The notes under the pieces were generated by a model. That model saw nothing but the letters and a program-made list of their open reading frames with translations. It did not search any database and was not told the DNA's origin. The translations under genes were made by a program, and so were the position numbers. Below, in pieces: positions 1-37,324 of a stretch of 37,324 nucleotides of DNA; positions within the stretch are counted from its first letter, which is position 1; every line of letters begins with the position of its first letter. Source of the stretch: Candidatus Micrarchaeota archaeon (GTDB lineage: Archaea; Micrarchaeota; Micrarchaeia; CAILAH01); NCBI GenBank assembly GCA_964401875.1, contig CAYOAB010000002.1:1-37324 (forward strand). Reading direction: 5' to 3'.

Positions 1-595
1 CTTTAGTTTCCTCTCCAGAAACATATAAAACAAAATCTTCATTTATTTTTGAAGGTAAAGGTTCTTCCATATTTTTATATTTAGAATCACACTTCTGATC
101 GTATCCTTCGTCCACATTTTGATTTAATCTCATGAATGATATCTGGCCAATTTTCATGCTATCATATATTCTAACTGGGTTAGGGTTCACTGATGAAATT
201 TCTAAGGTTAATCTGCAAGGACTTTGGTACCCCCACCCAGCATGTAACAAACCTGCAGTTTGATGAATAACAATACCTATTCTTGCCATTGATGATCTCC
301 CTTCTAAAGTGCCAACCATACAATTAGCTAATCCGATTTTTTCTAATGTTGATGCAAGTATAAAATCACCGGGATGTATATCGTAAGGACCTTTTGATAA
401 ATCATGTTCATCAAATTCCATTTCTGCACCATTCTTAATATCAACAACTTTACCTGTCTTTTTAGCAATAAGTAGCTTAGGGCCTAAACAAATATCTACA
501 CTATCTATGCCAACATTATTCAAATCTAAGGGTTGAAGTATAACTTCTTTATCATTTAAAGCTTTAACAATCTCATTTTTACACAATAATGACAT
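1..595 (-). CDS. dcd: dCTP deaminase / dUTPase-fold protein, partial (C-terminus runs off the window start)
   Basis: Not in the ORF track because it is truncated. The minus-strand ATG is at 595-593. My translation is MSLLCKNEIVKALNDKEVILQPLDLNNVGIDSVDICLGPK...GTLEGRSSMARIGIVIHQTAGLLHAGWGY...LTLEI...KIGQISFMRL...GYDQKCDSKY. This matches the EGRSS-x-xR-G and HQTAG-x-x-x-AG-(W/F)-x-G core of archaeal Dcd. Confidence 0.85.
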   Translation of the reverse strand, partial: MSLLCKNEIVKALNDKEVILQPLDLNNVGIDSVDICLGPKLLIAKKTGKVVDIKNGAEMEFDEHDLSKGPYDIHPGDFILASTLEKIGLANCMVGTLEGRSSMARIGIVIHQTAGLLHAGWGYQSPCRLTLEISSVNPNPVRIYDSMKIGQISFMRLNQNVDEGYDQKCDSKYKNMEEPLPSKINEDFVLYVSGEETK

Positions 596-625
596 GTTTA
601 AAATTAAGAATTAAAAATATAAAAA

Positions 626-1009
626 TTAGTTTAACAATTTAAGTGCTCTCTTATAATCTTCCGGGTCGATTACAACTTCTGTTCTTCCTTCATTATCTTT
701 ACCAATAATGTAAACGGATCTAATGTTAACTCCATCTTTACTTAATTTTTTAGTTGTTTTGTATAATTCACCAGGTTTATCTAACATTTTTAATATAATA
801 ACATCACTAACAAGAGCGTTAAATCCAGCTTTTGCCAATTCATTAGTTGCCGTAACTATATCAGGTGTTAATATTCTAACAATACCTGTGTTTTCAAATC
901 CCTGTGCAGATATTGATACAATATTTATGCCACTTTTGCCTAATATATCAGTTATACTTGCTAAGGCCCCTATTTTATTCTCTATAATTACTGTTATTTG
1001 TTTCATCAT
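626..1009 (-). CDS. ACT-domain protein (two tandem ACT-like halves)
   Basis: 127 aa. The N-terminal ITVIIENKIGALASITDILGKSGINIVSIS and the second half LKMLDKPGELYKTTKKLSKDGVNIRSVYI both follow the beta-alpha-beta ACT pattern (x-D-x-PG-x-L). It lies co-directionally upstream of dcd. Confidence 0.7.
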   Translation of the reverse strand: MMKQITVIIENKIGALASITDILGKSGINIVSISAQGFENTGIVRILTPDIVTATNELAKAGFNALVSDVIILKMLDKPGELYKTTKKLSKDGVNIRSVYIIGKDNEGRTEVVIDPEDYKRALKLLN

Positions 1010-1050
1010 TTTCTATTCACCTATGCGTATTAAATTAAGTTCAAATATAT

Positions 1051-1056
1051 TATAAA
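1051..1056 (+). promoter_or_regulatory. Candidate TATA box (tataaa) about 30 nt upstream of the GC-rich hairpin array
   Basis: tattataaatc lies at 1048-1058 and the GC-rich segment begins with ggg at 1088-1090. The spacing fits an archaeal TATA-to-TSS distance. The strand of the downstream element is not proven. Confidence 0.3.
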
Positions 1057-1086
1057 TCAAACGTTTAATATCACAAATTGTCGTAA

Positions 1087-1300
1087 ATGGGTGAGCTTTC
1101 CGCCCTGTTTATTCGTTCACGAATAAACACGCCCTTCGGCTCTGCCGAAGTAACGCCTTCAAACCCCGGTAATGCTCAAACGACAAAGTCGTTTGGCATG
1201 CCTCTTTTCCGTAGGAAAAGGACACACCATCCACTACGTGGATACGTGTGCCGCAAACGCAAAGCGTTTGCCCGCATTTTGCCTCCGTGAGGCAAAATTG
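1087..1300. ncRNA. Unclassified GC-rich structured element with seven consecutive perfect stem-loops (candidate novel ncRNA or DNA-level hairpin array)
   Basis: Hairpins by hand folding are listed here.
- HP1 1106-1129: 10 bp, loop ttca.
- HP2 1134-1150: cttcggc/gccgaag, loop tct.
- HP3 1177-1195: caaacgac/gtcgtttg, loop aaa.
- HP4 1204-1220: cttttcc/ggaaaag, loop gta.
- HP5 1223-1250: cacac+atccac / gtggat+gtgtg, 1x2 internal loop, loop tac.
- HP6 1253-1271: gcaaacgc/gcgtttgc, loop aaa.
- HP7 1276-1298: attttgcctc/gaggcaaaat, loop cgt.
GC content is far above the flanks. I recognised no known RNA family motif. Confidence 0.5.
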
Positions 1301-1327
1301 AAAATAATAAAAACAATTTTGTAAAAT

Positions 1328-1334
1328 AAAAAAA
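1328..1334 (-). terminator. Oligo-T (T7) archaeal-type terminator just downstream of RNase P RNA
   Basis: The plus-strand A7 run at 1328-1334 is T7 on the minus strand. It begins 4 nt after the predicted RNase P RNA 3' end at 1338. Confidence 0.45.
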
Positions 1335-1337
1335 TAT

Positions 1338-1642
1338 AAGAAGGGTGATAGGCCACCTTTTGTTTAACTAGAAAAAATTTCTTTCCCCTAGGGCTTTCTT
1401 TAGGATGTGAACCGAAGGTTCAACCGAAAGAAAGGGCTAACAGCATTGATCTAAGCGCTTTAAGCTTGCACAATCATTACCTTGTACAGGGGCCGTTTCA
1501 TCCTTTTCATTTCCAACGTCATATAAAATCATTCTAAGAATGAAAGGTATCGTTTCTGTATCCCCATATTTCCTTAAGAAACACAAAGTTCATTGTGGGC
1601 GGACCTTCCTCCGGAGTACCCGGTGAGCTGTCTTCCCTTCTT
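1338..1642 (-). ncRNA. rnpB: RNase P RNA (archaeal type-A-like)
   Basis: The minus-strand RNA starts AAGAAGGGAAGACAGCUCACC...CCGGAGGAAGGUCCGCCC (CR-I, GGAGGAAaGUCC-like). It continues ...GGGGAUACAGAAACGAUACC (ACAGAAA motif) and ...GAUGAAACGGCCCCUGUACAAGG...UAGAUCAAUGCUG..., ending ...CACCCUUCUU. The terminal 8-bp P1 pairs AAGAAGGG (1642-1635) with CCCUUCUU (1345-1338). It is a GC-rich island of about 305 nt in AT-rich DNA. Confidence 0.85.
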
Positions 1643-1669
1643 ATGTATTAATTAAAGAATAGAGCCTTT

Positions 1670-2722
1670 TTATTTTTTACGATTTTTCAAAATTACTTGT
1701 TCAATTAAATCACAGGCATGAGTAACATTTTTTGAAGTGTCAATCTTAGAATAAATCTCTAAATTCTCCTTACACTTATTTGAATTAACCGTTTCTATGG
1801 CTAATTGTATGGTTTTTTCATCTAAAAATTCTGTGTCTAAACTTACACCTAACCCTTTTTCTGTAACACCTAAACAATTGTTAACCCTCTCTGTGTAATC
1901 TTTTAATGGAATTAAAATGAGTGCAGTTTTACAAGTAACACAACTCATAATAGAGGTGTGCCCACCATGAGTTATTATAAAAGGTGCCCTTGAAATTAAA
2001 TCATTAATTTCACTCTTTTCAATCATACCACTATTGTGAACCTTGTACCCATTTTTTTGTAAAACCTCTTTTATCTTATTCATTTCAGAATTCTGTAAAC
2101 CACTTCCACCCATTGTAATTAAAACTTCATTATTTTTCTTTTTAGGTTTGATTATATCAAGTGGACCAACAAAATGAAATTTATGTTCAGAACCAAAAAA
2201 TTCTAAATTTCTTCTAGTAATGGTGAAAGGAGGTTCATAATCGGGCACAATTAAAAGTGAACTTAAATCAACTATAGTTTTTGAAACAGCATCACTACCG
2301 AATTCAATTAATCCGTTAATCTGTTTGAAAACGTATGATAAACGGGTACAGTTAATTATACTTATAACGGGAACTCCTAACATTTTTGATATGAAAATTC
2401 CAGGTATATATCCATCTACAATTAAAACCTCAGGTTTATTTTTTGTTATTGCTGTTGTTATTTTTTTCAATGCGCTCGGTTTAATTCTTTTCATATTTTC
2501 AATTAAACTTTTGTTAACGTCAATTTCTTCTTCTTTAGTTATGAGTTCACCTATAGCAGGCAACTCGTGGACCATATACCCTTTTGAAATTAATATTTCA
2601 TAAGATTTACCGAAGGATGAAATTGATACTTCATGTTTTCTTCTAATTAGTTCTTCTATTAACGGTAAAGACCTATAAAGATGTCCCAACCCTAATCCGT
2701 TCACCATAAAGTGTATGCGCAT
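1670..2722 (-). CDS. Glycosyltransferase, GT-B fold (GT1/GT28, MurG/MJ1255-like)
   Basis: The ORF track extends to 2770, but the family-typical N-terminus MRIHFMVNGLGLGHLYR (G-x-G-x-GH loop) begins at the ATG at 2722. The C-terminal half has the ITHGGHTSIMSCVTCKTALILIP nucleotide-sugar binding pattern. Confidence 0.7.
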   Translation of the reverse strand: MRIHFMVNGLGLGHLYRSLPLIEELIRRKHEVSISSFGKSYEILISKGYMVHELPAIGELITKEEEIDVNKSLIENMKRIKPSALKKITTAITKNKPEVLIVDGYIPGIFISKMLGVPVISIINCTRLSYVFKQINGLIEFGSDAVSKTIVDLSSLLIVPDYEPPFTITRRNLEFFGSEHKFHFVGPLDIIKPKKKNNEVLITMGGSGLQNSEMNKIKEVLQKNGYKVHNSGMIEKSEINDLISRAPFIITHGGHTSIMSCVTCKTALILIPLKDYTERVNNCLGVTEKGLGVSLDTEFLDEKTIQLAIETVNSNKCKENLEIYSKIDTSKNVTHACDLIEQVILKNRKK

Positions 2723-2785
2723 AATGTAATTTAATCGTAAATTAATAAAAATAAATAAAAACTTATACATTCTAATTAAGCTTAA

Positions 2786-2965
2786 GCTGAGGTAGCCAAG
2801 TGGTTAAGGCGCTAGACTGCTAATCTAGTGGGCCCTGCCCGCGTGGGTTCAAGCACTGCGGATGAGGGGGAGACCCCCTCCTCCCCGTGTGTTCTGCCCC
2901 ACCACCCCGTGCGGTGGCGATAGAACATTAACTTTGTTAACTACCTAAAAATCCCATCCTCAGCG
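2786..2965 (+). tRNA. tRNA-Ser (anticodon GCT) with a long variable arm and a ~98-nt insertion in the T-loop
   Basis: Hand-folded cloverleaf, element by element.
- Acceptor gctgagg (2786-2792) pairs with cctcagc (2958-2964); discriminator is g2965.
- D-arm is gcc-aagtggttaa-ggc.
- Anticodon stem is ctaga/tctag with loop ctGCTaa (anticodon 2819-2821).
- Variable arm is gggc-cct-gccc.
- T-stem gtggg (2843-2847) pairs with cccat (2953-2957).
- T-loop ttcaa...at is split by 2853-2950.
No CCA is encoded, and a T5 run follows. Confidence 0.8.
2853..2950 (+). other. Candidate non-canonical tRNA intron in the T-loop (about position 58/59) of tRNA-Ser(GCU)
   Basis: The intron is inferred because the flanking exons complete a perfect T-stem and acceptor stem. 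The insert is GC-rich and self-structured, for example gaggggg-aga-ccccctc at 2864-2880. The boundaries are ambiguous by +/-2 nt because of flanking A residues. I could not confirm a bulge-helix-bulge motif by eye. Confidence 0.55.
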
Positions 2966-2966
2966 C

Positions 2967-2971
2967 TTTTT
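2967..2971 (+). terminator. Oligo-T tract after tRNA-Ser
   Basis: A ttttt run immediately follows the discriminator plus one nucleotide. Confidence 0.4.
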
Positions 2972-3000
2972 CTTATTATTAATATCAATTTAATGTTAAT

Positions 3001-3008
3001 TATAAAAT
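3001..3008 (+). promoter_or_regulatory. Candidate TATA box upstream of the free-standing structured RNA
   Basis: tataaaat at 3001-3008 lies about 20-25 nt upstream of the first base of the closing helix at 3022-3031. Confidence 0.35.
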
Positions 3009-3021
3009 GGTCAGAGGGTTA

Positions 3022-3137
3022 GCGCAGGGTTAAGGGACGCGAAGTCCCTTCCCGTCCTGCAGGGGCGGAACCTTCCAAAACGAAGTTTTGGAATGGTGCC
3101 ATATACTTTAGTATATGAGAACCCTGCTCCTCAGCGC
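3022..3137 (+). ncRNA. Unclassified ~115-nt GC-rich structured RNA, paralogue-like to the tRNA-Ser intron plus 3' exon tail
   Basis: - The closing helix pairs gcagggtt (3024-3031) with aaccctgc (3120-3127).
- Internal hairpins are aagggac-gcgaa-gtccctt (3032-3050), ttccaaaac-gaa-gttttggaa (3073-3093) and atatac-ttta-gtatat (3101-3116).
- The element ends in tcctcagcgc followed by T8, identical over 15 nt to the end of the tRNA-Ser gene.
I recognised no cloverleaf, 5S, SRP or C/D-box pattern. Confidence 0.5.
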
Positions 3138-3145
3138 TTTTTTTT
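3138..3145 (+). terminator. Oligo-T (T8) terminator after the structured RNA
   Basis: A tttttttt run lies at 3138-3145. Confidence 0.45.
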
Positions 3146-3150
3146 ATATA

Positions 3151-4494
3151 TTATTTTTTCTTCTGTAAATTGAGAATAGTTTCAACAACTACACTTAGTC
3201 CTGCACCCGTTGGCCCAAAACTAAATGGTGAATTCCCTTTTGTGTGCGCAGTTCCTGCAATGTCTAAATGTACCCATTTAGTTTTTCCAACAAAATTTGA
3301 AAGGAACGCAGCGGCCGTAATTGTTCCCGCTTCACCAGTTTCTGAACTATTCTTAATGTCTGCAAATTTACCTTTCATTAATTCAACATACTCTTCCGTT
3401 AAAGGTAATTGCCATACCTGGTCATAACTTTTCTTTGAACTTTCATTAATTAAGTCAATGAACTCCTTATCATTTCCAAGTATAGCAATGTGATAACTTC
3501 CAAGTGCAACTGTAACTGCACCAGTTAATGTAGCCAAATCAATAACATAATCAGGTTTATACTTTTCAATCCCATATGCTAAAGCGTCCGCTAAAATCAT
3601 TCTACCTTCCGCGTCCGTGTTTAATATTTCAATTGTTTTACCATTATATGCAGTAACAACATCTCCTGGCCTTGTAGCGTTACCACTTGGCATATTTTCA
3701 CATAAAGGCATAACACCAATCACATTAATCTCCGGTTCAATTTCTGCAATCGCTCTTATAATTCCCATTGTTGTAATAGCACCGCTCTTATCATATTTCA
3801 TTTCTTCCATTCCCTTTGAAGGTTTAAGTGAAATCCCACCACTATCAAAAGTAATTCCCTTTCCCACAATCAAGATTGTTTTTTTTGCTTTTTTGTGTGT
3901 ATATTTAATTATGGGCATTACAGGTTCATTGTAACTTCCCTTAGCAACGGACATGAACGCGTTCATCTCTAAATCATGAATCTGTTGAAAATCAATACAT
4001 TCATATTTCAAGTTCCATTCCTTTGCCATTTTTTTAACTTCTTCATTTATGTATGAAGGTGTAGCAATATTTCCCGGAAGTAAATTTATTTCTCTAACAT
4101 AATTAACAGAATCACCTAATATACTTGCCTTTGAAAGTTCTGGAAATTGTCTTTTATCTGCCCACAAATAAATTTTATTTTCATTTTTTTCTTCTTCCTT
4201 TTCACTCTTCAAATTTTTAATTTCATTTTCAGATAAAATCAAATAATAAAATATATATGATGCTATTCCATCATCAAATCCCTTAACATCTATAATTATA
4301 TCTTTTTTCAAATTCTTACCGAAACTTATTACATTTTGAAGTATTTTTTTAATTGAATTATTTGTAACCTTTTCTTTTCCCAGGTTACAGGTTATAATAT
4401 CTTCTTTGTAACTTATTTCTCCCACTTTCTCTTTCTTATTAAATTCAATTTTAATAGCGTTTTTAATTTCCTTTTCAGTTATTTCAATTTGCAT
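3151..4494 (-). CDS. pepA: Leucyl aminopeptidase, M17 family
   Basis: 447 aa. It carries the M17 signature NTDAEGRMILADAL, VGKGITFDSGGISLKP and DLATLTGA. Confidence 0.9.
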   Translation of the reverse strand: MQIEITEKEIKNAIKIEFNKKEKVGEISYKEDIITCNLGKEKVTNNSIKKILQNVISFGKNLKKDIIIDVKGFDDGIASYIFYYLILSENEIKNLKSEKEEEKNENKIYLWADKRQFPELSKASILGDSVNYVREINLLPGNIATPSYINEEVKKMAKEWNLKYECIDFQQIHDLEMNAFMSVAKGSYNEPVMPIIKYTHKKAKKTILIVGKGITFDSGGISLKPSKGMEEMKYDKSGAITTMGIIRAIAEIEPEINVIGVMPLCENMPSGNATRPGDVVTAYNGKTIEILNTDAEGRMILADALAYGIEKYKPDYVIDLATLTGAVTVALGSYHIAILGNDKEFIDLINESSKKSYDQVWQLPLTEEYVELMKGKFADIKNSSETGEAGTITAAAFLSNFVGKTKWVHLDIAGTAHTKGNSPFSFGPTGAGLSVVVETILNLQKKK

Positions 4495-6557
4495 TTAAAC
4501 CAACTCATTATATTATCACGGAAAAAGTATATAATAAATATAACAACTAATCCAATTAAAACATATATAATTGTGAATATTCCTTCTGTGTTATAATTTT
4601 GAACATAAGTTCTCTCGTAACCTGCTAGATCTTCCCAAACAATTTTAATTTCATTAGTTCCTTTTTCTAATGTTATTATGTTAGAATTAATTTTTTGTTC
4701 GTTTATATAAATTACATATTTCTTTACAGGGCCATTAATTTCAATTTGATATTCATCATTTCCAATATCAATAATATCACATGAAATTATAGGTTCAAAT
4801 ACTTCATAACTATTCTTATAAACAAATTCTTCACTATATGATTTTGCTTTAACTTCAATGTTCTGGACACCTATTTTTTTTGTGTTAAGTTCCTTTCTAA
4901 ATTTATAATTTCTATCCTTAATTTTATCTGTTGAAACTAAAATTCCTTCAATAAAATAACTTATGGTGATTTCATCTCCATTTTTAAATTCAAAATCAAT
5001 TTCTAAATATGAAATTACATCATTAGGTATTTTTTCATTGAACGTGATTCTTGTAGGTATGATTTCCTTACTTCCCATTCCCATATTATCCAAATCAAAA
5101 AGTTTAACTTGACTTTCTGTATAAAATAAAACATTCATTTTGTTTATGCCTTCTTTTTGAAAATATATTTCTTCACTTATGGTATTTTTATCAATGTTGA
5201 TTTCATTACTTTCTTTATTTGTTAATATGTTGATGGGTATTCCCTCATTTGAATAAACTTTAAATGAATTTTCCTCTTTACTTATTTTTGAAACATAAAC
5301 ATCAAATGATGAACTTCTTCTTCTTCCTTCAATATTAACATCTATTACATCATATCCCAAAGTATGCGAAATTGTAATAGGACAAAGATATTTATTATTA
5401 GAATTAACCATCTCAGAAACTTTATACCCTATAGGAACAAAATTTTTTCCCGGTGATAAAAAGTAAGTAATTTTTTCCTTATCCATTTTTATAAGTGGAG
5501 TTTCATAATTACAAGGAATAACATTCGCTTGAAATATCATATAATGATCAACATCAATTTCAAACAATATTACTCCTTCTTCTCCTATTTGTATTTCTCC
5601 TTTTGGTAGATTTTCAATTTTATAATTAATATCTTCTTCTTTTAATGATTGGATTTCAATCCCATCAGTTGAACTTCCCAATGTGCTTTTTCCTACCCAT
5701 TTAAGTGGTGTTTGTGAAGTTACAGTTGCCGTTATACTTTCTTTTAATACCGTATCATGATTAAAGTAGAGTGGAATATGTGTTGCATCTATGCTTGCAA
5801 CTTCTAACCATGTAGGGTCTACGCCTATCCATTTATCCAAGTACACTTCTCCCCAAGAATGTAATTGCCATCCATAATCAGGTGAATAAACATATCCCGT
5901 TATTGCTCTTCCTGGAATTCCTAAAGATCTAACCATTGCCAAAAATAAATTTGTATATTCTACACAAACCCCTTTTCTTTTTTCATAAACTTCAATTGAA
6001 TTTGAATTTTTTCCAACTTCTTTAAGGTCATATTCCATATTCTCATTTACCCAAATGGCAAGCAGTGCAACTTTTTCTAAATCGTTTTCTGTGTAGTTTG
6101 TAATTTCCTTTGCCTTATTTTTTATAATATCATTTATTTGAATATGTTCACTTTCATCAATAAAACTTTCCATTCCACCTTGATAATCTGTGAGTTTATC
6201 TATAATTCTTTTATTGGTTATTACGTGTGCTATGTAAGAATATGTAAATGAACTTATCTTTTCACTTTTTTTGAAATTTAAAATTTCACTTTCACCTACT
6301 TTTTTAACTTCCCCATTTTCATGTCCATACATTTCAACAACTTGATAATATGTTGTTTGTGGAATTGTTAAAGTTAAATCCATGTTAGAAAACATTCCCA
6401 TTTCTGAAACTATCGTTCCAGAACGAGTAATTTCTACGGATATACTTTCAATATTTTGCGGGTTCACTTTAGTAAAACTATCTGCATTAATTAAACCAAA
6501 CATTAAAACCATTAAAATGAAAAAATTCAAGAATTTCATAAAACTATTTCTGCTCAT
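4479..6557 (-). CDS. Membrane-anchored extracellular transglutaminase-like (papain-fold) protein
   Basis: 692 aa with an N-terminal signal/anchor (MKFLNFFILMVLMFGLINA) and a C-terminal TM (IFTIIYVLIGLVVIFIIYFF). The transglutaminase core has the Cys-His-Asp arrangement: RKGVCVEYTNLFLAMVRSLGIPGR ... WQLHSWGEVY ... GVDPT. The 3' end overlaps the pepA start by 16 nt. Confidence 0.75.
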   Translation of the reverse strand: MSRNSFMKFLNFFILMVLMFGLINADSFTKVNPQNIESISVEITRSGTIVSEMGMFSNMDLTLTIPQTTYYQVVEMYGHENGEVKKVGESEILNFKKSEKISSFTYSYIAHVITNKRIIDKLTDYQGGMESFIDESEHIQINDIIKNKAKEITNYTENDLEKVALLAIWVNENMEYDLKEVGKNSNSIEVYEKRKGVCVEYTNLFLAMVRSLGIPGRAITGYVYSPDYGWQLHSWGEVYLDKWIGVDPTWLEVASIDATHIPLYFNHDTVLKESITATVTSQTPLKWVGKSTLGSSTDGIEIQSLKEEDINYKIENLPKGEIQIGEEGVILFEIDVDHYMIFQANVIPCNYETPLIKMDKEKITYFLSPGKNFVPIGYKVSEMVNSNNKYLCPITISHTLGYDVIDVNIEGRRRSSSFDVYVSKISKEENSFKVYSNEGIPINILTNKESNEINIDKNTISEEIYFQKEGINKMNVLFYTESQVKLFDLDNMGMGSKEIIPTRITFNEKIPNDVISYLEIDFEFKNGDEITISYFIEGILVSTDKIKDRNYKFRKELNTKKIGVQNIEVKAKSYSEEFVYKNSYEVFEPIISCDIIDIGNDEYQIEINGPVKKYVIYINEQKINSNIITLEKGTNEIKIVWEDLAGYERTYVQNYNTEGIFTIIYVLIGLVVIFIIYFFRDNIMSWFKCKLK

Positions 6558-6563
6558 TCTTTT

Positions 6564-7718
6564 TTAAATTTTTGAAATGTAACTTACTTCATCTTCTTCA
6601 AAATCAAAGAAACCTACATTTGTTTTTTTAATCATTGTTTGTATTAAAGGTATAAACAAGTTAGCATCATTTATTGAAACGTGACATTTCTCACTTATTT
6701 TTTTCAGTACTTTTTTCCTTGTAGCTCTTTTCCTTGCAGTTAAACTCATACTTCTCAAATATGATGGAAATTCATGTTTAACATATTTTGAATTTTTCCC
6801 ATCTCTCGCTAAACCTACTCCAGTTAACATAATAGAATTACTATATTTAAGTAATTTCCATTCTTGTCTTTTCATTATTCTTCCATCAAAAATATCTGCC
6901 CTTGACATGTAATTGTAAGCATATGCTAATTCTTCTGGTTTTGAATATTCTAAACAAATATTTTGTTCCACCCATAATTTAATCATATCATGGTCCAATG
7001 TTGTGTTTTCAAAAGATTTAAGTGCAGCATCAAAATCCTTTGAGTTAAACAAGTCTTTCATACATTCAAAAATAACTTTATCTCTATTTCTTAAATCTTC
7101 TGTGGTTTTTGATTGTAAATCAATAATTGCCGATCTTAAATCTCCATCACAGTTCTCACTTATTTTAATTATATCTTCATCACTGATTATAATTTCCTCT
7201 TCGTTAGCTATTTTTTCAAGAACGTTTTTTATGGTGTTCTTGTTAATCCTTTTCATGTCTATTATTTTACAAGAATTCCTTACTGTTGCAAGTTTAGGGT
7301 CCCATACATCATTAGCTGTTAATATCATAGGTTGTTTACTCTCTTCTATAATTCTTGTTATTGTAACTATTCCACCTCTATCAGCATTACCTTGAAAATT
7401 ATCTGCCTCATCAATCAAAATCAATTTAAACCTTGAAAAAAGTCCACTGAATCCTGAAGCGCCACCAATTATTTTTTCTATATTATTTTTATTTCTCGTA
7501 TCACTTGAATTCAATTCTAATATTTCCCATCCCATTTCTTTTGCTAAAACAATTGCCAAAGCAGTTTTACCAACACCGGGAGGACCACTTATAAGTAACG
7601 GTTTTTGTATTTTATTATTTTCAAAAAGTAATGCCCATGTTCTAATTTCTTCAACAACAGATGGATTTCCCGCAAATTCTTTAAGTGAATTAGGAGCATA
7701 CTTTTGATACAAGTGCAT
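6564..7718 (-). CDS. rfcL: Replication factor C large subunit
   Basis: 384 aa with YAPNSLKEFAGN, Walker A GPPGVGKT and Walker B LILIDEAD. It has AAA+ clamp-loader architecture and is shorter and more divergent than the small subunit at 16538. Confidence 0.85.
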   Translation of the reverse strand: MHLYQKYAPNSLKEFAGNPSVVEEIRTWALLFENNKIQKPLLISGPPGVGKTALAIVLAKEMGWEILELNSSDTRNKNNIEKIIGGASGFSGLFSRFKLILIDEADNFQGNADRGGIVTITRIIEESKQPMILTANDVWDPKLATVRNSCKIIDMKRINKNTIKNVLEKIANEEEIIISDEDIIKISENCDGDLRSAIIDLQSKTTEDLRNRDKVIFECMKDLFNSKDFDAALKSFENTTLDHDMIKLWVEQNICLEYSKPEELAYAYNYMSRADIFDGRIMKRQEWKLLKYSNSIMLTGVGLARDGKNSKYVKHEFPSYLRSMSLTARKRATRKKVLKKISEKCHVSINDANLFIPLIQTMIKKTNVGFFDFEEDEVSYISKI

Positions 7719-7742
7719 GATATAATTAACTCACTAACTTTT

Positions 7743-10292
7743 TTAATCATTGGCAGACCAATACTTTTTTGTTCTTATAAAATTATCTCTTGCCTTAAGT
7801 AAATCTAAAACGAAACTTTTTTCATCAGGGTGCATGCGTGCTAAAATTTTAGTGGCCATATCAATTCCAACTCCGTATGTTGCCAAAGCAATTATTGCTC
7901 TCTTTTCATAAGAATTATATGCAGCAGCTCTCCTCATCAGTTCATCTTTTGAATATTCCTTTTTATCCGAATCTCTAACCGGAGCAAGTAAAACACTTTT
8001 ACATTTAATACATTTTTTTTGTAAATTCTCTAAGCTTGAAAATTGTGGTGCCCCACAATTTGCACAAATAAATTTAACGTTTGCAGGAACACTTTCAATG
8101 AATGTTGTAATTGTAGATTCATTAATTTCCGGCATTAATATTTGTGAACCTGACATGTGTTCCAAAACATCATTTGACATCTTTGATAATTTTTGAAGTA
8201 TTTTAAAATTAATTTTTTTCTTTCCCAAGCTTCTAATGAAAAGTTCTGCTAAATTAATATCACAATATCTATACATAAAATATTTCTTAGCTTCTTTGTA
8301 CGGGACACTATCACTTAATTTTTGTAAATAAAAAGGTGAATACCTTTCATTTTTATCCGTTCTCCCCAGGAAAAATGAACTTTGTGAAAATAAATGTCCG
8401 AACATATTATTCTTGTTTAATATTGAATTAATTTGATGTGTAACATTCATCTCTTTAATTTGTGTGATTAGTTGTTCTTGATTTATAGGGTAAGGTAACT
8501 TAACAAAAATTGCATACGGTGAAGATTTAGCAATACATTCCGCGCCGAAATGTTCTGTTAATTTACTCGCCATTGAAAGTGCTAAGGCATTATTTCCTCT
8601 CGTTCCTAAAAATGAATAAATTATCAACATGTCCGCGTAAACTTCAATTAACAATTCTTTTTCCAAATTCATTTTCTTCATTACATTTTCAGAAATTATT
8701 TCCTTAACAGGTATTTGTTCACCTTCCCATGCAGGTATAGCTAAAGTGTTAGTTCGCGAATGTTCAACTCTAATTTTATCTTCCTCTATACTTAGAACAA
8801 TCCATGGTGTTCCTCTTGTAATGAATATGTCCCCTTCATTTAAAGACATTACAAATCTTTCATCCAATTCCCCAATTTCATTGCCTCCATGTAACATTTT
8901 AATTCTCAAGGAATATGGAATTGTACTTAATCTTCTATAATAATAATCCCTTGTTCTTCTTGTACTCTTAACATTAATTCCATCATAAAAAACTACTCCA
9001 TTTGAATGAATTTCTCCAAGTAACAACAGAAAATCATCATAATCCATTCCCTCATATTTTTTATTTTTTGTGAAATATTCATAAATTTTTTCTGCACTCA
9101 TACTTCTATTGATTATAAGTAATCCTGCAATTGAATGTGCTAAAACTTCAAGTGAGGGGAAAATTATATCGTCTTCTTCAATTTTCAATTTTTCAGCAAA
9201 TTCTTTAATCACTTCTGCTTCCGTTAAATCAAATGAGTTATGTGCAATGATTACACCTTTAGATTTCTGGCCGAAAGCATGTCCACTTCTTCCAACCCTT
9301 TGTAATGCTTTCCTAATTTGTTTAGGTGAACTTATATGTATAACCAAATCAACATCACCAACATCAATTCCCAATTCAAGTGATGAGGTACAAACTAATC
9401 CTTGGATTTTATTTTCTTTAAATTCAAGTTCCACTCTTTCTCTCTCTTCTTTACTTAAAGAGCTATGATGTACACTAACATTCAATTTATTTGATATTAA
9501 CCTGTTTCCCACAAGTTCCGCCATAAATCTTGTATTTGTAAATATTAACACCTTCCTCTTCGACATTTTTTCTTTAATTATTTTACACATTGAATCTATT
9601 CTTTCTAAACTTCCTGCTCCACTGGATTTTATAATTTCAAATTCGGGTGCCACTGTAATTTTATCTTTAACACATTCATATTCTCCTTGAAAAATAAATT
9701 TTGCAGATTCTTCAACGTTAGTTAACGTTGCACTTGCACCTACTATTTGGAAATTTGTAATTTCTCTTAATCTTGTTAAATTTAATGATAATTGTAATCC
9801 CCTTTTACTTGAAATTACTTCATGCAATTCATCAACAATTACTCCGGATATGTTTTTGAAATATTCTCTATACCTTGGAACTGTGAGTAAAATGCCTAAA
9901 GTTTCCGGAGTTGTAATAAATATGTTTGCGGGGTTTCTTGATTGTAAATTCCTTTCACTTGTACTTGTATCCCCGTGCCTAACTGCAACTCTATAATTTA
10001 ATACGTGTGCCCATTCCCTCAATCTTCTAATTAAATCTCTGTTCAATGACTTTAAAGGACTTATATAAAGTATTGAAATGGGTTTAGAATTACCTTCATG
10101 GATTTTACTTAGTAAAGGGAGGAAACACGCTTCAGTTTTACCACTTCCCGTTGGTGCTATAATTAACGTATCTTTTCCAGAATTTATAACTGGAATTGCT
10201 TTCGCTTGGATTGGAGTATATTCCTTAAACCTCGAATGAAAATAATCTTCCAATTCCTTGCAAAGCATAGCATTGTTAAGTTGGTTAAGCAT
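7743..10292 (-). CDS. lhr: Lhr-family ATP-dependent superfamily-2 helicase with a C-terminal zinc ribbon
   Basis: 849 aa. Motif I is APTGSGKTEA, motif II VDELHEV, motif III GASAT and motif VI QRVGRSGH. A long C-terminal extension carries CANC-x15-CIKC. Confidence 0.8.
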   Translation of the reverse strand: MLNQLNNAMLCKELEDYFHSRFKEYTPIQAKAIPVINSGKDTLIIAPTGSGKTEACFLPLLSKIHEGNSKPISILYISPLKSLNRDLIRRLREWAHVLNYRVAVRHGDTSTSERNLQSRNPANIFITTPETLGILLTVPRYREYFKNISGVIVDELHEVISSKRGLQLSLNLTRLREITNFQIVGASATLTNVEESAKFIFQGEYECVKDKITVAPEFEIIKSSGAGSLERIDSMCKIIKEKMSKRKVLIFTNTRFMAELVGNRLISNKLNVSVHHSSLSKEERERVELEFKENKIQGLVCTSSLELGIDVGDVDLVIHISSPKQIRKALQRVGRSGHAFGQKSKGVIIAHNSFDLTEAEVIKEFAEKLKIEEDDIIFPSLEVLAHSIAGLLIINRSMSAEKIYEYFTKNKKYEGMDYDDFLLLLGEIHSNGVVFYDGINVKSTRRTRDYYYRRLSTIPYSLRIKMLHGGNEIGELDERFVMSLNEGDIFITRGTPWIVLSIEEDKIRVEHSRTNTLAIPAWEGEQIPVKEIISENVMKKMNLEKELLIEVYADMLIIYSFLGTRGNNALALSMASKLTEHFGAECIAKSSPYAIFVKLPYPINQEQLITQIKEMNVTHQINSILNKNNMFGHLFSQSSFFLGRTDKNERYSPFYLQKLSDSVPYKEAKKYFMYRYCDINLAELFIRSLGKKKINFKILQKLSKMSNDVLEHMSGSQILMPEINESTITTFIESVPANVKFICANCGAPQFSSLENLQKKCIKCKSVLLAPVRDSDKKEYSKDELMRRAAAYNSYEKRAIIALATYGVGIDMATKILARMHPDEKSFVLDLLKARDNFIRTKKYWSAND

Positions 10293-10342
10293 TTATAAGG
10301 GTTTTGTTCTTAATTTTCCAGTATAACTAAAGGTGTTATGAT

Positions 10343-11368
10343 ATGAATGTTATGAATTTTATAAATGAAAATAAAGTCAACATGTTAATAGGAGTAAGCA
10401 TCCTCCTATTGATAGTGATTTTTAGCTTACTTGCAAATGGAAATGGTAATACAACCCCTCCAACTGATTTGAATGCAACTGAAGGTGAATTTAGTGTTTC
10501 AAATGAAACTATTAATAAGGTAAAAAGTATTCTAGAAGGAATGATTTATGTAAATAGTGGTGAAAAATATGAATTACAGTATTTATATAGTAACTATAGT
10601 GAGGGTTTTAATGTATTAACTTTTGATTTCATGGGTCAAGAACAACCAATTTATCTCTCTTCAGATGAGAAATATCTTCTTGTTCAAAAACCTTATACTA
10701 TTGATGAGTATTTAGTTGGAATAAACGAAGCCGTTTTACAAATGGATGCTTATTTAGCAAATCAAACAGTTGAAACTAAACCTATTGAATTAGTCAAAAC
10801 AGATAAACCTGTAGTTAAATTATATGTTATGAGTGATTGTCCTTATGGAGATGTTGCTGAAAATGCAATCTTAGACGCGCTCCTTTTATTAAATGACACT
10901 ATCGATTTTGAACCTGTTTATATTTTAAGTGGTAGTAATGGTAATTATAATTCATTACACGGCACTTATGAATTAAATCAAGATATTAGAGAAAAAATTG
11001 TATTTAATAAGTATGGATCTTCTACTTGGATAAAATATACTGTAGATATCAATAATAATTGTAATTCTAAAAATATGGAAACATGTTGGAAAGAAATGGC
11101 AATTAACAATGAATTAGATACAGATTATATTGAATCACAATTTAATTCATCATATAATGAAATAGCAGATTTAGAAGTACAAAAATCCAACGTTGCTAAA
11201 GTATCTAGTTCTCCTACTTTGAAAGTAAATGGTGTTTCTATAGATAAACAATTTATACCTGAATATTATAAACAATTTATTTGTGGGGCTTTTTCTGTAG
11301 TTCCAGGAGAATGTAATACTACATTATCTGATGTTTCTTTATTAGATGGTAGTTCAGGTAGCTGTTAA
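10343..11368 (+). CDS. Membrane-anchored extracellular protein with a DsbA-like thioredoxin-fold domain whose CxxC is degenerate (CPYG)
   Basis: 341 aa with an N-terminal anchor (MLIGVSILLLIVIFSLLA). VVKLYVMSDCPYGDVAEN sits at the position of the CxxC active site, and SSPTLKVNG resembles the cis-Pro loop (GTPTFFVNG) of DsbA-family proteins. There are several N-x-S/T sequons. Confidence 0.5.
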   Translation: MNVMNFINENKVNMLIGVSILLLIVIFSLLANGNGNTTPPTDLNATEGEFSVSNETINKVKSILEGMIYVNSGEKYELQYLYSNYSEGFNVLTFDFMGQEQPIYLSSDEKYLLVQKPYTIDEYLVGINEAVLQMDAYLANQTVETKPIELVKTDKPVVKLYVMSDCPYGDVAENAILDALLLLNDTIDFEPVYILSGSNGNYNSLHGTYELNQDIREKIVFNKYGSSTWIKYTVDINNNCNSKNMETCWKEMAINNELDTDYIESQFNSSYNEIADLEVQKSNVAKVSSSPTLKVNGVSIDKQFIPEYYKQFICGAFSVVPGECNTTLSDVSLLDGSSGSC

Positions 11369-11408
11369 TTTTTTTCTTTTTATTTATTTCATTTTCTAAT
11401 TATGTTTA

Positions 11409-12641
11409 ATGCGCTTTTACATTGAAACTTATGGTTGTGTTCTAAATCAACATGATTCTGAATTACTTAAAGAGTTACTTGTAAGTGCCGGTTATGATTT
11501 TGTTTCTAATGAAATTGACGCGGATGTTATAATAGTAAATACATGTGGTGTTAAGGATGCAACTGAAAAGCGTATGATTAATCGTCTAAAATCTATAACT
11601 AAACCTTTAATTGTGTGTGGATGTCTTCCCAGTGGTAACCCCTCCTATTTCCGTAAATTCCTTCCCCGTGCAGTATTTTTAGGTACTTATTCACTTCAAA
11701 GTGTAATTGATGCGGTTAACTATGCACTTGAATTTAAAGGAATTAACTTAATGAAAAAGCAAGATAAAAATAAACTTGAATATACCTATTCAAAACCAAT
11801 TGAAGTTCTAGCTATCGGTGATGGTTGTACTTCCGCGTGTACCTATTGTTTCACTCGTTTAGCGCGTAAGGGCCTAACAAGTATGCCTATAACTAAAGTT
11901 GTAAAACGTGTTGAGGATGCAGTTAATTCTAAAGTTAAGGAACTACGAGTTACTTCTCAAGACATGGGTGCTTACGGTATAGATTTAAACACTAATTTAA
12001 CACAATTATTGAAAAAAATAAGTGAGATTGAAACAAAAGATATGAAAATTAGAATAGGTATGATGAATCCTAAACATTTAATGAACAACATGGAAGTAAT
12101 AGATATTATAAATGAAAATGATGTATTCTATAAATTTTTTCATGTACCTATCCAGAGCGGTTCAAATTCAATATTAAATAAAATGAAACGTGAAAATTCA
12201 ATTGATGATTACATTAAAATTAACAACGAAATAAGAAAAGATAAATTCAATAATGTAATGACTGACTTTATTGTAGGTTTTCCCAGTGAAACTGAACAGG
12301 ATCACCAGGAAAGTATTGAACTAATCAAGAAAACTCAACCCGACACAGTTAATGTTTCTAAATATAGTGCACGTAAGGGTACTCTTGCAGCTAAAATGAA
12401 ACAAGTTGACAGACATATTATTAATGCGCGTAGCACTGAAATGAGTTTACTATGCAATGAAATAGCTAAAAAGAGAAATGAAATGTATTTAGGTAAAGAA
12501 GTTGAATTCACCGTTCTTGAGGAAATGAAAGGGTATGTTGGTCGTAACAAATATTACAAACAAGTGGTAATTAACAATTCAGAAATAGGTAAAAGAGAAA
12601 AAGTAAAAATAAGTTCCTGTGGAACTTCGTTCATAAAATAA
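11409..12641 (+). CDS. MiaB/CDKAL1-family radical-SAM tRNA methylthiotransferase (archaeal MtaB-like)
   Basis: 410 aa. The N-terminal UPF0004 cysteines are present (ETYGCVLNQ, VNTCGVK, VCGC). The radical-SAM motif is CTSACTYC (CxxxCxxC). A C-terminal TRAM-like segment follows. Confidence 0.85.
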   Translation: MRFYIETYGCVLNQHDSELLKELLVSAGYDFVSNEIDADVIIVNTCGVKDATEKRMINRLKSITKPLIVCGCLPSGNPSYFRKFLPRAVFLGTYSLQSVIDAVNYALEFKGINLMKKQDKNKLEYTYSKPIEVLAIGDGCTSACTYCFTRLARKGLTSMPITKVVKRVEDAVNSKVKELRVTSQDMGAYGIDLNTNLTQLLKKISEIETKDMKIRIGMMNPKHLMNNMEVIDIINENDVFYKFFHVPIQSGSNSILNKMKRENSIDDYIKINNEIRKDKFNNVMTDFIVGFPSETEQDHQESIELIKKTQPDTVNVSKYSARKGTLAAKMKQVDRHIINARSTEMSLLCNEIAKKRNEMYLGKEVEFTVLEEMKGYVGRNKYYKQVVINNSEIGKREKVKISSCGTSFIK

Positions 12642-13907
12642 TTATTCTATTATGAAATTAACTTGTTTCAATTCAATTTTAACATTATCATAATATTCTG
12701 GTTTATCTTGTTCAAAGGTTCTTACTAACTCTTCATTAACAAAAACGTTTGCCCATCCTTTAAAGTTAATTTCATCAAAGAACATCTTATCAACTTCAAT
12801 TTTAAGTGTTTTTCCTTCTACTGTTACTTCTTTTGTTTCATTTTCAATAACTGTGAATGGGTATACACTTTCACCGATTGTGACTTCCAATATTGCCTTG
12901 GTATTATTCCCATTGTAAAGGTCAATACTATATGTACTATCAAGTGTAAATGTTCCAACTAATGCCGTTGAATTTTCGTTTATCAATAGGTTATTAGCTG
13001 TTGTTTTAACTCCGTTAATTTCACTATCAAATTCTAAAACTTGAACATTACTTCCTGCATAATCCCAAGGGTATACTTTATCTAATTTCATGTAAATAAA
13101 GTTTAAGTGGTCTCCATCTAATTTTGCACTTATTCCGTAACTTTCTTCGCTTATTATTAAGTTATATTTCTCTTCATTAAGAGTAACATTAACTAAAACT
13201 CTCGATTCAAATTTAGTTTGATCTGTGTACATATCATTTAAACTGACTTCAATACCATTAACCATCTTTGAATTTTGCCATTCTATTCTATTAATTTCCT
13301 GACCATTCATAAGGTAAATGCTACCATCATTATTATCATATTTAACTGTATATTCAATTCCGTTTACGTCAATAGTTTCACCTGCATCTGCTTCAATTAA
13401 GTTATCTGCAACTAAAAACTTCATGTGAACAATAGTTTCTGGAATTTCAACAACTGTATCTTCATCTGGAATAGTATCCAAATCTTGTTCTTCATCAATT
13501 AGTAATTCATCATCGACTTCAATATCAACGTCAATTGAATCTTCATCAATTAAATCTTCATCAGTTTGATCTTCATCTTCAGTTTCCATATCAATTTCAA
13601 TTATATCAGAATCTTCTTCATCAAAATCATTTTCTTCTTCATTATCTAACAATTCGTCTATATCTTCAACATCAACAACTTCAACTTGGTCTTGGTCGTT
13701 TAAATCCTTATCTCCAGTCCATTCAATTTCACTTTTTGAACTACAACCTACTGTGGTCATAATTGCCACGGCTGCTACGACTGCGCTTGTATTTTTAATT
13801 TTGTCCCAAATACCCTTCCTTTCATTTTCTTTTACGGGTTTTATTACGTTAATATCATTCATACTTTTCAATAAAAACACCTCATGTGTGTATCTATTAG
13901 AAATCAA
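12642..13907 (-). CDS. Hyper-acidic secreted protein with a lipobox-like signal (hypothetical)
   Basis: 421 aa in the ORF track; the start is more likely the ATG at 13862 (MNDINV...). AAVAIMTTVGC is a signal peptide plus lipobox-like Cys. An approximately 100-aa D/E-rich tract follows, then a beta-rich domain. I recognised no enzyme motif. Confidence 0.6.
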   Translation of the reverse strand: MISNRYTHEVFLLKSMNDINVIKPVKENERKGIWDKIKNTSAVVAAVAIMTTVGCSSKSEIEWTGDKDLNDQDQVEVVDVEDIDELLDNEEENDFDEEDSDIIEIDMETEDEDQTDEDLIDEDSIDVDIEVDDELLIDEEQDLDTIPDEDTVVEIPETIVHMKFLVADNLIEADAGETIDVNGIEYTVKYDNNDGSIYLMNGQEINRIEWQNSKMVNGIEVSLNDMYTDQTKFESRVLVNVTLNEEKYNLIISEESYGISAKLDGDHLNFIYMKLDKVYPWDYAGSNVQVLEFDSEINGVKTTANNLLINENSTALVGTFTLDSTYSIDLYNGNNTKAILEVTIGESVYPFTVIENETKEVTVEGKTLKIEVDKMFFDEINFKGWANVFVNEELVRTFEQDKPEYYDNVKIELKQVNFIIE

Positions 13908-13941
13908 ACCCCTTTAAATACTTTTTGATAATAATTTTATT

Positions 13942-15459
13942 ATGAAAAAAGTTATGCTCATTATTCGTGACGGGTGGGGCGAATCTTCTAAAAAGGAAGG
14001 TAATTCTCCATTGTTAGCTAAAACACCTAACCACGACATTTACAATTCTAAATATCCTCAAACATTATTAGATTGTTTCGGTAACGCAGTGGGAAACCCT
14101 GAAAATACTCAGGGAGGTAGTGAAGTTGGCCATTTAACTTTAGGTGCCGGCCGTGTAGTATGGCAACCCTACGAACTCATAAACCAATCAATTAAAAACG
14201 GTTCCTTCTTCAAGAATAAAGTTCTTTTAGAAGCTATTGATAATTGTAAAAAGAACAATTCTAATTTACACATTTCCGGTCTTTTCAGTGACCAAGGTAT
14301 ACATGCAGATTTAAGGCACATGTTCGCTATACTTGAACTATGTAAAAAGCAAAATTTCACAAGAGTTTTCATACACTTATGTTTAGATGGTAGAGACGTT
14401 CCTGAGAAATCTGCATCAAAGTATATTGAAATGCTTGAATCTAAGATAAACGAGTTAAAAATAGGTTCTATTTCCACTGTTTTTGGTAGATATTACGGTA
14501 TGGACAGGGATACTAACTGGGACAGAACATTAAAGGCGTACAACGTAATGGTAAATGGTGAAGGTTTTTCCTATTCAAGTGTTCACGAAGCATTAACTGG
14601 TGCCTATGATAGAGGTGACAAATCGGATTATTACGTTCAACCTTCAATTATAGCAAAAGATTTCGTTCCAATTAAAAATAATGATTCATTCATATGGTTC
14701 AATTTTAGAACTGATAGGTCAAGGCAAATAACCTCCATGTTTAACAATTTAAATTGTCCTCTTGAACATAAAAAAGTGAAATTACATTACGTTTGTTTCA
14801 GTTCGTATGATGATTCATGGACACTTCCTGTAGCATTCACTCAAACTCAAGTTGAAAACAATTTAGGCACAATTCTCTCAAAAAACGGAATTAAGCAATT
14901 AAGAATTTCTGAAACGGAGAAGTATGCGCATGTTACTTTCTTTTTCAATTCACAGGATGATGCTCCTTATGAAGGTGAAGATAGAATTCTAATCCCCTCA
15001 CCTAAGGTTCCTTCCAATGACATGAAACCTAAGATGAGTGCTTACGAATTAACTGATAAATTGTTGAATGAAATAAATAAGGAAAAGTATGAATTCATAT
15101 TAGTTAATTACCCTAACCCTGATTTAGTTGGCCACTCCGGTAATTTGGAAGCCACAATTAAGGCCTGTGAAGTTGTGGATGAATGTGTAGGTAAAGTTGT
15201 TTCCCTTGCTCTTTCAAAAAATTATGTTATTATATTAACTTCCGATCATGGTAATGCTGAAAATATGATTGATGAACAGGGTAGGCCTGACCCCTCGCAT
15301 GGTATGAACAAAGTTAAATTCTATTTAATTTCAAAAGACGAAGATTTAATGAACGTAAAATTAAAGGAAAATAAGGGCCTAAAGGATATTGCGCCCACCA
15401 TTCTAAAATTAATGGAAATTGAAAAACCTAAAGAAATGGACGGCCAACCACTATTCTAA
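13942..15459 (+). CDS. gpmI: 2,3-bisphosphoglycerate-independent phosphoglycerate mutase, bacterial GpmI type
   Basis: 505 aa. Motifs are LIIRDGWG, GGSEVGHLTLGAGRVVWQ (catalytic Ser motif), LDGRDV, GRYYGMDRDTNWDR, NPDLVGHSG and SDHGNAE. These align by eye with Bacillus-type iPGM rather than the archaeal ApgM type. Confidence 0.9.
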   Translation: MKKVMLIIRDGWGESSKKEGNSPLLAKTPNHDIYNSKYPQTLLDCFGNAVGNPENTQGGSEVGHLTLGAGRVVWQPYELINQSIKNGSFFKNKVLLEAIDNCKKNNSNLHISGLFSDQGIHADLRHMFAILELCKKQNFTRVFIHLCLDGRDVPEKSASKYIEMLESKINELKIGSISTVFGRYYGMDRDTNWDRTLKAYNVMVNGEGFSYSSVHEALTGAYDRGDKSDYYVQPSIIAKDFVPIKNNDSFIWFNFRTDRSRQITSMFNNLNCPLEHKKVKLHYVCFSSYDDSWTLPVAFTQTQVENNLGTILSKNGIKQLRISETEKYAHVTFFFNSQDDAPYEGEDRILIPSPKVPSNDMKPKMSAYELTDKLLNEINKEKYEFILVNYPNPDLVGHSGNLEATIKACEVVDECVGKVVSLALSKNYVIILTSDHGNAENMIDEQGRPDPSHGMNKVKFYLISKDEDLMNVKLKENKGLKDIAPTILKLMEIEKPKEMDGQPLF

Positions 15460-15511
15460 TTTTTTTATTTTAACAAAACGTTTTTATAGTTTAACTGAGA
15501 TTTAACAATCA

Positions 15512-16498
15512 GTGATATTTATGACAGGAACCTCCAAATTGATGAATTACGAAGCAGAAGCTCAAAAAGAGACTCAAAAAAAGAAGAAAAATCAAGAACC
15601 AGCACCAGTAAAAGAACAAGTGCAAGCACAAGCTGTAACTAAGGTTGTAGCTAAGAAAAAATTTGCTCCAGAAAAAGAGGAAGAAAAGAAAATAAATGTT
15701 AAAGATGCTTTTTCACCAAGCACATTAGCTTGGATTAAAAAAGAAGGTTTAGATGTTGAGAAAATACTTAAAGCAAAAGAATTAATAGATAGGGGGCCAA
15801 ATGAAGTAAAGACGAGGAGTAAAGTCACTAATTTAGATGAAATATTATCACAACAACAAGCTGAAAAATTTGATGTAGAAATGAAAAACTTAAAATTAAG
15901 TGATAAAGAAGCGACAATTGTATCTCTTTTGTATAAAGATAAAAAGGATAACAAATTGAAAATGAATGAAAGTACAATTTTAGCTTATCATTCCACAGTA
16001 GAAGGTGAAAAGAAAGCAAAAGAAGCATATGCTGCTTGGAAGGAATCAAGAGAAGGCAAAGAATTTGCAAAGAAATCAACTGATAAATATAGGGATATTA
16101 GTGGTCAAATAGAACCAATGCACATTACAAGCAAAGTATCTAAAAAAGAAAAAAGAGAAGAAGTAGAAATAAAAAAACAAGTAACATCACTTGTTACCGA
16201 ATCTAAAAAAGAAATTGAAACTCTAAAAATTGGTGATGATTTTTGGATGAAAATATATGGCCAAGGTGCAGACGCAAAAAAAACTTTTGCTGATGCTGCT
16301 AAATTATGGAGTAAAGAAAAACCTGTTCAAATTACAAAACAAGAAAAACCAAAACCAAAGAAAGAACCAGAAGTAAAGAAACCAACCGAATCGGTAAAAA
16401 AAGAAAAACAAATAGAAAAAAATAATGATGAATTAACAGAAGAACAGAAAAAAAGAGTAGAAGCAAGAAAAAAAGCAGCTGAAGATTTAGATATCTAA
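15512..16498 (+). CDS. Lys/Glu-rich low-complexity protein (hypothetical)
   Basis: 328 aa, strongly K/E-biased with predicted coiled-coil or disordered character. The track start is GTG at 15512, and an ATG at 15521 (MTGTSK...) is an alternative. No motif was recognised. Confidence 0.55.
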   Translation: MIFMTGTSKLMNYEAEAQKETQKKKKNQEPAPVKEQVQAQAVTKVVAKKKFAPEKEEEKKINVKDAFSPSTLAWIKKEGLDVEKILKAKELIDRGPNEVKTRSKVTNLDEILSQQQAEKFDVEMKNLKLSDKEATIVSLLYKDKKDNKLKMNESTILAYHSTVEGEKKAKEAYAAWKESREGKEFAKKSTDKYRDISGQIEPMHITSKVSKKEKREEVEIKKQVTSLVTESKKEIETLKIGDDFWMKIYGQGADAKKTFADAAKLWSKEKPVQITKQEKPKPKKEPEVKKPTESVKKEKQIEKNNDELTEEQKKRVEARKKAAEDLDI

Positions 16499-16537
16499 TT
16501 TTTTCATTTATATATTTTAATCTCCTAATTCTTATTT

Positions 16538-17563
16538 ATGGAAGAGATAGATAAAGATAACAACACTGATAATGATATTAAAGATGAAGACATTTACATT
16601 CCTTGGACTGAGAAGTATAGGCCAAAAAAAGTTGATGAAATAGTTGGACATAAAGGTATAGTTGAAAGGTTAAAGGCCTACGTTAAAGAAAAGAATATGC
16701 CCAACTTACTCTTCTCCGGGCCAGCAGGTATAGGTAAAACCACTTCCGCAATAGCTTTAGCCCATGAACTTTACGAGGAAGACATTAAACAATCCTTTTT
16801 AGAATTGAACGCAAGTGATGAGAGAGGTATAAACATAGTAAGAGGTAAAATCAAAGATTTCGCCCGTACCGTGCCAATAGCAAATGTTCCTTTCAAAATA
16901 ATATTTTTAGATGAAGCCGATGCTTTGACTCAAGATGCACAAAGTGCATTGAGGAGAACAATGGAAATGTATTCAAAAATAACAAGGTTTATCCTCTCAT
17001 GTAACTATTCCTCTAAAATAATCTCACCAATTCAAAGTAGGTGTGCTATATTCAGGTTTACAAGTTTAAACAAGGAAGACATTGAAACTCAATTAGAACT
17101 AATCTCTAAAAAAGAAAAAATAACAATTTCAAAAGATGTAATTGATGCTGTTTATGAAGTGGGTGAAGGCGATTTAAGAAAATCAATTAACCTTTTACAA
17201 AGTGCAACTTTAACTTCAAAGAAGATAACAGAAAAACAAATTTACACTTTAGCTTCAAGAGCTAAACCCACTGAGGTTGCAGAAATAATAGATAATGCAT
17301 ATAAGGGCAACTTCTCAGATGCACGTAAAAAGCTTGAACATGTAATTGTTCACTATGGTATGAGCGGACAAGATATAATTGATCAAATGTATAGTGAAGT
17401 TATAAAGATGAGTTTACCTGACGCAGTTAAAGTCCGTTTGGTTGATAAGATAGGTGAATATAATTTCCGTTTAAGTGAAGGTGCAGATGAAAGAATTCAA
17501 ATTAATGCACTTCTCGCGCACATAACGCTTGAAGGTAAAAATAATGGTGATATGAATGTATAA
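16538..17563 (+). CDS. rfcS: Replication factor C small subunit
   Basis: 341 aa with WTEKYRPKKVDEIVGH, GPAGIGKTT, IIFLDEADALT, the SRC motif QSRCAIFRF and GDLRKSIN. Confidence 0.9.
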   Translation: MEEIDKDNNTDNDIKDEDIYIPWTEKYRPKKVDEIVGHKGIVERLKAYVKEKNMPNLLFSGPAGIGKTTSAIALAHELYEEDIKQSFLELNASDERGINIVRGKIKDFARTVPIANVPFKIIFLDEADALTQDAQSALRRTMEMYSKITRFILSCNYSSKIISPIQSRCAIFRFTSLNKEDIETQLELISKKEKITISKDVIDAVYEVGEGDLRKSINLLQSATLTSKKITEKQIYTLASRAKPTEVAEIIDNAYKGNFSDARKKLEHVIVHYGMSGQDIIDQMYSEVIKMSLPDAVKVRLVDKIGEYNFRLSEGADERIQINALLAHITLEGKNNGDMNV

Positions 17564-18113
17564 AAACTCTATAATTATATTGTTTTTAATGTTTTTTCTT
17601 TTCGGTTGTATAACCACTCCTGAAAGGGAATTTGAAGAGATTGACCCTGAAAAAACAATAATTGAGGATGCCACGAATAAGCATCCGAATGCTGATATTA
17701 TTGAAATTGAAAGTTTAGATTTAATGGACGGTATTAATATTACAAGTGTAAGGGTTTCATATTACGTTGATACCATATGTCCTGAAAGGTACAGGTTAAG
17801 GTATAAATACCCAGAGTTCGGTTACGAAACAGGTATTCCTATTGAGATTGTTAAAAATTGTGAATACAGGTACACTCCAGATTCAATTATAACTTATGAA
17901 GAGCAAGCCATTGTTGCCGCACATACTTTAATGGGTAGTGATGAAGTTAATGAATTCATAGGCGCGGGTGAAAATATTAAAGTTAAAACCTCTTTCACAT
18001 CAAATACAGGAGTATGGAAAGTTACTTTTGAAAATATTTTAACAAATGAAACTATGTATGTTTCATTACAATCCAAAAACCCTAAGATATTAAATATTGA
18101 AAAATTAGAATAA
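17556..18113 (+). CDS. Small secreted protein with a lipobox-like signal (hypothetical)
   Basis: 185 aa. MYKNSIIILFLMFFLFGC is a signal peptide ending in L-F-G-C. The start overlaps the rfcS stop by 8 nt. Confidence 0.5.
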   Translation: MYKNSIIILFLMFFLFGCITTPEREFEEIDPEKTIIEDATNKHPNADIIEIESLDLMDGINITSVRVSYYVDTICPERYRLRYKYPEFGYETGIPIEIVKNCEYRYTPDSIITYEEQAIVAAHTLMGSDEVNEFIGAGENIKVKTSFTSNTGVWKVTFENILTNETMYVSLQSKNPKILNIEKLE

Positions 18114-19979
18114 TTTTTTCTTTTTAATTATTTTATATACACCTATTCCAATTAAAATAATGAAAATTAAACTTATCCCTATAAACCCTAACACAAAAAT
18201 ACCCATAAATACAAGATTTTCACTATTCTTTTTTTCACTTTCAATTAATTTCTCTGCGTTTTGTAAACAAACCCACGCTTCGTTAGGAGCAATTTCAAAA
18301 TTATCTTTCGCGCAACTCATTTCCAATTCTATTTCTTGAACGTTAACAAAAAGGTTTTGTTTCAATTCATTAAATTCCTCTTCAATCCTTTCAATGTTTT
18401 CATTAACTTTATCATAATTTTCTTTATACTCTACGTACTCTTCTTTAATTGAATTGATTTTAATTTCTAATTTTTCTATTAAACTTTCATTTTGTTCTAC
18501 TTCAATTATAAACTCTTCAATTTCTAAAACTTTCATTTTAAAGAATGAATAATTCTCAATTAATGGTTTATAATATTCAAAATCGTTTAATATTTTAACA
18601 AGTTCCTCTTCTTTAACAATTATTTCTTCCTCTTCTTCATTTTCATCTTCAACTTCACTTTCAACTTCTATAAAATCATTATATCTTTTTATAACAATTT
18701 CACTTTTCTCAACCAACTCGTGATATTTATTTTCATCTTTCAAATCTAAAATTTCCTGCAAGTCCCATATTATTCTCGTGGCACTATAATTTTTAGTTCC
18801 TTCATATGGTACTTCATCTAACATTTCATCCATATAATAACTAACATTTTGTTCAATCTTACTATTCAATTGTGGTCCCACTCCTGCAATATATCCCACT
18901 ACCACTGCATTTAAACCATTCAATTCTTCATATGCATCATTGTTATTAGTGTACGTGTAATTGTATGTCATGTTTTGAAACTCTTCACATTTATTCTGAA
19001 CATTTAATTTGTAATGTTGTGCTGCCTCATTCAATTCACATGCAATTTTAATTCTATTCAATATATCTGAATATAATGTTTCTACTTGTTCCTTGGTTTT
19101 AGTAGTTCTCTTATCAACTGTGTAAACTAATAATTCTTCTTTATCACACATTACATAGAGTTTATCATTCGCGAATGTAAAATCTTCAATTTTATCATCA
19201 CATTCCGGTACAATCGATTCAATTTTCTCACCACTCATTTTATCCATCAATGTGATTTTGTTATAGTTTTCAAATATGTAAACAAAAAGTTCATCCACCT
19301 CAATTCTTAACGGATTTTCTGTTACATATGCTTTCTTCCCTTTAGCTAATACGTCAATGTACTCATATGGTTCTTCACTATCATAAACAAAAATCTGTTC
19401 CAATCCTTTATCTAAAACATACATTCTTTCTTCTGAAATTGCTATGTCATATGGTTCCTCAAAATTAGCTTGAACACCATGACTTGAAACGCTCATTGAA
19501 CCTTTTGATAAATATTTATCTTTATCATACTCTTCCATGATGTTAATTCTTTTTCTTTCCCTATCCACTAAATAAATATGGTTTCCTTCATTTCCAATTG
19601 TTATTGCGTAAGGTGAATCAGGGAAATACGAATCACTGTTTCCTTTGAAAAGTTCCTTTTTGGTATCATAATTAATCTTGTAAACATAACCATTTTCCAA
19701 AACATAAATTATATCTTCAGTTATCCAAACATCTTTAATTCCATTGAATTCACTTCCAATGCTTCTTACTCTTTCAAGTTCCAATTCTTCGTAATCAATT
19801 TTATATCTCCAGATCGAAGAATCCGTAGAGAATGTTAAAAACAATTCATCCCCATAAGCATATATTTTATCTATATTTTCAATTCCACTAATGTCTATGG
19901 TTTCATTATAATCTATACTTATAGCTAAAACATTTCCAAGAATCAAAAATAATATTATTGTTAAATATTTTCCGTTCAT
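18105..19979 (-). CDS. Secreted repeat (beta-propeller-like) plus coiled-coil protein with a C-terminal TM anchor (hypothetical)
   Basis: 624 aa with an N-terminal signal (LTIILFLILGNVLA). It has recurring Y-V/I-x-D/E-type strand motifs (IYVLENGYVYK, IYLVDRERKR, MYVLDKGLEQIFVYD, LYVMCDKEELLVY). An E-rich coiled-coil and a C-terminal TM (FMGIFVLGFIGISLIFIILIGIGVY) follow. Its ATG overlaps the aIF5B stop (ATGA). Confidence 0.6.
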   Translation of the reverse strand: MNGKYLTIILFLILGNVLAISIDYNETIDISGIENIDKIYAYGDELFLTFSTDSSIWRYKIDYEELELERVRSIGSEFNGIKDVWITEDIIYVLENGYVYKINYDTKKELFKGNSDSYFPDSPYAITIGNEGNHIYLVDRERKRINIMEEYDKDKYLSKGSMSVSSHGVQANFEEPYDIAISEERMYVLDKGLEQIFVYDSEEPYEYIDVLAKGKKAYVTENPLRIEVDELFVYIFENYNKITLMDKMSGEKIESIVPECDDKIEDFTFANDKLYVMCDKEELLVYTVDKRTTKTKEQVETLYSDILNRIKIACELNEAAQHYKLNVQNKCEEFQNMTYNYTYTNNNDAYEELNGLNAVVVGYIAGVGPQLNSKIEQNVSYYMDEMLDEVPYEGTKNYSATRIIWDLQEILDLKDENKYHELVEKSEIVIKRYNDFIEVESEVEDENEEEEEIIVKEEELVKILNDFEYYKPLIENYSFFKMKVLEIEEFIIEVEQNESLIEKLEIKINSIKEEYVEYKENYDKVNENIERIEEEFNELKQNLFVNVQEIELEMSCAKDNFEIAPNEAWVCLQNAEKLIESEKKNSENLVFMGIFVLGFIGISLIFIILIGIGVYKIIKKKKLF

Positions 19980-21748
19980 CTTATCACTTTTTGTTTAGTT
20001 ATTCTTAATATGTGAAGTAAAAGTTGTATTTCATCCTCTTTTAATTGTGACGAATACTTCTCTAAATACATTTCACCTTCCCTCTTATGCACATATGTGT
20101 AAAGAGTAATTCCAGCAACAATATCTCTCCCAAATGTTGGGCCATCTACTGATATTGCTGCTTCATTACCTGCTACTGCTTCATCTTTACTTGTCTTATC
20201 AACTTGTATACCCTTTATTTTACCTATAATTTCTCCTCTCTCATTTATCAAATCTGTTCCCTTTTTTATTCTCCCCACTTCAACCTTAACACCAAAAATT
20301 GCTGGTTTATTTATTCTGAAACAGCAGTTAGGTATAATTTTAATTCTTCCAATGGGTTGTAATTTCTCAAATACATTTTTCTTTTCCTCTTGTAACATTT
20401 CCTCTTTCCATTTTGTATATTTTTCAATAAGCAAATAAATTACATTATCATTGAATATTGGTATTTTATTTTCTTTAGCAAATTGTTCAACGTCTTTTTG
20501 AACTTTAACATTAAACGCTAAAATAACTGCGTTAAGTGGATTACTTTCCCTAACAGCACAGGTTTCAACTACATCCTTTTTTGTAACGTTACCTATGTTA
20601 ACTCTTCCCACTCTAATCCCTTCATTTTGAAGTAACCTAATACTGGCTTCAAGTGAACCCAAGGTATCTGCCCTAACAGTTAATCCATCTCCTCCCGAAG
20701 TGAATTTAAGTATAGAATTCATTTCATTCTTAAGTGAATTTATCTCCTCATCATTTTCATTTTCAATTGTTATCAATTCACTTCCTGGTAATGCTCCTTC
20801 CAGGTTAGGTGCAACTATCTTAACACCACTTGCGGCTCTTACACTTTGAATGTTAGCGAATTTATCTTTAGGATCACGCATTTCATCTAACGGTTTAGGT
20901 TTAAGTAATGCTCTAATTGTAGTAATGTTAACTCCGTCAAGTGTAGCGAAAGCTATTTTATCCCCCACATTCAATTTACCATTATACAAAATACAATCTA
21001 ATGTGGTTCCCAACCCTTGCACCTCTTTAACTTCAAGAATACTTGACTTACCTCTAGATTCTTGATCAGTTTTCAAATTATTTTCTAAATATTTCTGTGC
21101 TAAAGCAGATATCATAATTAATATTTCAATTAACCCTTCACTTGTATGTGCACTAACAGGTATAATTCCAATTTCTTTCGTGAAATCTAACACTCTATCA
21201 TATCTATCTGAGTTGAAACCCAATTCACCTAACTTTCCTACTAAATTATAGATTTTATTATCTAAATCCTCTTGAACTTGTGGTGTTTGTTGTGAAATTG
21301 ATTCCATTATAGATTTTGTATTTTTCTTTTTCCAACCATAAACTAAATCGACCTTATTCATGGCAACTATGAAAGGTGTTTTATATTCTTTTAATATGTT
21401 AATAGCTTCAATTGTTTGAGGTTGAAAACCTTGCGTTGCATCAACAACTAAAATAGCAATATCTGCAATACTTCCCCCTCTCTTACGCAAATTAGTAAAC
21501 GCTTCATGTCCGGGTGTATCTATAAACAATAAACCTGGTATTTTAAGGTTAAATTTCATTTTTTCAAGTAATGATTTACCAATGCTATTGATTATATCTA
21601 TGGGCACTTCACTTGCACCTATGTGCTGGGTTATCGCTCCCTTTTCCCTCTTCTGAACACTTGTATTTCTAATACTATCTAATAATGAAGTTTTACCGTG
21701 ATCAACATGGCCCATTACGACTACAATGGGTTGTCTAACTATTTCCAT
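19976..21748 (-). CDS. infB: Translation initiation factor aIF5B (IF-2 homologue)
   Basis: 590 aa with G1 GHVDHGKTSLLD, G3 DTPGHEAF and G4 NKVD. Length and domain order are typical of archaeal aIF5B. Confidence 0.9.
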   Translation of the reverse strand: MEIVRQPIVVVMGHVDHGKTSLLDSIRNTSVQKREKGAITQHIGASEVPIDIINSIGKSLLEKMKFNLKIPGLLFIDTPGHEAFTNLRKRGGSIADIAILVVDATQGFQPQTIEAINILKEYKTPFIVAMNKVDLVYGWKKKNTKSIMESISQQTPQVQEDLDNKIYNLVGKLGELGFNSDRYDRVLDFTKEIGIIPVSAHTSEGLIEILIMISALAQKYLENNLKTDQESRGKSSILEVKEVQGLGTTLDCILYNGKLNVGDKIAFATLDGVNITTIRALLKPKPLDEMRDPKDKFANIQSVRAASGVKIVAPNLEGALPGSELITIENENDEEINSLKNEMNSILKFTSGGDGLTVRADTLGSLEASIRLLQNEGIRVGRVNIGNVTKKDVVETCAVRESNPLNAVILAFNVKVQKDVEQFAKENKIPIFNDNVIYLLIEKYTKWKEEMLQEEKKNVFEKLQPIGRIKIIPNCCFRINKPAIFGVKVEVGRIKKGTDLINERGEIIGKIKGIQVDKTSKDEAVAGNEAAISVDGPTFGRDIVAGITLYTYVHKREGEMYLEKYSSQLKEDEIQLLLHILRITKQKVIR

Positions 21749-21833
21749 ATAATTAATTCAGAATTAAAATTATTTAAATTGTACATTTAAGTTATATTTT
21801 TAAATTTAGATTGAGATTTACTTTTGTGATATT

Positions 21834-22496
21834 GTGAGCGGAAACGATTTAGAATTTATTGATGTTATTGTACTAAAGAAAATTGATGCAGATTCTACCG
21901 TTGAATCATTCGGTTCAAGGTTAGGTGGAATATTTGAAGCGGCAAACATTTTAGGTGGCATTAAGCTTAAAGGGTATATAGATATTCATTCCATTATAGG
22001 TAATAGTCCAGTTATTATAACCGATAAAGGTAATTCTCTTTTACATGATTTAGATGTGCATGCAAGAACTCCTATAACTAAAATTGATAAAGCAGTTTTA
22101 GATTCAATAAAGAAAAGTTTCAAGGAACCCGGACAAATATCAAGGATGCTTAACATTAATTCAAGAGACATTGCTTATAGTTTAAACAAGTTATGGGTAA
22201 AAAATCTCATTAATGTAAGTTCTCATAATGGGAAAGTAGATATAACTTTAACAGTTCAAGGTTTTGAGGAAGAAATTTATATTAAGGAAGAATTGCCATT
22301 AGAATCTGACACAAATTCTGATAATATAAAAAATAAAATTGCCAAAGAAATAATTGATGAAGATGCTCAAGAAGTTTGTGATTTAAATAATGAGGATACT
22401 TCCTTCATGAGTAAATACTCCTTCGCCATTGTGGGATTAATTCTATTATTATTGGCAGTAATACTCGTTTTATTTATTGTGTTTGTAGGTATTTAA
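21834..22496 (+). CDS. Tail-anchored protein with a possible winged-helix segment (hypothetical)
   Basis: 220 aa with a GTG start; there is no in-frame ATG before residue ~105. GQISRMLNINSRDIAYSLNKLWVKNLI looks HTH-like. The C-terminal TM is FAIVGLILLLLAVILVLFIVFVGI. Confidence 0.45.
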   Translation: MSGNDLEFIDVIVLKKIDADSTVESFGSRLGGIFEAANILGGIKLKGYIDIHSIIGNSPVIITDKGNSLLHDLDVHARTPITKIDKAVLDSIKKSFKEPGQISRMLNINSRDIAYSLNKLWVKNLINVSSHNGKVDITLTVQGFEEEIYIKEELPLESDTNSDNIKNKIAKEIIDEDAQEVCDLNNEDTSFMSKYSFAIVGLILLLLAVILVLFIVFVGI

Positions 22497-22519
22497 ACTT
22501 TTCACTTTTTATATTCCTT

Positions 22520-23128
22520 ATGCTAAAAGAAGATTTAGATTTATTTTCAAAGAGTGGAATTAAAATTCCTAATTATTTAATAATTAAGCCTAATGAAGAG
22601 TTCAAATTGTTTAATGCTAAGAAGTATGTAGTTAAAGCTCTTGGTGAAAAACTTCTTCATAAAAGTGATATGGGTGCAGTTAAAGTTAATGTGGAAAGAG
22701 AAGACGTTGAAGTTGAAATGAGAAAACTAAGAAATAGATTAGGTAAAAATGTTGAAGCTTTCTTAATTCAAGAGATGGCAGAGAAAGGTACGGAAATAAT
22801 AATAGGTGCCAAAAAGGACGCTCAATTCGGTGATGTTGTTCTCTTCGGATTAGGCGGTATTCATGTTGAATTATACAAAGATGTTTCATTGCGTTTATGT
22901 CCTGTTACATTAGATGATGCTTATGAAATGATTGATGAAACTAAAGCTTCAGTTATACTAAATGGTTTTAGGGGTTCACCTCAAATTGATAGGAGGATGG
23001 TTGCTCAATTGATTATGAAAGTATGTCAAATAATGCAAAAGAATCCTGATATAAAAGAGATTGATTTAAATCCAGTAATTCTTTACTCGAGAGGGTATAG
23101 TGCAGTGGACATTCGTGTTATTAGATAA
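22520..23128 (+). CDS. acdB: ADP-forming acetyl-CoA synthetase, beta subunit (ATP-grasp)
   Basis: 202 aa. VVKALGEKLLHKSDMGAVKVNV ... FGDVVLFGLGGIHVELYKDVSLRLCP ... LNGFRGSP ... DLNPV is the ATP-grasp_5 pattern of ACD beta. The alpha subunit follows immediately. Confidence 0.75.
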   Translation: MLKEDLDLFSKSGIKIPNYLIIKPNEEFKLFNAKKYVVKALGEKLLHKSDMGAVKVNVEREDVEVEMRKLRNRLGKNVEAFLIQEMAEKGTEIIIGAKKDAQFGDVVLFGLGGIHVELYKDVSLRLCPVTLDDAYEMIDETKASVILNGFRGSPQIDRRMVAQLIMKVCQIMQKNPDIKEIDLNPVILYSRGYSAVDIRVIR

Positions 23129-23138
23129 AGGTGTTTTT

Positions 23139-24533
23139 ATGGTTAACAAAAAAATTAATGTCAAAAACGTTATGGAACCAAAGAGTATAGCTGTTATAGG
23201 GGCTTCAAAAAACCCCTCAAAAATTGGACATGCAATACTCAAAAACATGTTAATTAGTGGGTATATAGGTAAACTTTATGCAGTTAATCCATCAAGTGAT
23301 GAAATTTTAGGTGTTAAATGTTACAATTCAATTCTTGAAATTAAACATAAAATTGATTGTGCAATTATTTCAATTCCGGCAAAACTTGTTCCACAAGCTC
23401 TTGAAGAGTGTGGTAAGAAAGGAATTAAAGGGGCAATTATAATTAGTGGGGGTTTCAGGGAAGTTGGAGAAGTTGAACTTGAAAATCAAATCGTTGAAAT
23501 AAGTGAAAAGTATGGTATTGCTGTGATAGGGCCAAACTGTTTAGGTATTGTTAATGTTGAAAAGCATTTAGATAGCATTTTCCTTCCCACTTATAAAATG
23601 AAAAGGCCACAAGCAGGTAAAATAAGTTTCATTACACAGAGTGGTGCAGTAGGTTCAACTTTAATTGATTTAATTGGTGAATCAAACATTGGTATTTCCA
23701 AATTCATTTCTTATGGTAATGCAGCTGTGTTAAATGAAGCTGATTTAATTGAATATTTAAGAGAGGATAAACAAACTGAAATTATTGTAATGTACGTTGA
23801 AGGTGTTAAGCAAGGTAGAAGGTTTTATGAGGAGTTAAAGAAAACTACATTAAAGAAACCTGTAATTTTATTGAAGGCAGGTAAAGGTACACTCGCATCC
23901 AAAGCTGCAGCTTCACATACAGGTTCACTTGCTGGTGATTCTAAAGTATTTAGTTCCATGCTTAAACAGGCTGGTGTAATTGAAGCACAAGGTTTGGAAG
24001 AGCTTTTTGATATTTCAAAAATTTTCTTAACAAGGTTACCTAAAGGTAAAAACGTTTTCGTTTTAACAAATGGTGGTGGCTCGGGGGTTTTGGCCGTTGA
24101 CGCAATTGAAAGTTATAAAATGAAACTTGCATCATTTGATAAGAAAACAATTAACAAATTAAAAAAGAAATTACCTTCCCATGTAGTTGTAGGGAACCCA
24201 TTTGATGTAACTGGTGATTCTGGTAATGATAGGTATAGAATTGTACTTGAGGAAGCTGTTAAGGAACCTCACATTGATGCAATTATTGTAATTACATTAT
24301 TCCAAACAGCAGGGTTGAATGCGGAAGTAGTTCATGATATAATTAATGCTTCAAATTCAACTGATAAACCTTTAGTTGCTGTTGCTGCAGGAGGAGCGTA
24401 CACTAAATTACAATTAAGCATTTTGGAATCTTACGGTATACCTACTTATGAGTCACCAACACAAGCTGTTTACGTTCTTTCAAAAGCTTATTGGTACAAG
24501 AGGAAGCGTGACATGAATGTTAGAATTAAGTAA
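23139..24533 (+). CDS. acdA: ADP-forming acetyl-CoA synthetase, alpha subunit (CoA-binding plus ligase-CoA domains)
   Basis: The track ORF starts at 23100, but the ATG at 23139 (MVNKKINVKNVMEPKSIAVIGAS) follows the acdB stop by 10 nt. Motifs are PKSIAVIGASKNPSKIGH, GPNCLGI, SQSGA and AASHTGSLAG (phosphohistidine loop). Confidence 0.8.
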   Translation: MVNKKINVKNVMEPKSIAVIGASKNPSKIGHAILKNMLISGYIGKLYAVNPSSDEILGVKCYNSILEIKHKIDCAIISIPAKLVPQALEECGKKGIKGAIIISGGFREVGEVELENQIVEISEKYGIAVIGPNCLGIVNVEKHLDSIFLPTYKMKRPQAGKISFITQSGAVGSTLIDLIGESNIGISKFISYGNAAVLNEADLIEYLREDKQTEIIVMYVEGVKQGRRFYEELKKTTLKKPVILLKAGKGTLASKAAASHTGSLAGDSKVFSSMLKQAGVIEAQGLEELFDISKIFLTRLPKGKNVFVLTNGGGSGVLAVDAIESYKMKLASFDKKTINKLKKKLPSHVVVGNPFDVTGDSGNDRYRIVLEEAVKEPHIDAIIVITLFQTAGLNAEVVHDIINASNSTDKPLVAVAAGGAYTKLQLSILESYGIPTYESPTQAVYVLSKAYWYKRKRDMNVRIK

Positions 24534-25431
24534 TTTAATTTTACTTTTACTTCTTTACGTTAATGTTAAAGTCATTAAGAAATATTTAAGGTCTAACAAT
24601 ATTTTTCTTCTCTTTCTTTCAGGTGTTTTACTCTTTACTTTCTTCAACTATTGGTTAACAGTTTATTCTATTATTCTTGGTAATTTCGTTAACCATTTTC
24701 AAATTATTATGAACATTCTACCCATATTTATTTTCATTGTAATAATTGTACTTGAGAGTTTAAGAAAAAAAGAACAAATTGAAAAAAATAAAACAAGAGA
24801 TTACTTTTCTAAATATCTCTCTGAGAAAATAGTTGATAATTTACTTGAAGGTAAACTTGAACTCGGTGGTAAAAAGGAAGAAGTAACAATTCTTTTCACA
24901 GACATAAGAGGTTTCACTTCTCTCTCAGAGAAATTGGACGCACAGCAAATTGTTGAGCTTTTGAACGGGCATTTTGATATAATTACTCATGAGATTTTTG
25001 AAGAGGAAGGTACCGTTCTAAAATACATTGGAGATGCTACAATGGCAATATTTAACGCTCCCATTAAACATGAAAATCATACTGAAAAAACAATTAATGC
25101 ATGTATTAAAATACAAAAGAGAATGAACATTTACGCGGATTTGGTTCAACAAAAATATGGGATTGAAAACTTTTCAATAGGTATAGGTATAAATGTAGGT
25201 GAAGTTGTAATAGGTAACATTGGTTCCCACAAATATATGGATTATACCATAATTGGTGATCCAGTTAACACAGCATCACGTTTAAATGGGCAAGCGAGAG
25301 CGGGAGAAATTGTTGTTAGTGAAAAAGTGTATTCCAAAGTTAAAAGTAAGTTTAAGTTCAGTGAACCTGAAAGTGTTAAGGTTAAGGGAAAGGAAAAAGA
25401 AGTTAAAATATATAGGGTGATTTACACATGA
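24517..25431 (+). CDS. Membrane-anchored class III nucleotide (adenylate/guanylate) cyclase
   Basis: 304 aa with about three N-terminal TM helices followed by a CHD domain. VTILFTDIRGFTSLSE and LKYIGDATMAIF carry the two metal-binding Asp, and IIGDPVNTASRL carries the Asn/Arg transition-state motif. The start overlaps the acdA end by 17 nt. Confidence 0.8.
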   Translation: MLELSNLILLLLLYVNVKVIKKYLRSNNIFLLFLSGVLLFTFFNYWLTVYSIILGNFVNHFQIIMNILPIFIFIVIIVLESLRKKEQIEKNKTRDYFSKYLSEKIVDNLLEGKLELGGKKEEVTILFTDIRGFTSLSEKLDAQQIVELLNGHFDIITHEIFEEEGTVLKYIGDATMAIFNAPIKHENHTEKTINACIKIQKRMNIYADLVQQKYGIENFSIGIGINVGEVVIGNIGSHKYMDYTIIGDPVNTASRLNGQARAGEIVVSEKVYSKVKSKFKFSEPESVKVKGKEKEVKIYRVIYT

Positions 25432-25949
25432 ATTTAATTGAATATGTAAAGGCATTTTTCACATCACGTGATGATATACTTTCAATTATAAATTCAAACG
25501 TTTCATACCAAAATATAATTACTTTCATTTTTGCAGTTTTCCTAATTTCTGTACCCACAACATTCCAAATTTACAATTATGTTTTCAACATAATCCTATT
25601 AGGAATTTCAATTTCTTTAATCACTTTATTAAGTTCATATTTAATTTCAATGTTAAACAAAAAAGATTTATTCAATACATTTTTAGGTAATTTAAACTTC
25701 GTTTCATTCATAGTTTTCTGTAATGTTTTCATTATACTTTTAATGTATTTGATAGGCCTACCCTTCAATGCAAGTTCAATTTTAATATCCGTTGCGGCCA
25801 CTCTCATTTCAACATACTATTTCATAGTAATTTTAACTTATTCCTTTTCTTTACAAATAAAACAATGTAAAATGAGAAAATTATATGAGATTTTAATATT
25901 GGCCTTATGGTTCTTTTTCGTTTTCTTAATACTCCCTTTGACTATTTGA
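25428..25949 (+). CDS. Five-TM small membrane protein (Yip1/DUF1282-like layout, tentative)
   Basis: 173 aa. A short cytosolic N-terminus (MNLIEYVKAFFTSRDDILSII) is followed by five hydrophobic helices. Its ATG overlaps the cyclase stop (ATGA). Confidence 0.5.
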   Translation: MNLIEYVKAFFTSRDDILSIINSNVSYQNIITFIFAVFLISVPTTFQIYNYVFNIILLGISISLITLLSSYLISMLNKKDLFNTFLGNLNFVSFIVFCNVFIILLMYLIGLPFNASSILISVAATLISTYYFIVILTYSFSLQIKQCKMRKLYEILILALWFFFVFLILPLTI

Positions 25950-25980
25950 TTTTTATTCTTTTACACGTAATTCTATTAGA

Positions 25981-26481
25981 ATGAAATTAAGTGAAGAGAT
26001 TTTACAATTAATAAAGGATAAGAAATACGATGAATGTTTAACTAAATGTGAAAAGAAAATAAAAATTGATCCTGAAAATTCTGTTGCTCTTTTCGGAGTG
26101 GCCTTTGCTTTATTTCACAAAGGGGAATATGAAAAATCATACGCTTACGCTAAAAAGAACTTACTTAAAGTAAGAGAAAAAGATGTTAATATTTTACTCA
26201 GGATGGTTGAGGTTTACAATTTAATTTCTATGAATAAGTATAATGAAGACATGAAGAAAATTTTGGATTCTTTAGAAAAGGAAAAAAGTAATGAGGATGT
26301 GTCTAATCATGTTAAAACTTTTTTGATAATGTACCATATTTTTAATAAAAATACTGAAACTGCAGATAAGATGTATGGAGAATTAAACGAACAAAAGAAG
26401 AAAGAGTTTCTTAATTTCTTAATTGAAAATGTAATTAAAGGTAAAACTGCTAAAATTATGAAAAACTATTTAAATTTCTAA
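25981..26481 (+). CDS. TPR-like repeat protein
   Basis: 166 aa and all-helical. DPENSVALFGVAFALFHKGEYEKSYAYAKKNL matches the TPR consensus. Confidence 0.6.
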   Translation: MKLSEEILQLIKDKKYDECLTKCEKKIKIDPENSVALFGVAFALFHKGEYEKSYAYAKKNLLKVREKDVNILLRMVEVYNLISMNKYNEDMKKILDSLEKEKSNEDVSNHVKTFLIMYHIFNKNTETADKMYGELNEQKKKEFLNFLIENVIKGKTAKIMKNYLNF

Positions 26482-26496
26482 TAGTAATATCTTTAC

Positions 26497-27894
26497 ATGT
26501 CTCCTCAAGAACAGATTACACAAAAAGAAAATAAACAAAATGAATCTATTTTAAGACAAGAATCTTTTGAGACTATGTTAACAATTATGAACAAAGCAAG
26601 TTCAAGAGGTTCAGAATATATTGGATATTATAATCTAGCAAGTGGACATTTACGTGATAATTTAAAAGCCACAAAGGAGATAAGACAACAAGCATTTAAT
26701 TTTGTAATTCAAGAATTGTCTCCAGAAGCAAAGAGAGAACTGGTTGGCATACTTAAAAGTGAAAGAAAAAAACAAGAAATTGAAAATATTGTTGATCTCA
26801 CTTTTGATGTTAAAACTCATGGTCTTTTAATGGAAAAAGGAATAGATTTTGGTGAGGGGCCGATAAGTATTAGATCTATGAAAAATTTTGGGATAGGTAA
26901 ATATGATGAAGATTCAAAAAAATTTGAATTAACATATGAAGAAAAAGAATTATTTTTAGAATTACAAAATAAATATAAAGAAGAAAAATTAGATTCTCTC
27001 ATTAATTTTAATTATTATGAGGATACACTTCATGCCACTGCAGGGGTTATGAAAATTATGAAAGAAGGGAAGAGTAAAGAAGAAGCTATGCAAATAGTTG
27101 ATGATTTAAGAAAAGCGTTTGGAATTAAGAAATTTGGAAGGTATGATGCGGCAACATTAATTGAACAACATAATAATACAGAAATAGATAGTGAAACTGG
27201 AACGTATAAATTAAAAATAGATAGTACAAAAGAACAAACTATATTTATAAGTGGGCATTATGAATATAATGGTGCGGCATATAAAATTGAAGGGGAGAAT
27301 ACAGCATCCAGTATAACTAGAAAAATTAATGGATTAAAAAAAGAAGGTAAAGCACAAGTTTGGATATATGAAGAAAGTTACGGTGATGAAGTGTTTACTA
27401 CTCTTCAAAATTTTGATGCGGAAATGGAAAATAAAAAATATAATATAGTAATAAGTGCTCATGGAAATAGTCAAGAAGTATTATTTGGAGGCGAAAGAAA
27501 AAAGAACCCAAATGAAAGGCAAAAAGATGATCATTATTTAAATATGGAAAATATGAAACAACAATCAGAATTTTTAGAAAGTTTGAAAGGAAAGGTGGAT
27601 AACATAATTATAATGGCTTGCTCAAATAGAACAGAAGAAAATATAAATTATCTAGCAAAAGAATTCCATTTAACAACTAATGCTACTGTTATTTCTGCGG
27701 GAGAACAAGTATATGGAACTATATTTAGAAATAAAGAACCTAAAATAATATTTAAATATGGAAACCGTATAGAAGGGGGAATTCATTATGGTGCACAAGT
27801 TTATGCAGGTGGAGTAATAAGCGGGTACTTAAAAAGTCAAGGAGAATACTATGAGGGAAAAAATTTAGAACCAAATTATAGAAATAAATTATAA
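26497..27894 (+). CDS. Hypothetical cytoplasmic protein with a C-terminal caspase-fold-like (clan CD) His/Cys dyad
   Basis: 465 aa with no signal peptide. A hydrophobic strand plus His-Gly (KYNIVISAHGN, H322, nt 27460-27462) is followed 53 residues later by a hydrophobic strand plus Cys (NIIIMACSN, C375, nt 27619-27621). This arrangement is seen in caspases, CHAT domains and C80 CPD domains. The assignment is by pattern only. Confidence 0.45.
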   Translation: MSPQEQITQKENKQNESILRQESFETMLTIMNKASSRGSEYIGYYNLASGHLRDNLKATKEIRQQAFNFVIQELSPEAKRELVGILKSERKKQEIENIVDLTFDVKTHGLLMEKGIDFGEGPISIRSMKNFGIGKYDEDSKKFELTYEEKELFLELQNKYKEEKLDSLINFNYYEDTLHATAGVMKIMKEGKSKEEAMQIVDDLRKAFGIKKFGRYDAATLIEQHNNTEIDSETGTYKLKIDSTKEQTIFISGHYEYNGAAYKIEGENTASSITRKINGLKKEGKAQVWIYEESYGDEVFTTLQNFDAEMENKKYNIVISAHGNSQEVLFGGERKKNPNERQKDDHYLNMENMKQQSEFLESLKGKVDNIIIMACSNRTEENINYLAKEFHLTTNATVISAGEQVYGTIFRNKEPKIIFKYGNRIEGGIHYGAQVYAGGVISGYLKSQGEYYEGKNLEPNYRNKL

Positions 27895-27898
27895 ATAA

Positions 27899-28561
27899 TT
27901 ATTTTTCTAAAGTTCCATAAAAGTTTCTAAAGGTATTTAATGAATCTAACCTAATATTAAAATCAATTTCATTTGATTTTCCTCCCTCTTTTTCTCCCTT
28001 TATTGTTAATTTGTCCTCTTCAAAATTAATTGAATGTGAAACAATTTTTTCATTTGAAGAGATTAATTGAAATGAAAAATCTCTTTTTTCTTTTAAAGAT
28101 TTTTCATAACTTGAAAAGTGTAAATATCCTTCATTTACTCCAGTCAAATAAATAGTACCATTGTTTTCAAAAATATGAGAAAAGTTTTTTGAGTTTTCTA
28201 ATTTGTATGTTTTTTCACCATCTTTAATATGTATTTCATTTCCACTTATTTTAGCAGAAAAATTTGTGTTTGGAATTTTAGCATATTTTTCATTTAAAGT
28301 TACATTTTTTTCCTGTTGTGTTTTTGAATATGTAATCGTACTTAATCTTGAATGTTCTATTTCTTTAGTAGATTGAGAAACCATATTTACACCTTTGTTA
28401 TTATCATCATTATTACATCTCTCACATGAAATTAAAATGCTTTCTGTTAAAATTAAACCCATTATAACAAATTTGTTGAATTTTTGTTTAATTGAATTTT
28501 TCTTCATCATATGTGAGTGCATTAAAAAAGTTAAGGGTTCAGAATATTTAAACCTTTCCAT
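27899..28561 (-). CDS. Small secreted protein with a lipobox-like signal (hypothetical)
   Basis: 220 aa in the track; the start is more likely M18/M19 (ATG at 28510 or 28507): MMKKNSIKQKFNKFVIMGLILTESILISC. The remainder is beta-rich. It is divergent from the 1383-aa gene across a 75-nt spacer. Confidence 0.55.
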   Translation of the reverse strand: MERFKYSEPLTFLMHSHMMKKNSIKQKFNKFVIMGLILTESILISCERCNNDDNNKGVNMVSQSTKEIEHSRLSTITYSKTQQEKNVTLNEKYAKIPNTNFSAKISGNEIHIKDGEKTYKLENSKNFSHIFENNGTIYLTGVNEGYLHFSSYEKSLKEKRDFSFQLISSNEKIVSHSINFEEDKLTIKGEKEGGKSNEIDFNIRLDSLNTFRNFYGTLEK

Positions 28562-28636
28562 TTCATTATGTCTTTATTTAATTACTATTAGTAAAACATA
28601 ACATTTTTAAACCTTAAACTCTCTGAAATAGGACCT

Positions 28637-31600
28637 ATGAGGAGCTTCAAAACTAAGAAAATTGTAGCGGGCGCTATGTTGGCCGCACATTTATTTACTG
28701 TTACGCCTATTTATGCTAATGATAATGTTAATTCTAACGAGAATAAAAATCAAAAAGTAATAATTGAAAAAACTGATGTTGAATTTTTACAGGAATGTCT
28801 AGATAAAAAAGATTACATTTCATTTCAAAAGAAGTATGATGAATTAATTGAGAGAAAATTAATTGATGCGGAACCCATTGTAAAGTATGCACCAGTTTTA
28901 GGGCCTAAAACTAAGAAGGCAATATCTATATTACAAAAGAATGGATATCTTTTAGATGAAGAGAAAACATTCCAGATTAAAGAAGTTAAAGAAGTTAAAA
29001 AAGAAGAAAAAGAAAAGAAAACATCAATTGAAGAATTTAAAGATGAAATGAAAAGAACACCTTATGATTCATGGGACGAACAAAAACAACTTGAAAAATC
29101 ATTAACTATACTTGAAAAAAGAACAGATTATTTGAAATTATTATATAGTGGTGATACTGAATACCCCTACTCTTATTACATAGGTGAAAGGTGGTTAATT
29201 GAATTCACAAAAACGTTAAACCAACTTGAAGCACAATACTCAAAAACTTTAAGGTATGAAAATTCAAAAGAAAAAATGGATGAAATAATAAAGAAAAATT
29301 TCCCTGAATATGAAAGTTATGAAAAGTTAATGGGTTCCATGATTATTTTGAGAAATAACGTTCAATATGTTCTAAACGACTTGAAATTAATGAAGAATAA
29401 ATTAAAGAATGCACAACCAGTTCAGATAAATCAAATTATAATTGAAACAAAAAAAGAAATTTCTAATAGATTAAATGAAGTAACAAATAGAATTTTAATT
29501 TTAGATTCAAACAAAATGCCTTATCTCTACTCCTATTCAATTGAAAGTAATTTAAAACCCAACTATTTAGATGTTTTAGAACACATATCTTCAAATGAAG
29601 ATTTCATTAAACATAAGAAATGGTTAACTGAAAATTATTTCAAAACAACAACTTTCGGTAATTATAATAAAGATGAAGTTATACTCGCTTACAATGAACT
29701 TTCGTTGGGCACTCAGCACGCTCTCTTTAAATATTACTTTAATGAACACAATAAAAATAACATTCCAAACAGTGAAAAGTTTGCATTACAAGTATTCGGA
29801 TTAAATGTTCAAGGATATGAATCTGCCGCATCAATAGTTCAATACTTAAACAGGATGGATAAATTTGATGCTAAAACACAACTTGAAATATATAGGAGAA
29901 TTGGTGCGGGAACAACTTTCGCTGAGACGGAAAGTGATTGGATTAATTTAACAACTTATATTAACACGGATGTAAATGAAGCTTTAGGTAAAGTACTTAA
30001 AACCGATATTGTTATGATAAGGGATCAAACTAAGGATAGGTATGAACTTAAATCAGCAAGTATAGGTACACCAGGTTTCAATGTCCGTGAAGATATAAAC
30101 ACAAAAGGTAGCGGTAGTGTACACTTACAGGAAGCGTTCACTATGATTGAACAAGGTTATTACAACAATGATTCAAACGTTCAAGGTTCAAACATAAACG
30201 TTAACACAGCACCACATTTAAATGGTACTAATTTAGAAAACGCAAGGCCTAAAGGGCATTCAAGAAACATTGATGACATGTTCGGAAGGAACAGAGTTGA
30301 AACAACAGTTCCAAAAACTAATGTTCAAATTGTTAAGAGCATTGCTGATTTAGGCGTTTTCAATTACAGGTACGTTCAAAAGGGAACATTCACAAATTTA
30401 ATTTCAAGAACTGAAGAAAATTTAGATTACACAAAAACAACTAACCTTGGTCAAAATGAAACTGAAGAAACAAGTAAAGTTGATGTTACTTACACAAACA
30501 ATTTAACAAGTTATTTGAACGCTGATGGGCCTTCAAGGTATTCTAATAATCAATTCAATTGGGGTAGAAGTAAATCTACATCTTATTTAACTTACGAAAA
30601 TGAAAATGAGAGAAGAACAAATGACTTTGAAAGTGTTTCCGATTCTTTCAGTTTAAATTCTAAAAATAGAAATTTATTTTCCACAAATAATTTTGGTATA
30701 AGTTTATTTGACTTGGAAAGTAATTTGAAAGTAGGTGAATCACCAAACACTTCTTCAACTCAAAAAACTGAAATTATAACACCTGGTTTAGAAGATGAAT
30801 CATACACAATTAACAAAACAAAAGATATGAAAGGAGATTATGAATATTATTTAGATTCAAAAATGTTTAGTGGTTGGTATGAAAATTATTCAAGAGGTAA
30901 CTTTGGTGAAATAGGTTTATTCAACGAGGTTAAAACTTTTAGAGATAATGAAACAAATGAAAACACTATAATTAGAAACGGAACAGATTTAGATAAATTT
31001 AAAGAATGGGACTTTGAAAACATTTACAATTTAAAGGAATGGCAATTACATGCAGGTACACAACAATTAAATGTTTACACAAATTCTCTTTTCTTTAGTG
31101 GAATGTATAAAGGTGTATTCACTATAAGACCTGAAAATTCATACTATTTAAAATTCGGTGAAATTGAAAATCAACAAGGTGAAAAAACAAAAATTCACAA
31201 TTATTACAAAGATGAACAAGAAATCCCTTCACACATAAAGAGTGAAAGAGATGTTTTCAATTCAGATGTTGTATACCATGGTGCCGGAGGAGTATTAGGT
31301 ATACCTTTCAATGGAAATAATGAAATAGGTTTAGGTTACGTTCACAATAAAACTTTAATGGATAAAGATAAACATTTAGGTTTACTCTCCTATTCATGGC
31401 ATGAAAATTCAATTGCTGCTCTTTCATTATACCAAGGTTCTTACAATATAAGTAGAGGTTCAAACCCTTACTCTTTGTTCACAAATCAAGTTAACCAATT
31501 AACAAGGAACGATTTGTTTAATTATAAATTCCCAAGAGATTCAAAGTCAATGGAACAATTATATTTGAATTCTCAGGAAGCAACTTTCATTGAAGCAACA

Positions 31601-32788
31601 GTTTTGAACAAAGATAATTTGAATATAACAGCTTTCGCGGGTAGTGGTGAAGAGTATAACAGAATACAAGCAGGTGCAATTTCAAATTATGTACATGATT
31701 TATTCAAATTAAAAGTTGGCGGTATTTACGATGAAGGTAACAATCTTGAAAGGGAAAATGGTGCAGGTAACTTATATTTAAGTAATAAAAAAGAAACAGC
31801 ATACATTTTAGGTTCAATATTAGCACAAAAAGAATTGGGTTGGAAAACCGATGAAGCATTAAGATATTTAGGTGAATTATTTGGTTTAAAAGTTGAAACT
31901 AAAGCGTACACTTCATTCTCAGAAAATAATAAATTAAATGAAAAAGGTAGATTTATTGGAGCAGAAATAAGTTTCAAAGATGATACAGTTGTCCTCTATT
32001 ACTTTGGTGGTAAAGATGTTTACAGTGAAAACATTGAAGAGCATAAAGAGTTTAATTTAATTGGTGCATCAGGTAAATTCACACCAAACCTTTCAATTGA
32101 AGCTTATGGTACTTGGAAAGGTGATTTAGGTAACGGTGCATTCTTACATCCCATAATAACACACAATAACAATTTCGGTATAACTGCATTGATTGGTTAC
32201 ACGCAAGATAAAGTTAATTTCAATCTCTTAAATGAAAGAGTGAAAAAAGATTACTTAACAACAGGTTTAGGTGTAGGTTTCAGAAAAGGTGGTTTAAGTT
32301 TACTTCTACTTCCAATTTCTTACACCAACAATTTTGAGTACAAACACATAATTGAAACGGGTTTAAGTGGTACTTACTGGTTACCTGGCGGTTCATTGGG
32401 TTTCGGTACAGGTTATGTTCATAACATTATACAAAACCCTACTAAAAGTATGTTAGAAAATCCTTTCAAACTCCCATACAAAGATAACAATTTCAATTCA
32501 AGAATGTTTTACTTGTATGGTGAAGGTTCCGGTAGAGGTATAATGGGATTTGATTATACAAAGTTCAGGTTAACGGGTAAATTAGGTGAAAATGAACTTT
32601 ACAAATTATACCAAACAATTGCAACTCTTGAAATGAGTGATTTCTGGAAAAGAATTTATTTTGATTTATCTTTCACTTACAAAATGGATAAGGGAGATTT
32701 AATCTTACAAGATAATTCCAGTGAATTAAAAAATGTAATGGAAAAATATAATGTAAAAGGAATTTTAGGAGTTGAATTTTACTTTTAA
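28637..32788 (+). CDS. Giant secreted protein: signal peptide, peptidoglycan-binding-like motif, coiled-coil/helical region and a C-terminal outer-membrane beta-barrel-like domain
   Basis: 1383 aa.
- The Sec signal is MRSFKTKKIVAGAMLAAHLFTVTPIYA|ND.
- LGPKTKKAISILQKNGYLLDE resembles the second half of a PG_binding_1 repeat.
- The last ~450 aa consist of short amphipathic Gly/aromatic-rich strands (NLSIEAYGTW, FGITALIGYT, TTGLGVGFR, ETGLSGTYWL, SLGFGTGYVHN, RMFYLYGEG, GIMGFDYTKF, RIYFDLSFTYK).
- The protein ends GILGVEFYF, with Gly at -5, an aromatic at -2 and a terminal Phe. Confidence 0.65.
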   Translation: MRSFKTKKIVAGAMLAAHLFTVTPIYANDNVNSNENKNQKVIIEKTDVEFLQECLDKKDYISFQKKYDELIERKLIDAEPIVKYAPVLGPKTKKAISILQKNGYLLDEEKTFQIKEVKEVKKEEKEKKTSIEEFKDEMKRTPYDSWDEQKQLEKSLTILEKRTDYLKLLYSGDTEYPYSYYIGERWLIEFTKTLNQLEAQYSKTLRYENSKEKMDEIIKKNFPEYESYEKLMGSMIILRNNVQYVLNDLKLMKNKLKNAQPVQINQIIIETKKEISNRLNEVTNRILILDSNKMPYLYSYSIESNLKPNYLDVLEHISSNEDFIKHKKWLTENYFKTTTFGNYNKDEVILAYNELSLGTQHALFKYYFNEHNKNNIPNSEKFALQVFGLNVQGYESAASIVQYLNRMDKFDAKTQLEIYRRIGAGTTFAETESDWINLTTYINTDVNEALGKVLKTDIVMIRDQTKDRYELKSASIGTPGFNVREDINTKGSGSVHLQEAFTMIEQGYYNNDSNVQGSNINVNTAPHLNGTNLENARPKGHSRNIDDMFGRNRVETTVPKTNVQIVKSIADLGVFNYRYVQKGTFTNLISRTEENLDYTKTTNLGQNETEETSKVDVTYTNNLTSYLNADGPSRYSNNQFNWGRSKSTSYLTYENENERRTNDFESVSDSFSLNSKNRNLFSTNNFGISLFDLESNLKVGESPNTSSTQKTEIITPGLEDESYTINKTKDMKGDYEYYLDSKMFSGWYENYSRGNFGEIGLFNEVKTFRDNETNENTIIRNGTDLDKFKEWDFENIYNLKEWQLHAGTQQLNVYTNSLFFSGMYKGVFTIRPENSYYLKFGEIENQQGEKTKIHNYYKDEQEIPSHIKSERDVFNSDVVYHGAGGVLGIPFNGNNEIGLGYVHNKTLMDKDKHLGLLSYSWHENSIAALSLYQGSYNISRGSNPYSLFTNQVNQLTRNDLFNYKFPRDSKSMEQLYLNSQEATFIEATVLNKDNLNITAFAGSGEEYNRIQAGAISNYVHDLFKLKVGGIYDEGNNLERENGAGNLYLSNKKETAYILGSILAQKELGWKTDEALRYLGELFGLKVETKAYTSFSENNKLNEKGRFIGAEISFKDDTVVLYYFGGKDVYSENIEEHKEFNLIGASGKFTPNLSIEAYGTWKGDLGNGAFLHPIITHNNNFGITALIGYTQDKVNFNLLNERVKKDYLTTGLGVGFRKGGLSLLLLPISYTNNFEYKHIIETGLSGTYWLPGGSLGFGTGYVHNIIQNPTKSMLENPFKLPYKDNNFNSRMFYLYGEGSGRGIMGFDYTKFRLTGKLGENELYKLYQTIATLEMSDFWKRIYFDLSFTYKMDKGDLILQDNSSELKNVMEKYNVKGILGVEFYF

Positions 32789-33840
32789 TTTTTAATATAA
32801 TAAAAACCTAAAGAAAGTAAAATTAATCCAGCTACCCCTCCACATAAATGTGCACTTTCTTGTATTTCCTCTTCAATAGGGGAAGAAGTACTAATTTGGT
32901 TAACTGTTGCAACTGCATACAAACTTAAACCATCCGTGTAAACTAATATTATGTAATAATCCCCTGCATCAATTATTTCAGGTTCAATTATGGTGAAATT
33001 CCCATTGTCATCTATTCTAACAACAACAATATCCCCACTTAATTTACTTTTTGGAATTTCAAATTTAATTGTTGCTTTTTCTATATCTTCACCATCTTTA
33101 ATGTTTTTTAAATCTACTCTTACACTTTCAATTATTTCAGTTTCATAACCTTCAAATTCTTCCTGTAATATTTCCTCTAATTTTTGAATATCCTCTTCTG
33201 TTGTTTCACTTGGGGTTATTGAAGCATTTTCATTGAAATTCAATGATAAAGCTACTATATGAAGTGTTTTAGGAGCATTTTCAATTGTAATTTCATATTT
33301 ATCTTCTTCATTTTTTTCAATATTTGTTGTAAATTCTTCTTCTTCCTCAATTATACTTTCTTCACAATAAGGAACAAATGTCCAGTATTCACTTAATTCT
33401 AAAGTAACACCATCTTCATTTTCATTAACATAAAATTCTGCCCATTCACTTGTACATCTAACTTCATTTCCTTCTTTATAACAAGAACATGGGTATCCAA
33501 TTATACTTGAACATAAATATTCAATTATCATAGGGTTATCTGTTGCAATGTGTGTACTTGTTTTGAATTTCATAAATTCAATTGTTGTTTCGTCACCAAA
33601 TGTAATTACAAGTTCTTCTGTTGGTTTAAATCCACATTTAATTTCATTTCCAATTTCACATGTACATTCCGATTTAAATCCTTCCGTACAATATTTCTCT
33701 AAAATTATTTTATCGTTCAAAGCTTCTTTAGGTAAACAATCTTCATTCACAACTGAGAAAATAGTTCCCATTAAGAACAGTAACATTAGAATAGATATTT
33801 TTTTCATAATTAAATTAAAAAGAGAAATTATTTTAACCAA
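32785..33840 (-). CDS. Secreted Cys-repeat surface protein with a C-terminal TM anchor (hypothetical)
   Basis: 351 aa in the track; the start is probably the ATG at 33807 (MKKISILMLLFLMGTIFS signal). Two copies of a C-x7-C-x-C-x2,3-GNE-x2-C module are present, followed by an E-rich linker, a beta domain and the C-terminal LCGGVAGLILLSLGFYYIKN. Its stop overlaps the stop of the convergent 1383-aa gene. Confidence 0.6.
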   Translation of the reverse strand: MVKIISLFNLIMKKISILMLLFLMGTIFSVVNEDCLPKEALNDKIILEKYCTEGFKSECTCEIGNEIKCGFKPTEELVITFGDETTIEFMKFKTSTHIATDNPMIIEYLCSSIIGYPCSCYKEGNEVRCTSEWAEFYVNENEDGVTLELSEYWTFVPYCEESIIEEEEEFTTNIEKNEEDKYEITIENAPKTLHIVALSLNFNENASITPSETTEEDIQKLEEILQEEFEGYETEIIESVRVDLKNIKDGEDIEKATIKFEIPKSKLSGDIVVVRIDDNGNFTIIEPEIIDAGDYYIILVYTDGLSLYAVATVNQISTSSPIEEEIQESAHLCGGVAGLILLSLGFYYIKN

Positions 33841-34514
33841 CTGGCATAATCTTTCTTTAATTCCGCTAACAATTCTCTTGCTTTTTTGTTTCCTTCTTTT
33901 TTTAATTTGTAAATTAATTCAATGTCACGGAAATCTTTTTTTCCTTCTTGGTATTCTTCTAAAATTACAGCACCTTTCTTTAACAATAACAATGCAATTT
34001 CATAACAAGAACCTTTTGATTCTTCAGTTGTTTCCATTCCATTTTGTAATGCTAAATAGAATGCATTAAAATAAAAATCAGGATCAGGTTCTTCAATATT
34101 AACATTTTTTTCTAATAAATATTCAACAATTTGAATGTTACCTTCATTTATAGCTACCTGTAAAGGCGTGAATCCATTTTCATCTTTCTTATTAACATCA
34201 AGTCCAACAATTTCAACTAAATATTTCATAGAAATTGTAGAATTATATTCCGCTGCTCTGTGTAAGAAATCAATTGAATATTTCTCTTCAATTCCCTTAT
34301 AATCTCCTTTAAACTCTCTTTCAAGCTCTTCAATTACCCCAAACATTACAAAATCATTAATTTTTTCTGTACTGTGAAATGTTTTTACTTTTTCATCAAT
34401 TTTCTTTTTATTATACAATTCAGGATTTTCTTTCTTAATTTTTTCAAATCTTTTTAATTCTAAGATTGATAATACGTTCTTTTGAGGACCATTAATGATA
34501 TTTTTATTTTTCAT
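33828..34514 (-). CDS. Ankyrin-repeat protein
   Basis: 228 aa. DENGFTPLQVAINEGNIQIVEYLLEKNVNI is a canonical ANK repeat, and flanking repeats are FLHRAAEYNSTISMKYLVE and FYLALQNGMETTEE...ALLLLKKGA. There is no signal peptide. Confidence 0.85.
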   Translation of the reverse strand: MKNKNIINGPQKNVLSILELKRFEKIKKENPELYNKKKIDEKVKTFHSTEKINDFVMFGVIEELEREFKGDYKGIEEKYSIDFLHRAAEYNSTISMKYLVEIVGLDVNKKDENGFTPLQVAINEGNIQIVEYLLEKNVNIEEPDPDFYFNAFYLALQNGMETTEESKGSCYEIALLLLKKGAVILEEYQEGKKDFRDIELIYKLKKEGNKKARELLAELKKDYASWLK

Positions 34515-34537
34515 ATTCTGTTTAGGGGAAGTAGTGA

Positions 34538-34545
34538 TTTTTAAA
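34538..34545 (-). promoter_or_regulatory. Candidate TATA box for the ankyrin gene (near-leaderless)
   Basis: The minus strand reads aaatgtttaaaaa. The TATA-like tttaaaaa lies 24-31 nt upstream of the ATG at 34514. Confidence 0.4.
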
Positions 34546-34567
34546 CATTTTGATTAATAAGAGGATA

Positions 34568-34639
34568 TGGACTTGCCGGGGATCGAACCCGGAGTCTCTA
34601 CCTTGCGAAGGTAGCGTCATACCATTAGACCACAAGCCC
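34568..34639 (-). tRNA. tRNA-Ala (anticodon CGC)
   Basis: The reverse complement is GGGCTTG-TG-GTCTAATGGTATGAC-G-CTACC-TTCGCAA-GGTAG-AGACT-CCGGG-TTCGATC-CCCGG-CAAGTCC-A. The cloverleaf is perfect with a G3:U70 alanine identity pair. There is no intron and no encoded CCA. Confidence 0.9.
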
Positions 34640-34662
34640 ACTATTATGTTAAAGTGAACTAA

Positions 34663-34671
34663 TATTTTAAA
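34663..34671 (-). promoter_or_regulatory. Candidate TATA box for tRNA-Ala
   Basis: The minus strand reads gaatgtttaaaat(a). The TATA-like tttaaaata lies 24-32 nt upstream of the tRNA 5' end at 34639. Confidence 0.45.
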
Positions 34672-34679
34672 CATTCCAT

Positions 34680-34865
34680 GTGTATAAATTTATTATGGAT
34701 TTATTTATCTTAGGATTAATTGTTATTGTTTGTTTGATATTTTCTTTAATTGTGAGTAAAATATTATGGAAAGGTATGGAGATGATGTTCAAATTTCTTT
34801 TTGTATCTATCGTTACAATCATTCTAAGCGCAATCCTTATATACTTCTTTTTATTCATTTTATGA
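34680..34865 (+). CDS. Possible small two-TM membrane protein (hypothetical)
   Basis: 61 aa with two clean hydrophobic helices (LFILGLIVIVCLIFSLIV and FLFVSIVTIILSAILIYFFLFIL). It competes with a 72-aa minus-strand ORF that looks less protein-like. No RBS or promoter was checked. Confidence 0.35.
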   Translation: MYKFIMDLFILGLIVIVCLIFSLIVSKILWKGMEMMFKFLFVSIVTIILSAILIYFFLFIL

Positions 34866-34898
34866 TATCTTTTTATAATTCCCAACTCTAATTATAAC

Positions 34899-35567
34899 AT
34901 GTCTAAAACCTTTTTTTTATTGGCCAATTTAAATTCTAAAAGCAAAGAGGATATTAATTTTATAAAAAACGCTATGCGTGATGCTTTTGATAAATTAGAC
35001 GGGAGTATTAATTTAGTATTAAGTCCCAGGGAAAGGTTATTACATATTGACCCTCGTTTAATCAACAAATTAAAGAAAGCTGAAAAGACAGGTAAATTTA
35101 AAGTAAAAGAATTTAAAGACCAGAAGAAAAAGTATGAGAAAATATTAAACAAAATGTTTAACCATAATGGTTTTGTCCCTGAGAATTATTGCGTTACTGA
35201 ATTCAAGGATTTATTATTAAAAAATAAATATCGTATAAAAATTTATGTTCTCCCCATAACCCAACAGATGTTATGTTATGATTGGAGATGTAAACTTTTA
35301 CTTAATAATTCAAATTTAAATAAAAATGAAAGTTTAGTTAATGATTATATTAGGATGAGATTGGATAGAACTAATATTTCTAATAATGAAATTGTTTCAT
35401 TTTTAAGTTTATTAAAGGGCAATACTATTGTTTTAATTGATGAGATTCATCATGGGGTTATAAGTAGGTACCCTGACAATAATGAGTTTATATTCCCTAA
35501 CAATCGCGTATTTATACCTAACGTTATAATAAAAGAGGAAATTCTAAATCCAAAATTATATAAATAA
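34899..35567 (+). CDS. Hypothetical protein
   Basis: 222 aa with no signal peptide and no recognised motif. Composition is normal for coding sequence. Confidence 0.5.
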   Translation: MSKTFFLLANLNSKSKEDINFIKNAMRDAFDKLDGSINLVLSPRERLLHIDPRLINKLKKAEKTGKFKVKEFKDQKKKYEKILNKMFNHNGFVPENYCVTEFKDLLLKNKYRIKIYVLPITQQMLCYDWRCKLLLNNSNLNKNESLVNDYIRMRLDRTNISNNEIVSFLSLLKGNTIVLIDEIHHGVISRYPDNNEFIFPNNRVFIPNVIIKEEILNPKLYK

Positions 35568-35696
35568 TTTTCTTTTTCTATATAAGAATGATAGAGTTAA
35601 TTGTGAAAGTGAATTATTTATAAGTTATACTAAGAAGGTTTAAAGTTCTCCTCTTGATTTTTGATTTTCTTCTTTTAAAAGCAAAGTTTATATACT

Positions 35697-37324
35697 TTGA
35701 AGTATAATTTTTTATTGGTAATAATTATGTTTTTATTTCAAACAAGTGTTCATGCGAAAAAAGAAGAATTTAGTTCTGATAAAATAAAAAAAATAGAAGA
35801 AATAAGTAATAGAATGAAGGATTTATATACAGATAAAATTATGGAATCTGATTCTTTAAAAAAACTTCTTCCACCTAATATTTTAAATATAAAAAAGGAA
35901 TTAGATTCCTTTATTAAAAACGATTCAGGCAAATATAGTGATGCTATAAAAAATGATTATGATTCTAATACTCCTATAAGTGCAGTTTTGGCCATTCGTT
36001 TAGTTTTAAATTCTAAGGAGGCCTCCAATGAACTAAAAGACAAGGCCCTTGATTTATATAATAAGATTAGGCCAATATTAGTTGAACAAGGAATAGGTAA
36101 TTTACCTAAATTTGAAGAAGTCAAGAAGCCTATAGATTTATCTGTTCCACAAGATTATTTTATTAATCAAGAAGGACCTATAAAAGTTAGTTCAATAGAT
36201 ATTATTCCTTGGGGTACTGTTGGAGAAGATAAAATTCCAGAAAAAATTCTATATAAAAATTATTATGGAGAAACAAGAAATTACACTTTAATAAAAGAGA
36301 AAGAAGGTATTTATAGAGATGGTAATAAAATTCCGTATTATAAATACAATGAGAAAGGTATTGATTATACTATTGGATTAGATGAAATTATAAAATTAGG
36401 ACATTTCAATTCAGAAAAGATAGGTATAAAATTAGTTGAATCTCAAGGTATTAAAATACAAGGCAGAGATCCATTATTGATTTATCCTGAGGACTATGAT
36501 AAACTTTCAATTGAACATTTATTGAATTCAAAACAAATGCTAATTCCAATAAAAGATTTAGAAGAAGAGAATAGATTAAGATTAAAAAGTCATGTTTTAC
36601 GTCCAGAAATTGCAAAAATGGCAGATGATTGTCTTAGAGACCTTTCAAAAAGAGGTTTATTAACAGATTCGGTTAGAAGTAAATTTTTAATTAGTTTATA
36701 TGAAGTGGATTATATGGACAGGGCGGTGGGTTATCGCCACAACCTAGCTAAAAAATATATAAGAGCAGTACAAAATTTAGATTCACAACTCAGGGATTAT
36801 CCTAATCTTTTTGCTAGAGGTATTGATAATTTAAAAGTACAAATACAAGTTAAAACAGAACAATTTCATGAAGAACCCAATACTTCTCCATTTACAAATG
36901 GTAATGTTCCCAGGATAGCATCTACTTTAAATCAAGGTTTAGAAGAAGTATCTAAATTAGGAAAACTTGATTTTTTCTTTTTTGGAAGAAGAGATCTCTT
37001 AGACACTTTTTTAGATATGAAAAGTATGGATTTAGTTCCGGGAGCTATAGTTCAGAAGAATATAAGACAAGAACAATTTAATTTATTATCTGAAGAAGAA
37101 TATCAAGAAATTGATAGATTCCTTCTTAGTCTTCTTGGTGAAACCTATTACAATAATATGATAAATCAATTTATAGGAAGTGTGAGTGGTGATGTTGGTT
37201 CTGGAAGAAGGTTTGAAGAAGGAAATGTTAACGTTTCAACACCTACATCAAATATTAATTATGAAACAAATGTTAAACGTGTCAAAATGTTAATTAATGC
37301 TGCATTATACCCTGATAAATTATC
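35697..37324 (+). CDS. Large secreted hypothetical protein, partial (runs off the window end)
   Basis: Not in the ORF track because it is open at the 3' end. The frame is open from 35679. The first ATG is at 35727, but an in-frame TTG at 35697 gives a complete signal peptide, M-KYNFLLVIIMFLFQTSVHA|KKEE. More than 530 aa are read without a stop, and no catalytic motif was recognised. Confidence 0.6.
   Translation, partial: MKYNFLLVIIMFLFQTSVHAKKEEFSSDKIKKIEEISNRMKDLYTDKIMESDSLKKLLPPNILNIKKELDSFIKNDSGKYSDAIKNDYDSNTPISAVLAIRLVLNSKEASNELKDKALDLYNKIRPILVEQGIGNLPKFEEVKKPIDLSVPQDYFINQEGPIKVSSIDIIPWGTVGEDKIPEKILYKNYYGETRNYTLIKEKEGIYRDGNKIPYYKYNEKGIDYTIGLDEIIKLGHFNSEKIGIKLVESQGIKIQGRDPLLIYPEDYDKLSIEHLLNSKQMLIPIKDLEEENRLRLKSHVLRPEIAKMADDCLRDLSKRGLLTDSVRSKFLISLYEVDYMDRAVGYRHNLAKKYIRAVQNLDSQLRDYPNLFARGIDNLKVQIQVKTEQFHEEPNTSPFTNGNVPRIASTLNQGLEEVSKLGKLDFFFFGRRDLLDTFLDMKSMDLVPGAIVQKNIRQEQFNLLSEEEYQEIDRFLLSLLGETYYNNMINQFIGSVSGDVGSGRRFEEGNVNVSTPTSNINYETNVKRVKMLINAALYPDKL

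What the first reader, a model, noticed from the sequence alone, without database searches (positions are those of the whole stretch)
1087..1300. GC-rich island built from seven back-to-back perfect stem-loops, unassignable to any RNA family I know
A ~210-nt segment of much higher GC content sits in the AT-rich spacer between the ACT-domain gene and RNase P RNA.

**Structure.** It resolves into seven consecutive local hairpins. Stems are 10, 7, 8, 7, 5+6, 8 and 10 bp, and six of the seven loops are triloops. All hairpins lie between 1106 and 1298 and are mostly separated by only 2-8 nt.

**Internal similarity.** HP3 (caaacgac-aaa-gtcgtttg) and HP6 (gcaaacgc-aaa-gcgtttgc) are clearly related to each other. 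The motif cgcc(c)tt recurs at 1101, 1130 and 1154.

**Why it is unusual.** Natural housekeeping RNAs (SRP, RNase P, 5S) have nested, imperfect helices, so a beads-on-a-string arrangement of perfect helices is atypical. In AT-rich archaea, GC-rich islands are a classical indicator of structured ncRNA genes. A tataaa box lies about 30 nt upstream on the plus strand.

**Alternatives.** It could be a long 5' leader for the minus-strand ACT-dcd operon, or a DNA-level hairpin array that serves as a protein-binding or ssDNA recognition site.
Basis: partly seen in the sequence, partly recalled or inferred. Interest (0 to 1): 0.72.

Follow-up and report, generated by a model that had tools for sequence, protein, structure and literature searches.

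The report
Orphan hairpin array near tRNA-Ser
The GC-rich run of perfect stem-loops is real, but it is a strain-specific, fast-changing hairpin array probably left over from a rearranged serine-tRNA locus in a tiny (DPANN) archaeon, not a conserved new RNA gene.

Summary
**Observation:** confirmed. Window 1087-1300 is 51% GC in a 30% GC window. It holds six perfect hairpins with stems of at least 7 bp, plus one composite hairpin. Dinucleotide shuffles gave at most 2.

**What it does not match:**
- No Rfam family.
- No phage, plasmid or viral sequence.
- No Pfam domain for the chance ORF.

**Host and conservation:** the host is an AT-rich Micrarchaeota-like archaeon. The island is identical in strains with 98-100% ACT-protein identity. 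It is absent from relatives at 87-94% identity. At that spot those relatives carry one of three things:
- a clean tRNA-Ser(GCU) gene;
- that gene with a hairpin-rich T-loop intron and partial duplicates of its 3' end;
- only two mini-hairpins.

**Origin:** one relative (L130) has an array between tRNA-Ser and ACT that is collinear with the island. It shares a hairpin with three fully compensated base pairs. The island sits at a rearrangement junction: the RNase P-GT-tRNA-Ser block is inverted relative to ACT.

**Related hairpins:** similar modules vary in number in the neighbouring RNase P RNA loop and in the tRNA-Ser-linked element.

**Best reading (0.55):** a decayed and expanded remnant of the tRNA-Ser-linked array that grows by insertion of whole hairpins. 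It is not an independent conserved ncRNA and not the ACT leader. Function and transcribed strand remain untested.

The parts
1087..1300 (.). GC-rich hairpin island: seven perfect or near-perfect hairpins plus one imperfect one. By homology with relatives, the sense strand is more likely the minus strand (the ACT and RNase P orientation).
   Evidence: 100% identical in L045, L122, L123, L132-134
1089..1105 (-). Imperfect hairpin GGGCG-GAAAGCT-CACCC (minus strand). It contains GGAAAGCTCACCC, a possible decayed copy of the tRNA-Ser intron end plus 3' exon (GGAAATCCCACCC), and the GGGCGGAA core shared with the GCGGAA-loop hairpin of the tRNA-Ser-linked element.
   Evidence: collinear with L130 ...GGGGGCGGAGCCCCTCATTTACG
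1106..1129 (.). HP1: 10-bp perfect stem with a 4-nt loop. Absent from the collinear L130 array. Flanked by GGGCG/CGCCC direct repeats.
1134..1150 (.). HP2: 7-bp stem with a triloop. Absent from L130. Flanked by AAGG(G)CG repeats, and its stem partly reuses the repeat sequence.
1162..1172 (-). Unpaired segment TTACCGGGGTT (minus strand), shared with L130 unit 2 (TATACCGGGGTTGAGG).
1172..1201 (-). HP3 with its extended base (GCATGCC-AAACGAC-TTT-GTCGTTT-GAGCAT on the minus strand). It is related to a hairpin inserted in the RNase P RNA loop of the L046 lineage.
   Evidence: 2 of 1000 dinucleotide shuffles and 10 of 2000 palindrome-preserving shuffles reach the score
1204..1220 (.). HP4: 7-bp stem with a triloop. 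Its stem CTTTTCC/GGAAAAG resembles the first helix of the L121 tRNA-Ser intron; this is a weak match.
1222..1252 (.). HP5: composite hairpin. On the minus strand it forms 14 pairs including 2 G-U; on the plus strand it forms 11-12 pairs.
1253..1271 (.). HP6: 8-bp stem with a triloop. Related to HP3. Flanked by CCGCA/TGCGG repeats.
1276..1298 (-). HP7: 10-bp stem. Homologous to the 11-bp hairpin of L130 unit 1, with 3 of 10 pairs changed on both sides and none broken.
1045..1056 (-). TATA box of the ACT-dcd promoter (TTTATAATATAT). Conserved in all lineages. Lies between the island and the ACT gene.
1301..1337 (-). AT-rich spacer with a T7 run immediately 3' of RNase P RNA. By established archaeal knowledge this is the likely oligo-T terminator.
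1338..1642 (-). RNase P RNA. Its terminal loop near 1400-1420 carries one perfect hairpin (TGAACC-TTC-GGTTCA), where the L046 lineage carries three.
2786..2966 (+). tRNA-Ser(GCU) gene interrupted in the T-loop by a 97-nt hairpin-rich intron (2852-2948).
   Evidence: intronless alleles in L115, L119 and L130
3008..3137 (+). tRNA-Ser-linked 'second element': a hairpin array ending in a duplicate of the tRNA 3' end (CCTCAGCGC plus a T-run).
3072..3122 (+). 51-nt two-hairpin module flanked by GAAC repeats. Present in the window, L045 and L121; absent from L132 and L120.

Best explanation
**What it is.** The island is a lineage-specific, fast-evolving array of self-folding hairpin modules. It is not a conserved ncRNA gene.

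**Origin.** It descends from the hairpin array that, in this Micrarchaeota-like clade, is attached to the 3' side of the tRNA-Ser(GCU) gene. That array comprises a T-loop BHB-type intron and partial tandem duplicates of intron plus 3' exon.

**How it came to sit here.** A rearrangement inverted the RNase P-glycosyltransferase-tRNA-Ser block relative to ACT-dcd. This cut the array. The ACT-proximal part stayed next to the ACT promoter and now lies just downstream of the RNase P RNA terminator.

**What happened since.**
- Its remnant of the tRNA 3' exon has decayed.
- It has grown by insertion of whole perfect hairpins, often flanked by 4-6-nt direct repeats.
- The insertion process also changes hairpin number in the RNase P RNA loop and in the tRNA-Ser-linked element. 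Replication template switching or slippage is the most likely process.

**Why only perfect hairpins persist.** They persist either because that process creates and repairs them, or because sequence transcribed next to structured RNAs is tolerated only if it folds on itself.

**Shown versus inferred.**
- Shown: presence/absence pattern, synteny, collinearity with L130, compensated pairs, module indels.
- Inferred: tRNA-Ser-array ancestry, the insertion mechanism, and the lack of a dedicated function.
For: **1. Distribution**
- Identical island in six independent W-type contigs covering the whole island (L045, L122, L123, L132-134), plus three truncated contigs (L124-126) that match over the part they cover.
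- No island in L046/L128/L131, which have RNase P, then two mini-hairpins, then ACT.
- No island in L115 and L119, which have intronless tRNA-Ser followed by ACT.
- No island in L112, L120/L127 or L121.

**2. Synteny**
- L112 reads RNaseP(-) GT(-) tRNA-Ser(+) ACT(+).
- The window reads ACT(-) island RNaseP(-) GT(-) tRNA-Ser(+).
- The island therefore lies exactly at the junction.

**3. Collinearity with L130**
- The array between tRNA-Ser and ACT in L130 is collinear with the island's minus strand.
- Shared pieces: the HP7-like hairpin, TACCGGGGTTGA(A)GG, GGGCGGA, then the common flank CATTTACG(A/T)CAATTTGTGATA.
- Gapped local score without the flank: 33.2. Shuffles: mean 21.1, sd 4.0; 3 of 500 reach it.
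- With the flank there is a 36-nt local alignment.

**4. HP7**
- Between the window and L130, 3 of 10 pairs are changed on both sides and none is broken.

**5. The second element**
- It ends in a copy of the tRNA 3' end. In L120 the copy is 29 nt and includes 7 intron nucleotides.
- In L121 the same sequence forms the 3' part of the intron.
- L132 and L120 elements are clearly homologous (0 of 1000 shuffles reach the score).

**6. Whole-hairpin indels**
- A 51-nt two-hairpin module flanked by GAAC repeats is present in the window and L121 but absent in the near-identical strain L132.
- L112's intron has two extra hairpins relative to L120.
- The RNase P loop has 1 hairpin in the window and 3 in the L046 lineage.
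- HP1 and HP2 are absent from L130 and flanked by GGGCG / AAGG(G)CG repeats.

**7. Related hairpins elsewhere**
- HP3 resembles an RNase P-loop hairpin of the L046 lineage in the same orientation.

**8. Outside the flanking transcription units**
- A T7 run follows RNase P RNA.
- The conserved ACT TATA box lies downstream of the island.

**9. Published precedents**
- T-loop (59/60) introns and a broad-specificity splicing endonuclease are documented in Micrarchaeum/ARMAN-2 (PMC3239211).
- Template switching can create and repair perfect stems (PMC8794818).
Against: - Direct similarity between the island and the second elements is not significant (289-349 of 1000 shuffles reach the score).
- L130 units versus second elements are only borderline (33-76 of 1000). 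Similarity between the tRNA-Ser intron and the second element, outside the duplicated 3' exon, is also weak (155 of 500 shuffles in the window; 26 of 500 in L120). The link from island to tRNA-Ser intron duplicate therefore rests on position, a 13-nt decayed match and transitive homology.
- Three fully compensated pairs in HP7, and perfect stems in an AT-biased genome, could equally mean purifying selection on a functional RNA.
- There is no ancestral reconstruction, so template switching is not demonstrated. HP1 has both arms new, which a single local template switch does not readily explain.
- The flanking-repeat signal is modest: 3 of 6 hairpins have a repeat of at least 5 nt, against P about 0.05 each, and two of these share one repeat.
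- Strain comparison gives no information. The whole stretch 1010-1406, AT-rich spacers included, is invariant.
- Transcription was not tested.
Confidence: 0.55

Rival explanations
1. The island is a lineage-specific functional small RNA. It would be transcribed either on the plus strand, divergently from the near-palindromic ACT TATA box, or on the minus strand from its own weak promoter. Its beads-on-a-string hairpins would serve as a protein-binding or stabilising platform.
For: - Extreme structure z-scores on both strands.
- All stems are perfect in a 30% GC genome.
- HP7 is kept with three compensated pairs in L130.
- A TATA-like sequence lies about 31 nt upstream on the plus strand.
- The hairpin with the GCGGAA loop in the related second elements has covarying stems.
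Against: - Absent from lineages with 87-94% ACT identity, including L046, which shares the same gene order.
- No Rfam match.
- The TATA box is explained by the conserved ACT promoter.
- No oligo-T terminator of 5 or more follows the island on either strand.
- Hairpin number and identity change between close relatives, so no conserved architecture exists.
- Strand-asymmetry cues conflict: 1089-1105 favours the plus strand and HP5 the minus strand.
Confidence: 0.2
2. Each hairpin is a tiny palindromic mobile insertion. The analogues are mitochondrial GC clusters, Rickettsia palindromic elements and REP/MITE-like units. Such elements would target loops and spacers of RNA genes and make short target-site duplications. 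The island would be a pile-up of them.
For: - Whole-hairpin presence/absence between near-identical strains, flanked by GAAC.
- Direct repeats of 5-6 nt flank HP1, HP2 and HP6.
- Related hairpins occur at three different sites: the island, the RNase P loop and the second element.
- The setting is GC-rich palindromes in an AT-rich genome.
Against: - Every island hairpin is unique. No other copy with up to 3 mismatches occurs in the 37-kb window or in about 750 kb of related contigs.
- No transposase or integrase gene was found among the Pfam-scanned ORFs of the first 17.5 kb.
- No match in viral, phage or plasmid collections.
- All related hairpins lie within one 2-kb neighbourhood. That fits local copying better than transposition.
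Confidence: 0.12
3. The array acts at the DNA level. It would be a cruciform or hairpin-prone fragile site, or an inverted partner of the second element at 3008-3137, that promotes inversion of the RNase P-GT-tRNA-Ser block or marks a protein or ssDNA recognition site.
For: - It lies exactly at the inversion junction.
- A related element in the opposite orientation lies at the other end of the inverted block.
- Assemblies from three samples break inside HP5.
- Stems are perfect Watson-Crick palindromes, equally good on both strands.
Against: - Similarity between the island and the second element is not significant, so they are poor recombination partners today.
- All near-identical strains show one orientation only.
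- The hairpins have different sequences, so no repeated protein-binding motif exists.
- The contig breaks are explained by palindromic k-mers. Other contigs break at the tRNA anticodon stem in the same way.
Confidence: 0.06
4. The island is the long structured 5' leader of the minus-strand ACT-dcd operon.
For: It lies upstream of ACT on the same strand as the relatives' arrays, and no strong terminator separates it from ACT.
Against: - The conserved TATA box (TTTATAATATAT), about 47 nt before the ATG with a GGTGA ribosome-binding site, lies downstream of the island in every lineage, with or without the island.
- ACT-dcd is intact in lineages that lack the island.
Confidence: 0.03
5. The island encodes a 67-aa protein (ORF 1087-1290, plus strand), which was called as a gene on contig L123.
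For: An open frame exists, and a gene caller annotated it.
Against: - No Pfam match.
- The frame runs through palindromes.
- GC-rich sequence in an AT-rich genome lacks stop codons by chance, and overlapping ORFs are open in several frames on both strands.
- The sequence is absent from close relatives.
Confidence: 0.01

Closest known systems
Disrupted archaeal tRNA genes: BHB introns at non-canonical T-loop positions (59/60) in ARMAN-2/Micrarchaeum, and split or duplicated tRNA fragments
   Same: - The neighbouring tRNA-Ser(GCU) has a T-loop insertion. Removing it restores a normal tRNA.
- The clade is Micrarchaeota-like, where 59/60 introns and a broad-specificity endonuclease are documented (PMC3239211).
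- The island occupies the position of tRNA-linked arrays in relatives and carries a possible decayed 3'-exon remnant.
   Different: - The island has no intact exon, no intact bulge-helix-bulge arrangement and no partner half.
- Known ARMAN introns are short (13-25 nt in that paper). The introns here are 97 to about 300 nt and made of tandem perfect hairpins.
- The island itself is no longer inside any tRNA gene.
Hairpin creation and repair by replication template switching, and the accretion model of RNA expansion segments
   Same: - Whole perfect hairpins appear or disappear between close relatives.
- Some insert into the loops of existing hairpins (L120 versus L121).
- Multi-base compensated changes occur with no broken pairs.
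- Short direct repeats lie at the insertion borders. All of this matches the patterns described in PMC8794818.
   Different: - That work concerns rRNA and other functional RNAs. Here the largest array is an orphan intergenic segment.
- No ancestral reconstruction or source-sequence identification was possible here.
Short GC-rich palindromic insertions in AT-rich genomes (yeast mitochondrial GC clusters, Rickettsia palindromic elements, double-hairpin elements, REP/BIME); comparison from my own knowledge, not tested against those sequences
   Same: - GC-rich palindromes sit in an AT-rich genome.
- They lie in spacers and in tolerant parts of RNA genes.
- They show presence/absence polymorphism with short flanking repeats.
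   Different: Those families are multi-copy with recognisable consensus sequences. The island hairpins are all different and have no other copies in the sequence available.
Archaeal SRP RNA (RF01857)
   Same: - In more distant Micrarchaeota, an SRP RNA plus a tRNA precede ACT on the same strand.
- Like the island, it is a GC-rich structured RNA of a few hundred nucleotides.
   Different: - No SRP match on either strand at E<=10.
- The island lacks the long-range helix 5 pairing.
- It is absent from close relatives, which an essential RNA could not be.

Membership tests
Any Rfam 15 family | Covariance-model match at or near the gathering score | tested here: not met
   - (gathering thresholds, whole window): no match in the island.
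- (E<=10, 950-1750, both strands): only noise in 1087-1300 (CRISPR-DR20 at 16.8 bits against a gathering score of 42; RUF1).
Archaeal SRP RNA | Match to RF01857, with a rod-like helix 5 closing the 5' and 3' ends | tested here: not met
   - no hit. Relatives L001-L007 score 92-126 bits.
- Folds are local hairpins without a long closing helix.
Archaeal SRP RNA | Universal presence in close relatives | tested here: not met
   The island is absent from the L046, L112, L115, L119, L120 and L121 lineages.
BHB tRNA intron, split-tRNA half or tRNA gene fragment | Adjacent intact exon sequence of a tRNA | tested here: inconclusive
   Only a decayed 13-nt match is present: GGAAAGCTCACCC against GGAAATCCCACCC, 11 of 13. 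The acceptor 3' strand CCTCAGCG is missing.
BHB tRNA intron, split-tRNA half or tRNA gene fragment | A bulge-helix-bulge (or relaxed hBH) motif formed with a partner exon | tested here: not met
   - No partner 5' exon lies next to the island.
- The bona fide tRNA-Ser at 2786-2966 has its own 3' exon.
BHB tRNA intron, split-tRNA half or tRNA gene fragment | Positional or sequence homology to a tRNA-linked array in relatives | tested here: met
   - Collinear with the L130 array between tRNA-Ser and ACT.
- Occupies the same position as the second element in L120/L127.
Dispersed palindromic repeat or miniature mobile element (REP, MITE, GC cluster) | Multiple similar copies at unlinked sites | tested here: not met
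   no further copy of any island hairpin (up to 3 mismatches) in the window or in about 750 kb of related loci. Only 37 kb of the host genome itself was available.
Dispersed palindromic repeat or miniature mobile element (REP, MITE, GC cluster) | Target-site duplications at insertion borders | tested here: inconclusive
   - Three of 6 hairpins have flanking repeats of at least 5 nt, against P about 0.05 each.
- The 51-nt module is flanked by GAAC.
- Slippage or template switching would give the same pattern.
Template-switch-generated hairpins | An ancestral state lacking the hairpin, and a new arm that is a reverse-complement copy of nearby sequence | tested here: inconclusive
   - HP1 and HP2 are absent from L130.
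- The stems of HP2 and HP6 reuse flank sequence in both orientations.
- No ancestral reconstruction was done, and HP1's arms have no identified source.
C/D or H/ACA guide sRNA | C/D boxes, or a pseudouridylation pocket with an ACA box | tested here: not met
   - No Rfam snoRNA/sRNA hit.
- The stems are perfect and have no internal pocket.
CRISPR array | Identical direct repeats separated by spacers | tested here: not met
   the only direct repeat found is a 7-mer. The hairpins all differ in sequence.

The most novel reading that the evidence does not exclude
This AT-rich Micrarchaeota-like clade has an active, local process that keeps inserting and perfecting GC-containing hairpins into tolerant parts of RNA genes and their relics: the tRNA-Ser T-loop intron, an RNase P RNA loop and the orphan island. 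The process could be template switching or an unknown insertion mechanism that leaves 4-6-nt duplications. That would make this locus a natural, strain-resolved record of how structured RNA grows by hairpin accretion. A stronger version is that the arrays are maintained because they have an RNA-level role, for example insulating or stabilising neighbouring structured RNAs.
Probability: 0.3. Interest if true: 0.7.

Novelty: new variant of a known kind. Interest (0 to 1): 0.45.

Why it matters
- **A caution for genome scans.** A GC-rich, strongly folding island in an AT-rich archaeal genome is not by itself a sign of a conserved ncRNA gene. Here it is a young, lineage-specific by-product of a dynamic tRNA locus.
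- **A tractable evolutionary example.** The locus shows hairpins gained, lost, nested and compensated between strains and sister lineages in three contexts: a spliced intron, a catalytic RNA loop and an orphan spacer. It bears on how RNA stems and expansion segments originate, and on how disrupted tRNA genes evolve in DPANN archaea.
- **An annotation point.** The tRNA-Ser(GCU) gene is missed or truncated by standard tRNA finders because of its long T-loop intron.

Tried and rejected
- **Rfam:** gathering and permissive thresholds gave nothing for the island and nothing beyond the truncated tRNA for 2700-3200.
- **SRP RNA idea:** prompted by SRP-tRNA-ACT synteny in distant relatives. Rejected because there is no match and the island is absent from close relatives.
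- **Protein-coding ORF 1087-1290:** no Pfam hit.
- **Foreign or mobile origin:**
  - Exact scans of viral contigs found nothing.
  - blastn against plasmids and phages found nothing.
  - No integrase or transposase gene among the Pfam-scanned ORFs of the first 17.5 kb.
- **Strand assignment from sense/antisense folding energy:** known-sense arrays (tRNA intron, RNase P insert) do not consistently fold better in sense, so the test is uninformative.
- **Constraint from strain comparison:** the whole stretch 1010-1406 is invariant, AT-rich spacers included, so there is no island-specific signal.
- **Direct homology of the island to the second elements, and of the tRNA intron to the second element:** not significant against shuffles.
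- **Hairpin clusters in about 725 kb of more distant DPANN loci:** none comparable, so the phenomenon is clade-specific.
- **Literature:** searches for Micrarchaeota tRNA introns and for DPANN RNase P/SRP RNA found nothing describing such arrays.
- **Limits on sampling:** The far side of the inversion in un-inverted lineages could not be fetched.
Full report
**1.

Window 1087-1300 contains perfect inverted repeats at these positions:
- 1106-1129: 10 bp stem, 4-nt loop.
- 1134-1150: 7 bp.
- 1177-1195: 8 bp.
- 1204-1220: 7 bp.
- 1229-1243: 6 bp, nested in an outer stem spanning 1222-1252.
- 1253-1271: 8 bp.
- 1276-1298: 10 bp.

An eighth, imperfect hairpin lies at 1089-1105.

GC is 51% against 30% for the window. 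The island has six perfect hairpins with stems of at least 7 bp. Of 2000 dinucleotide-preserving shuffles, 94% had none and the maximum was two. Predicted folding is far below shuffles on both strands, with z of -8.7 and -7.8. That is expected for Watson-Crick palindromes and does not identify a strand.

In the whole 37-kb window, GC-containing perfect hairpins cluster at only two places: the island and 2864-3117.

**2. It matches nothing catalogued**

- Rfam gives no match on either strand at E<=10.
- The same search finds RNase P RNA at 1338-1642 (-), at 76.4 bits, below the gathering score of 84.
- The 67-aa ORF at 1087-1290 has no Pfam match. It is the kind of open frame a GC-rich patch produces in an AT-rich genome.
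- Viral contigs, phage records and plasmid records hold nothing similar.
- The ORFs scanned in the first 17.5 kb are housekeeping genes where Pfam gives a match (three had none): dCTP deaminase, ACT protein, glycosyltransferase, M17 aminopeptidase, RFC subunits, an Lhr-type helicase and others. There is no integrase or transposase.

**3. Host and comparative material**

The ACT protein (626-1009, minus strand) has its nearest named relatives in Micrarchaeota MAGs at 62-67% identity. I collected syntenic loci from genome and metagenome collections and from contigs encoding close ACT homologues.

In the 63-67% relatives, ACT is preceded on the same strand by SRP RNA and a long-arm tRNA. In the close clade (87-100% ACT identity, about 30% GC) the picture is as follows:

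| Lineage (ACT identity) | What lies upstream of ACT |
|---|---|
| L045, L122, L123, L132-134 (98-100%) | The island, base-for-base identical; truncated contigs L124-126 match over the part they cover |
| L046/L128/L131 (90%) | Same gene order (RNase P then ACT), but only two mini-hairpins (TGGTCAGAGGACCA, CGTCAAAAGACG) |
| L115 (90%), L119/L116 (87%) | A clean, intronless tRNA-Ser(GCU) directly upstream of ACT |
| L112-114 (92%) | tRNA-Ser with a hairpin-array insertion of about 135 nt in the T-loop |
| L120/L127 (94%) | tRNA-Ser with an insertion of about 90 nt, then a 'second element': hairpins ending in a 29-nt duplicate of the intron end, 3' exon and terminator |
| L121 (93%) | The second-element sequence is the 3' part of an intron of about 260 nt |
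| L130 (88%) | An intronless tRNA-Ser followed, without a terminator, by a 172-nt array of two tandem units, then ACT |

The island is therefore not conserved.

**4. Where the island comes from**

*Flanking sequence.* The sequence next to the ACT promoter is shared by all lineages: (A)TTTACG(A/T)CAA ... TTTATAATATAT, with the TATA box about 47 nt before the ATG and a GGTGA ribosome-binding site. The island ends exactly at this shared flank. The ACT promoter therefore lies downstream of the island, and the island is not the ACT leader.

*Rearrangement.* L112 reads RNaseP(-) GT(-) tRNA-Ser(+) ACT(+). The window reads ACT(-) island RNaseP(-) GT(-) tRNA-Ser(+) second-element(+). The block RNaseP-GT-tRNA-Ser is inverted relative to ACT-dcd, and the island sits at the junction.

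*Collinearity with L130.* The island's minus strand is collinear with the L130 array:
- an HP7-like hairpin;
- TACCGGGGTTGA(A)GG;
- GGGCGGA;
- then the shared flank.

Without the flank, the gapped local score is 33.2 against shuffles of 21.1 +/- 4.0, and 3 of 500 shuffles reach it. With the flank there is a 36-nt alignment. Relative to L130, HP1 and HP2 are insertions bordered by GGGCG and AAGG(G)CG repeats.

*Remnant of the tRNA 3' exon.* The island's last hairpin contains GGAAAGCTCACCC, compared with GGAAATCCCACCC (intron end plus 3' exon), an 11 of 13 match.

*Where the chain is weak.*
- Second elements of different lineages are clearly homologous (0 of 1000 shuffles reach the score).
- L130 units versus second elements are only borderline (33-76 of 1000).
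- The island versus second elements directly is not significant (about 300 of 1000).
- The tRNA intron versus the second element, outside the duplicated 3' exon, is also weak.

So derivation from the array that lay between tRNA-Ser and ACT is well supported. The claim that this array is ultimately a duplicate of the intron-bearing tRNA 3' part is inference.

**5. The neighbouring tRNA-Ser gene**

Rfam reports a weak, truncated tRNA at 2786-2855, and ARAGORN misses it. Removing 2852-2948 in silico gives a normal 84-nt tRNA-Ser(GCU). It matches the intronless alleles of L115, L119 and L130.

The insertion point is in the T-loop, at about 59/60. UUCA (5' exon) can pair with UGGA (intron end), and AAU bulges lie on both sides in L112. 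The pairing is less regular in the window. This is my reading of the sequence, not a tool result.

Micrarchaeum (ARMAN-2) is documented to have 59/60 T-loop introns with relaxed hBH motifs and an endonuclease that cleaves them (PMC3239211). Hairpin arrays in this clade thus live inside a plausibly spliced intron.

**6. Hairpins behave as discrete, fast-changing modules**

- A 51-nt two-hairpin module (3072-3122), flanked by GAAC repeats, is present in the window, L045 and the distant L121. It is absent from L132, whose 660-nt ACT-GT intergenic region (island, spacers and RNase P) differs from the window at one base, and from L120. In L120 and L121 the insertion point is the loop of an existing hairpin.
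- Between the window and L121 copies of that module, the only differences are two adjacent base pairs changed on both sides (CATATAC/GTATATG versus CATATGT/ACATATG).
- HP7 and its L130 counterpart differ at 3 of 10 pairs. All three are compensated.
- The L112 intron has two extra hairpins relative to L120.
- The terminal loop of one RNase P RNA helix holds one hairpin in the window and three in the L046 lineage.
- One of those three resembles island HP3 with its base (GCATGCC...GAGCAT), in the same orientation. Two of 1000 dinucleotide shuffles and 10 of 2000 palindrome-preserving shuffles reach the score.
- Another shares a 13-nt core (AAAACTTCGTTTT) with the module hairpin at 3073-3093, read on the opposite strand.
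- No island hairpin has another copy (up to 3 mismatches) elsewhere in the window or in about 750 kb of related contigs.
- Comparable hairpin clusters do not occur in more distant DPANN loci.

This is local copying and accretion within a 2-kb neighbourhood, not a dispersed repeat family.

**7. Mechanism**

The best-supported account is evolutionary. The island is the ACT-proximal remnant of the tRNA-Ser-linked array, stranded by the inversion between the RNase P terminator (a T7 run at about 1318-1337) and the ACT promoter. It was then enlarged by hairpin insertions.

Several features fit replication template switching or slippage, which can create a perfect stem in one event and repair existing stems (PMC8794818):
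- short flanking duplications;
- stems that reuse flank sequence in both orientations (HP2, HP6);
- nested insertion into loops;
- multi-base compensated changes with no broken pairs.

An additional or alternative filter is selection. Next to structured RNAs (pre-tRNA, RNase P RNA, and read-through transcripts of them), only inserts that fold on themselves are harmless.

Neither process was demonstrated here. HP1, with two new arms, is not easily explained by one local switch. The flank-repeat statistic is modest.

**8. Strand and function remain open**

- Homology (L130, the second elements, the RNase P-type hairpin) and the two extra G-U pairs of HP5 point to the minus strand.
- The 1089-1105 hairpin pairs better on the plus strand.
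- Folding energies of known-sense arrays do not discriminate strands.
- Strain comparison is uninformative. The whole stretch 1010-1406 is invariant in every strain, AT-rich spacers included, while dcd differs by about 7%.
- A functional lineage-specific sRNA therefore cannot be excluded (0.2). The compensated pairs are the best argument for it. The absence from sister lineages and the lack of any conserved architecture are the best arguments against it.

**9. Verdict**

This is a real and striking structure with an ordinary-to-moderately interesting explanation. It is a young, orphaned, hairpin-accreting remnant of a dynamic tRNA-Ser locus in a DPANN archaeon. The value lies less in the island as a gene than in the locus as a strain-resolved example of how perfect RNA/DNA hairpins are born, nested, compensated and lost.

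Noticed in passing
window 2786-2966 (+), intron 2852-2948: The tRNA-Ser(GCU) gene is split in the T-loop (about position 59/60) by a 97-nt hairpin-rich insertion. ARAGORN misses it and Rfam reports only a truncated 33-bit tRNA. In-silico removal restores a normal tRNA-Ser. Intron length varies from 0 to about 260 nt among close lineages.
   Followed up: yes
window 3008-3137 (+): A second GC-rich hairpin element ends in a duplicate of the tRNA-Ser 3' end plus a T-run.
   Followed up: yes
window 3072-3122 (+): A 51-nt two-hairpin module within the second element, flanked by GAAC repeats, is present or absent between near-identical strains (window versus L132).
   Followed up: yes
window 1338-1642 (-): RNase P RNA scores 76.4 bits, below Rfam's gathering score of 84. 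It carries a lineage-variable terminal loop: one perfect hairpin here, three in the L046/L131 lineage, and a different sequence in L112.
   Followed up: partly
window 1-3140 versus L112, L120, L115: The gene order differs by an inversion of the RNase P-glycosyltransferase-tRNA-Ser block relative to ACT-dcd. The L046 lineage shares the window's order.
   Followed up: partly
L001, L002, L003, L007 (about 3400-3960): In more distant Micrarchaeota (ACT 62-67% identity), an archaeal SRP RNA and a long-arm tRNA lie immediately upstream of ACT. No SRP RNA was detected anywhere in this window.
   Followed up: partly
window 596-1406: This stretch has no differences outside the ACT coding region (0.5-2.3%), and 1010-1406 is fully invariant, in strains whose dcd (34-595) differs by 6-8% and whose glycosyltransferase differs by up to 9%. 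A recent recombination tract or sweep could explain this.
   Followed up: no
L124, L125, L126 (start at window 1231); L116-118 (start in the tRNA anticodon stem); L130 (starts in the T-arm): Independent short-read assemblies break at exactly the same base inside hairpins. This is probably a palindromic k-mer artefact of assembly, not a biological end.
   Followed up: no
L130 27-200; L121 about 150-165: The motif ATAGCCAGCGAG starts each of the two tandem units in L130 and recurs inside the L121 intron. It loosely resembles the tRNA-Ser D-arm region (TAGCCAAGTGG). Its meaning is unknown.
   Followed up: no

Follow-up and report, generated by a model that had tools for sequence, protein, structure and literature searches.

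tRNA-Ser(GCU) Gene and Its Intron

The DNA analyzed here, referred to below as the window, is a stretch of 37,324 nt that makes up contig C2 of an 854-kb assembly (118 contigs, 84% complete, ~30% G+C). Near its 5' end, the forward strand carries a class II tRNA-Ser(GCU) gene that is interrupted in the T-loop, followed directly by a likely archaeal terminator and then by a second GC-rich element. The features of the locus are listed in Table 1. The CCA end is not encoded in exon 2. The 3' end of the gene, together with the T-run, is the first copy of a 15-nt direct repeat that recurs behind the second element. The window also contains an intact, intron-less tRNA-Ala(CGC), which is among the few uninterrupted tRNA genes in the assembly.

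Table 1. Features of the tRNA-Ser(GCU) locus and the other elements discussed; positions are those of the window, and a slash marks a cut site
Feature	Position	Strand	Sequence or content	Basis
tRNA-Ser(GCU) gene, interrupted	2786–2965	+		Direct reading, Rfam, ARAGORN
Exon 1	2786–2853	+	tRNA positions 1–59	Rfam tRNA match; ARAGORN on spliced forms; direct reading
Acceptor stem, 5' strand	2786–2792	+	GCUGAGG; D-arm follows	
Anticodon stem-loop	2812–2828	+	CUAGA-CUGCUAA-UCUAG; anticodon GCT at 2819–2821	
Long variable arm	2829–2842	+	Class II tRNA	
T-stem, 5' strand	2843–2847	+	GUGGG	
T-loop	2848–2853	+	UUCAAG	
Central helix, 5' strand	2848–2851	+	U54 U55 C56 A57; pairs with 2946–2949 (UAAA)	3 of 4 pairs
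5' bulge	2852–2854	+	A58 G59 / C(i1); cassette helix P1 directly after	BHB rule
Intron	2854–2951	+	98 nt, T-loop position 59/60	In silico splicing; BHB geometry with T-stem as outer helix
Module A copy	2854–2919	+		Covariance model R1, 77.3 bits
Helix P1	2854–2856 with 2889–2891	+		
Homopurine arm R1	2860–2870	+	Loop at 2871–2873	
Pyrimidine arm Y1	2874–2884	+		
Linker	2885–2896	+	Contains P1 3' strand	
C-rich tail	2897–2908	+	CCCCACCACCCC, then GUGCGGUGGCG	Candidate Hoogsteen (third) strand
Copy-specific 3' part of intron	2920–2945	+		
Small AU hairpin	2928–2940	+	UUAAC-UUU-GUUAA	
Intron 3' end and 3' bulge	2946–2952	+	UAAA, then A2950 A2951 / U2952 (U60)	Adjoins T-stem
Exon 2	2952–2965	+	U60 (2952); T-stem 3' strand CCCAU (2953–2957); acceptor 3' strand CCUCAGC (2958–2964); discriminator G (2965)	Direct reading; ARAGORN; 12-mer search
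T-run, likely archaeal terminator	2966–2971	+	CTTTTT	Directly 3' of discriminator base
15-nt direct repeat	2957–2971 and 3128–3142		TCCTCAGCGCTTTTT; tRNA 3' end and T-run	
Module B	3010–3137 (region 2972–3127)		Conserved core ...CCCGTCCTGCAGGGGCGGAACCCTGC	
59-nt unit	3064–3122			
51-nt insert	3068–3118		CTTCCAAAACGAAG...GAGAAC	
tRNA-Ala(CGC)	34567–34640	-	Intact, no intron	

Without splicing, ARAGORN missed the tRNA-Ser(GCU) gene, and the Rfam tRNA model matched positions 2786–2855 at 33.1 bits, above its cut-off but with a false 3' end forced on the match. All combinations of exon ends were then joined in silico, and the maximum score came from four equivalent junctions that restore a 7-nt T-loop (2850/2949 to 2853/2952). 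The intron-free joint between 2853 and 2952 is recognized by ARAGORN as tRNA-Ser(gct), with all arms restored and a score of 120.9, which lies at the top of the range found for the other tRNAs of this genome (107–121). The 12-mer CCCATCCTCAGC, which comprises the 3' strands of the T-stem and the acceptor stem, occurs once in the 37-kb window, at 2953–2964, against a chance expectation of 0.10. These results bear out the proposal of the initial annotation that a tRNA-Ser(GCU) is interrupted in its T-loop by ~98 nt. The length of 98 nt stands, but the span moves by one base, from 2853–2950 (position 58/59) in the earlier reading to 2854–2951 here; this boundary is uncertain by 1 nt, since one A may belong to either side. 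As initially described, the intron is GC-rich, and the 180-nt precursor folds better than shuffled sequences (z = -3.8).

The gene appears to have no substitute in this assembly. When both strands were searched for YU-GCU-RN flanked by 5-bp stems, one credible GCU anticodon arm emerged in the whole assembly, that of the gene at 2786–2965, and neither Rfam nor ARAGORN found a further tRNA-Ser(GCU). The intact second copy that the initial annotation had considered as a sign of a pseudogene was thus looked for in three ways in the 84%-complete assembly, and none was present. Because this arm is the only one and AGU and AGC account for 33% of the Ser codons (21.9 per 1000 in 302 long ORFs), the gene is needed, with the qualification that 16% of the genome is missing. 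Only 15 tRNA genes were found by ARAGORN with its intron option and 12 above threshold by the Rfam tRNA model, and most tRNA genes of the assembly are therefore disrupted. It follows for genomes of this kind that most tRNA genes escape the standard tRNA finders.

Near-identical DNA is present in metagenomes from activated sludge, landfill, wastewater, and groundwater, and the host is therefore a mesophile and not a hyperthermophile. It is a mesophilic DPANN archaeon, of the Micrarchaeota type as judged by its splicing endonuclease (see below).

We consider it highly probable that positions 2786–2965 represent a working, single-copy tRNA-Ser(GCU) gene with a 98-nt intron that is spliced out between positions 59 and 60. 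From the exon ends and the junction geometry, we infer the exact cut sites and that splicing takes place. None of the public RNA runs searched contains the gene sequence, and its coverage was zero in four metatranscriptomes.

Splice Junctions and Splicing Enzymes

[quoted passage not shown] In the tRNA-Ser(GCU) precursor, the central helix is formed by U2848:A2949, U2849:A2948, and A2851:U2946 and is disturbed by a C2850·A2947 mismatch. A contiguous inner helix (h') was looked for at the junctions and was absent; instead, the local hairpin P1/P2 of the cassette described below follows the 5' site. A splice motif can nevertheless be drawn, a point on which the earlier reading had been made to depend: the T-stem, the AA/U bulge, and the UUCA:UAAA helix with three of four pairs would constitute a junction of the relaxed hBH class, at the relaxed end of its range. 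The fold that combines the cloverleaf with this motif has a calculated energy of -61.2 kcal/mol, 11 kcal/mol above the nearest-neighbour minimum (-72.0 kcal/mol); nearest-neighbour folding commonly disfavors the cloverleaf of tRNAs, and the difference is not decisive.

The 3' strand of the central helix is found in the same place in orthologues, where it reads UGAA, UAAA, GGAA, or UGGG. The 3' end of the intron, CCUAAAAAU, is also present in the orthologous introns of genomes G025 and G148. The intron end CCUAAAAA/U, which the present intron shares with G025 and G148, is mostly dictated by the motif, and little weight is attached to it.

An ORF of at least 385 residues on contig C74 aligns over residues 11–385 (E = 4e-118) with PDB entry 4fz2, which we take to be the three-unit epsilon2 endonuclease of ARMAN-2, the database title being only "tRNA intron endonuclease." Pfam identifies in it two stretches of the catalytic domain (PF01974) and one N-terminal domain (PF02778). 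Inspection of the EndA type, on which the initial annotation had also touched, thus points to an enzyme of the epsilon2 type, which would be tolerant of relaxed motifs. In vitro, the epsilon2 enzyme of ARMAN-2 cleaves a relaxed hBH intron at 59/60 as well as a strict BHB at 37/38 (PMC3239211). An RtcB ligase is encoded at C48:1776–3086 (578 bits to PF01139).

A second ORF with a possible relationship to the endonuclease was observed on the reverse strand of contig C1 (19200–20294; L015:1474–2568). It encodes 364 residues, of which the N-terminal part is a HAD-family phosphatase domain (PF13419, E = 6e-36), and the C-terminal part falls just below threshold for the catalytic domain of tRNA-intron endonucleases (22.7 bits versus 27). 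The product may be a fusion that serves in RNA-end processing, or it may be a degenerate structural unit of EndA.

Orthologous Genes and Natural Populations

Of 401 genomes of the class that were searched with a pattern for the Ser(GCU) anticodon arm, ~40 contain an orthologue. Introns at 59/60 of tRNA-Ser(GCU), with lengths of 32–105 nt, were identified in seven other genomes from sister genera and other families. (i) Three genomes of genus g4 in the same family, G003, G007, and G005, have introns of 87, 44, and 105 nt, respectively; that of G003 has a strict hBHBh' motif with a UUCA:UGAA central helix, bulges AA/U and UC/U, and a 7-bp inner helix. (ii) In family f13, G025 and G080 have introns of 62 and 67 nt. 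(iii) In family f8, G015 and G148 have introns of 32 and 37 nt. The site is unoccupied in G001, G002, G004, and G008 of the same family and in the sampled genomes of family f15, and the parse of an insert in G190 (family f32) is unreliable. This distribution suggests that the 59/60 site of tRNA-Ser(GCU) has been occupied recurrently or since ancient times and that the content of the intron is lineage-specific. The view that T-loop introns are linked mainly to Thermoproteales and are usually short, which had been taken initially as a reason for interest, does not hold for this gene, since 59/60 introns are known in Micrarchaeota, a length of 44–105 nt is the rule for tRNA-Ser(GCU) in the family, and the host is mesophilic. 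The intron is an ordinary member of the Micrarchaeota 59/60 introns, and its length is normal for this gene in the family.

The intron-bearing gene, with unchanged exons, was recovered on contigs from four independent metagenomes (sludge, two landfills, and groundwater), and no intron-less exon joint was present among the contigs of these four. In one diverged strain, both flanks have accumulated substitutions and indels, and the intron differs only by a 1-nt deletion in a G-run. The intron is fixed in the natural populations represented by the four metagenomes.

Multi-copy Cassette in the Intron

Two-thirds of the intron (2854–2919) is a copy of a 64-nt repeated cassette with ~20 copies per genome, designated module A; BLAST searches against the genome matched the initial ~65 nt of the intron to many contigs. 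The covariance model R1, built from 11 copies, gave 20 matches in this genome and matches in eight of the nine genomes of the order, with no match in 142 other genomes of the class at E <= 1e-4, and by this distribution the cassette appears to be order-specific. With regard to the initial suggestion that the intron may encode a stable RNA, the structured part is a multi-copy cassette and not an intron-specific gene. Rfam searches of positions 2750–3160, at the gathering threshold and at E <= 10, returned only the tRNA and a noise match to snoU82P (E = 3.7, 10.4 bits). Box C/D, H/ACA, and K-turn readings of module A were rejected on inspection, which revealed no conserved boxes and no tandem G·A pairs. 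Module A has no Rfam family and no description in the literature cited here, and it is new relative to the known 59/60 introns.

In this genome, copies of module A occupy four kinds of site. (i) They stand at the start of 37/38 introns in tRNA-Gly(GCC), Asn(GUU), Arg(UCU), Arg(CCU), Arg(GCG), and Ala(UGC). (ii) They stand at the start of 59/60 introns in tRNA-Ser(GCU), Arg(GCG), a tRNA on contig C12, two tRNAs on C3 and C34, and two headless tRNA-Gly 3' halves. (iii) They lie one base past the discriminator in tRNA-Met, Leu(GAG), and Leu(CAA). (iv) They are free-standing on C98, C32, C26, and C42, where they are flanked by 12–45-nt direct repeats of the target. Counted by eye across the family, ~33 copies are in the sense orientation relative to the host tRNA and three are antisense. 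All sense copies begin 0–2 nt past the 5' cut with their CAC end toward the splice site; antisense copies have the same end (CAC/GTG) next to the 3' splice site. Most closely related to the tRNA-Ser copy is the 59/60 intron of tRNA-Arg(GCG) on C48 (85% identity over 79 nt), which has a perfect UGAA central helix.

Several loci carry more than one cassette. The tRNA-Arg(GCG) gene on C48 (30–330, reverse strand) has two cassette introns, a truncated variant 2 at 37/38 and a variant 1 at 59/60, and RtcB is encoded 1.5 kb away. The tRNA-Ala(UGC) gene on C25 (~1150–1400, reverse strand) also has two introns; that at 37/38 starts with cassette variant 2 (CACUGAUGGA...UCUACACCC), and that at 59/60 has a strict BHB with a UUCA:UGAA helix and bulges AAA and UUU. 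A single 59/60 intron in genome G006 (L063:1501–1632) contains two cassettes head to head, a sense variant 1 at the 5' site and an antisense variant 2 at the 3' site. At C3:16400–16600, C34:7000–7160, C1:1121–1218, and C1:1456–1553, copies are split between linker and tail by a structured insert of ~60–100 nt (TCATTCGGCAAAGCCGAATGG...GTGAGC), and there are therefore cassettes nested within cassettes.

In a rival reading, the tRNA-Ser gene is a pseudogene, in which a mobile repeat entered the T-loop and is not spliced, the AGY codons being read by a gene in the missing 16% of the genome. Such an origin would agree with the presence of the multi-copy cassette outside tRNA genes with target duplications, with the imperfect splice motif (the C·A mismatch and the lack of a contiguous h'), and with an assembly that is 84% complete. 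However, both exons are intact with every feature of a tRNA-Ser, diverged strains with variable flanks show at most one indel in exons and intron, and seven other genomes have introns at the same site, one of them with a strict BHB. Moreover, more than 10 other tRNA genes of this genome carry module A, and all of these would be dead. We regard a pseudogene as improbable.

There is very little likelihood that the segment is removed by another route, either by group I or II self-splicing or by a self-cleaving ribozyme that cuts its own 5' end. The start of the cassette is always exactly at the cut site, as in HDV-like and hatchet ribozymes, but helix P1 has only 3 bp, inspection revealed no nested HDV-type pseudoknot, and there is no Rfam match to such ribozymes. 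Likewise, no group I or II core was detected in the Rfam search described above, the segment is far too short for an intron of either group, and the 3' junction is a textbook helix-bulge adjoining the T-stem.

Second Cassette Behind the Gene

The GC-rich element that follows the tRNA-Ser(GCU) gene, module B, is bracketed by the two copies of the 15-nt duplication of the tRNA 3' end and T-run. Its core is also present on contigs C1, C3, C22, C38, C41 (twice), C42, C105, and C113, with a different 3' sequence in each case; on C1 this is a tRNA-Gly 3' half. The 51-nt insert nested in module B is absent from one groundwater-metagenome contig, in which position 3067 is joined to 3119. The 59-nt unit that covers this insert recurs on C63, C77, and C36 and looks like a third cassette, polymorphic between strains. 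Trans-pairing of the tRNA-Ser copy of module A (GUUCUGCCCC) with the second cassette at 3010–3137 (GGGGCGGAAC), in the style of a split tRNA, was rejected because the two complementary stretches do not stand in the order that a single duplex requires and because GUUC has an unconserved U. The 15-nt repeat behind the second element and the headless tRNA-Gly 3' halves on C1 could be taken to mean that exon 1 is joined to the second 3' end at 3128–3137 or to a 3' piece elsewhere, but this is most improbable: CCTGC, which precedes the second copy, is unable to pair with GUGGG, the 5' strand of the T-stem; with the first copy, T-stem and acceptor stem are both perfect in cis; the second element represents another cassette and has a target duplication on either side; and 98 nt separate the two exons, which are located in cis with a single AT-rich region upstream and a single T-run behind exon 2.

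Splicing of an intron at 59/60 in cis is the preferred reading, and the following course of processing is proposed. The T-stem GUGGG/CCCAU, the bulge A A/U60, and the helix UUCA:UAAA would form a relaxed hBH motif. The 5' cut, A58 G59/C, would fall two bases beyond the UUCA:UAAA helix, and the cassette hairpin P1/P2 directly after it may, speculatively, replace the missing inner helix. A homodimeric three-unit epsilon2 endonuclease would then cut after G2853 and after A2951, RtcB would ligate the exons, and CCA would be added subsequently.

Anatomy of Module A

The structure of the cassette was deduced from an alignment (A2) of 51 copies. Helix P1 is CAC:GUG and co-varies to UAC:GUA and CGG:CCG. 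It is followed by an internal loop, by helix P2 of 9–11 bp, by the conserved linker GUGUGNUCUGC (UCUAC in the second variant), and by the C-rich tail. Double changes occur in 11 of the 12 modelled pairs, and 93% of the cells are paired as compared with 83.6% in shuffled alignments and at most 78% when the partners are slid. The pairs of P2 are only G-C, A-U, and G-U with the purine on the 5' strand (one U-A and no C-G), and no pair is ever flipped. RNAalifold proposes a long-range helix, GCGGA:UCUGC, whose columns are invariant and which is in competition with the lower portion of P2, itself well supported. In many copies the tail can also form a hairpin with downstream GGUGG-like purines; different parts of the tail are used in different copies, the hairpins are not treated as homologous, and they may represent an alternative fold.

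The tail has no usual antiparallel complement anywhere. Instead, it is the parallel complement of the homopurine arm and hence the mirror image of the pyrimidine arm; in the window copy, arm GGAUGAGGGGG stands against tail CCACCACCCC. Other copies have arms AGAGGGGGA, GAAAGGGGG, GAGGGGAGA, and GGAGGGGA with tails UUCUCCCCCU, CCUAUCCCCC, CCUCCCCUCU, and CCUCCCCU, respectively, and there are more than 12 distinct arm patterns, each with a matching tail. In 35 non-redundant copies, G in the arm corresponds to C in the tail at 219 of 224 positions, and A corresponds to U at 49, to A at 29, and to another base at 3 of 81 positions. Arms and their own tails score 507 as compared with 401 ± 13 for swapped partners (0 of 20,000 swaps as high), and with one representative of each of 25 distinct arms the scores are 351 and 271 ± 11 (0 of 50,000); since the copies share ancestry, these frequencies are not probabilities. 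An antiparallel arrangement of tail and purine arm was rejected, the reversed tail scoring 285 versus 351. A G-quadruplex or i-motif as the cause of the C and G runs was also rejected, since variants such as AGAGGGGGA/UUCUCCCCCU still obey the mirror rule although they contain just two long runs.

By the classification of Hoyne/Maher and Holder et al. (PMC4666352), a purine arm with a Watson-Crick pyrimidine arm and a parallel C/U strand corresponds to a class III (Y-motif) intrastrand triplex, and the complementary strand corresponds to class I, the purine motif, with G·G-C and A·A-T or T·A-T triples. The Y motif is able to form in RNA and the purine motif is not (PMC4666352). The ambiguity between U and A at the A positions fits the purine motif of the other strand (~97% allowed) better than the Y motif in the RNA sense (~88%). 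The strong bias toward the sense orientation in tRNA genes argues for a fold at the RNA level. A triplex rich in C+·G-C requires protonation of cytosine, which is a real objection at neutral pH. We propose tentatively, and rate at somewhat below an even chance, that module A is a selected natural intramolecular triplex. In the RNA sense it would comprise ~10 consecutive C+·G-C/U·A-U major-groove triples, and the other strand would adopt the purine motif as single-stranded DNA; located within 0–2 nt of the 5' cut in more than 12 tRNA precursors per genome, the rigid element might act as a substitute for the inner helix, through which the epsilon2 endonuclease would accept BHB motifs that are otherwise incomplete, or as a nuclease-resistant cap that would stabilize the excised intron RNA, and it would be a unit copied to the ends of RNA genes. 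A keyword search of one recent review of RNA triple helices (PMC13541005) gave no example of a natural triplex within an intron of a tRNA.

Should the fold exist, sites of RNA processing would carry a natural triple helix that is long and G/C-rich, and the gain and turnover of tRNA introns in DPANN archaea would be tied to a mobile cassette defined by its structure. By itself, the intron is a further well-supported case of a long intron at 59/60, here in an essential tRNA encoded by a single gene in a host of the Micrarchaeota type that has an epsilon2 endonuclease.

Comparison with Known Systems

The closest parallel is the pre-tRNA-Cys(GCA) of ARMAN-2 (Candidatus Micrarchaeum acidiphilum), in which the epsilon2 endonuclease removes a 59/60 intron with a relaxed hBH motif (Fujishima et al. 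2011, PMC3239211). The two introns share the position and the architecture of the endonuclease and would share the arrangement of T-stem, one bulge, 4-position helix, and loop, and in both organisms many tRNA genes are disrupted (56% in ARMAN-2, PMC3239211). They differ in the tRNA concerned and in length (98 nt here versus 13 nt), and the present intron consists mostly of a repeated structured cassette. ARMAN-2 is from acid mine drainage, whereas the present host is a mesophile of neutral-pH habitats (sludge, landfill, and groundwater).

In Thermoproteales, Fujishima et al. in 2010 reportedly described transposed BHB introns, near-identical introns being present in different tRNA genes and positions of one genome. 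The 59/60 introns of tRNA-Ser and tRNA-Arg(GCG), with the identity given above, resemble these. In contrast to the Thermoproteales introns, the unit here is also found in tRNA 3' trailers and free-standing with target duplications, is occasionally reversed, and follows a three-segment triplex rule.

A structured RNA inside a tRNA intron has a precedent in Haloferax, where the tRNA-Trp intron carries a box C/D RNA. By analogy, module A might be released by the tRNA splicing machinery, but unlike the Haloferax RNA it has no C/D or H/ACA boxes, no Rfam match, and no identified target complementarity.

We know of no sequence similarity between module A and the BoxC, PIT, and TMECO repeats. The latter are intergenic intrastrand-triplex repeats of Enterobacteria and Cyanobacteria that are discussed as purine-motif DNA elements (Holder et al. 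2015, PMC4666352). Like them, module A is a short, multi-copy, G/C-rich element in which a homopurine block and its complementary pyrimidine block are joined by another block that follows a triplex rule, and it occurs at rearranged and variable loci. In contrast to them, it is archaeal, its pattern would correspond to class III on the RNA-sense strand and class I on the other, and it is located precisely at RNA processing sites.

Follow-up and report, generated by a model that had tools for sequence, protein, structure and literature searches.

What lies behind the tRNA-Ser(GCU) gene of this archaeon, and why does it end in the way that the tRNA gene itself ends? The question is raised by a GC-rich element at positions 3007-3145 of the window, by which we mean the whole stretch of 37,324 nucleotides analysed here. 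The GC content of the window is about 30%, and only a few GC-rich islands stand out from it: the RNase P RNA gene (1336-1645, reverse strand), a multi-hairpin element directly 3′ of it called E2 (1085-1300, reverse strand), the tRNA-Ser(GCU) gene (2786-2965, forward strand), the element under study (forward strand) and a tRNA-Ala gene (34567-34640, reverse strand), after which no such element follows. Two short stretches of 54% GC (16699-16763 and 21601-21651) are marginal. The element under study is composed of a hairpin cassette, E1 (3007-3127), and a tail, R2 (3128-3145), and it is convergent with the gene of an M17 peptidase (3151-4494, reverse strand). The neighbours in the window are ordinary housekeeping genes, and a search of the open reading frames of at least 110 amino acids turned up no domain of an integrase, transposase or reverse transcriptase.

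The tRNA-Ser(GCU) gene could be read directly from the sequence. ARAGORN misses it, and the Rfam tRNA model matches its 5′ part only (33 bits). The 5′ exon (2786-2853) is followed by an intron of about 98 nt in the T-loop, at position 59/60 (about 2854-2951), and by a 3′ exon (2952-2965), after which come a C and a T5 run (2966-2971; all on the forward strand). The intron has the geometry of the bulge-helix-bulge (BHB), the archaeal splice motif: UUCA and UAAA make three of the four pairs of the central helix, and the 5-bp T-stem provides the outer helix. In a simple geometry scan the motif is present at 59/60 in all five complete genes (those of the window, L091, L089, L007 and L094), the central helix being UUCA with UGRA or UAAA; the 3′ splice contexts of the real introns include UGGAAA followed by UCCCAU and UGAAAA followed by UCCCAC. 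As the gene is complete and is then closed by its T5 run, there is no sign that tRNA-Ser needs E1. In L100, ARAGORN finds an intact intron-less tRNA-Ser that ends at the first of two repeat copies, so there too the tRNA is complete without the element. We infer that the E1/R2 copy has no role in making tRNA-Ser. A C/D-box small RNA within the intron was considered and rejected, the match (10 bits) being at chance level and the GAUGA motif not being kept in L094. A consensus fold of four introns, too few and poorly aligned, showed no covariation.

Much of the argument comes from relatives of the locus, that is, contigs with close homologues of the flanking M17 peptidase or glycosyltransferase (GT). 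They derive from metagenomic Micrarchaeota-like archaea in which the neighbouring M17 peptidase is 70-96% identical to that of the window (96% in L093 and 70-88% in the more distant ones). The exact M17 protein was found in metagenome contigs only, the samples named being from anaerobic digesters (JGI 3300010355, JGI 3300009780, ENA ERZ795059); its closest named relatives, at about 50% identity, are in Candidatus Micrarchaeia, and a scan of the genome collection with this protein returned only relatives at 49% identity or less. The source of the window is accordingly taken to be an ultrasmall and uncultured archaeon, DPANN/Micrarchaeota-like in kind. The whole region is identical in four metagenome assemblies of the window's species. 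Among the relatives, the tRNA-Ser intron differs even between strains whose GT proteins are 99-100% identical. The window has an intron with a GC-rich core, L102 has a different type inserted after GGGTTC, L101 and L096 share a third type, L007 and L089 have AT-rich types, and L100 has none. In all, the locus exists either with no intron or with at least five intron types (the GC-rich core, two J-type variants and two unrelated AT-rich ones).

The sequence-only reading had pointed to a tail shared with the tRNA gene, and TCCTCAGCGCTTTTT is indeed identical at 2957-2971 (R1, forward strand) and at 3128-3142. R1 covers the last T-stem base, the acceptor 3′ strand, the discriminator, the C and the T5 run; R2 is a second copy of this 3′ end, TCCTCAGCGC, with a T8 run (3138-3145), which bears out the terminator that had been proposed there and ends 5 nt from the stop codon of the M17 gene. 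When one gap is allowed, the likeness of R1 and R2 extends to 24 of 26 positions. In the window TCCTCAGCGCTTTTT is the sole repeated 15-mer that is not AT-rich, the other 16 having 0-27% GC. By our own arithmetic, the 10-nt non-T part would be expected to recur within about 130 nt some 2e-4 times, even at the local GC content. Between R1 and E1 lies an AT-rich spacer, CTTATTATTAATATCAATTTAATGTTAATTATAAA (2972-3006, forward strand), which is conserved 3′ of tRNA-Ser in L091 and is partly duplicated after R2 in two strains. In L093, part of the spacer recurs between R2 and the M17 stop codon; in L088 the recurring stretch is longer and has a 6-nt deletion, and the contig ends after it. The TATA-like box once proposed immediately upstream of the element lies in plain AT-rich DNA and is a putative promoter at most.

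That the element is GC-rich and structured, as first described, is well borne out. The stretch 3010-3140 folds at -60 kcal/mol, compared with -38.7 +/- 3.6 for dinucleotide shuffles (z = -5.9). E1 is 55-68% GC. It starts with the motif ATGGTCAGAGG (3007-3017), and a perfect closing stem of 8 bp, GCAGGGUU (3024-3031) with AACCCUGC (3120-3127), encloses four hairpins (3032-3050, 3052-3068, 3070-3097 and 3100-3117; all forward strand). No known family was recognized: 3007-3145 gave no Rfam match at the gathering score or even at E <= 10, and the Rfam tRNA model likewise had no match on 3007-3145 at that threshold.

The last 12 nt of E1, UGAGAA followed by CCCUGC, mimic the 3′ end of the intron and the 3′ strand of the T-stem. 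With the true 59/60 5′ splice site of tRNA-Ser they form all four central pairs and a 5-bp outer helix, and a splice-compatible 3′ end as good as this was seen in 114 of 50000 shuffles of E1. The earlier statement that the element cannot complete the T-stem was mistaken, since CCUGC and GUGGG make three Watson-Crick and two G-U pairs in the register of the splice motif. E1 also has a partner of its own for CCCUGC, namely GCAGGG, followed by UUAA, so that the closing stem can be read as a pseudo T-arm. Its stem, GCAGGG with CCCUGC (6-8 bp), is one pair too long, and its loop starts with UUAA and is without C56; by comparison, a canonical T-arm has a 5-bp stem and a 7-nt loop with U54, U55 and C56. 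An extra U stands before CCUCAGC, and the product of splicing E1 onto the 5′ exon of tRNA-Ser would be one nucleotide too long, the extra nucleotide falling between T-stem and acceptor. Because of this extra nucleotide and the pseudo T-loop without C56, E1/R2 does not appear to be a working part of a tRNA. Nor does E1 interrupt a mature RNA, as a BHB intron would, since R1 completes the tRNA.

Where, then, does E1 come from? The sequence-only reading had it that the element mirrors the intron of the neighbouring tRNA-Ser. The alignment was run, and outside the tail the resemblance of E1 to the window's intron proved no better than that of shuffled controls: global alignments gave z = 1.3-1.4, with 44-58 of 500 shuffles as good, and local alignment gave z = -0.02. 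A profile built from the orthologous variable arm, T-arm and intron found the tRNA gene at E = 2e-21 and did not find E1. Global, local and profile comparison together reject, on statistical grounds, a direct homology between E1 and the intron of the adjacent gene; the likeness to that gene's T-arm is not significant either. An inverted intron copy was also rejected, the similarity not being significant (z = -1.1 against the window intron); as the hairpins are quasi-palindromic, this result is ambiguous.

E1 has relatives elsewhere. When a profile of the cassettes of L100, L007 and L091 was run against both strands of the window, the top two matches were E2 (E = 0.017) and E1 (3007-3054, E = 0.024). 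The first 11 nt of E1, ATGGTCAGAGG, also begin the L007 cassette. E1 is most similar to the L004 cassette (local z = 4.7), which occupies the equivalent position next to the M17 gene, and it is collinear with the tRNA-Ser intron of L091 (z = 4.0), the alignment including TGGTGCCATATACTTT against TGGTGCATTTACTTT near the 3′ end of that intron; both scores were reached by 1 in 1000 shuffles, which is moderately strong only, given about 20 pairwise comparisons. By these similarities, E1 most probably belongs to a group of related hairpin cassettes that occur at tRNA-Ser and RNase P RNA.

The arrangement seen in the window is repeated in its relatives, where GC-rich hairpin cassettes come directly after the 3′ end of either tRNA-Ser or RNase P RNA. 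Five of about seven cassettes at 3′ sites are followed by a direct repeat, 15-30 nt long, of the 3′ end of the gene upstream. The upstream gene is tRNA-Ser in the window (15 nt) and on the tRNA side of L100, where the 15 nt ATCCCATCCTCAGCG occur twice and start in the T-loop. It is RNase P RNA in L007 (19 nt, GGCCTATTACCCTTCTTAT), in L004 (20 nt, plus an older, degenerate copy of 41 nt at 76% identity) and on the RNase P side of L100 (30 nt, with the terminator included). Each repeat carries its own species' variant of the gene end, and the three at RNase P share their first base, starting with GGCC. The L004 cassette differs from that of L007, being of the intron-core type. After the L091 cassette no repeat is recognizable, and the cassette is absent in L094 and on the tRNA side of L007. 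A consensus fold of four cassettes, too few and poorly aligned, showed no convincing covariation.

The clearest comparison is between L100 and L096, which differ only by an 84-nt cassette and a perfect 30-bp repeat, the flanks (the RNase P 3′ region and the M17-proximal sequence) being identical. It should be noted that L096 may represent a precise secondary loss rather than a site that was never filled. The observations taken together show a repeat-cassette-repeat arrangement, two target genes, a filled and an empty site, and polymorphism among strains. The locus is also rearranged on a larger scale: the block of RNase P RNA, GT and tRNA-Ser is inverted between two locus types, one comprising the window, L089, L099 and L102, and the other L004, L007, L091, L094, L096 and L100. 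A single inversion linking the window, L091 and L007 was tried and discarded, every version predicting the wrong repeat beside the cassette. In L090 and L094, an open reading frame of 387 amino acids is inserted at the same site; it has no Pfam or PHROG match.

RNase P RNA itself belongs in this account, its gene being part of the same hypervariable locus. The gene in the window matches Rfam RF00373 at 76.4 bits (E = 5e-21), which is below the gathering score, and the default scan missed it. It holds a cassette of about 76 nt between the P2 3′ strand and the P4 3′ strand, around which a splice motif was sought in four species and found at no consistent position. E2 shares modules with the cassettes of relatives (ACCGGGGTTTGAAGG, GGCAAACGCTTTGCGTTTGC and the end GGCGGAAAGCTCACCCATT). 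Local alignments across contexts were scored against dinucleotide shuffles. The tRNA-Ser intron of L096 and L101 matches a free-standing piece in L004 that lies after the RNase P copy (z = 11.5), and this piece in turn matches the cassette inside the RNase P RNA of the window (z = 5.5). The tRNA-Ser intron of L007 matches the cassette inside the RNase P RNA of L091 (z = 3.9, 4 of 1000 shuffles). The M17-adjacent cassette of L004, as its reverse complement, matches the GC-rich introns of the window and L091 (z about 10); the L091 cassette matches that of L007 (z = 9.9), and the tRNA-side cassette of L100 matches E2 of the window (z = 5.2). A copy of the L091 RNase P cassette is free-standing in L007, at 96% identity over 71 nt, compared with about 74% in the flanks. 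We read such cassettes as turning over quickly in this Micrarchaeota-like lineage at three places: in the 59/60 intron of tRNA-Ser, within RNase P RNA and in the DNA directly 3′ of either gene.

We prefer the view that 3007-3145, that is E1 with R2, is a scar: probably, on sequence comparison, the product of a duplication or insertion at the DNA level at the 3′ end of tRNA-Ser(GCU). Together, E1 and R2 look like a paralogue, diverged and decaying, of the 3′ third of tRNA-Ser, where the intron lies. This paralogy is suggested by the pseudo T-stem, by a 3′ end that resembles a splice site and by an orthologous intron that serves as a bridge, the likeness to the intron next door being not significant. 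The parts would then stand in the order of the original: a pseudo T-stem, intron-like hairpins, an intron 3′ end with a T-stem strand, the acceptor, the discriminator and a T-run. The earlier proposal of a mobilised or duplicated copy of an intron with its 3′ exon was essentially right, but what decides it is the relatives, with their repeats, their filled and empty sites, their polymorphism and the related cassettes that other strains have as tRNA-Ser introns; the resemblance to the adjacent intron is not significant.

As to how the scar would have formed, the repeats may go back to a tandem duplication of part of the sequence, or to template switches made during replication where hairpins cluster in AT-rich DNA. 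Unequal recombination between repeat copies could then yield extra units, as in L088, or a precise loss of the cassette, as in L096. Such local DNA events are favoured because L004 has the RNase P 3′ end in serial copies of increasing degeneracy, because strains of the window's species duplicate the spacer together with the repeat, because neither a mobile-element gene nor a dispersed copy was seen in the DNA covered, and because the native terminator of L007 follows the first repeat copy and not the second. A simple tandem duplication predicts two cassettes, and an extra deletion or another mechanism would be needed to arrive at one.

A different reading takes the E-type cassettes to be small non-autonomous mobile elements, inserted at the 3′ ends of stable-RNA genes by an enzyme encoded elsewhere. 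The enzyme could be an integrase, with an SSV- or pNOB8-type attachment site, or a Cas1/casposase-like protein making long staggered cuts, and the tail would be an attachment repeat or a target-site duplication. The clean filled and empty site of L100 and L096, with its perfect 30-bp direct repeat, is what insertion would leave. The 5′ motif ATGGTCAKRGG occurs at two targets, tRNA-Ser in the window and RNase P in L007 and L100; the three RNase P repeats share their start base, GGCC; and the tRNA repeat of L100 starts in the T-loop, where the attachment sites of tRNA-targeting integrases often start. Direct repeats of tRNA ends are established at integration borders (PMC3293823), and partial tRNA fragments at rearranged tRNA loci have been reported (PMC3218864). 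As at an attachment site, the DNA inserted here lies between direct copies of an RNA gene's 3′ part. However, the insert is only 84-156 nt long (156 nt in the window) and has no open reading frame, and domains of an integrase, transposase or reverse transcriptase were not found in the window's reading frames of at least 110 amino acids. Searches of viral contigs and plasmids with the cassette gave no match, and neither the 37 kb of the window nor the 102 loci fetched, which sample almost only this locus, contained a further copy. The repeat length varies (15, 19-20, 30 and more than 40 nt), in place of the fixed-length target duplication of transposons and miniature inverted-repeat elements; terminal inverted repeats are weak, amounting to a gapped similarity of the ends, judged by eye; and the native terminator after the first copy in L007 does not fit a staggered cut. 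We consider the reading unlikely, though a serious rival.

A bolder form of the same idea sees in the cassettes a class of element in Micrarchaeota that has not been described before: small, mobile and RNA-structured. Such elements would shuttle between the T-loop intron site of tRNA-Ser, the site within RNase P RNA and the DNA that flanks the two genes on their 3′ side, duplicating the 3′ end of the target on insertion. The repeat-cassette-repeat arrangement would then be an intermediate in the gain or loss of 3′-proximal introns, with L100, whose repeat starts in the T-loop beside the 59/60 site, as a snapshot of it, and the insertion in RNase P RNA may be derived from an intron. This we put forward tentatively, as a scheme that has a small chance of being right.

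E1 could also be a structured RNA with a transcript of its own, about 115-130 nt long, whose tail would have a role, such as competing for the 5′ acceptor strand of the tRNA or serving as a module for read-through processing or termination. The very stable fold (z = -5.9), the high GC content in a genome of 30% GC, the RNA-type loops and the perfect 8-bp closing stem speak for an RNA, as does the T8 terminator; the AT-rich spacer kept in the window and L091 could hold a promoter, and the region is identical in the four metagenome assemblies. Against it, the extent of the tail is polymorphic between strains, the L091 homologue has no tail, and the content of the cassettes is a mosaic that differs among close relatives. 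In addition, L096 has lost its element cleanly, L094 and the tRNA side of L007 have none, no Rfam family matches, and the four sequences available give no convincing covariation. A dedicated RNA at this site is accordingly improbable in our estimation. One observation does count against the view of E1 as a decaying copy: it has kept its GC content and its perfect 8-bp stem in a 30% GC genome, where some of the relatives' introns have turned AT-rich. This hints at selection on an RNA and not at decay alone.

The last reading, a split-tRNA 3′ piece or alternative 3′ exon joined by splicing endonuclease and ligase to a piece encoded elsewhere or, in read-through transcripts, to the tRNA-Ser 5′ exon, is very improbable: the 3′ end of E1 does form the conserved BHB with the true 5′ site (4/4 central and 5 outer pairs; 114/50000), and the splicing endonuclease of Micrarchaeota is reportedly of broad specificity, but a complete tRNA-Ser with its T5 terminator precedes E1, intact and 44 nt upstream, the T-stem would have two G-U pairs and the extra nucleotide before the acceptor, the pseudo T-loop is without C56, no complementary leader or other 5′ partner of at least 12 nt was found in the 37-kb window, and the equivalent cassette of L100 is without a 59/60 splice motif.

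How does the locus compare with known systems? The insertion of casposons and the integration of CRISPR spacers, both carried out by Cas1-family enzymes, produce long target duplications of about 14-30 bp, and some casposons prefer the 3′ ends of tRNA genes. The unusually long duplication is a common feature; here, however, no Cas1 or casposase gene was seen, there are no clear terminal inverted repeats, the repeat length is variable and the insert is tiny. The introns of Thermoproteales offer another comparison: Fujishima et al. (2010, in Mol Biol Evol) are said to have described the transposition of archaeal tRNA introns between tRNA genes in that order. Shared features are short BHB introns at non-canonical positions, related sequences in different genes, and late intron gain and turnover. 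In the present case, by contrast, related cassettes are found also outside genes and inside RNase P RNA, they come with duplicated 3′ exon sequence, and the turnover is visible between strains with neighbouring proteins 99-100% identical.

Direct repeats of tRNA ends are left by integration or recombination in archaea, as in the 44-bp repeat of the tRNA-Arg 3′ end at SSV1 and in elements of the pNOB8 type (PMC3293823), and the tRNA-Thr locus of Caldiarchaeum is heterogeneous in the population, with intron gain (Sugahara et al. 2012, PMC3293823). Like these loci, the present one combines a reconstituted intact tRNA gene with a nearby direct repeat of its terminal part, is heterogeneous within a natural population, and has events linked to the gain or replacement of a tRNA intron. 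Unlike them, it has 84-156 nt of hairpins and no recombinase gene between the repeats, the repeats are only 15-30 nt long, the pattern is found at RNase P RNA as well, and no element or mobile-element attachment site was found. Split tRNA genes are known from Nanoarchaeum equitans and Caldivirga maquilingensis, and recently split ones from Desulfurococcales (PMC3218864). The likeness to them is that a GC-rich piece stands free and ends in the acceptor 3′ strand, and that the archaeon is of DPANN type and has non-canonical introns; the difference lies in the intact tRNA next door, the want of a valid T-loop and the lack of a complementary partner. The locus is best placed with the tRNA-gene fragments and duplications already known from rearrangement hot spots, in combination with intron turnover. 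What is unusual here is that the cassettes are tiny and gene-less, that RNase P RNA is involved, and that snapshots can be had at the level of strains.

How archaeal tRNA introns are gained, exchanged and lost, and how tRNA genes come to be split, is an open question that has been argued mostly from distant species. The present locus shows related strains in different states, with respect to the type of intron, the presence of the cassette and the copy number of the 3′ exon and spacer. Should cassette and repeat be a stage through which introns are turned over, then long-read metagenomes, RNA-seq and the splicing endonuclease of Micrarchaeota would allow the process to be tested directly. If they are only a duplication scar, GC-rich islands in AT-rich genomes can be gene fragments, which is a warning for annotation, and the locus still marks a rearrangement hot spot that breaks assemblies: the contigs of L088, L093, L099 and L102 all break inside this region.

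The RNase P RNA gene of the window (1336-1645, minus strand) was located with Rfam, scoring 76 bits against a gathering threshold of 84 bits. A hairpin cassette of about 76 nt lies within it, placed between the 3′ strand of helix P2 and the 3′ strand of helix P4. The type of cassette held at this internal position varies among close relatives and it is homologous to the tRNA-Ser introns of other strains. A splice motif was sought around the internal cassette in four species, and none was found at a consistent position.

The same cassette can occupy different contexts. In two metagenomic contigs of Micrarchaeota-like relatives, a 71-nt hairpin cassette (L007, 1930-2000; L091, 1465-1540; both minus strand) is 96% identical, whereas its flanks are only about 74% identical; one species has it inside its RNase P RNA, the other as a free-standing piece downstream of that RNA. 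Directly 3′ of the window's RNase P RNA is E2, the second GC-rich multi-hairpin element (1085-1300, minus strand), a mosaic of modules that are also present in the cassettes of relatives; E2 does not contain a clear duplicate of the RNase P RNA 3′ end.

The T-loop intron of tRNA-Ser(GCU) is swapped or missing in strains that share a 99-100% identical glycosyltransferase with another strain (variants at L102, 1-90; L100, 289-370; L101, 1-60; and L096, 1-120; all minus strand). This indicates that introns turn over very fast or that populations recombine internally.

The locus is also rearranged on a larger scale. Comparison of window 1085-3145 with L004, L007, L091, L094, L096, and L100 shows that related species carry the block of RNase P RNA, glycosyltransferase and tRNA-Ser in opposite orientations, while the ACT-domain and M17 peptidase genes on either side keep their places. 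In some relatives, the junction that holds cassettes in others is occupied by an inserted 387-aa ORF, with RNase P RNA on one side and the M17 peptidase gene on the other (L094, 4578-5741; L090, 1032-2195; L095, 2744-3907), without a match in Pfam and PHROG searches.

The window's tRNA-Ser, with its 59/60 intron (2786-2965), wholly escaped ARAGORN, and Rfam aligned only its 5′ part, forcing a false acceptor stem. tRNA genes with introns of this type will be under-annotated in DPANN genomes. Separately, the M17 peptidase of L096 (1616-2879) is called as two ORFs of 205 and 207 aa; a frameshift may explain this, or an error in sequencing.

Follow-up and report, generated by a model that had tools for sequence, protein, structure and literature searches.

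The run of co-directional genes around the acetyl-CoA synthetase genes of this window (the whole stretch of 37,324 nucleotides that was analysed) is probably a mosaic of three evolutionary units in a compact Candidatus Micrarchaeota (DPANN) chromosome and not a single system. This reading is built on gene content, residues, a predicted fold, synteny and indel patterns. Unit A consists of a wHTH-like gene, acdB and acdA, Unit B of the genes for a cyclase and the membrane protein TM173, and Unit C of the TPR166 and p465 genes with the convergent m220 gene. The features are:

21834 to 22496, plus strand: wHTH-like protein of 220 aa, with weak HTH_45/DnaD-type matches and a C-terminal TM helix at residues 199-217
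22520 to 23128, plus strand: acdB, beta subunit (ATP-grasp) of an ADP-forming acyl/acetyl-CoA synthetase (PF13549 ATP-grasp_5, E 2.8e-52)
23139 to 24533, plus strand: acdA, alpha subunit of the ADP-forming acyl/acetyl-CoA synthetase (CoA_binding_2, Succ_CoA_lig, Ligase_CoA_2)
24517 to 25431, plus strand: class III adenylate cyclase with three N-terminal TM segments and a catalytic domain at about residues 115-302 (PF00211, E 3e-33)
25428 to 25949, plus strand: TM173, 5-TM protein of 173 aa, new family
25950 to 25980, plus strand: T-rich spacer (TTTTTATTCTTTTA...) from the cyclase-TM unit to the TPR gene, which it also precedes in L007
25981 to 26481, plus strand: TPR166, small all-helical TPR-like protein (consensus-TPR matches to residues 12-61)
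26497 to 27894, plus strand: p465, 465 aa, whole ORF, no family
26497 to 26781, plus strand: N-terminal helical module of p465, residues 1 to about 95 (pLDDT 83-89)
26989 to 27894, plus strand: C-terminal domain of p465, residues 165-465, with a predicted caspase-like (clan CD) fold (AF2 and Foldseek)
27899 to 28561, minus strand: m220, an ORF of 220 aa with no family and a lipoprotein-like signal (…LISC…), convergent to p465

The sequence-only reading had described six co-directional genes from acdB to p465. All six open reading frames (6/6) were present at these positions, the junctions being, in order from acdB, +10, -17, -4, +31 and +15 nt, so that acdA and the cyclase gene share 17 nt at their stop and start, and the cyclase and TM173 genes share 4 nt in the same way. 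The common direction was confirmed but not the number, because the run has seven genes and begins with the wHTH-like gene, 23 nt 5' of acdB. The family calls held for acdB, acdA and the cyclase by Pfam, and the TM protein and p465 are indeed without a family; for the TPR protein the similarity was found but it is weak, all Pfam TPR matches of TPR166 being below the gathering thresholds. The 85-nt divergent region 5' of the wHTH gene is the only clear promoter-sized gap upstream. The claim that the junctions leave no room for independent promoters did not hold, since an archaeal TATA/BRE promoter with a leaderless mRNA can be accommodated in about 30 nt, or within the gene before it. Nor does tight spacing show functional linkage, because close packing is the background of this genome. 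The coding density of the window is about 95%, and among its 26 junctions unrelated genes are spaced by -16 to +52 nt; spacings of -16, +6 and +24 lie between the genes of an M17 peptidase, a transglutaminase-like protein, the RFC large subunit and the Lhr helicase, the aIF5B gene shares 4 nt with that of an unrelated membrane protein, and the ends of convergent pairs are 0, -9, -4 and +4 nt apart. The flanking genes are archaeal housekeeping genes (aIF5B, RFC, Lhr and iPGM).

The four genes from the cyclase to p465 had been put forward as one undescribed signalling or defence cassette. When co-occurrence and synteny were examined across relatives, all four were found together only in the near-identical relatives L002 and L108 (proteins 70-91% identical to those of the window) and the set was essentially absent elsewhere among the relatives sampled. 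In L007, the acdA of which is 90% identical, the TPR and p465 genes are present and the cyclase and TM genes are base-precisely absent between acdA and the TPR spacer. L104, L106 and L111-L113 (cyclases 41-64% identical) have the cyclase and TM genes with no TPR or p465 gene, and L104 and L106 keep the other five genes of the run. In L003/4 p465 is found without the TPR gene, and a p465 of 74% identity follows an FKBP gene in place of the TPR gene. In L006 p465 is alone, and the Micrarchaeota homologue P0006 stands alone. The pair of TPR166 and p465 is confined to the window's own clade. In evolutionary terms the cyclase-TM unit and the TPR gene have their boundary at the spacer 25950-25980, which may serve as a terminator and/or TATA region, although T-runs are common at 30% GC.

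In Unit A, acdB aligns to archaeal acetate--CoA ligase models in the region that corresponds to it. An alternative GTG start of acdA lies at 23100 and the ATG at 23139 is favoured by relatives; its best genome matches are in Ca. Micrarchaeia/Micrarchaeota MAGs (67% and 61%), and it scored 499 bits against TIGR02717 AcCoA-syn-alpha, which is under the equivalog cut-off of 567 bits. The genes acdB and acdA are adjacent in 54 loci, and the order wHTH-acdB-acdA is kept in about 15-20 Micrarchaeota loci/MAGs. In these loci (L008 included) no homologue of the cyclase, TM, TPR or p465 protein was found within flanks of at most 8 kb, some contigs being shorter. Homologues of the wHTH-like protein were directly 5' of acdB in about 15 Micrarchaeota loci and also in L104, L106, L108 and L109. 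Unit A is the ADP-forming acetyl-CoA synthetase operon, which would yield ATP from acetyl-CoA, and its order is widely kept in the phylum.

As had been proposed, the cyclase truly belongs to the class III nucleotide cyclases: beside its PF00211 match, D129, K169, D173, T244, N251, R255 and K290 are invariant in 18 cyclase-family members and align to its best solved relative, P. aeruginosa CyaB (3r5g, E 1e-31). Lys169 and Thr244 are purine-type (class IIIb-like) determinants and therefore the product is most likely cAMP made from ATP. A hydropathy scan placed its TM segments at residues 2-20, 29-47 and 61-79. Full-length orthologues are 54-64% identical in Micrarchaeia and 40-47% in further archaeal MAGs, and in L104 the identity to the window is 64% for the cyclase compared to 63% for aIF5B and 67% for acdA, that is, the cyclase evolves as slowly as these two.

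TM173 is a 5-TM membrane protein, as claimed, with five hydrophobic segments in the hydropathy scan, an N-terminus of 24 aa, predicted to be cytosolic, and loops of at most 18 aa. It matched no family in Pfam, NCBIfam, PADLOC or the PDB, and a TM173 profile picked out its homologues alone from 2500 ORFs (E 8e-4 and 4e-3; next 0.6). A TM173 homologue lies immediately 3' of the cyclase gene in every readable locus (the window, L002, L104-L109 and L111-L113), the junctions in relatives being -4, -1 or +8, and the pair is kept across 41-98% identity in all cyclase-family loci examined. The cyclase and TM173 are therefore a real conserved module, which is modestly novel, and TM173 is the obligate downstream partner. 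The proposed link to the acetyl-CoA synthetase is real in one subclade: only there does the pair lie behind acdA, and the acdA-cyclase overlap is kept (-8 in L104 and L106, -14 in L108 and -17 in L109). The flanks of the pair change completely in L111-L113. Because of the stop/start overlap behind acdA, the pair in this subclade is probably co-transcribed with the ATP-yielding enzyme, and cAMP output would then be tied to energy and carbon status. The cyclase, which is of the homodimer type with a three-TM anchor, and TM173 may form one membrane complex in which TM173 is a candidate sensor or regulator of the cyclase, this role being a guess. TM173 was also considered as a cNMP-gated killer effector and rejected, as Pfam, PADLOC and hydropathy gave no cyclic-nucleotide-binding domain and no PycTM match.

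Unit C is a young, variable locus at the genus level, and of 15 billion proteins about six belong to its p465 family. In our reading p465 would consist of a helical N-terminal module that can be exchanged and a cysteine protease domain of clan CD. In P0004 the N-module is kept well and the rest of the sequence is unrelated, and in P0003 the N-module is replaced; the N-module and the C-domain are swapped independently among relatives. With the N-module alone, phmmer matched only TPR-linked loci. The TPR166 gene, for which a metagenome scan gave just one extra locus and which is restricted to the window's clade, was found 5' of p465-family genes having the N-module in 6/6 loci and of those without it in 0/3. 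Homologues of m220 (50-99% identity) are convergent to p465 in L001-L004, and in L005, where the p465 homologue bears a different C-domain, m220 is replaced by an unrelated co-directional lipoprotein-like ORF of 284 aa (called gene 262 aa); m220 thus co-varies with the protease-type C-domain. Both co-variations were seen in two to three independent lineages, mostly on 2-3 kb contigs. Because the TPR gene co-varies with the N-module, TPR166 is most likely an adaptor or chaperone that would bind it.

The caspase fold proposed for the 465-aa protein was upheld as a prediction by model and fold search. The AF2 model of the C-domain, from a 5-sequence alignment, had a mean pLDDT of 69 (core blocks about 70-94) and a pTM of 0.74, and the putative dyad of His322 (codon 27460-27462, 'ISAHGN') and Cys375 (codon 27619-27621, 'IMACSN') comes after model strands 151-156 and 203-209. 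In a Foldseek search of the PDB the best match was Tce1 (9qpe_G, E 1.5e-4), a TcdB-CPD-like putative cysteine protease (PMC13323088), followed by dozens of caspase-1/-2/-3/-4/-11 chains and SAVED-CHAT 8tl0; the probabilities were 0.9-1.0, the E values of 1e-4 to 1e-2 modest and the TM-scores 0.3-0.5. A search of BFVD gave metacaspase-like and caspase matches. The five aligned members share H, G, A, C and S without exception, and the dyad is kept in all members that retain the C-domain, including P0005 and the distant P0006. We therefore regard the C-domain as a putative clan-CD (caspase/CPD-like) cysteine protease, and this orphan is modestly novel. It is unlikely that p465 is not an active protease but a protein of caspase fold, or of another alpha/beta fold, whose role is non-catalytic or different, and that TPR166, p465 and m220 are fast-evolving lineage-specific genes with no effector function. 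This would fit the sequence profiles, where no peptidase family was matched and, in Pfam or PDB, none of clan CD even at E<=10, the moderate model confidence with residues 248-301 of the domain model disordered, the asparaginase and other Rossmann-like folds among the weaker matches, and P0004, which lacks both dyad residues. However, the last is uninformative because the C-terminal region of P0004 is not homologous, His-Gly and Ala-Cys each follow a hydrophobic strand directly and do not vary in members between 98% and 26% identical, the distant P0006 among them, and the best 50 PDB matches were nearly all caspases, CHAT and the CPD-like effector.

That the four genes make one signal-activated effector or anti-virus module, in which the cyclase signal activates the membrane effector and/or the protease via a TPR scaffold, is very improbable. 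Their direction, their tight spacing and their joint presence in L002 and L108 agree with it, as do the match of PADLOC PycC models to the cyclase domain (E 7e-29) and the caspase-like prediction for p465 with SAVED-CHAT among its structural matches. However, the PycC matches are generic to PF00211 and the cyclase determinants are of the purine type, TM173 has no cNMP-binding domain or PycTM match, p465 has no CARF, SAVED or cNMP sensor, the slow-evolving cyclase has been kept vertically in a housekeeping gene neighbourhood, and no homologues were found among plasmid and phage records. The window has no CARF, SAVED, Cas10 or CD-NTase, and apart from the generic cyclase similarity no components of Pycsar, CBASS or type III CRISPR are present in it. 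Since the set splits in the next-nearest relatives (L007; L104, L106, L111-L113; L003/4; L006), synteny has already largely refuted the module; the earlier remark that no described system matches the set was borne out with PADLOC. We also think it improbable that the seven genes are one integrated operon joining ACD, cAMP synthesis and a regulatory protease in one pathway, for example cAMP-responsive proteolytic control of metabolism. The junctions are overlapping or very short throughout, three lineages share an acdA-cyclase overlap and the run has its only clear promoter-sized gap before the wHTH gene, but L104 and L106 do without TPR and p465, L007 does without the cyclase and TM genes, plainly unrelated genes of the window are joined equally tightly and archaeal promoters may sit inside coding sequence. 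The mosaic of three units is therefore the reading that we retain.

Among known systems, Pycsar (PycC with PycTM/PycTIR) likewise has two genes, a class III-type cyclase and then a membrane protein, and its PADLOC PycC models score on the window cyclase domain. Pycsar receptors carry a cyclic-nucleotide-binding domain (PMC11224242), whereas TM173 has none, no room for one and no PycTM match; the specificity position is Lys in the window cyclase and Arg/Gln in the cCMP cyclase EaPycC, and the cyclase-TM173 pair is kept vertically in housekeeping synteny and is not patchy. With clan CD (C14 caspases and metacaspases, CHAT 8tl0, C80 CPD and the T6SS effector Tce1 9qpe) p465 shares the predicted alpha/beta sheet in which one strand is followed by His-Gly and the next by Ala-Cys, at a distance of about 53 residues in p465, and, as in Tce1 and the TcdB/MARTX CPDs, a protease domain behind an N-terminal extension. 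It differs in having no sequence-profile membership in C14, CHAT or C80 and no SAVED, CARF or TPR fusion, in being an archaeal family of so few members, and in an extra conserved helical segment (LHATAGV..., FGIKKFGRY) before the sheet. Polymorphic toxin/effector loci have a conserved N-terminal trafficking module, a swappable C-terminal toxin, a cognate partner next to it and a small adaptor or chaperone. As in these loci, the N-module and C-domain of p465 are exchanged independently between close relatives, a small upstream TPR gene co-varies with the N-module and a downstream exported protein with the C-domain; unlike in those loci, neither a secretion apparatus nor a signal peptide or known trafficking domain was seen here, the putative partner m220, itself exported (lipoprotein-like signal), has a convergent gene, and the likeness is one of genes alone in two to three lineages. 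Archaeal ACD (AcdAB) has the same two subunits, alpha (CoA-binding/ligase-CoA) and beta (ATP-grasp), with the expected domains; here the order is beta-alpha with a wHTH membrane protein in front, the alpha subunit is below the NCBIfam equivalog cut-off so that the acyl specificity is putative, and in the window's subclade the operon runs on into the cyclase gene. The class IIIb membrane-anchored cyclases such as P. aeruginosa CyaB (3r5g) share with the window cyclase the PF00211 catalytic domain, the two metal Asp, the base-specifying Lys and Thr, the transition-state Asn and Arg, and an N-terminal membrane anchor with a predicted cytosolic catalytic domain. Compared to CyaB, the anchor of the window cyclase is three TM helices only, with no regulatory domain (MASE, CHASE, HAMP or GAF), and the enzyme is archaeal (Micrarchaeota), is always trailed by a 5-TM protein whose gene is translationally coupled and whose family is undescribed and, in one subclade, has a start codon that overlaps the stop of acdA.

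The co-directional run begins one gene before acdB, with a gene for a 220-aa wHTH-like protein, and it comprises the following genes.

21834-22496 (+): wHTH-like protein, 220 aa, first gene of the run, 23 nt upstream of acdB
22520-23128 (+): acdB, beta subunit of the ADP-forming acyl/acetyl-CoA synthetase (ACD), ATP-grasp_5
23139-24533 (+): acdA, alpha subunit of ACD, with CoA_binding, Succ_CoA_lig and Ligase_CoA_2 (Pfam/NCBIfam)
24517-25431 (+): class III cyclase, PF00211, E 3e-33
25428-25949 (+): TM173, 173-aa membrane protein without a Pfam/NCBIfam match
25981-26481 (+): TPR166, 166-aa TPR-like protein, TPR matches sub-threshold
26497-27894 (+): p465, 465-aa His/Cys protein without a Pfam/NCBIfam match

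The six ORFs from acdB to p465, their plus-strand orientation and the junctions of +10, -17, -4, +31 and +15 nt between them were all confirmed as given in the sequence-only reading. The tight spacing of this run, however, carries no meaning as a sign of linkage because about 95% of the window is coding and plainly unrelated genes are joined just as tightly. Unrelated genes meet at -16, +6, +24, -8, -4 and -13 nt, those of an M17 aminopeptidase, a transglutaminase-like protein, the RFC large subunit and the Lhr helicase being among them, as are those of aIF5B and a 624-aa membrane protein, and the junctions of convergent genes are 0, -9, -4 and +4 nt. Overlap between co-directional genes is thus no evidence of a system in a compact DPANN genome. 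It had also been argued that the junctions leave no room for independent promoters, but this argument is invalid in archaea, since about 30 nt suffice for a TATA/BRE promoter if the transcript is leaderless, and the promoter can also lie inside the upstream gene. The organism is an archaeon as judged by aIF5B, RFC and iPGM in the window, and its closest acdA genes (67% and 61%) are from Candidatus Micrarchaeia/Micrarchaeota MAGs. The T-rich spacer that follows TM173 and is also kept in the related locus L007 is weak evidence for a terminator because, at 30% GC, chance alone would produce T5 runs. Elsewhere in the window, a second tRNA was found by Rfam at 2786-2855 (+) with 33 bits, just above the gathering score, and was not called by ARAGORN; it may be an atypical archaeal tRNA.

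The domains of the two ACD subunits are as expected for AcdAB, with CoA-binding, succinyl-CoA-ligase-like and ligase-CoA domains in alpha and ATP-grasp_5 in beta; acdA scores 499 bits against TIGR02717, for which the equivalog cut-off is 567, and the models for 3-hydroxypropionate and 4-hydroxybutyrate CoA ligases match too, so that acetate is a putative substrate. The wHTH gene, acdB and acdA are kept adjacent in about 15-20 Micrarchaeota loci found by way of acdA, and no homologue of the cyclase, TM173, TPR166 or p465 was found in 80 acdA-retrieved loci, which were covered as far as 8 kb to either side or, on shorter contigs, less far. The genes that follow acdA in L008, the closest genome, are convergent and encode TFE, RIO kinase, aIF1A and aIF2-beta. 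When the loci L104 and L106 were compared with the window, the block p624(-), aIF5B(-), wHTH, acdB, acdA, cyclase and TM was found to be kept in both, with cyclases 64% and 62% identical, respectively, to that of the window and with an acdA/cyclase overlap of 8 nt, and in both the TM gene is followed by unrelated convergent genes, without a TPR gene and without p465. The order acdB-acdA-cyclase-TM is also that of L109, a contig that ends inside the TM gene. In L007, acdA is 90% identical, and 37 nt after it come a TPR gene (67% identical) and then a p465-type N-terminus (49%). To the left of this junction the sequence aligns to the end of acdA in the window and to the right of it to the window's T-rich TM-TPR spacer, and the cyclase and TM genes are absent with base precision. 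The parsimonious reading is that the pair would have been deleted in the L007 lineage, since the outgroups L104 and L106 carry it. The complete four-gene set of cyclase, TM, TPR and p465 occurs elsewhere only in the close relatives L002 and L108, in which the four proteins are 70-91% identical, and the claim that these genes form one signalling or defence cassette is therefore not supported. As for the proposed link between acd and the cyclase, it holds in one subclade, where L104 and L106 keep the block, whereas the cyclase-TM pairs of L111, L112 and L113 lie in loci without acd.

Comparative synteny thus dissolves the apparent four-gene cassette, and the run is a mosaic of three units and not one system. 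The first is a conserved ACD operon. The second, a bicistronic module found throughout Micrarchaeota, consists of the membrane adenylate cyclase and a partner of an undescribed family, and in one subclade it is docked onto the ACD operon. The third is a young and variable locus of a TPR protein and a predicted clan-CD protease. The p624 gene at the far end of the conserved block, 18105-19979 (-), overlaps aIF5B by 4 nt, and its 624-aa product has signal-like segments and TM segments, the latter at the C-terminus. The p624-aIF5B pairing is kept in L104, L106, L108 and L109, although p624 itself is only 25-59% identical, and the homologues in these four loci have faint NHL matches.

The assignment of the fourth gene of the run to the class III cyclases stands. 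PF00211 matches residues 119-299 with 115.3 bits against a cut-off of 21.9, and the family is about 300 aa at full length, with 54-64% identity in Micrarchaeia and 40-47% in further archaeal MAGs. The N-terminus has three TM segments, and the catalytic domain is predicted to be cytosolic because the loop at residues 21-28 is positive. Among solved structures the best relatives are class III cyclases of bacteria, with CyaB of P. aeruginosa (3r5g, E 1e-31) in first place. Across 18 members of the family, seven residues never vary, D129, D173, K169, T244, N251, R255 and K290, and the first six of these align to the same residues in 3r5g; their roles are metal binding (D129/D173), the base-specifying pair (K169/T244) and the transition state (N251/R255). 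A Lys/Thr pair, in which Thr replaces Asp, is the signature of class IIIb adenylate cyclases, and CyaB holds Lys/Thr at the aligned positions. These residues argue that the window protein is a genuine class III cyclase, probably a class IIIb-like adenylate cyclase, with cAMP as its putative product. The cyclase of L104 is 64% identical to that of the window, its aIF5B 63% and its acdA 67%, and since the cyclase diverges at the rate of aIF5B and acdA, its divergence is typical of a housekeeping gene and not of an arms-race gene. An origin from a mobile element or a virus was considered as well. About a dozen viral contigs in IMG/VR (L088-L100) do carry class III cyclase domains, which are 37-38% identical over residues 80-301; this origin was rejected, as these are only generic homologues at about 37% and p465 has no plasmid or phage match. 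Around the copies of the cyclase-TM pair that were examined, the only mobile-element-type gene seen is a Cas12f1-like_TNB (TnpB-type) gene at L113:1-651, about 6 kb upstream of the most distant pair. In the literature, nothing relevant was found on adenylate cyclases of Micrarchaeota/DPANN or on a Micrarchaeota cyclase module.

The sequence-only reading was also right about the 5-TM protein, as TM173 has five TM segments, with an N-terminus of 24 aa and loops of 17-18 aa on the cytosolic side, while its C-terminal end is predicted to lie outside. A TM173-type protein is found directly 3' of the cyclase in all loci with readable downstream sequence (L104/105, L106/107, L108, L109, L111, L112, L113 and L002), at junctions of -4, -1 or +8 nt, and these small polytopic proteins align with TM173. 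When a profile of the six closer members was run against 2500 ORFs (1.38 Mb), only the L112 and L113 proteins were added, with E-values of 8e-4 and 4e-3 against 0.6 for the next match, and the L112 protein reached 1e-5 after one profile iteration. Cyclases that are 41-98% identical retain the partner gene. Both flanks of the pair are taken up by wholly different genes in L111-L113, and acd is absent there; hence what is conserved is the cyclase-TM pair itself and not its neighbourhood. No family for TM173 was found in Pfam, NCBIfam, PADLOC or PDB, even by profile or at E<=10. A presumed resemblance to Yip1-like proteins was rejected, as were SLATT and STING_TM (STING_TM 0.09 in one member, SLATT at least 2.6). 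Our guess is that TM173 may be a membrane subunit or a regulator of the cyclase, because the gene pairing is strict and the two genes are translationally coupled.

The last gene of the run belongs to a very rare family. A word-indexed search of 5.8 billion clusters returned four relatives of p465, and two more (P0005 and P0006) came from 1.84 billion representatives scanned exhaustively with HMMER; a second profile search found no further members and a genome scan with the p465 profile found no locus. None of the seven members matched Peptidase_C14, CHAT, C80, C11, C13 or C25 in Pfam, NCBIfam or PADLOC at E<=10, and phmmer and hmmsearch with the seven-sequence profile gave no meaningful sequence match in the PDB; the best sequence matches, to an RxLR effector (0.04), an Ltp lipoprotein repeat (0.05) and a shark antigen receptor (E 0.08), were dismissed. 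In a full-length AF2 model the C-terminal half of p465 had a pLDDT below 50, and Foldseek with this model gave nothing below E 0.27 and nothing for the N-module, with a MARTX cysteine protease domain in rank two (probability 0.57). The fold call therefore uses a trimmed AF2 model of residues 165-465 made with five sequences, which has a pTM of 0.74, core blocks with a pLDDT of about 70-94 and a beta-alpha-beta topology. The first Foldseek match of this model in the PDB is Tce1 of the P. aeruginosa H3-T6SS (E 1.5e-4), described as a putative cysteine protease whose His/Cys dyad is like that of the TcdB CPD (PMC13323088). Among the best 50 PDB matches are Tce1, dozens of chains of caspase-1, -2, -3, -4 and -11, and a SAVED-CHAT filament, with probabilities of 0.9-1.0, E-values of 1.5e-4 to 1e-2 and target-normalised TM-scores of at most 0.52, and a viral structure library gave metacaspase-like and caspase matches. 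The candidate dyad lies in the motifs 'NIVISAHG' (H322) and 'NIIIMACS' (C375); H322-Gly comes directly after model strand 151-156 and Ala-C375 directly after strand 203-209. His-Gly/Ala-Cys is invariant in the window p465, P0002, P0003, P0005 and P0006, is identical in P0001, and is kept down to 26% identity (P0006). With moderate confidence, then, the AF2 model, the Foldseek matches and the dyad support the caspase fold that had been suspected, and the C-domain of p465 would be a cysteine peptidase of the clan-CD type that belongs to a new sequence family and has putative proteolytic activity; p465 would thereby add an orphan archaeal branch to the caspase/CPD-like proteases. In P0006 (L006:3857-5521), residues ~85-115 form an N-terminal stretch, VKALQSALGVKADGKWGPASAAAASLY, without a precomputed Pfam domain, which we take to resemble a PG_binding_1 motif.

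What varies around p465 is the combination of its parts. P0004 (L005; the same type is in L007) has residues 1 to about 92 in common with p465 and nothing convincing beyond, and P0003 (L003/L004) has residues 70-465 in common at 74% identity with a different N-terminus, its gene sitting behind an FKBP isomerase gene and not behind a TPR gene. In per-segment searches the N-module was confined to six loci with a TPR gene upstream, the protease part was found in the window, L001-L004 and L006, and the middle segment (101-235) also in L108, where the contig ends. A conserved N-module with alternative C-domains among close relatives, a feature of polymorphic loci, is thus present in these few lineages. 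Protease-type loci have downstream a convergent gene for the lipoprotein-like m220 (27899-28561 (-) in the window, 220 aa), whose place in the P0004-type locus is taken by a co-directional gene for an unrelated lipoprotein-like protein, with an ORF of 284 aa and a called gene of 262 aa; the two co-vary with the C-domain, and both are exported and unrelated to known immunity families. This pattern of module swapping and co-variation, in two or three lineages, suggests that the N-module may have its partner in TPR166, and the protease domain in m220, as happens in polymorphic effector loci. As a chaperone of a specific family TPR166 was rejected, having only consensus-TPR matches. Gly, Ser, Thr and Ala abound in the C-terminal third of P0004 (L005:160-1494), which contains hydrophobic stretches, GTVASLGVSTIFSTGTLSSMLFAKGLVKGAELGADYTIGAAS, and by analogy is reminiscent of membrane-active glycine-zipper domains. 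P0006, from the Micrarchaeota MAG SKW92, stands alone between PAC2 and CYTH genes with gaps of 460 and 266 nt; the latter gene (L006:5787-6320, GCA_026419815.1) encodes a CYTH-domain protein, CYTH being the superfamily of class IV adenylate cyclases and triphosphatases. It is a second nucleotide-cyclase-type neighbour of the p465 family, which may be a coincidence.

A joint reading of both halves of the run, to which we give only a small chance of being correct, is that TPR166, p465 and m220 form a polymorphic effector locus of an episymbiotic DPANN cell and that the cyclase and its TM173-type partner form a two-subunit membrane adenylate cyclase. The small TPR adaptor would recognise the exchangeable N-module. 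Different 'warheads' could be fitted at the C-terminal end: the window protein would carry a clan-CD/CPD-like protease and the L005/L007 relative a hydrophobic domain rich in Gly, Ser and Thr, and each would be paired with an exported protein of its own. The cyclase pair would be a previously unrecognised element of second-messenger signalling in Micrarchaeota, with a fixed wiring to the ACD operon that forms ATP. Among the window's genes none for secretion was seen. A 1383-aa protein at 28637-32788 (+) is probably a large surface protein; it has an N-terminal signal-like segment and the C-terminus ...GVEFYF, and it matches no family of Pfam, NCBIfam or PADLOC. An N-terminus 66% identical to its own lies downstream of the p465-type gene in L005. 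An ankyrin-repeat protein of 228 aa at 33828-34514 (-) and a transglutaminase-core protein of 692 aa at 4479-6557 (-) are unusual for a reduced archaeal genome and possibly of a host-interaction type. The domain swapping of p465 resembles that of bacterial effectors and could bear on the interaction of DPANN cells with their hosts. Archaeal cAMP signalling is poorly understood, and a class III cyclase that is anchored in the membrane, conserved by vertical descent and accompanied by an obligate 5-TM partner offers a testable way into energy or carbon sensing by reduced symbiotic archaea, above all where the pair joins the main substrate-level ATP-forming enzyme.

Nothing here amounts to a new defence system. 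That no described system matches the run was borne out, as PADLOC matches only the cyclase domain and gave chance-level noise for TM173, TPR166 and p465. The likeness to CHAT and TPR-CHAT proteases activated by cyclic oligonucleotides does not survive the comparison: p465 has no SAVED/CARF sensor domain, there are no cas, CD-NTase or CRISPR genes among the window ORFs, and, unlike in SAVED-CHAT or the TPR-CHAT (Craspase) of type III CRISPR, the TPR in the window is a separate generic protein of 166 aa. Membership of the CHAT/SAVED or type III CRISPR proteases thus fails, because both sensor and signal generator are lacking. The cyclase does match the PycC model PDLC00734 (E 6.7e-29) and 11 other PycC models, but these do not discriminate, as ordinary PF00211 cyclases match the same models. 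The cCMP cyclase EaPycC has Arg142 and Gln144 near the metal Asp146, and Pycsar receptors have a cyclic-nucleotide-binding domain joined to TM helices or TIR (PMC11224242). The window cyclase, in contrast, appears from its alignment to have Lys169, four residues before the second metal Asp, and Ile171, two residues on, in place of Arg142 and Gln144, and TM173, with 173 aa and loops of at most 18 aa, cannot house such a binding domain. Membership of Pycsar, and with it the Pycsar-like logic that had been proposed, therefore fails in three respects, namely the receptor, the specificity residues and the distribution; Pycsar has a patchy, defence-island-like spread, whereas the cyclase-TM pair is kept and lies in housekeeping contexts.

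What the first reader, a model, noticed from the sequence alone, without database searches (positions are those of the whole stretch)
27899..32788. Lipoprotein-like gene divergent from a 1383-aa protein carrying an outer-membrane beta-barrel-like C-terminus with a BAM-type beta-signal, in an archaeon
**The large protein.** It has a classical Sec signal peptide and a motif resembling a peptidoglycan-binding repeat (LGPKTKKAISILQKNGYLLDE). A long helical/coiled region follows. The C-terminal ~450 aa are made of short alternating-hydrophobic, Gly- and aromatic-rich strands. It ends ...KGILGVEFYF, with Gly at -5, an aromatic at -2 and a terminal Phe. That is the consensus recognised by the bacterial BAM machinery.

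**The partner gene.** A small lipobox protein is transcribed divergently from a shared 75-nt promoter region. This resembles the barrel-plus-lipoprotein pairs of diderm bacteria.

**Why it is unexpected.** Archaea generally lack outer membranes and beta-barrel OMPs. Exceptions with a second membrane exist, but no BAM-type barrels have been established in them.

**Possible explanations.**
- an ancient transfer from a diderm bacterium that is now compositionally indistinguishable from its surroundings;
- a pore or adhesin inserted into a host or partner membrane by an episymbiont;
- evidence that this organism has an outer membrane.

Any of these would be noteworthy.
Basis: partly seen in the sequence, partly recalled or inferred. 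Interest (0 to 1): 0.8.

Follow-up and report, generated by a model that had tools for sequence, protein, structure and literature searches.

The report
Porin-like secreted protein in DPANN archaeon
A tiny-celled (DPANN-type) archaeon natively encodes a large, strongly conserved secreted protein whose tail end looks like a bacterial outer-membrane pore, which would be remarkable if true, but the pore fold is only weakly predicted and the supposed lipoprotein partner is dispensable.

Summary
The ORFs are real. The 1383-aa gene (28637-32788, +) is native to a Woesearchaeota/Nanoarchaeota-like archaeon. Independent assemblies place it between RFC/aIF5B/acetyl-CoA-synthetase genes and an ankyrin gene. 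Its composition is ordinary, and it has its own near-invariant TATA promoter. The family is tiny and unannotated, and every recoverable context is archaeal. There are no Pfam, NCBIfam or PDB sequence matches.

The best AlphaFold2 model of residues 870-1383 is low confidence (pLDDT 43). It shows 24 long hairpin strands. All top-50 Foldseek PDB hits are transmembrane barrels, but TM-scores are only 0.2-0.3, so a closed barrel is not shown.

An aromatic last residue is kept in three lineages. The full BAM-type motif occurs only in the window's clade.

The PG-binding motif is a 16-residue resemblance. The lipobox gene lies in a 2.6-kb indel that is missing from a strain with a 95%-identical big protein, and lipoproteins are common in DPANN.

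The protein evolves as slowly as aIF5B (dN/dS 0.10), which favours a core envelope component over an arms-race adhesin.

Verdict: partly supported. This is a new archaeal envelope protein family with porin-like features. Membrane insertion is unproven, and bacterial transfer or chimerism is rejected.

The parts
28637..32788 (+). Big gene: a 1383-aa secreted protein. The mature form is about 156 kDa, with pI 5.7 and 1 Cys.
   Evidence: ORF; homologues P0002 and P0003 at 61-66% identity, P0013 and P0014 at 22-28%; protein properties; dN/dS 0.10 against L019.
28594..28636 (+). The big gene's own promoter and 5' region. It is near-invariant and carries a TATA-like TTTTTAAA at 28604-28611, which is -33 to -26 from the ATG.
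   Evidence: Alignment of the window, L019, L001, L002 and L017. Conservation stops about 45 nt upstream. The indel boundary lies at 28581/28582.
28637..28717 (+). Sec-type signal peptide (aa 1-27), with predicted cleavage after IYA.
   Evidence: Read directly from the sequence. The same type of signal peptide occurs in P0002, P0003, P0013 and P0014.
28898..28960 (+). Motif LGPKTKKAISILQKNGYLLDE (aa 88-108) inside a basic ~80-aa N-terminal module. It resembles part of PG_binding_1 but is not a detectable member of that family.
   Evidence: No Pfam hit at E<=10. hhalign against a genuine PG_binding_1 domain aligns 16 residues at 18% probability. The motif is absent from P0013 and P0014.
29024..30076 (+). 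Helix-prone region (aa 130-480), rich in Leu, Lys and Glu and poor in Gly.
   Evidence: Composition. Alpha-type hydrophobic moment exceeds beta-type. No structure prediction was made for this region.
30077..31243 (+). Asn/Ser/Thr-rich region (aa 481-869) holding 9 of the protein's 15 N-x-S/T sequons.
31244..32785 (+). Gly/aromatic-rich C-terminal domain (aa 870-1383). It is predicted as 24 long antiparallel hairpin strands plus helix-containing insertions at about aa 1051-1105 (two helices) and 1358-1371, and its local geometry is porin-like.
   Evidence: AlphaFold2 with 8 sequences, pLDDT 43. All top-50 Foldseek PDB hits are transmembrane barrels, at TM 0.2-0.3. The high-probability BFVD hits are porins. 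Strand and loop statistics.
32759..32785 (+). C-terminal GILGVEFYF, with a beta-signal-like pattern: Gly at -5, Phe at -2 and a terminal Phe.
   Evidence: Identical or near-identical in P0002, P0003, P0012 and P0025. The distant homologues keep only a terminal aromatic residue.
27899..28510 (-). Small lipobox protein. Its supported start gives 203 aa, and the longest ORF extends to 28561. The lipobox L-I-S-C lies at 28424-28435.
   Evidence: Homologues P0005-P0010. No Pfam or NCBIfam hit.
25955..28581 (.). A 2.6-kb segment (TPR-like 166-aa gene, 465-aa gene and the small lipobox gene) that is present in the window and absent from the otherwise collinear strain L019.
   Evidence: blastn of the window against L019. 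L019 gene list.
32785..33807 (-). Convergent neighbour whose stop overlaps the big gene's stop by 4 nt. It has a signal peptide, a Cys-rich region, an acidic region and a C-terminal 'CGG...GLILL..GF.YIKN' membrane anchor. It lies next to the big gene in every close relative.
   Evidence: It is 87% identical to its L019 counterpart.

Best explanation
The 1383-aa ORF is a native gene of a DPANN-type archaeon. It has its own promoter and encodes a Sec-secreted, roughly 156-kDa protein from a very small, unannotated family seen only in archaeal contexts.

The layout is:
- a signal peptide;
- a basic ~80-aa N-terminal module followed by a Lys/Glu linker;
- a ~350-aa helix-prone region;
- a ~390-aa Asn/Ser/Thr-rich, sequon-rich region;
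- a ~510-aa Gly/aromatic-rich C-terminal domain made of about 24 long antiparallel hairpin strands, ending in an aromatic residue.

I think it is a core structural component of the cell's outermost envelope layer, of the S-layer or canopy type. The porin-like C-terminal beta-domain would form the lattice, pore or anchoring part, and the N-terminal regions would form a stalk or contact part.

Shown:
- the gene is native;
- it has a secretion signal;
- the family is narrow and, in every recoverable context, archaeal;
- purifying selection is strong and uniform;
- the promoter is conserved;
- the C-terminal region shows a beta-hairpin meander signal.

Inferred:
- localisation in the envelope;
- a structural role;
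- any pore or membrane association.

Not shown: that the beta-domain closes into a lipid-embedded barrel.
For: - **Native and archaeal.** RFC, aIF5B, Lhr and acetyl-CoA synthetase lie on the same contig. The 55-kb contig L019 from another sample is collinear with the window. GC, GC3 and ENC are ordinary for the genome. The distant homologues sit next to Alba, MCM, aIF2-gamma and aS21.
- **Own promoter.** 28594-28636 is near-invariant across five loci, although the proteins are only 60-66% identical.
- **Core-like constraint.** Against L019, aa identity is 95.3%, dN is 0.026 and dN/dS is 0.10, uniform over all four regions. aIF5B has dN 0.020. The other secreted or membrane neighbours are only 36-77% identical.
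- **Surface-protein traits.** The protein has a signal peptide, an acidic pI, one Cys and a cluster of sequons.
- **Beta-meander.** The model has 24 strands with a mean length of 10.5 aa, and tight 2-4-residue turns largely alternate with longer loops. The hairpin signal grew stronger when the alignment went from 3 to 8 sequences. Structure matches are exclusively porin or barrel proteins. Alternating hydrophobic patterns are kept in homologues at 24-32% identity.
Against: - No sequence similarity to any archaeal S-layer family, or to any other Pfam, NCBIfam or PDB family.
- The structure model is low confidence (pLDDT 43).
- There is no transmembrane helix, lipobox or sorting signal to explain how the protein stays on the cell.
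- The family is very rare: 8 hits among 1.84 billion representatives. That is odd for a general envelope component, although surface proteins do diverge quickly.
- Codon bias is not elevated, so high expression is not supported.
- The uniformly barrel-type structure hits and the conserved terminal aromatic residue fit a membrane barrel better than a soluble lattice domain.
Confidence: 0.5

Rival explanations
1. A genuine transmembrane, OMP-like beta-barrel sits in a second (outer) membrane of this archaeon. Its C-terminal aromatic signal is read by an unknown BAM-like insertase. The N-terminal part acts as a periplasmic stalk or tether, analogous to SlpA/OmpM.
For: - Every top-50 Foldseek PDB hit is a transmembrane barrel: OccAB4 at E 2.5e-4, then OmpC/OmpF, Tom40, BtuB, FadL and LptD.
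- The model has an even number of strands (24), and short turns largely alternate with long loops.
- The terminal residue is aromatic in three lineages, and the window's clade has a canonical G-x-x-aromatic-x-F ending.
- The order of domains parallels SlpA: N-terminal module, then stalk, then C-terminal barrel (PMC10743373).
- Double membranes have been reported for some archaea, including ARMAN, which belongs to DPANN (PMC4243693).
Against: - TM-scores of 0.2-0.3 and rmsd above 20 A mean the model is not a closed barrel, and its pLDDT is 43.
- No OMP family is matched by sequence.
- Gly at -5 and the alternation are not conserved in P0013 and P0014.
- The profile search found no paralogous barrel proteins, whereas diderm bacteria carry many.
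- No Omp85-type or chaperone gene lies in the 37-kb window.
- No SLH or PG-binding domain was detected.
- The window gives no evidence for a murein wall: the GT28-like enzyme is MJ1255-type, not MurG.
Confidence: 0.12
2. The protein is a secreted pore or adhesin that an episymbiotic archaeon inserts into the membrane of its host. If the host is a diderm bacterium, the beta-signal might exploit the host's own insertion machinery. The pore would provide a conduit or an attachment point.
For: - The structural signals are the same as for the outer-membrane reading.
- The protein has a signal peptide but no anchor of its own.
- The DPANN lifestyle depends on host contact, and its molecular basis is largely unknown (PMC11329633).
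- The locus lies among strain-variable genes for secreted, membrane and ankyrin proteins.
- The gene next to the distant homologue P0014 carries a genuine PG_binding_1 domain (30.9 bits against a cutoff of 23).
Against: - The protein evolves as slowly as aIF5B and RFC (dN 0.026, dN/dS 0.10), while the neighbouring candidate host-interaction genes diverge to 36-77% identity. That is unlike a host-contact factor under arms-race pressure.
- Large monomeric barrels are not known to insert without machinery (established knowledge about BAM and SAM substrates, not tested here).
- No similarity to pore-forming toxins was found beyond one sub-threshold Aerolysin hit at E 0.03.
- The host is unknown.
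Confidence: 0.15
3. The gene is bacterial DNA. It arrived by recent transfer from a diderm bacterium, or it is a mis-assembled chimeric stretch of the contig.
For: The only support is the OMP-like appearance of the C-terminus.
Against: - The exhaustive profile search gave 8 hits and no sign of a bacterial relative; the gene contexts recovered are all archaeal.
- The species-representative genome scan found no relative.
- GC is 0.296, GC3 0.216 and ENC 36.1, all typical of the contig.
- The same gene lies between the same archaeal genes in independent assemblies from other samples: L001, L002, L017 and L019.
- A conserved archaeal-type TATA element lies 26-33 nt upstream of the ATG.
Confidence: 0.02
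4. The small lipobox protein and the big protein form an obligate functional pair, like a barrel with its lipoprotein partner, and are co-regulated from a shared divergent promoter.
For: - The two genes are adjacent and divergent in the window and in L001.
- They are neighbours, with one gene between them, in L017.
- The lipobox region is near-invariant.
Against: - The small gene lies in a 2.6-kb indel absent from L019, where the big protein is 95% identical and the promoter is intact.
- No such neighbour exists beside the distant homologue in L013, and none is apparent in the gene list of the P0017 contig (no DNA available).
- The conserved promoter block belongs to the big gene alone.
- Lipobox proteins are frequent in this window (17556-18113 and 12642-13907) and across DPANN (PMC12462473).
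Confidence: 0.05

Closest known systems
SlpA (Deinococcus) / OmpM-type outer-membrane tethers of diderm bacteria
   Same: Both are large secreted proteins. The domain order matches: an N-terminal small module, then an elongated helix-prone region, then a large C-terminal beta-domain. SlpA has an SLH domain, a coiled-coil stalk and a 30-stranded barrel (PMC10743373).
   Different: - No SLH domain or any other wall-binding domain was detected.
- This protein has an extra ~390-aa Asn/Ser/Thr-rich region.
- There is no sequence similarity.
- The organism is an archaeon with no known outer membrane or murein.
- Barrel closure is not shown.
General bacterial porins (OccAB/OccK, OmpC/OmpF) and other BAM substrates
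   Same: They share Gly/aromatic-rich alternating strands of 10-15 residues, tight turns that largely alternate with long loops, an acidic pI, near-absence of Cys, and a terminal Phe. They are also the best structural matches.
   Different: - TM-scores are only 0.2-0.3.
- No profile match to any OMP family.
- About 870 residues precede the beta-domain.
- The beta-signal is canonical only in the window's clade.
- The BAM machinery is unknown in archaea.
Archaeal S-layer proteins (for example SlaA with its membrane-anchored partner SlaB)
   Same: The size class matches (~1400 aa), as do Sec secretion, the lack of a membrane anchor of its own, sequon-rich stretches and narrow lineage-specific families. 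A conserved adjacent gene encodes a membrane-anchored secreted protein (p351).
   Different: - No similarity to any S-layer family.
- p351 is transcribed convergently, not in an operon.
- The predicted long-strand hairpin meander is unlike the Ig-like or beta-sandwich domains usual in archaeal S-layer proteins (my own knowledge of those structures, not tested here).

Membership tests
Bacterial outer-membrane beta-barrel proteins (BAM substrates) | A closed antiparallel beta-barrel with an even number of membrane-spanning strands | tested here: inconclusive
   The AlphaFold2 model has 24 hairpin strands but a pLDDT of 43. All Foldseek hits are barrels, but at TM 0.2-0.3 and rmsd above 20 A.
Bacterial outer-membrane beta-barrel proteins (BAM substrates) | A C-terminal beta-signal: a terminal aromatic residue, alternating hydrophobic residues, and Gly near -5 | tested here: inconclusive
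   The signal is canonical in the window, P0002, P0003, P0012 and P0025 (GI/VLGV/IE/DFYF). P0013 (...LLYTYSVY) and P0014 (...LWFIYNNF) keep only the terminal aromatic residue.
Bacterial outer-membrane beta-barrel proteins (BAM substrates) | Profile membership of a known OMP family (Pfam or NCBIfam) | tested here: not met
   No family reaches significance. The best is a sub-threshold Porin_OmpG_1_2 hit at E 0.038, in one fragment only.
Bacterial outer-membrane beta-barrel proteins (BAM substrates) | The genome encodes an Omp85/BamA insertase and the cell has an outer membrane | not testable with these tools
   Only a 37-kb window and short related contigs are available. None of their genes carries Omp85 or POTRA domains.
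SlpA/OmpM outer-membrane-to-wall tethers | An N-terminal SLH (wall-binding) domain | tested here: not met
   No SLH or other wall-binding domain was found by Pfam or NCBIfam.
SlpA/OmpM outer-membrane-to-wall tethers | A central coiled-coil stalk | not tested
   Only composition and hydrophobic-moment periodicity suggest helices in aa 130-480. No coiled-coil or structure prediction was run for this region.
PG_binding_1 (PF01471) domain proteins | A profile match to the ~57-aa three-helix domain | tested here: not met
   No hit at E<=10 for three N-terminal segments. hhalign against a genuine domain from L013 aligned 16 residues at 18% probability.
Type V autotransporters | A C-terminal 12-strand autotransporter beta-domain (Pfam Autotransporter family) | tested here: not met
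   No Pfam hit. The predicted beta-domain has about twice as many strands.
Archaeal lipobox lipoproteins (small protein, 27899-28510) | A signal peptide followed by [LVI][ASTVI][GAS]C | tested here: met
   MMKKNSIKQKFNKFVIMGLILTESILIS-C has L-I-S-C at residues 26-29, invariant in P0005-P0010. The motif definition is taken from PMC12462473. Lipidation itself cannot be tested here.
Archaeal S-layer protein families | A profile match to a described S-layer domain | tested here: not met
   No Pfam or NCBIfam hit of any kind.

The most novel reading that the evidence does not exclude
A small clade of DPANN archaea natively encodes a true lipid-embedded, porin-like beta-barrel of about 24 strands with a C-terminal aromatic insertion signal. 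It would sit either in an archaeal outer membrane or in the membrane of a host cell. That would be the first OMP-type transmembrane barrel of archaeal origin, and it would imply either an unknown archaeal barrel-insertion route or hijacking of a host's route.
Probability: 0.27. Interest if true: 0.9.

Novelty: new variant of a known kind. Interest (0 to 1): 0.55.

Why it matters
OMP-type beta-barrels are regarded as a hallmark of diderm bacteria and their organelle descendants. None has been established in archaea, even in the few archaea reported to have two membranes (PMC4243693).

DPANN envelopes and their host-contact machinery are almost uncharacterised at the molecular level. Cryo-ET shows unexplained envelope complexes there (PMC11329633).

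This family gives a concrete, testable candidate. It is native, its neighbours in every recovered context are archaeal genes, it is strongly constrained, and it has porin-like sequence and model features.

If the barrel is confirmed, it bears on how outer membranes and barrel insertion evolved, and on how ultrasmall archaea exchange material with hosts. If it is not confirmed, it still defines a new, conserved envelope protein family for an uncultivated lineage.

Tried and rejected
**Searches that led nowhere**
- Pfam, NCBIfam and PHROGs scans of the big, small, p351, p465 and other neighbouring proteins gave nothing significant.
- PDB sequence searches with the single protein and with two profiles gave nothing.
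- The first AlphaFold2 run, with 3 close sequences, gave pLDDT 30 and was discarded.
- A word-indexed search with a 7-sequence profile did not extend the family.
- A species-genome scan with the family alignment found no relative.
- A metagenome scan only re-found the P0014 contig.

**Ideas tested and rejected**
- PG_binding_1 membership of the N-terminal motif is not supported.
- I asked whether the second large protein, which in L019 occupies the slot held by P0013/P0014 in other lineages, is a diverged paralogue. hhalign gave a probability of 0.4% and BLAST found nothing, so it is not.
- An internal hairpin-repeat test found one marginal repeat: aa 877-904 against 1237-1263, score 46 against a shuffle maximum of 45. 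That is not decisive.
- The GT28-like glycosyltransferase at 1670-2770 is not MurG.
- Codon bias gives no sign of high expression.

**Considered but not run**
- A home-made barrel classifier calibrated on E. coli OMPs. I dropped it because it would not separate membrane barrels from secreted soluble beta-rich proteins, which is the relevant alternative.


Full report
**1. What is in the sequence**

Both ORFs exist at the stated coordinates. The small one is at 27899-28561 (-). The large one is at 28637-32788 (+), is 1383 aa long and ends ...NVKGILGVEFYF.

The large protein begins MRSFKTKKIVAGAMLAAHLFTVTPIYA|NDN, which reads as a Sec-type signal peptide. The mature protein is about 156 kDa, with pI 5.7 and a single Cys.

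Composition divides it into regions:
- aa 30-130: a Lys/Glu-rich N-terminal part;
- aa 130-480: a Leu/Lys/Glu-rich, Gly-poor region;
- aa 480-860: an Asn/Ser/Thr-rich region, which holds 9 of the 15 N-x-S/T sequons;
- aa 860-1383: a region rich in Gly (10.7%) and aromatics.

**2. The organism and the integrity of the contig**

The window encodes RFC large and small subunits, aIF5B, an Lhr helicase and both subunits of ADP-forming acetyl-CoA synthetase. That set is archaeal. Its aIF5B is 42-45% identical to those of Woesearchaeota, Nanoarchaeota and unclassified archaeal MAGs, and only 29-32% identical to bacterial IF2. This is a DPANN-type archaeon with no close species representative.

GC content is a uniform ~30% across the window. 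The big gene has GC 0.296, GC3 0.216 and ENC 36.1, all ordinary for the contig.

A 55-kb contig from another sample (L019) is collinear with window 16498-25954 and 28582-33833. Three further assemblies (L001, L002, L017) carry the gene with the same neighbours. A chimeric assembly is therefore excluded.

**3. The family**

A word-indexed search of 5.8 billion clusters found only close relatives: P0002 at 66%, P0003 at 61% and the fragment P0004.

An exhaustive HMMER profile search of 1.84 billion representatives with the C-terminal 595 aa returned just 8 proteins. Two of them are distant full-length homologues, P0013 (1491 aa) and P0014 (1379 aa). P0014 is homologous over most of its length (24% identity over 692 aa and 28% over 370 aa). 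The same type of signal peptide is kept.

The distant homologues lie beside Alba, MCM, aIF2-gamma, aS21 and sugar-nucleotide genes. The two distant full-length homologues are therefore archaeal as well, and nothing in the results points to a bacterial relative.

No member matches any Pfam, NCBIfam or PHROG family, or any PDB sequence, at a meaningful level. Further attempts to enlarge the family failed.

**4. Is the C-terminus a barrel?**

AlphaFold2 on aa 789-1383 with three close sequences was useless (pLDDT 30).

With eight sequences, including the distant ones, and aa 870-1383, the mean pLDDT rose to 43. That is still low confidence. The model now shows:
- 24 strands with a mean length of 10.5 residues;
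- consecutive hairpins joined by 2-4-residue turns, largely alternating with loops of 6-56 residues;
- helices in three of the connecting segments;
- one clearly more hydrophobic face on most strands.

Foldseek against the PDB returned only transmembrane beta-barrels among the top 50: OccAB4 at E 2.5e-4, then OccK, OmpC/OmpF, Tom40, BtuB, FadL and LptD. But TM-scores were 0.2-0.3 and rmsd 19-29 A. In the viral library, the named high-probability matches were again porin-annotated proteins.

I read this as moderate evidence for a long-strand antiparallel meander with porin-like local geometry. It is not evidence that the sheet closes into a barrel or sits in lipid.

The alternating patterns persist in homologues at 24-32% identity. 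One marginal internal hairpin repeat exists, aa 877-904 against 1237-1263.

**5. The 'BAM-type' signal**

GILGVEFYF has Gly at -5, Phe at -2 and a terminal Phe. It is conserved in the window's clade (P0002, P0003, P0012, P0025).

The two distant lineages end ...LLYTYSVY and ...LWFIYNNF. The last residue is therefore aromatic in three lineages. My rough estimate is that chance would give this about 1-2% of the time. The canonical spacing, however, is specific to one clade.

No insertase can be looked for, because only short contigs are available.

**6. The N-terminal motif**

LGPKTKKAISILQKNGYLLDE (aa 88-108) resembles part of PG_binding_1. Even so, three N-terminal segments gave no Pfam hit at E<=10. 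A profile comparison with a genuine PG_binding_1 domain aligned only 16 residues at 18% probability. The motif is absent from P0013 and P0014.

Curiously, the gene just upstream of P0014 does carry a genuine PG_binding_1 domain (30.9 bits against a cutoff of 23). I record this as a lead, not as support.

The window gives no sign of a murein wall. Its GT28-like enzyme is MJ1255-type, scoring 32.6 bits against the murG cutoff of 250.

**7. The lipoprotein 'partner'**

- *Start.* The small protein's supported start is MMKKNS... at 28510, as in L001 and P0008. That gives 203 aa and a 126-nt spacer.
- *Lipobox.* Its lipobox (L-I-S-C) and the surrounding 'LILTESILISCER' are near-invariant in homologues down to 50% identity. 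It is very likely a genuine lipobox protein.
- *Not obligatory.* Window 25955-28581 (a TPR-like gene, a 465-aa gene and the small gene) is a clean indel missing from L019, whose big protein is 95.3% identical.
- *Not always adjacent.* In L017 an isochorismatase gene separates the two genes. That probably explains why the contig-end gene upstream of the big gene in L002 is unrelated to the small protein.
- *Not in distant relatives.* No lipobox neighbour lies beside the distant homologue in L013, and none is apparent in the gene list of the P0017 contig.
- *Not distinctive.* Other lipobox-type proteins occur in the window (17556-18113 and 12642-13907). Lipoproteins are reported as prevalent in DPANN (PMC12462473).

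**8. Promoter**

The ~45 nt upstream of the big gene's ATG are near-invariant in five loci whose proteins are only 60-66% identical. The block includes TTTTTAAA at 28604-28611, which is -33 to -26 from the ATG. Nothing further upstream is conserved.

This is a self-contained archaeal-type promoter, and it implies a near-leaderless mRNA. It is not a promoter shared with the small gene.

**9. Selection**

Values for the window against L019:

| Gene | aa identity | dN | dS | dN/dS |
|---|---|---|---|---|
| Big gene | 95.3% | 0.026 | 0.251 | 0.10 |
| aIF5B | 95.8% | 0.020 | 0.556 | 0.037 |
| RFC small subunit | 97.3% | 0.020 | 0.501 | 0.039 |

For the big gene, dN/dS is similar in all four regions (0.08-0.13).

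Other neighbouring genes, several of them for secreted or membrane-anchored proteins, are far more diverged: p624 61%, p220 77%, p222 64% and the ankyrin protein 36%.

The big protein is therefore as constrained as housekeeping proteins. That fits a core structural component better than a rapidly evolving host-contact factor.

Its synonymous divergence is about half that of the housekeeping genes. This is unexplained, because codon bias is not elevated. Recombination between strains is one possibility.

**10. Interpretation**

*Best explanation (confidence 0.5).* This is a native, constitutive envelope protein of a DPANN archaeon. Its C-terminal porin-like beta-domain forms the lattice, pore or anchoring part of the outermost layer.

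*Rivals.*
- A true OMP-like barrel in an archaeal outer membrane (0.12).
- A pore or adhesin inserted into a host membrane (0.15).
- Bacterial transfer or chimerism (0.02).
- An obligate barrel-lipoprotein pair (0.05). This question is independent of the others.

*Closest known.* The closest known architecture is the SlpA/OmpM tether of diderm bacteria: a wall-binding domain, a coiled-coil stalk and a C-terminal barrel (PMC10743373). The defining SLH domain is absent here, so this protein is not a member. It may nevertheless work along similar lines.

**11. Verdict**

Three details needed correction: the start of the small gene, the promoter and the PG-binding motif.
An archaeal protein with porin-like features is real and unusual.
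- A membrane barrel, BAM dependence, the lipoprotein partnership and a bacterial origin are respectively unproven, weak, not supported and rejected.
- Combined probability of a genuine transmembrane barrel, in the cell's own membrane or a host's: about 0.27.

Noticed in passing
window 25955-28581: This 2.6-kb segment carries a TPR-like 166-aa gene, a 465-aa gene with no family match and the small lipobox gene. It is a clean presence/absence difference against the otherwise collinear strain L019, with breakpoints at L019 position 9947. Related strains L017 and L018 do carry the 465-aa and small genes.
   Followed up: yes
window 35727-37324 (runs off the end); L019:17121-20909: A second large gene follows the 222-aa gene. 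The 46 nt just upstream are 98% identical between the window and L019, yet the two coding sequences are unrelated (BLAST E>0.1). This looks like a hypervariable large-gene slot behind a conserved promoter. In other lineages the same position, before a ~150-aa gene, Alba and an NTP-transferase gene, is held by the distant homologues P0013/P0017 and P0014. L019's 1262-aa protein also has a Gly/aromatic-rich, hairpin-like C-terminus, but it is not detectably related to the family (hhalign probability 0.4%).
   Followed up: partly
window 32785-33807 (-): The convergent neighbour overlaps the big gene's stop codon by 4 nt. It ends in a conserved 'C-G-G-x-x-G-L-I-L-L-x-x-G-F-x-Y-I-K-N' segment: a Cys-Gly motif, a hydrophobic helix and a short basic tail. 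This resembles archaeosortase/exosortase-type C-terminal sorting signals. No NCBIfam model matched. It is conserved in L001, L002 and L019.
   Followed up: partly
window 33828-34514 (-): The ankyrin-repeat protein is only 36% identical between the window and L019, although housekeeping proteins are 94-97% identical (dN 0.64). It evolves extremely fast. An ankyrin-like gene also lies near the distant homologue in L013 (7227-7694).
   Followed up: partly
window 28637-32785 against L019:10001-14134: Synonymous divergence of the big gene (dS 0.25) is about half that of the flanking housekeeping genes (0.50-0.61), and there is no unusual codon bias (ENC 36.1). Possible causes are recent recombination between strains or another constraint on the mRNA. 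This remains unexplained.
   Followed up: partly
L013:8727-9830 and L014:1-525: The gene just upstream of the distant homologue P0014 encodes a Lys/Glu-rich protein with no obvious signal peptide and a genuine PG_binding_1 domain (30.9-33.2 bits against a cutoff of 23). That is unexpected in an archaeon. Its Lys/Glu-rich tail resembles the linker found in the big-protein family.
   Followed up: partly
window 17556-18113 (+) and 12642-13907 (-): Two more proteins have lipobox-type N-termini (...FFLFGC and ...MTTVGC). Lipobox proteins therefore seem common in this genome.
   Followed up: no
window 2786-2855 (+): Rfam reports a second tRNA-like match here (33.1 bits against a gathering score of 29). 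ARAGORN did not call it, and found only tRNA-Ala(CGC) at 34567-34640.
   Followed up: no
window 18105-19979 (-): A 624-aa protein with a signal peptide, a long acidic coiled-looking C-terminal half and a C-terminal membrane anchor. It matches no family and is only 61% identical to its L019 counterpart. It is another fast-evolving surface protein.
   Followed up: no
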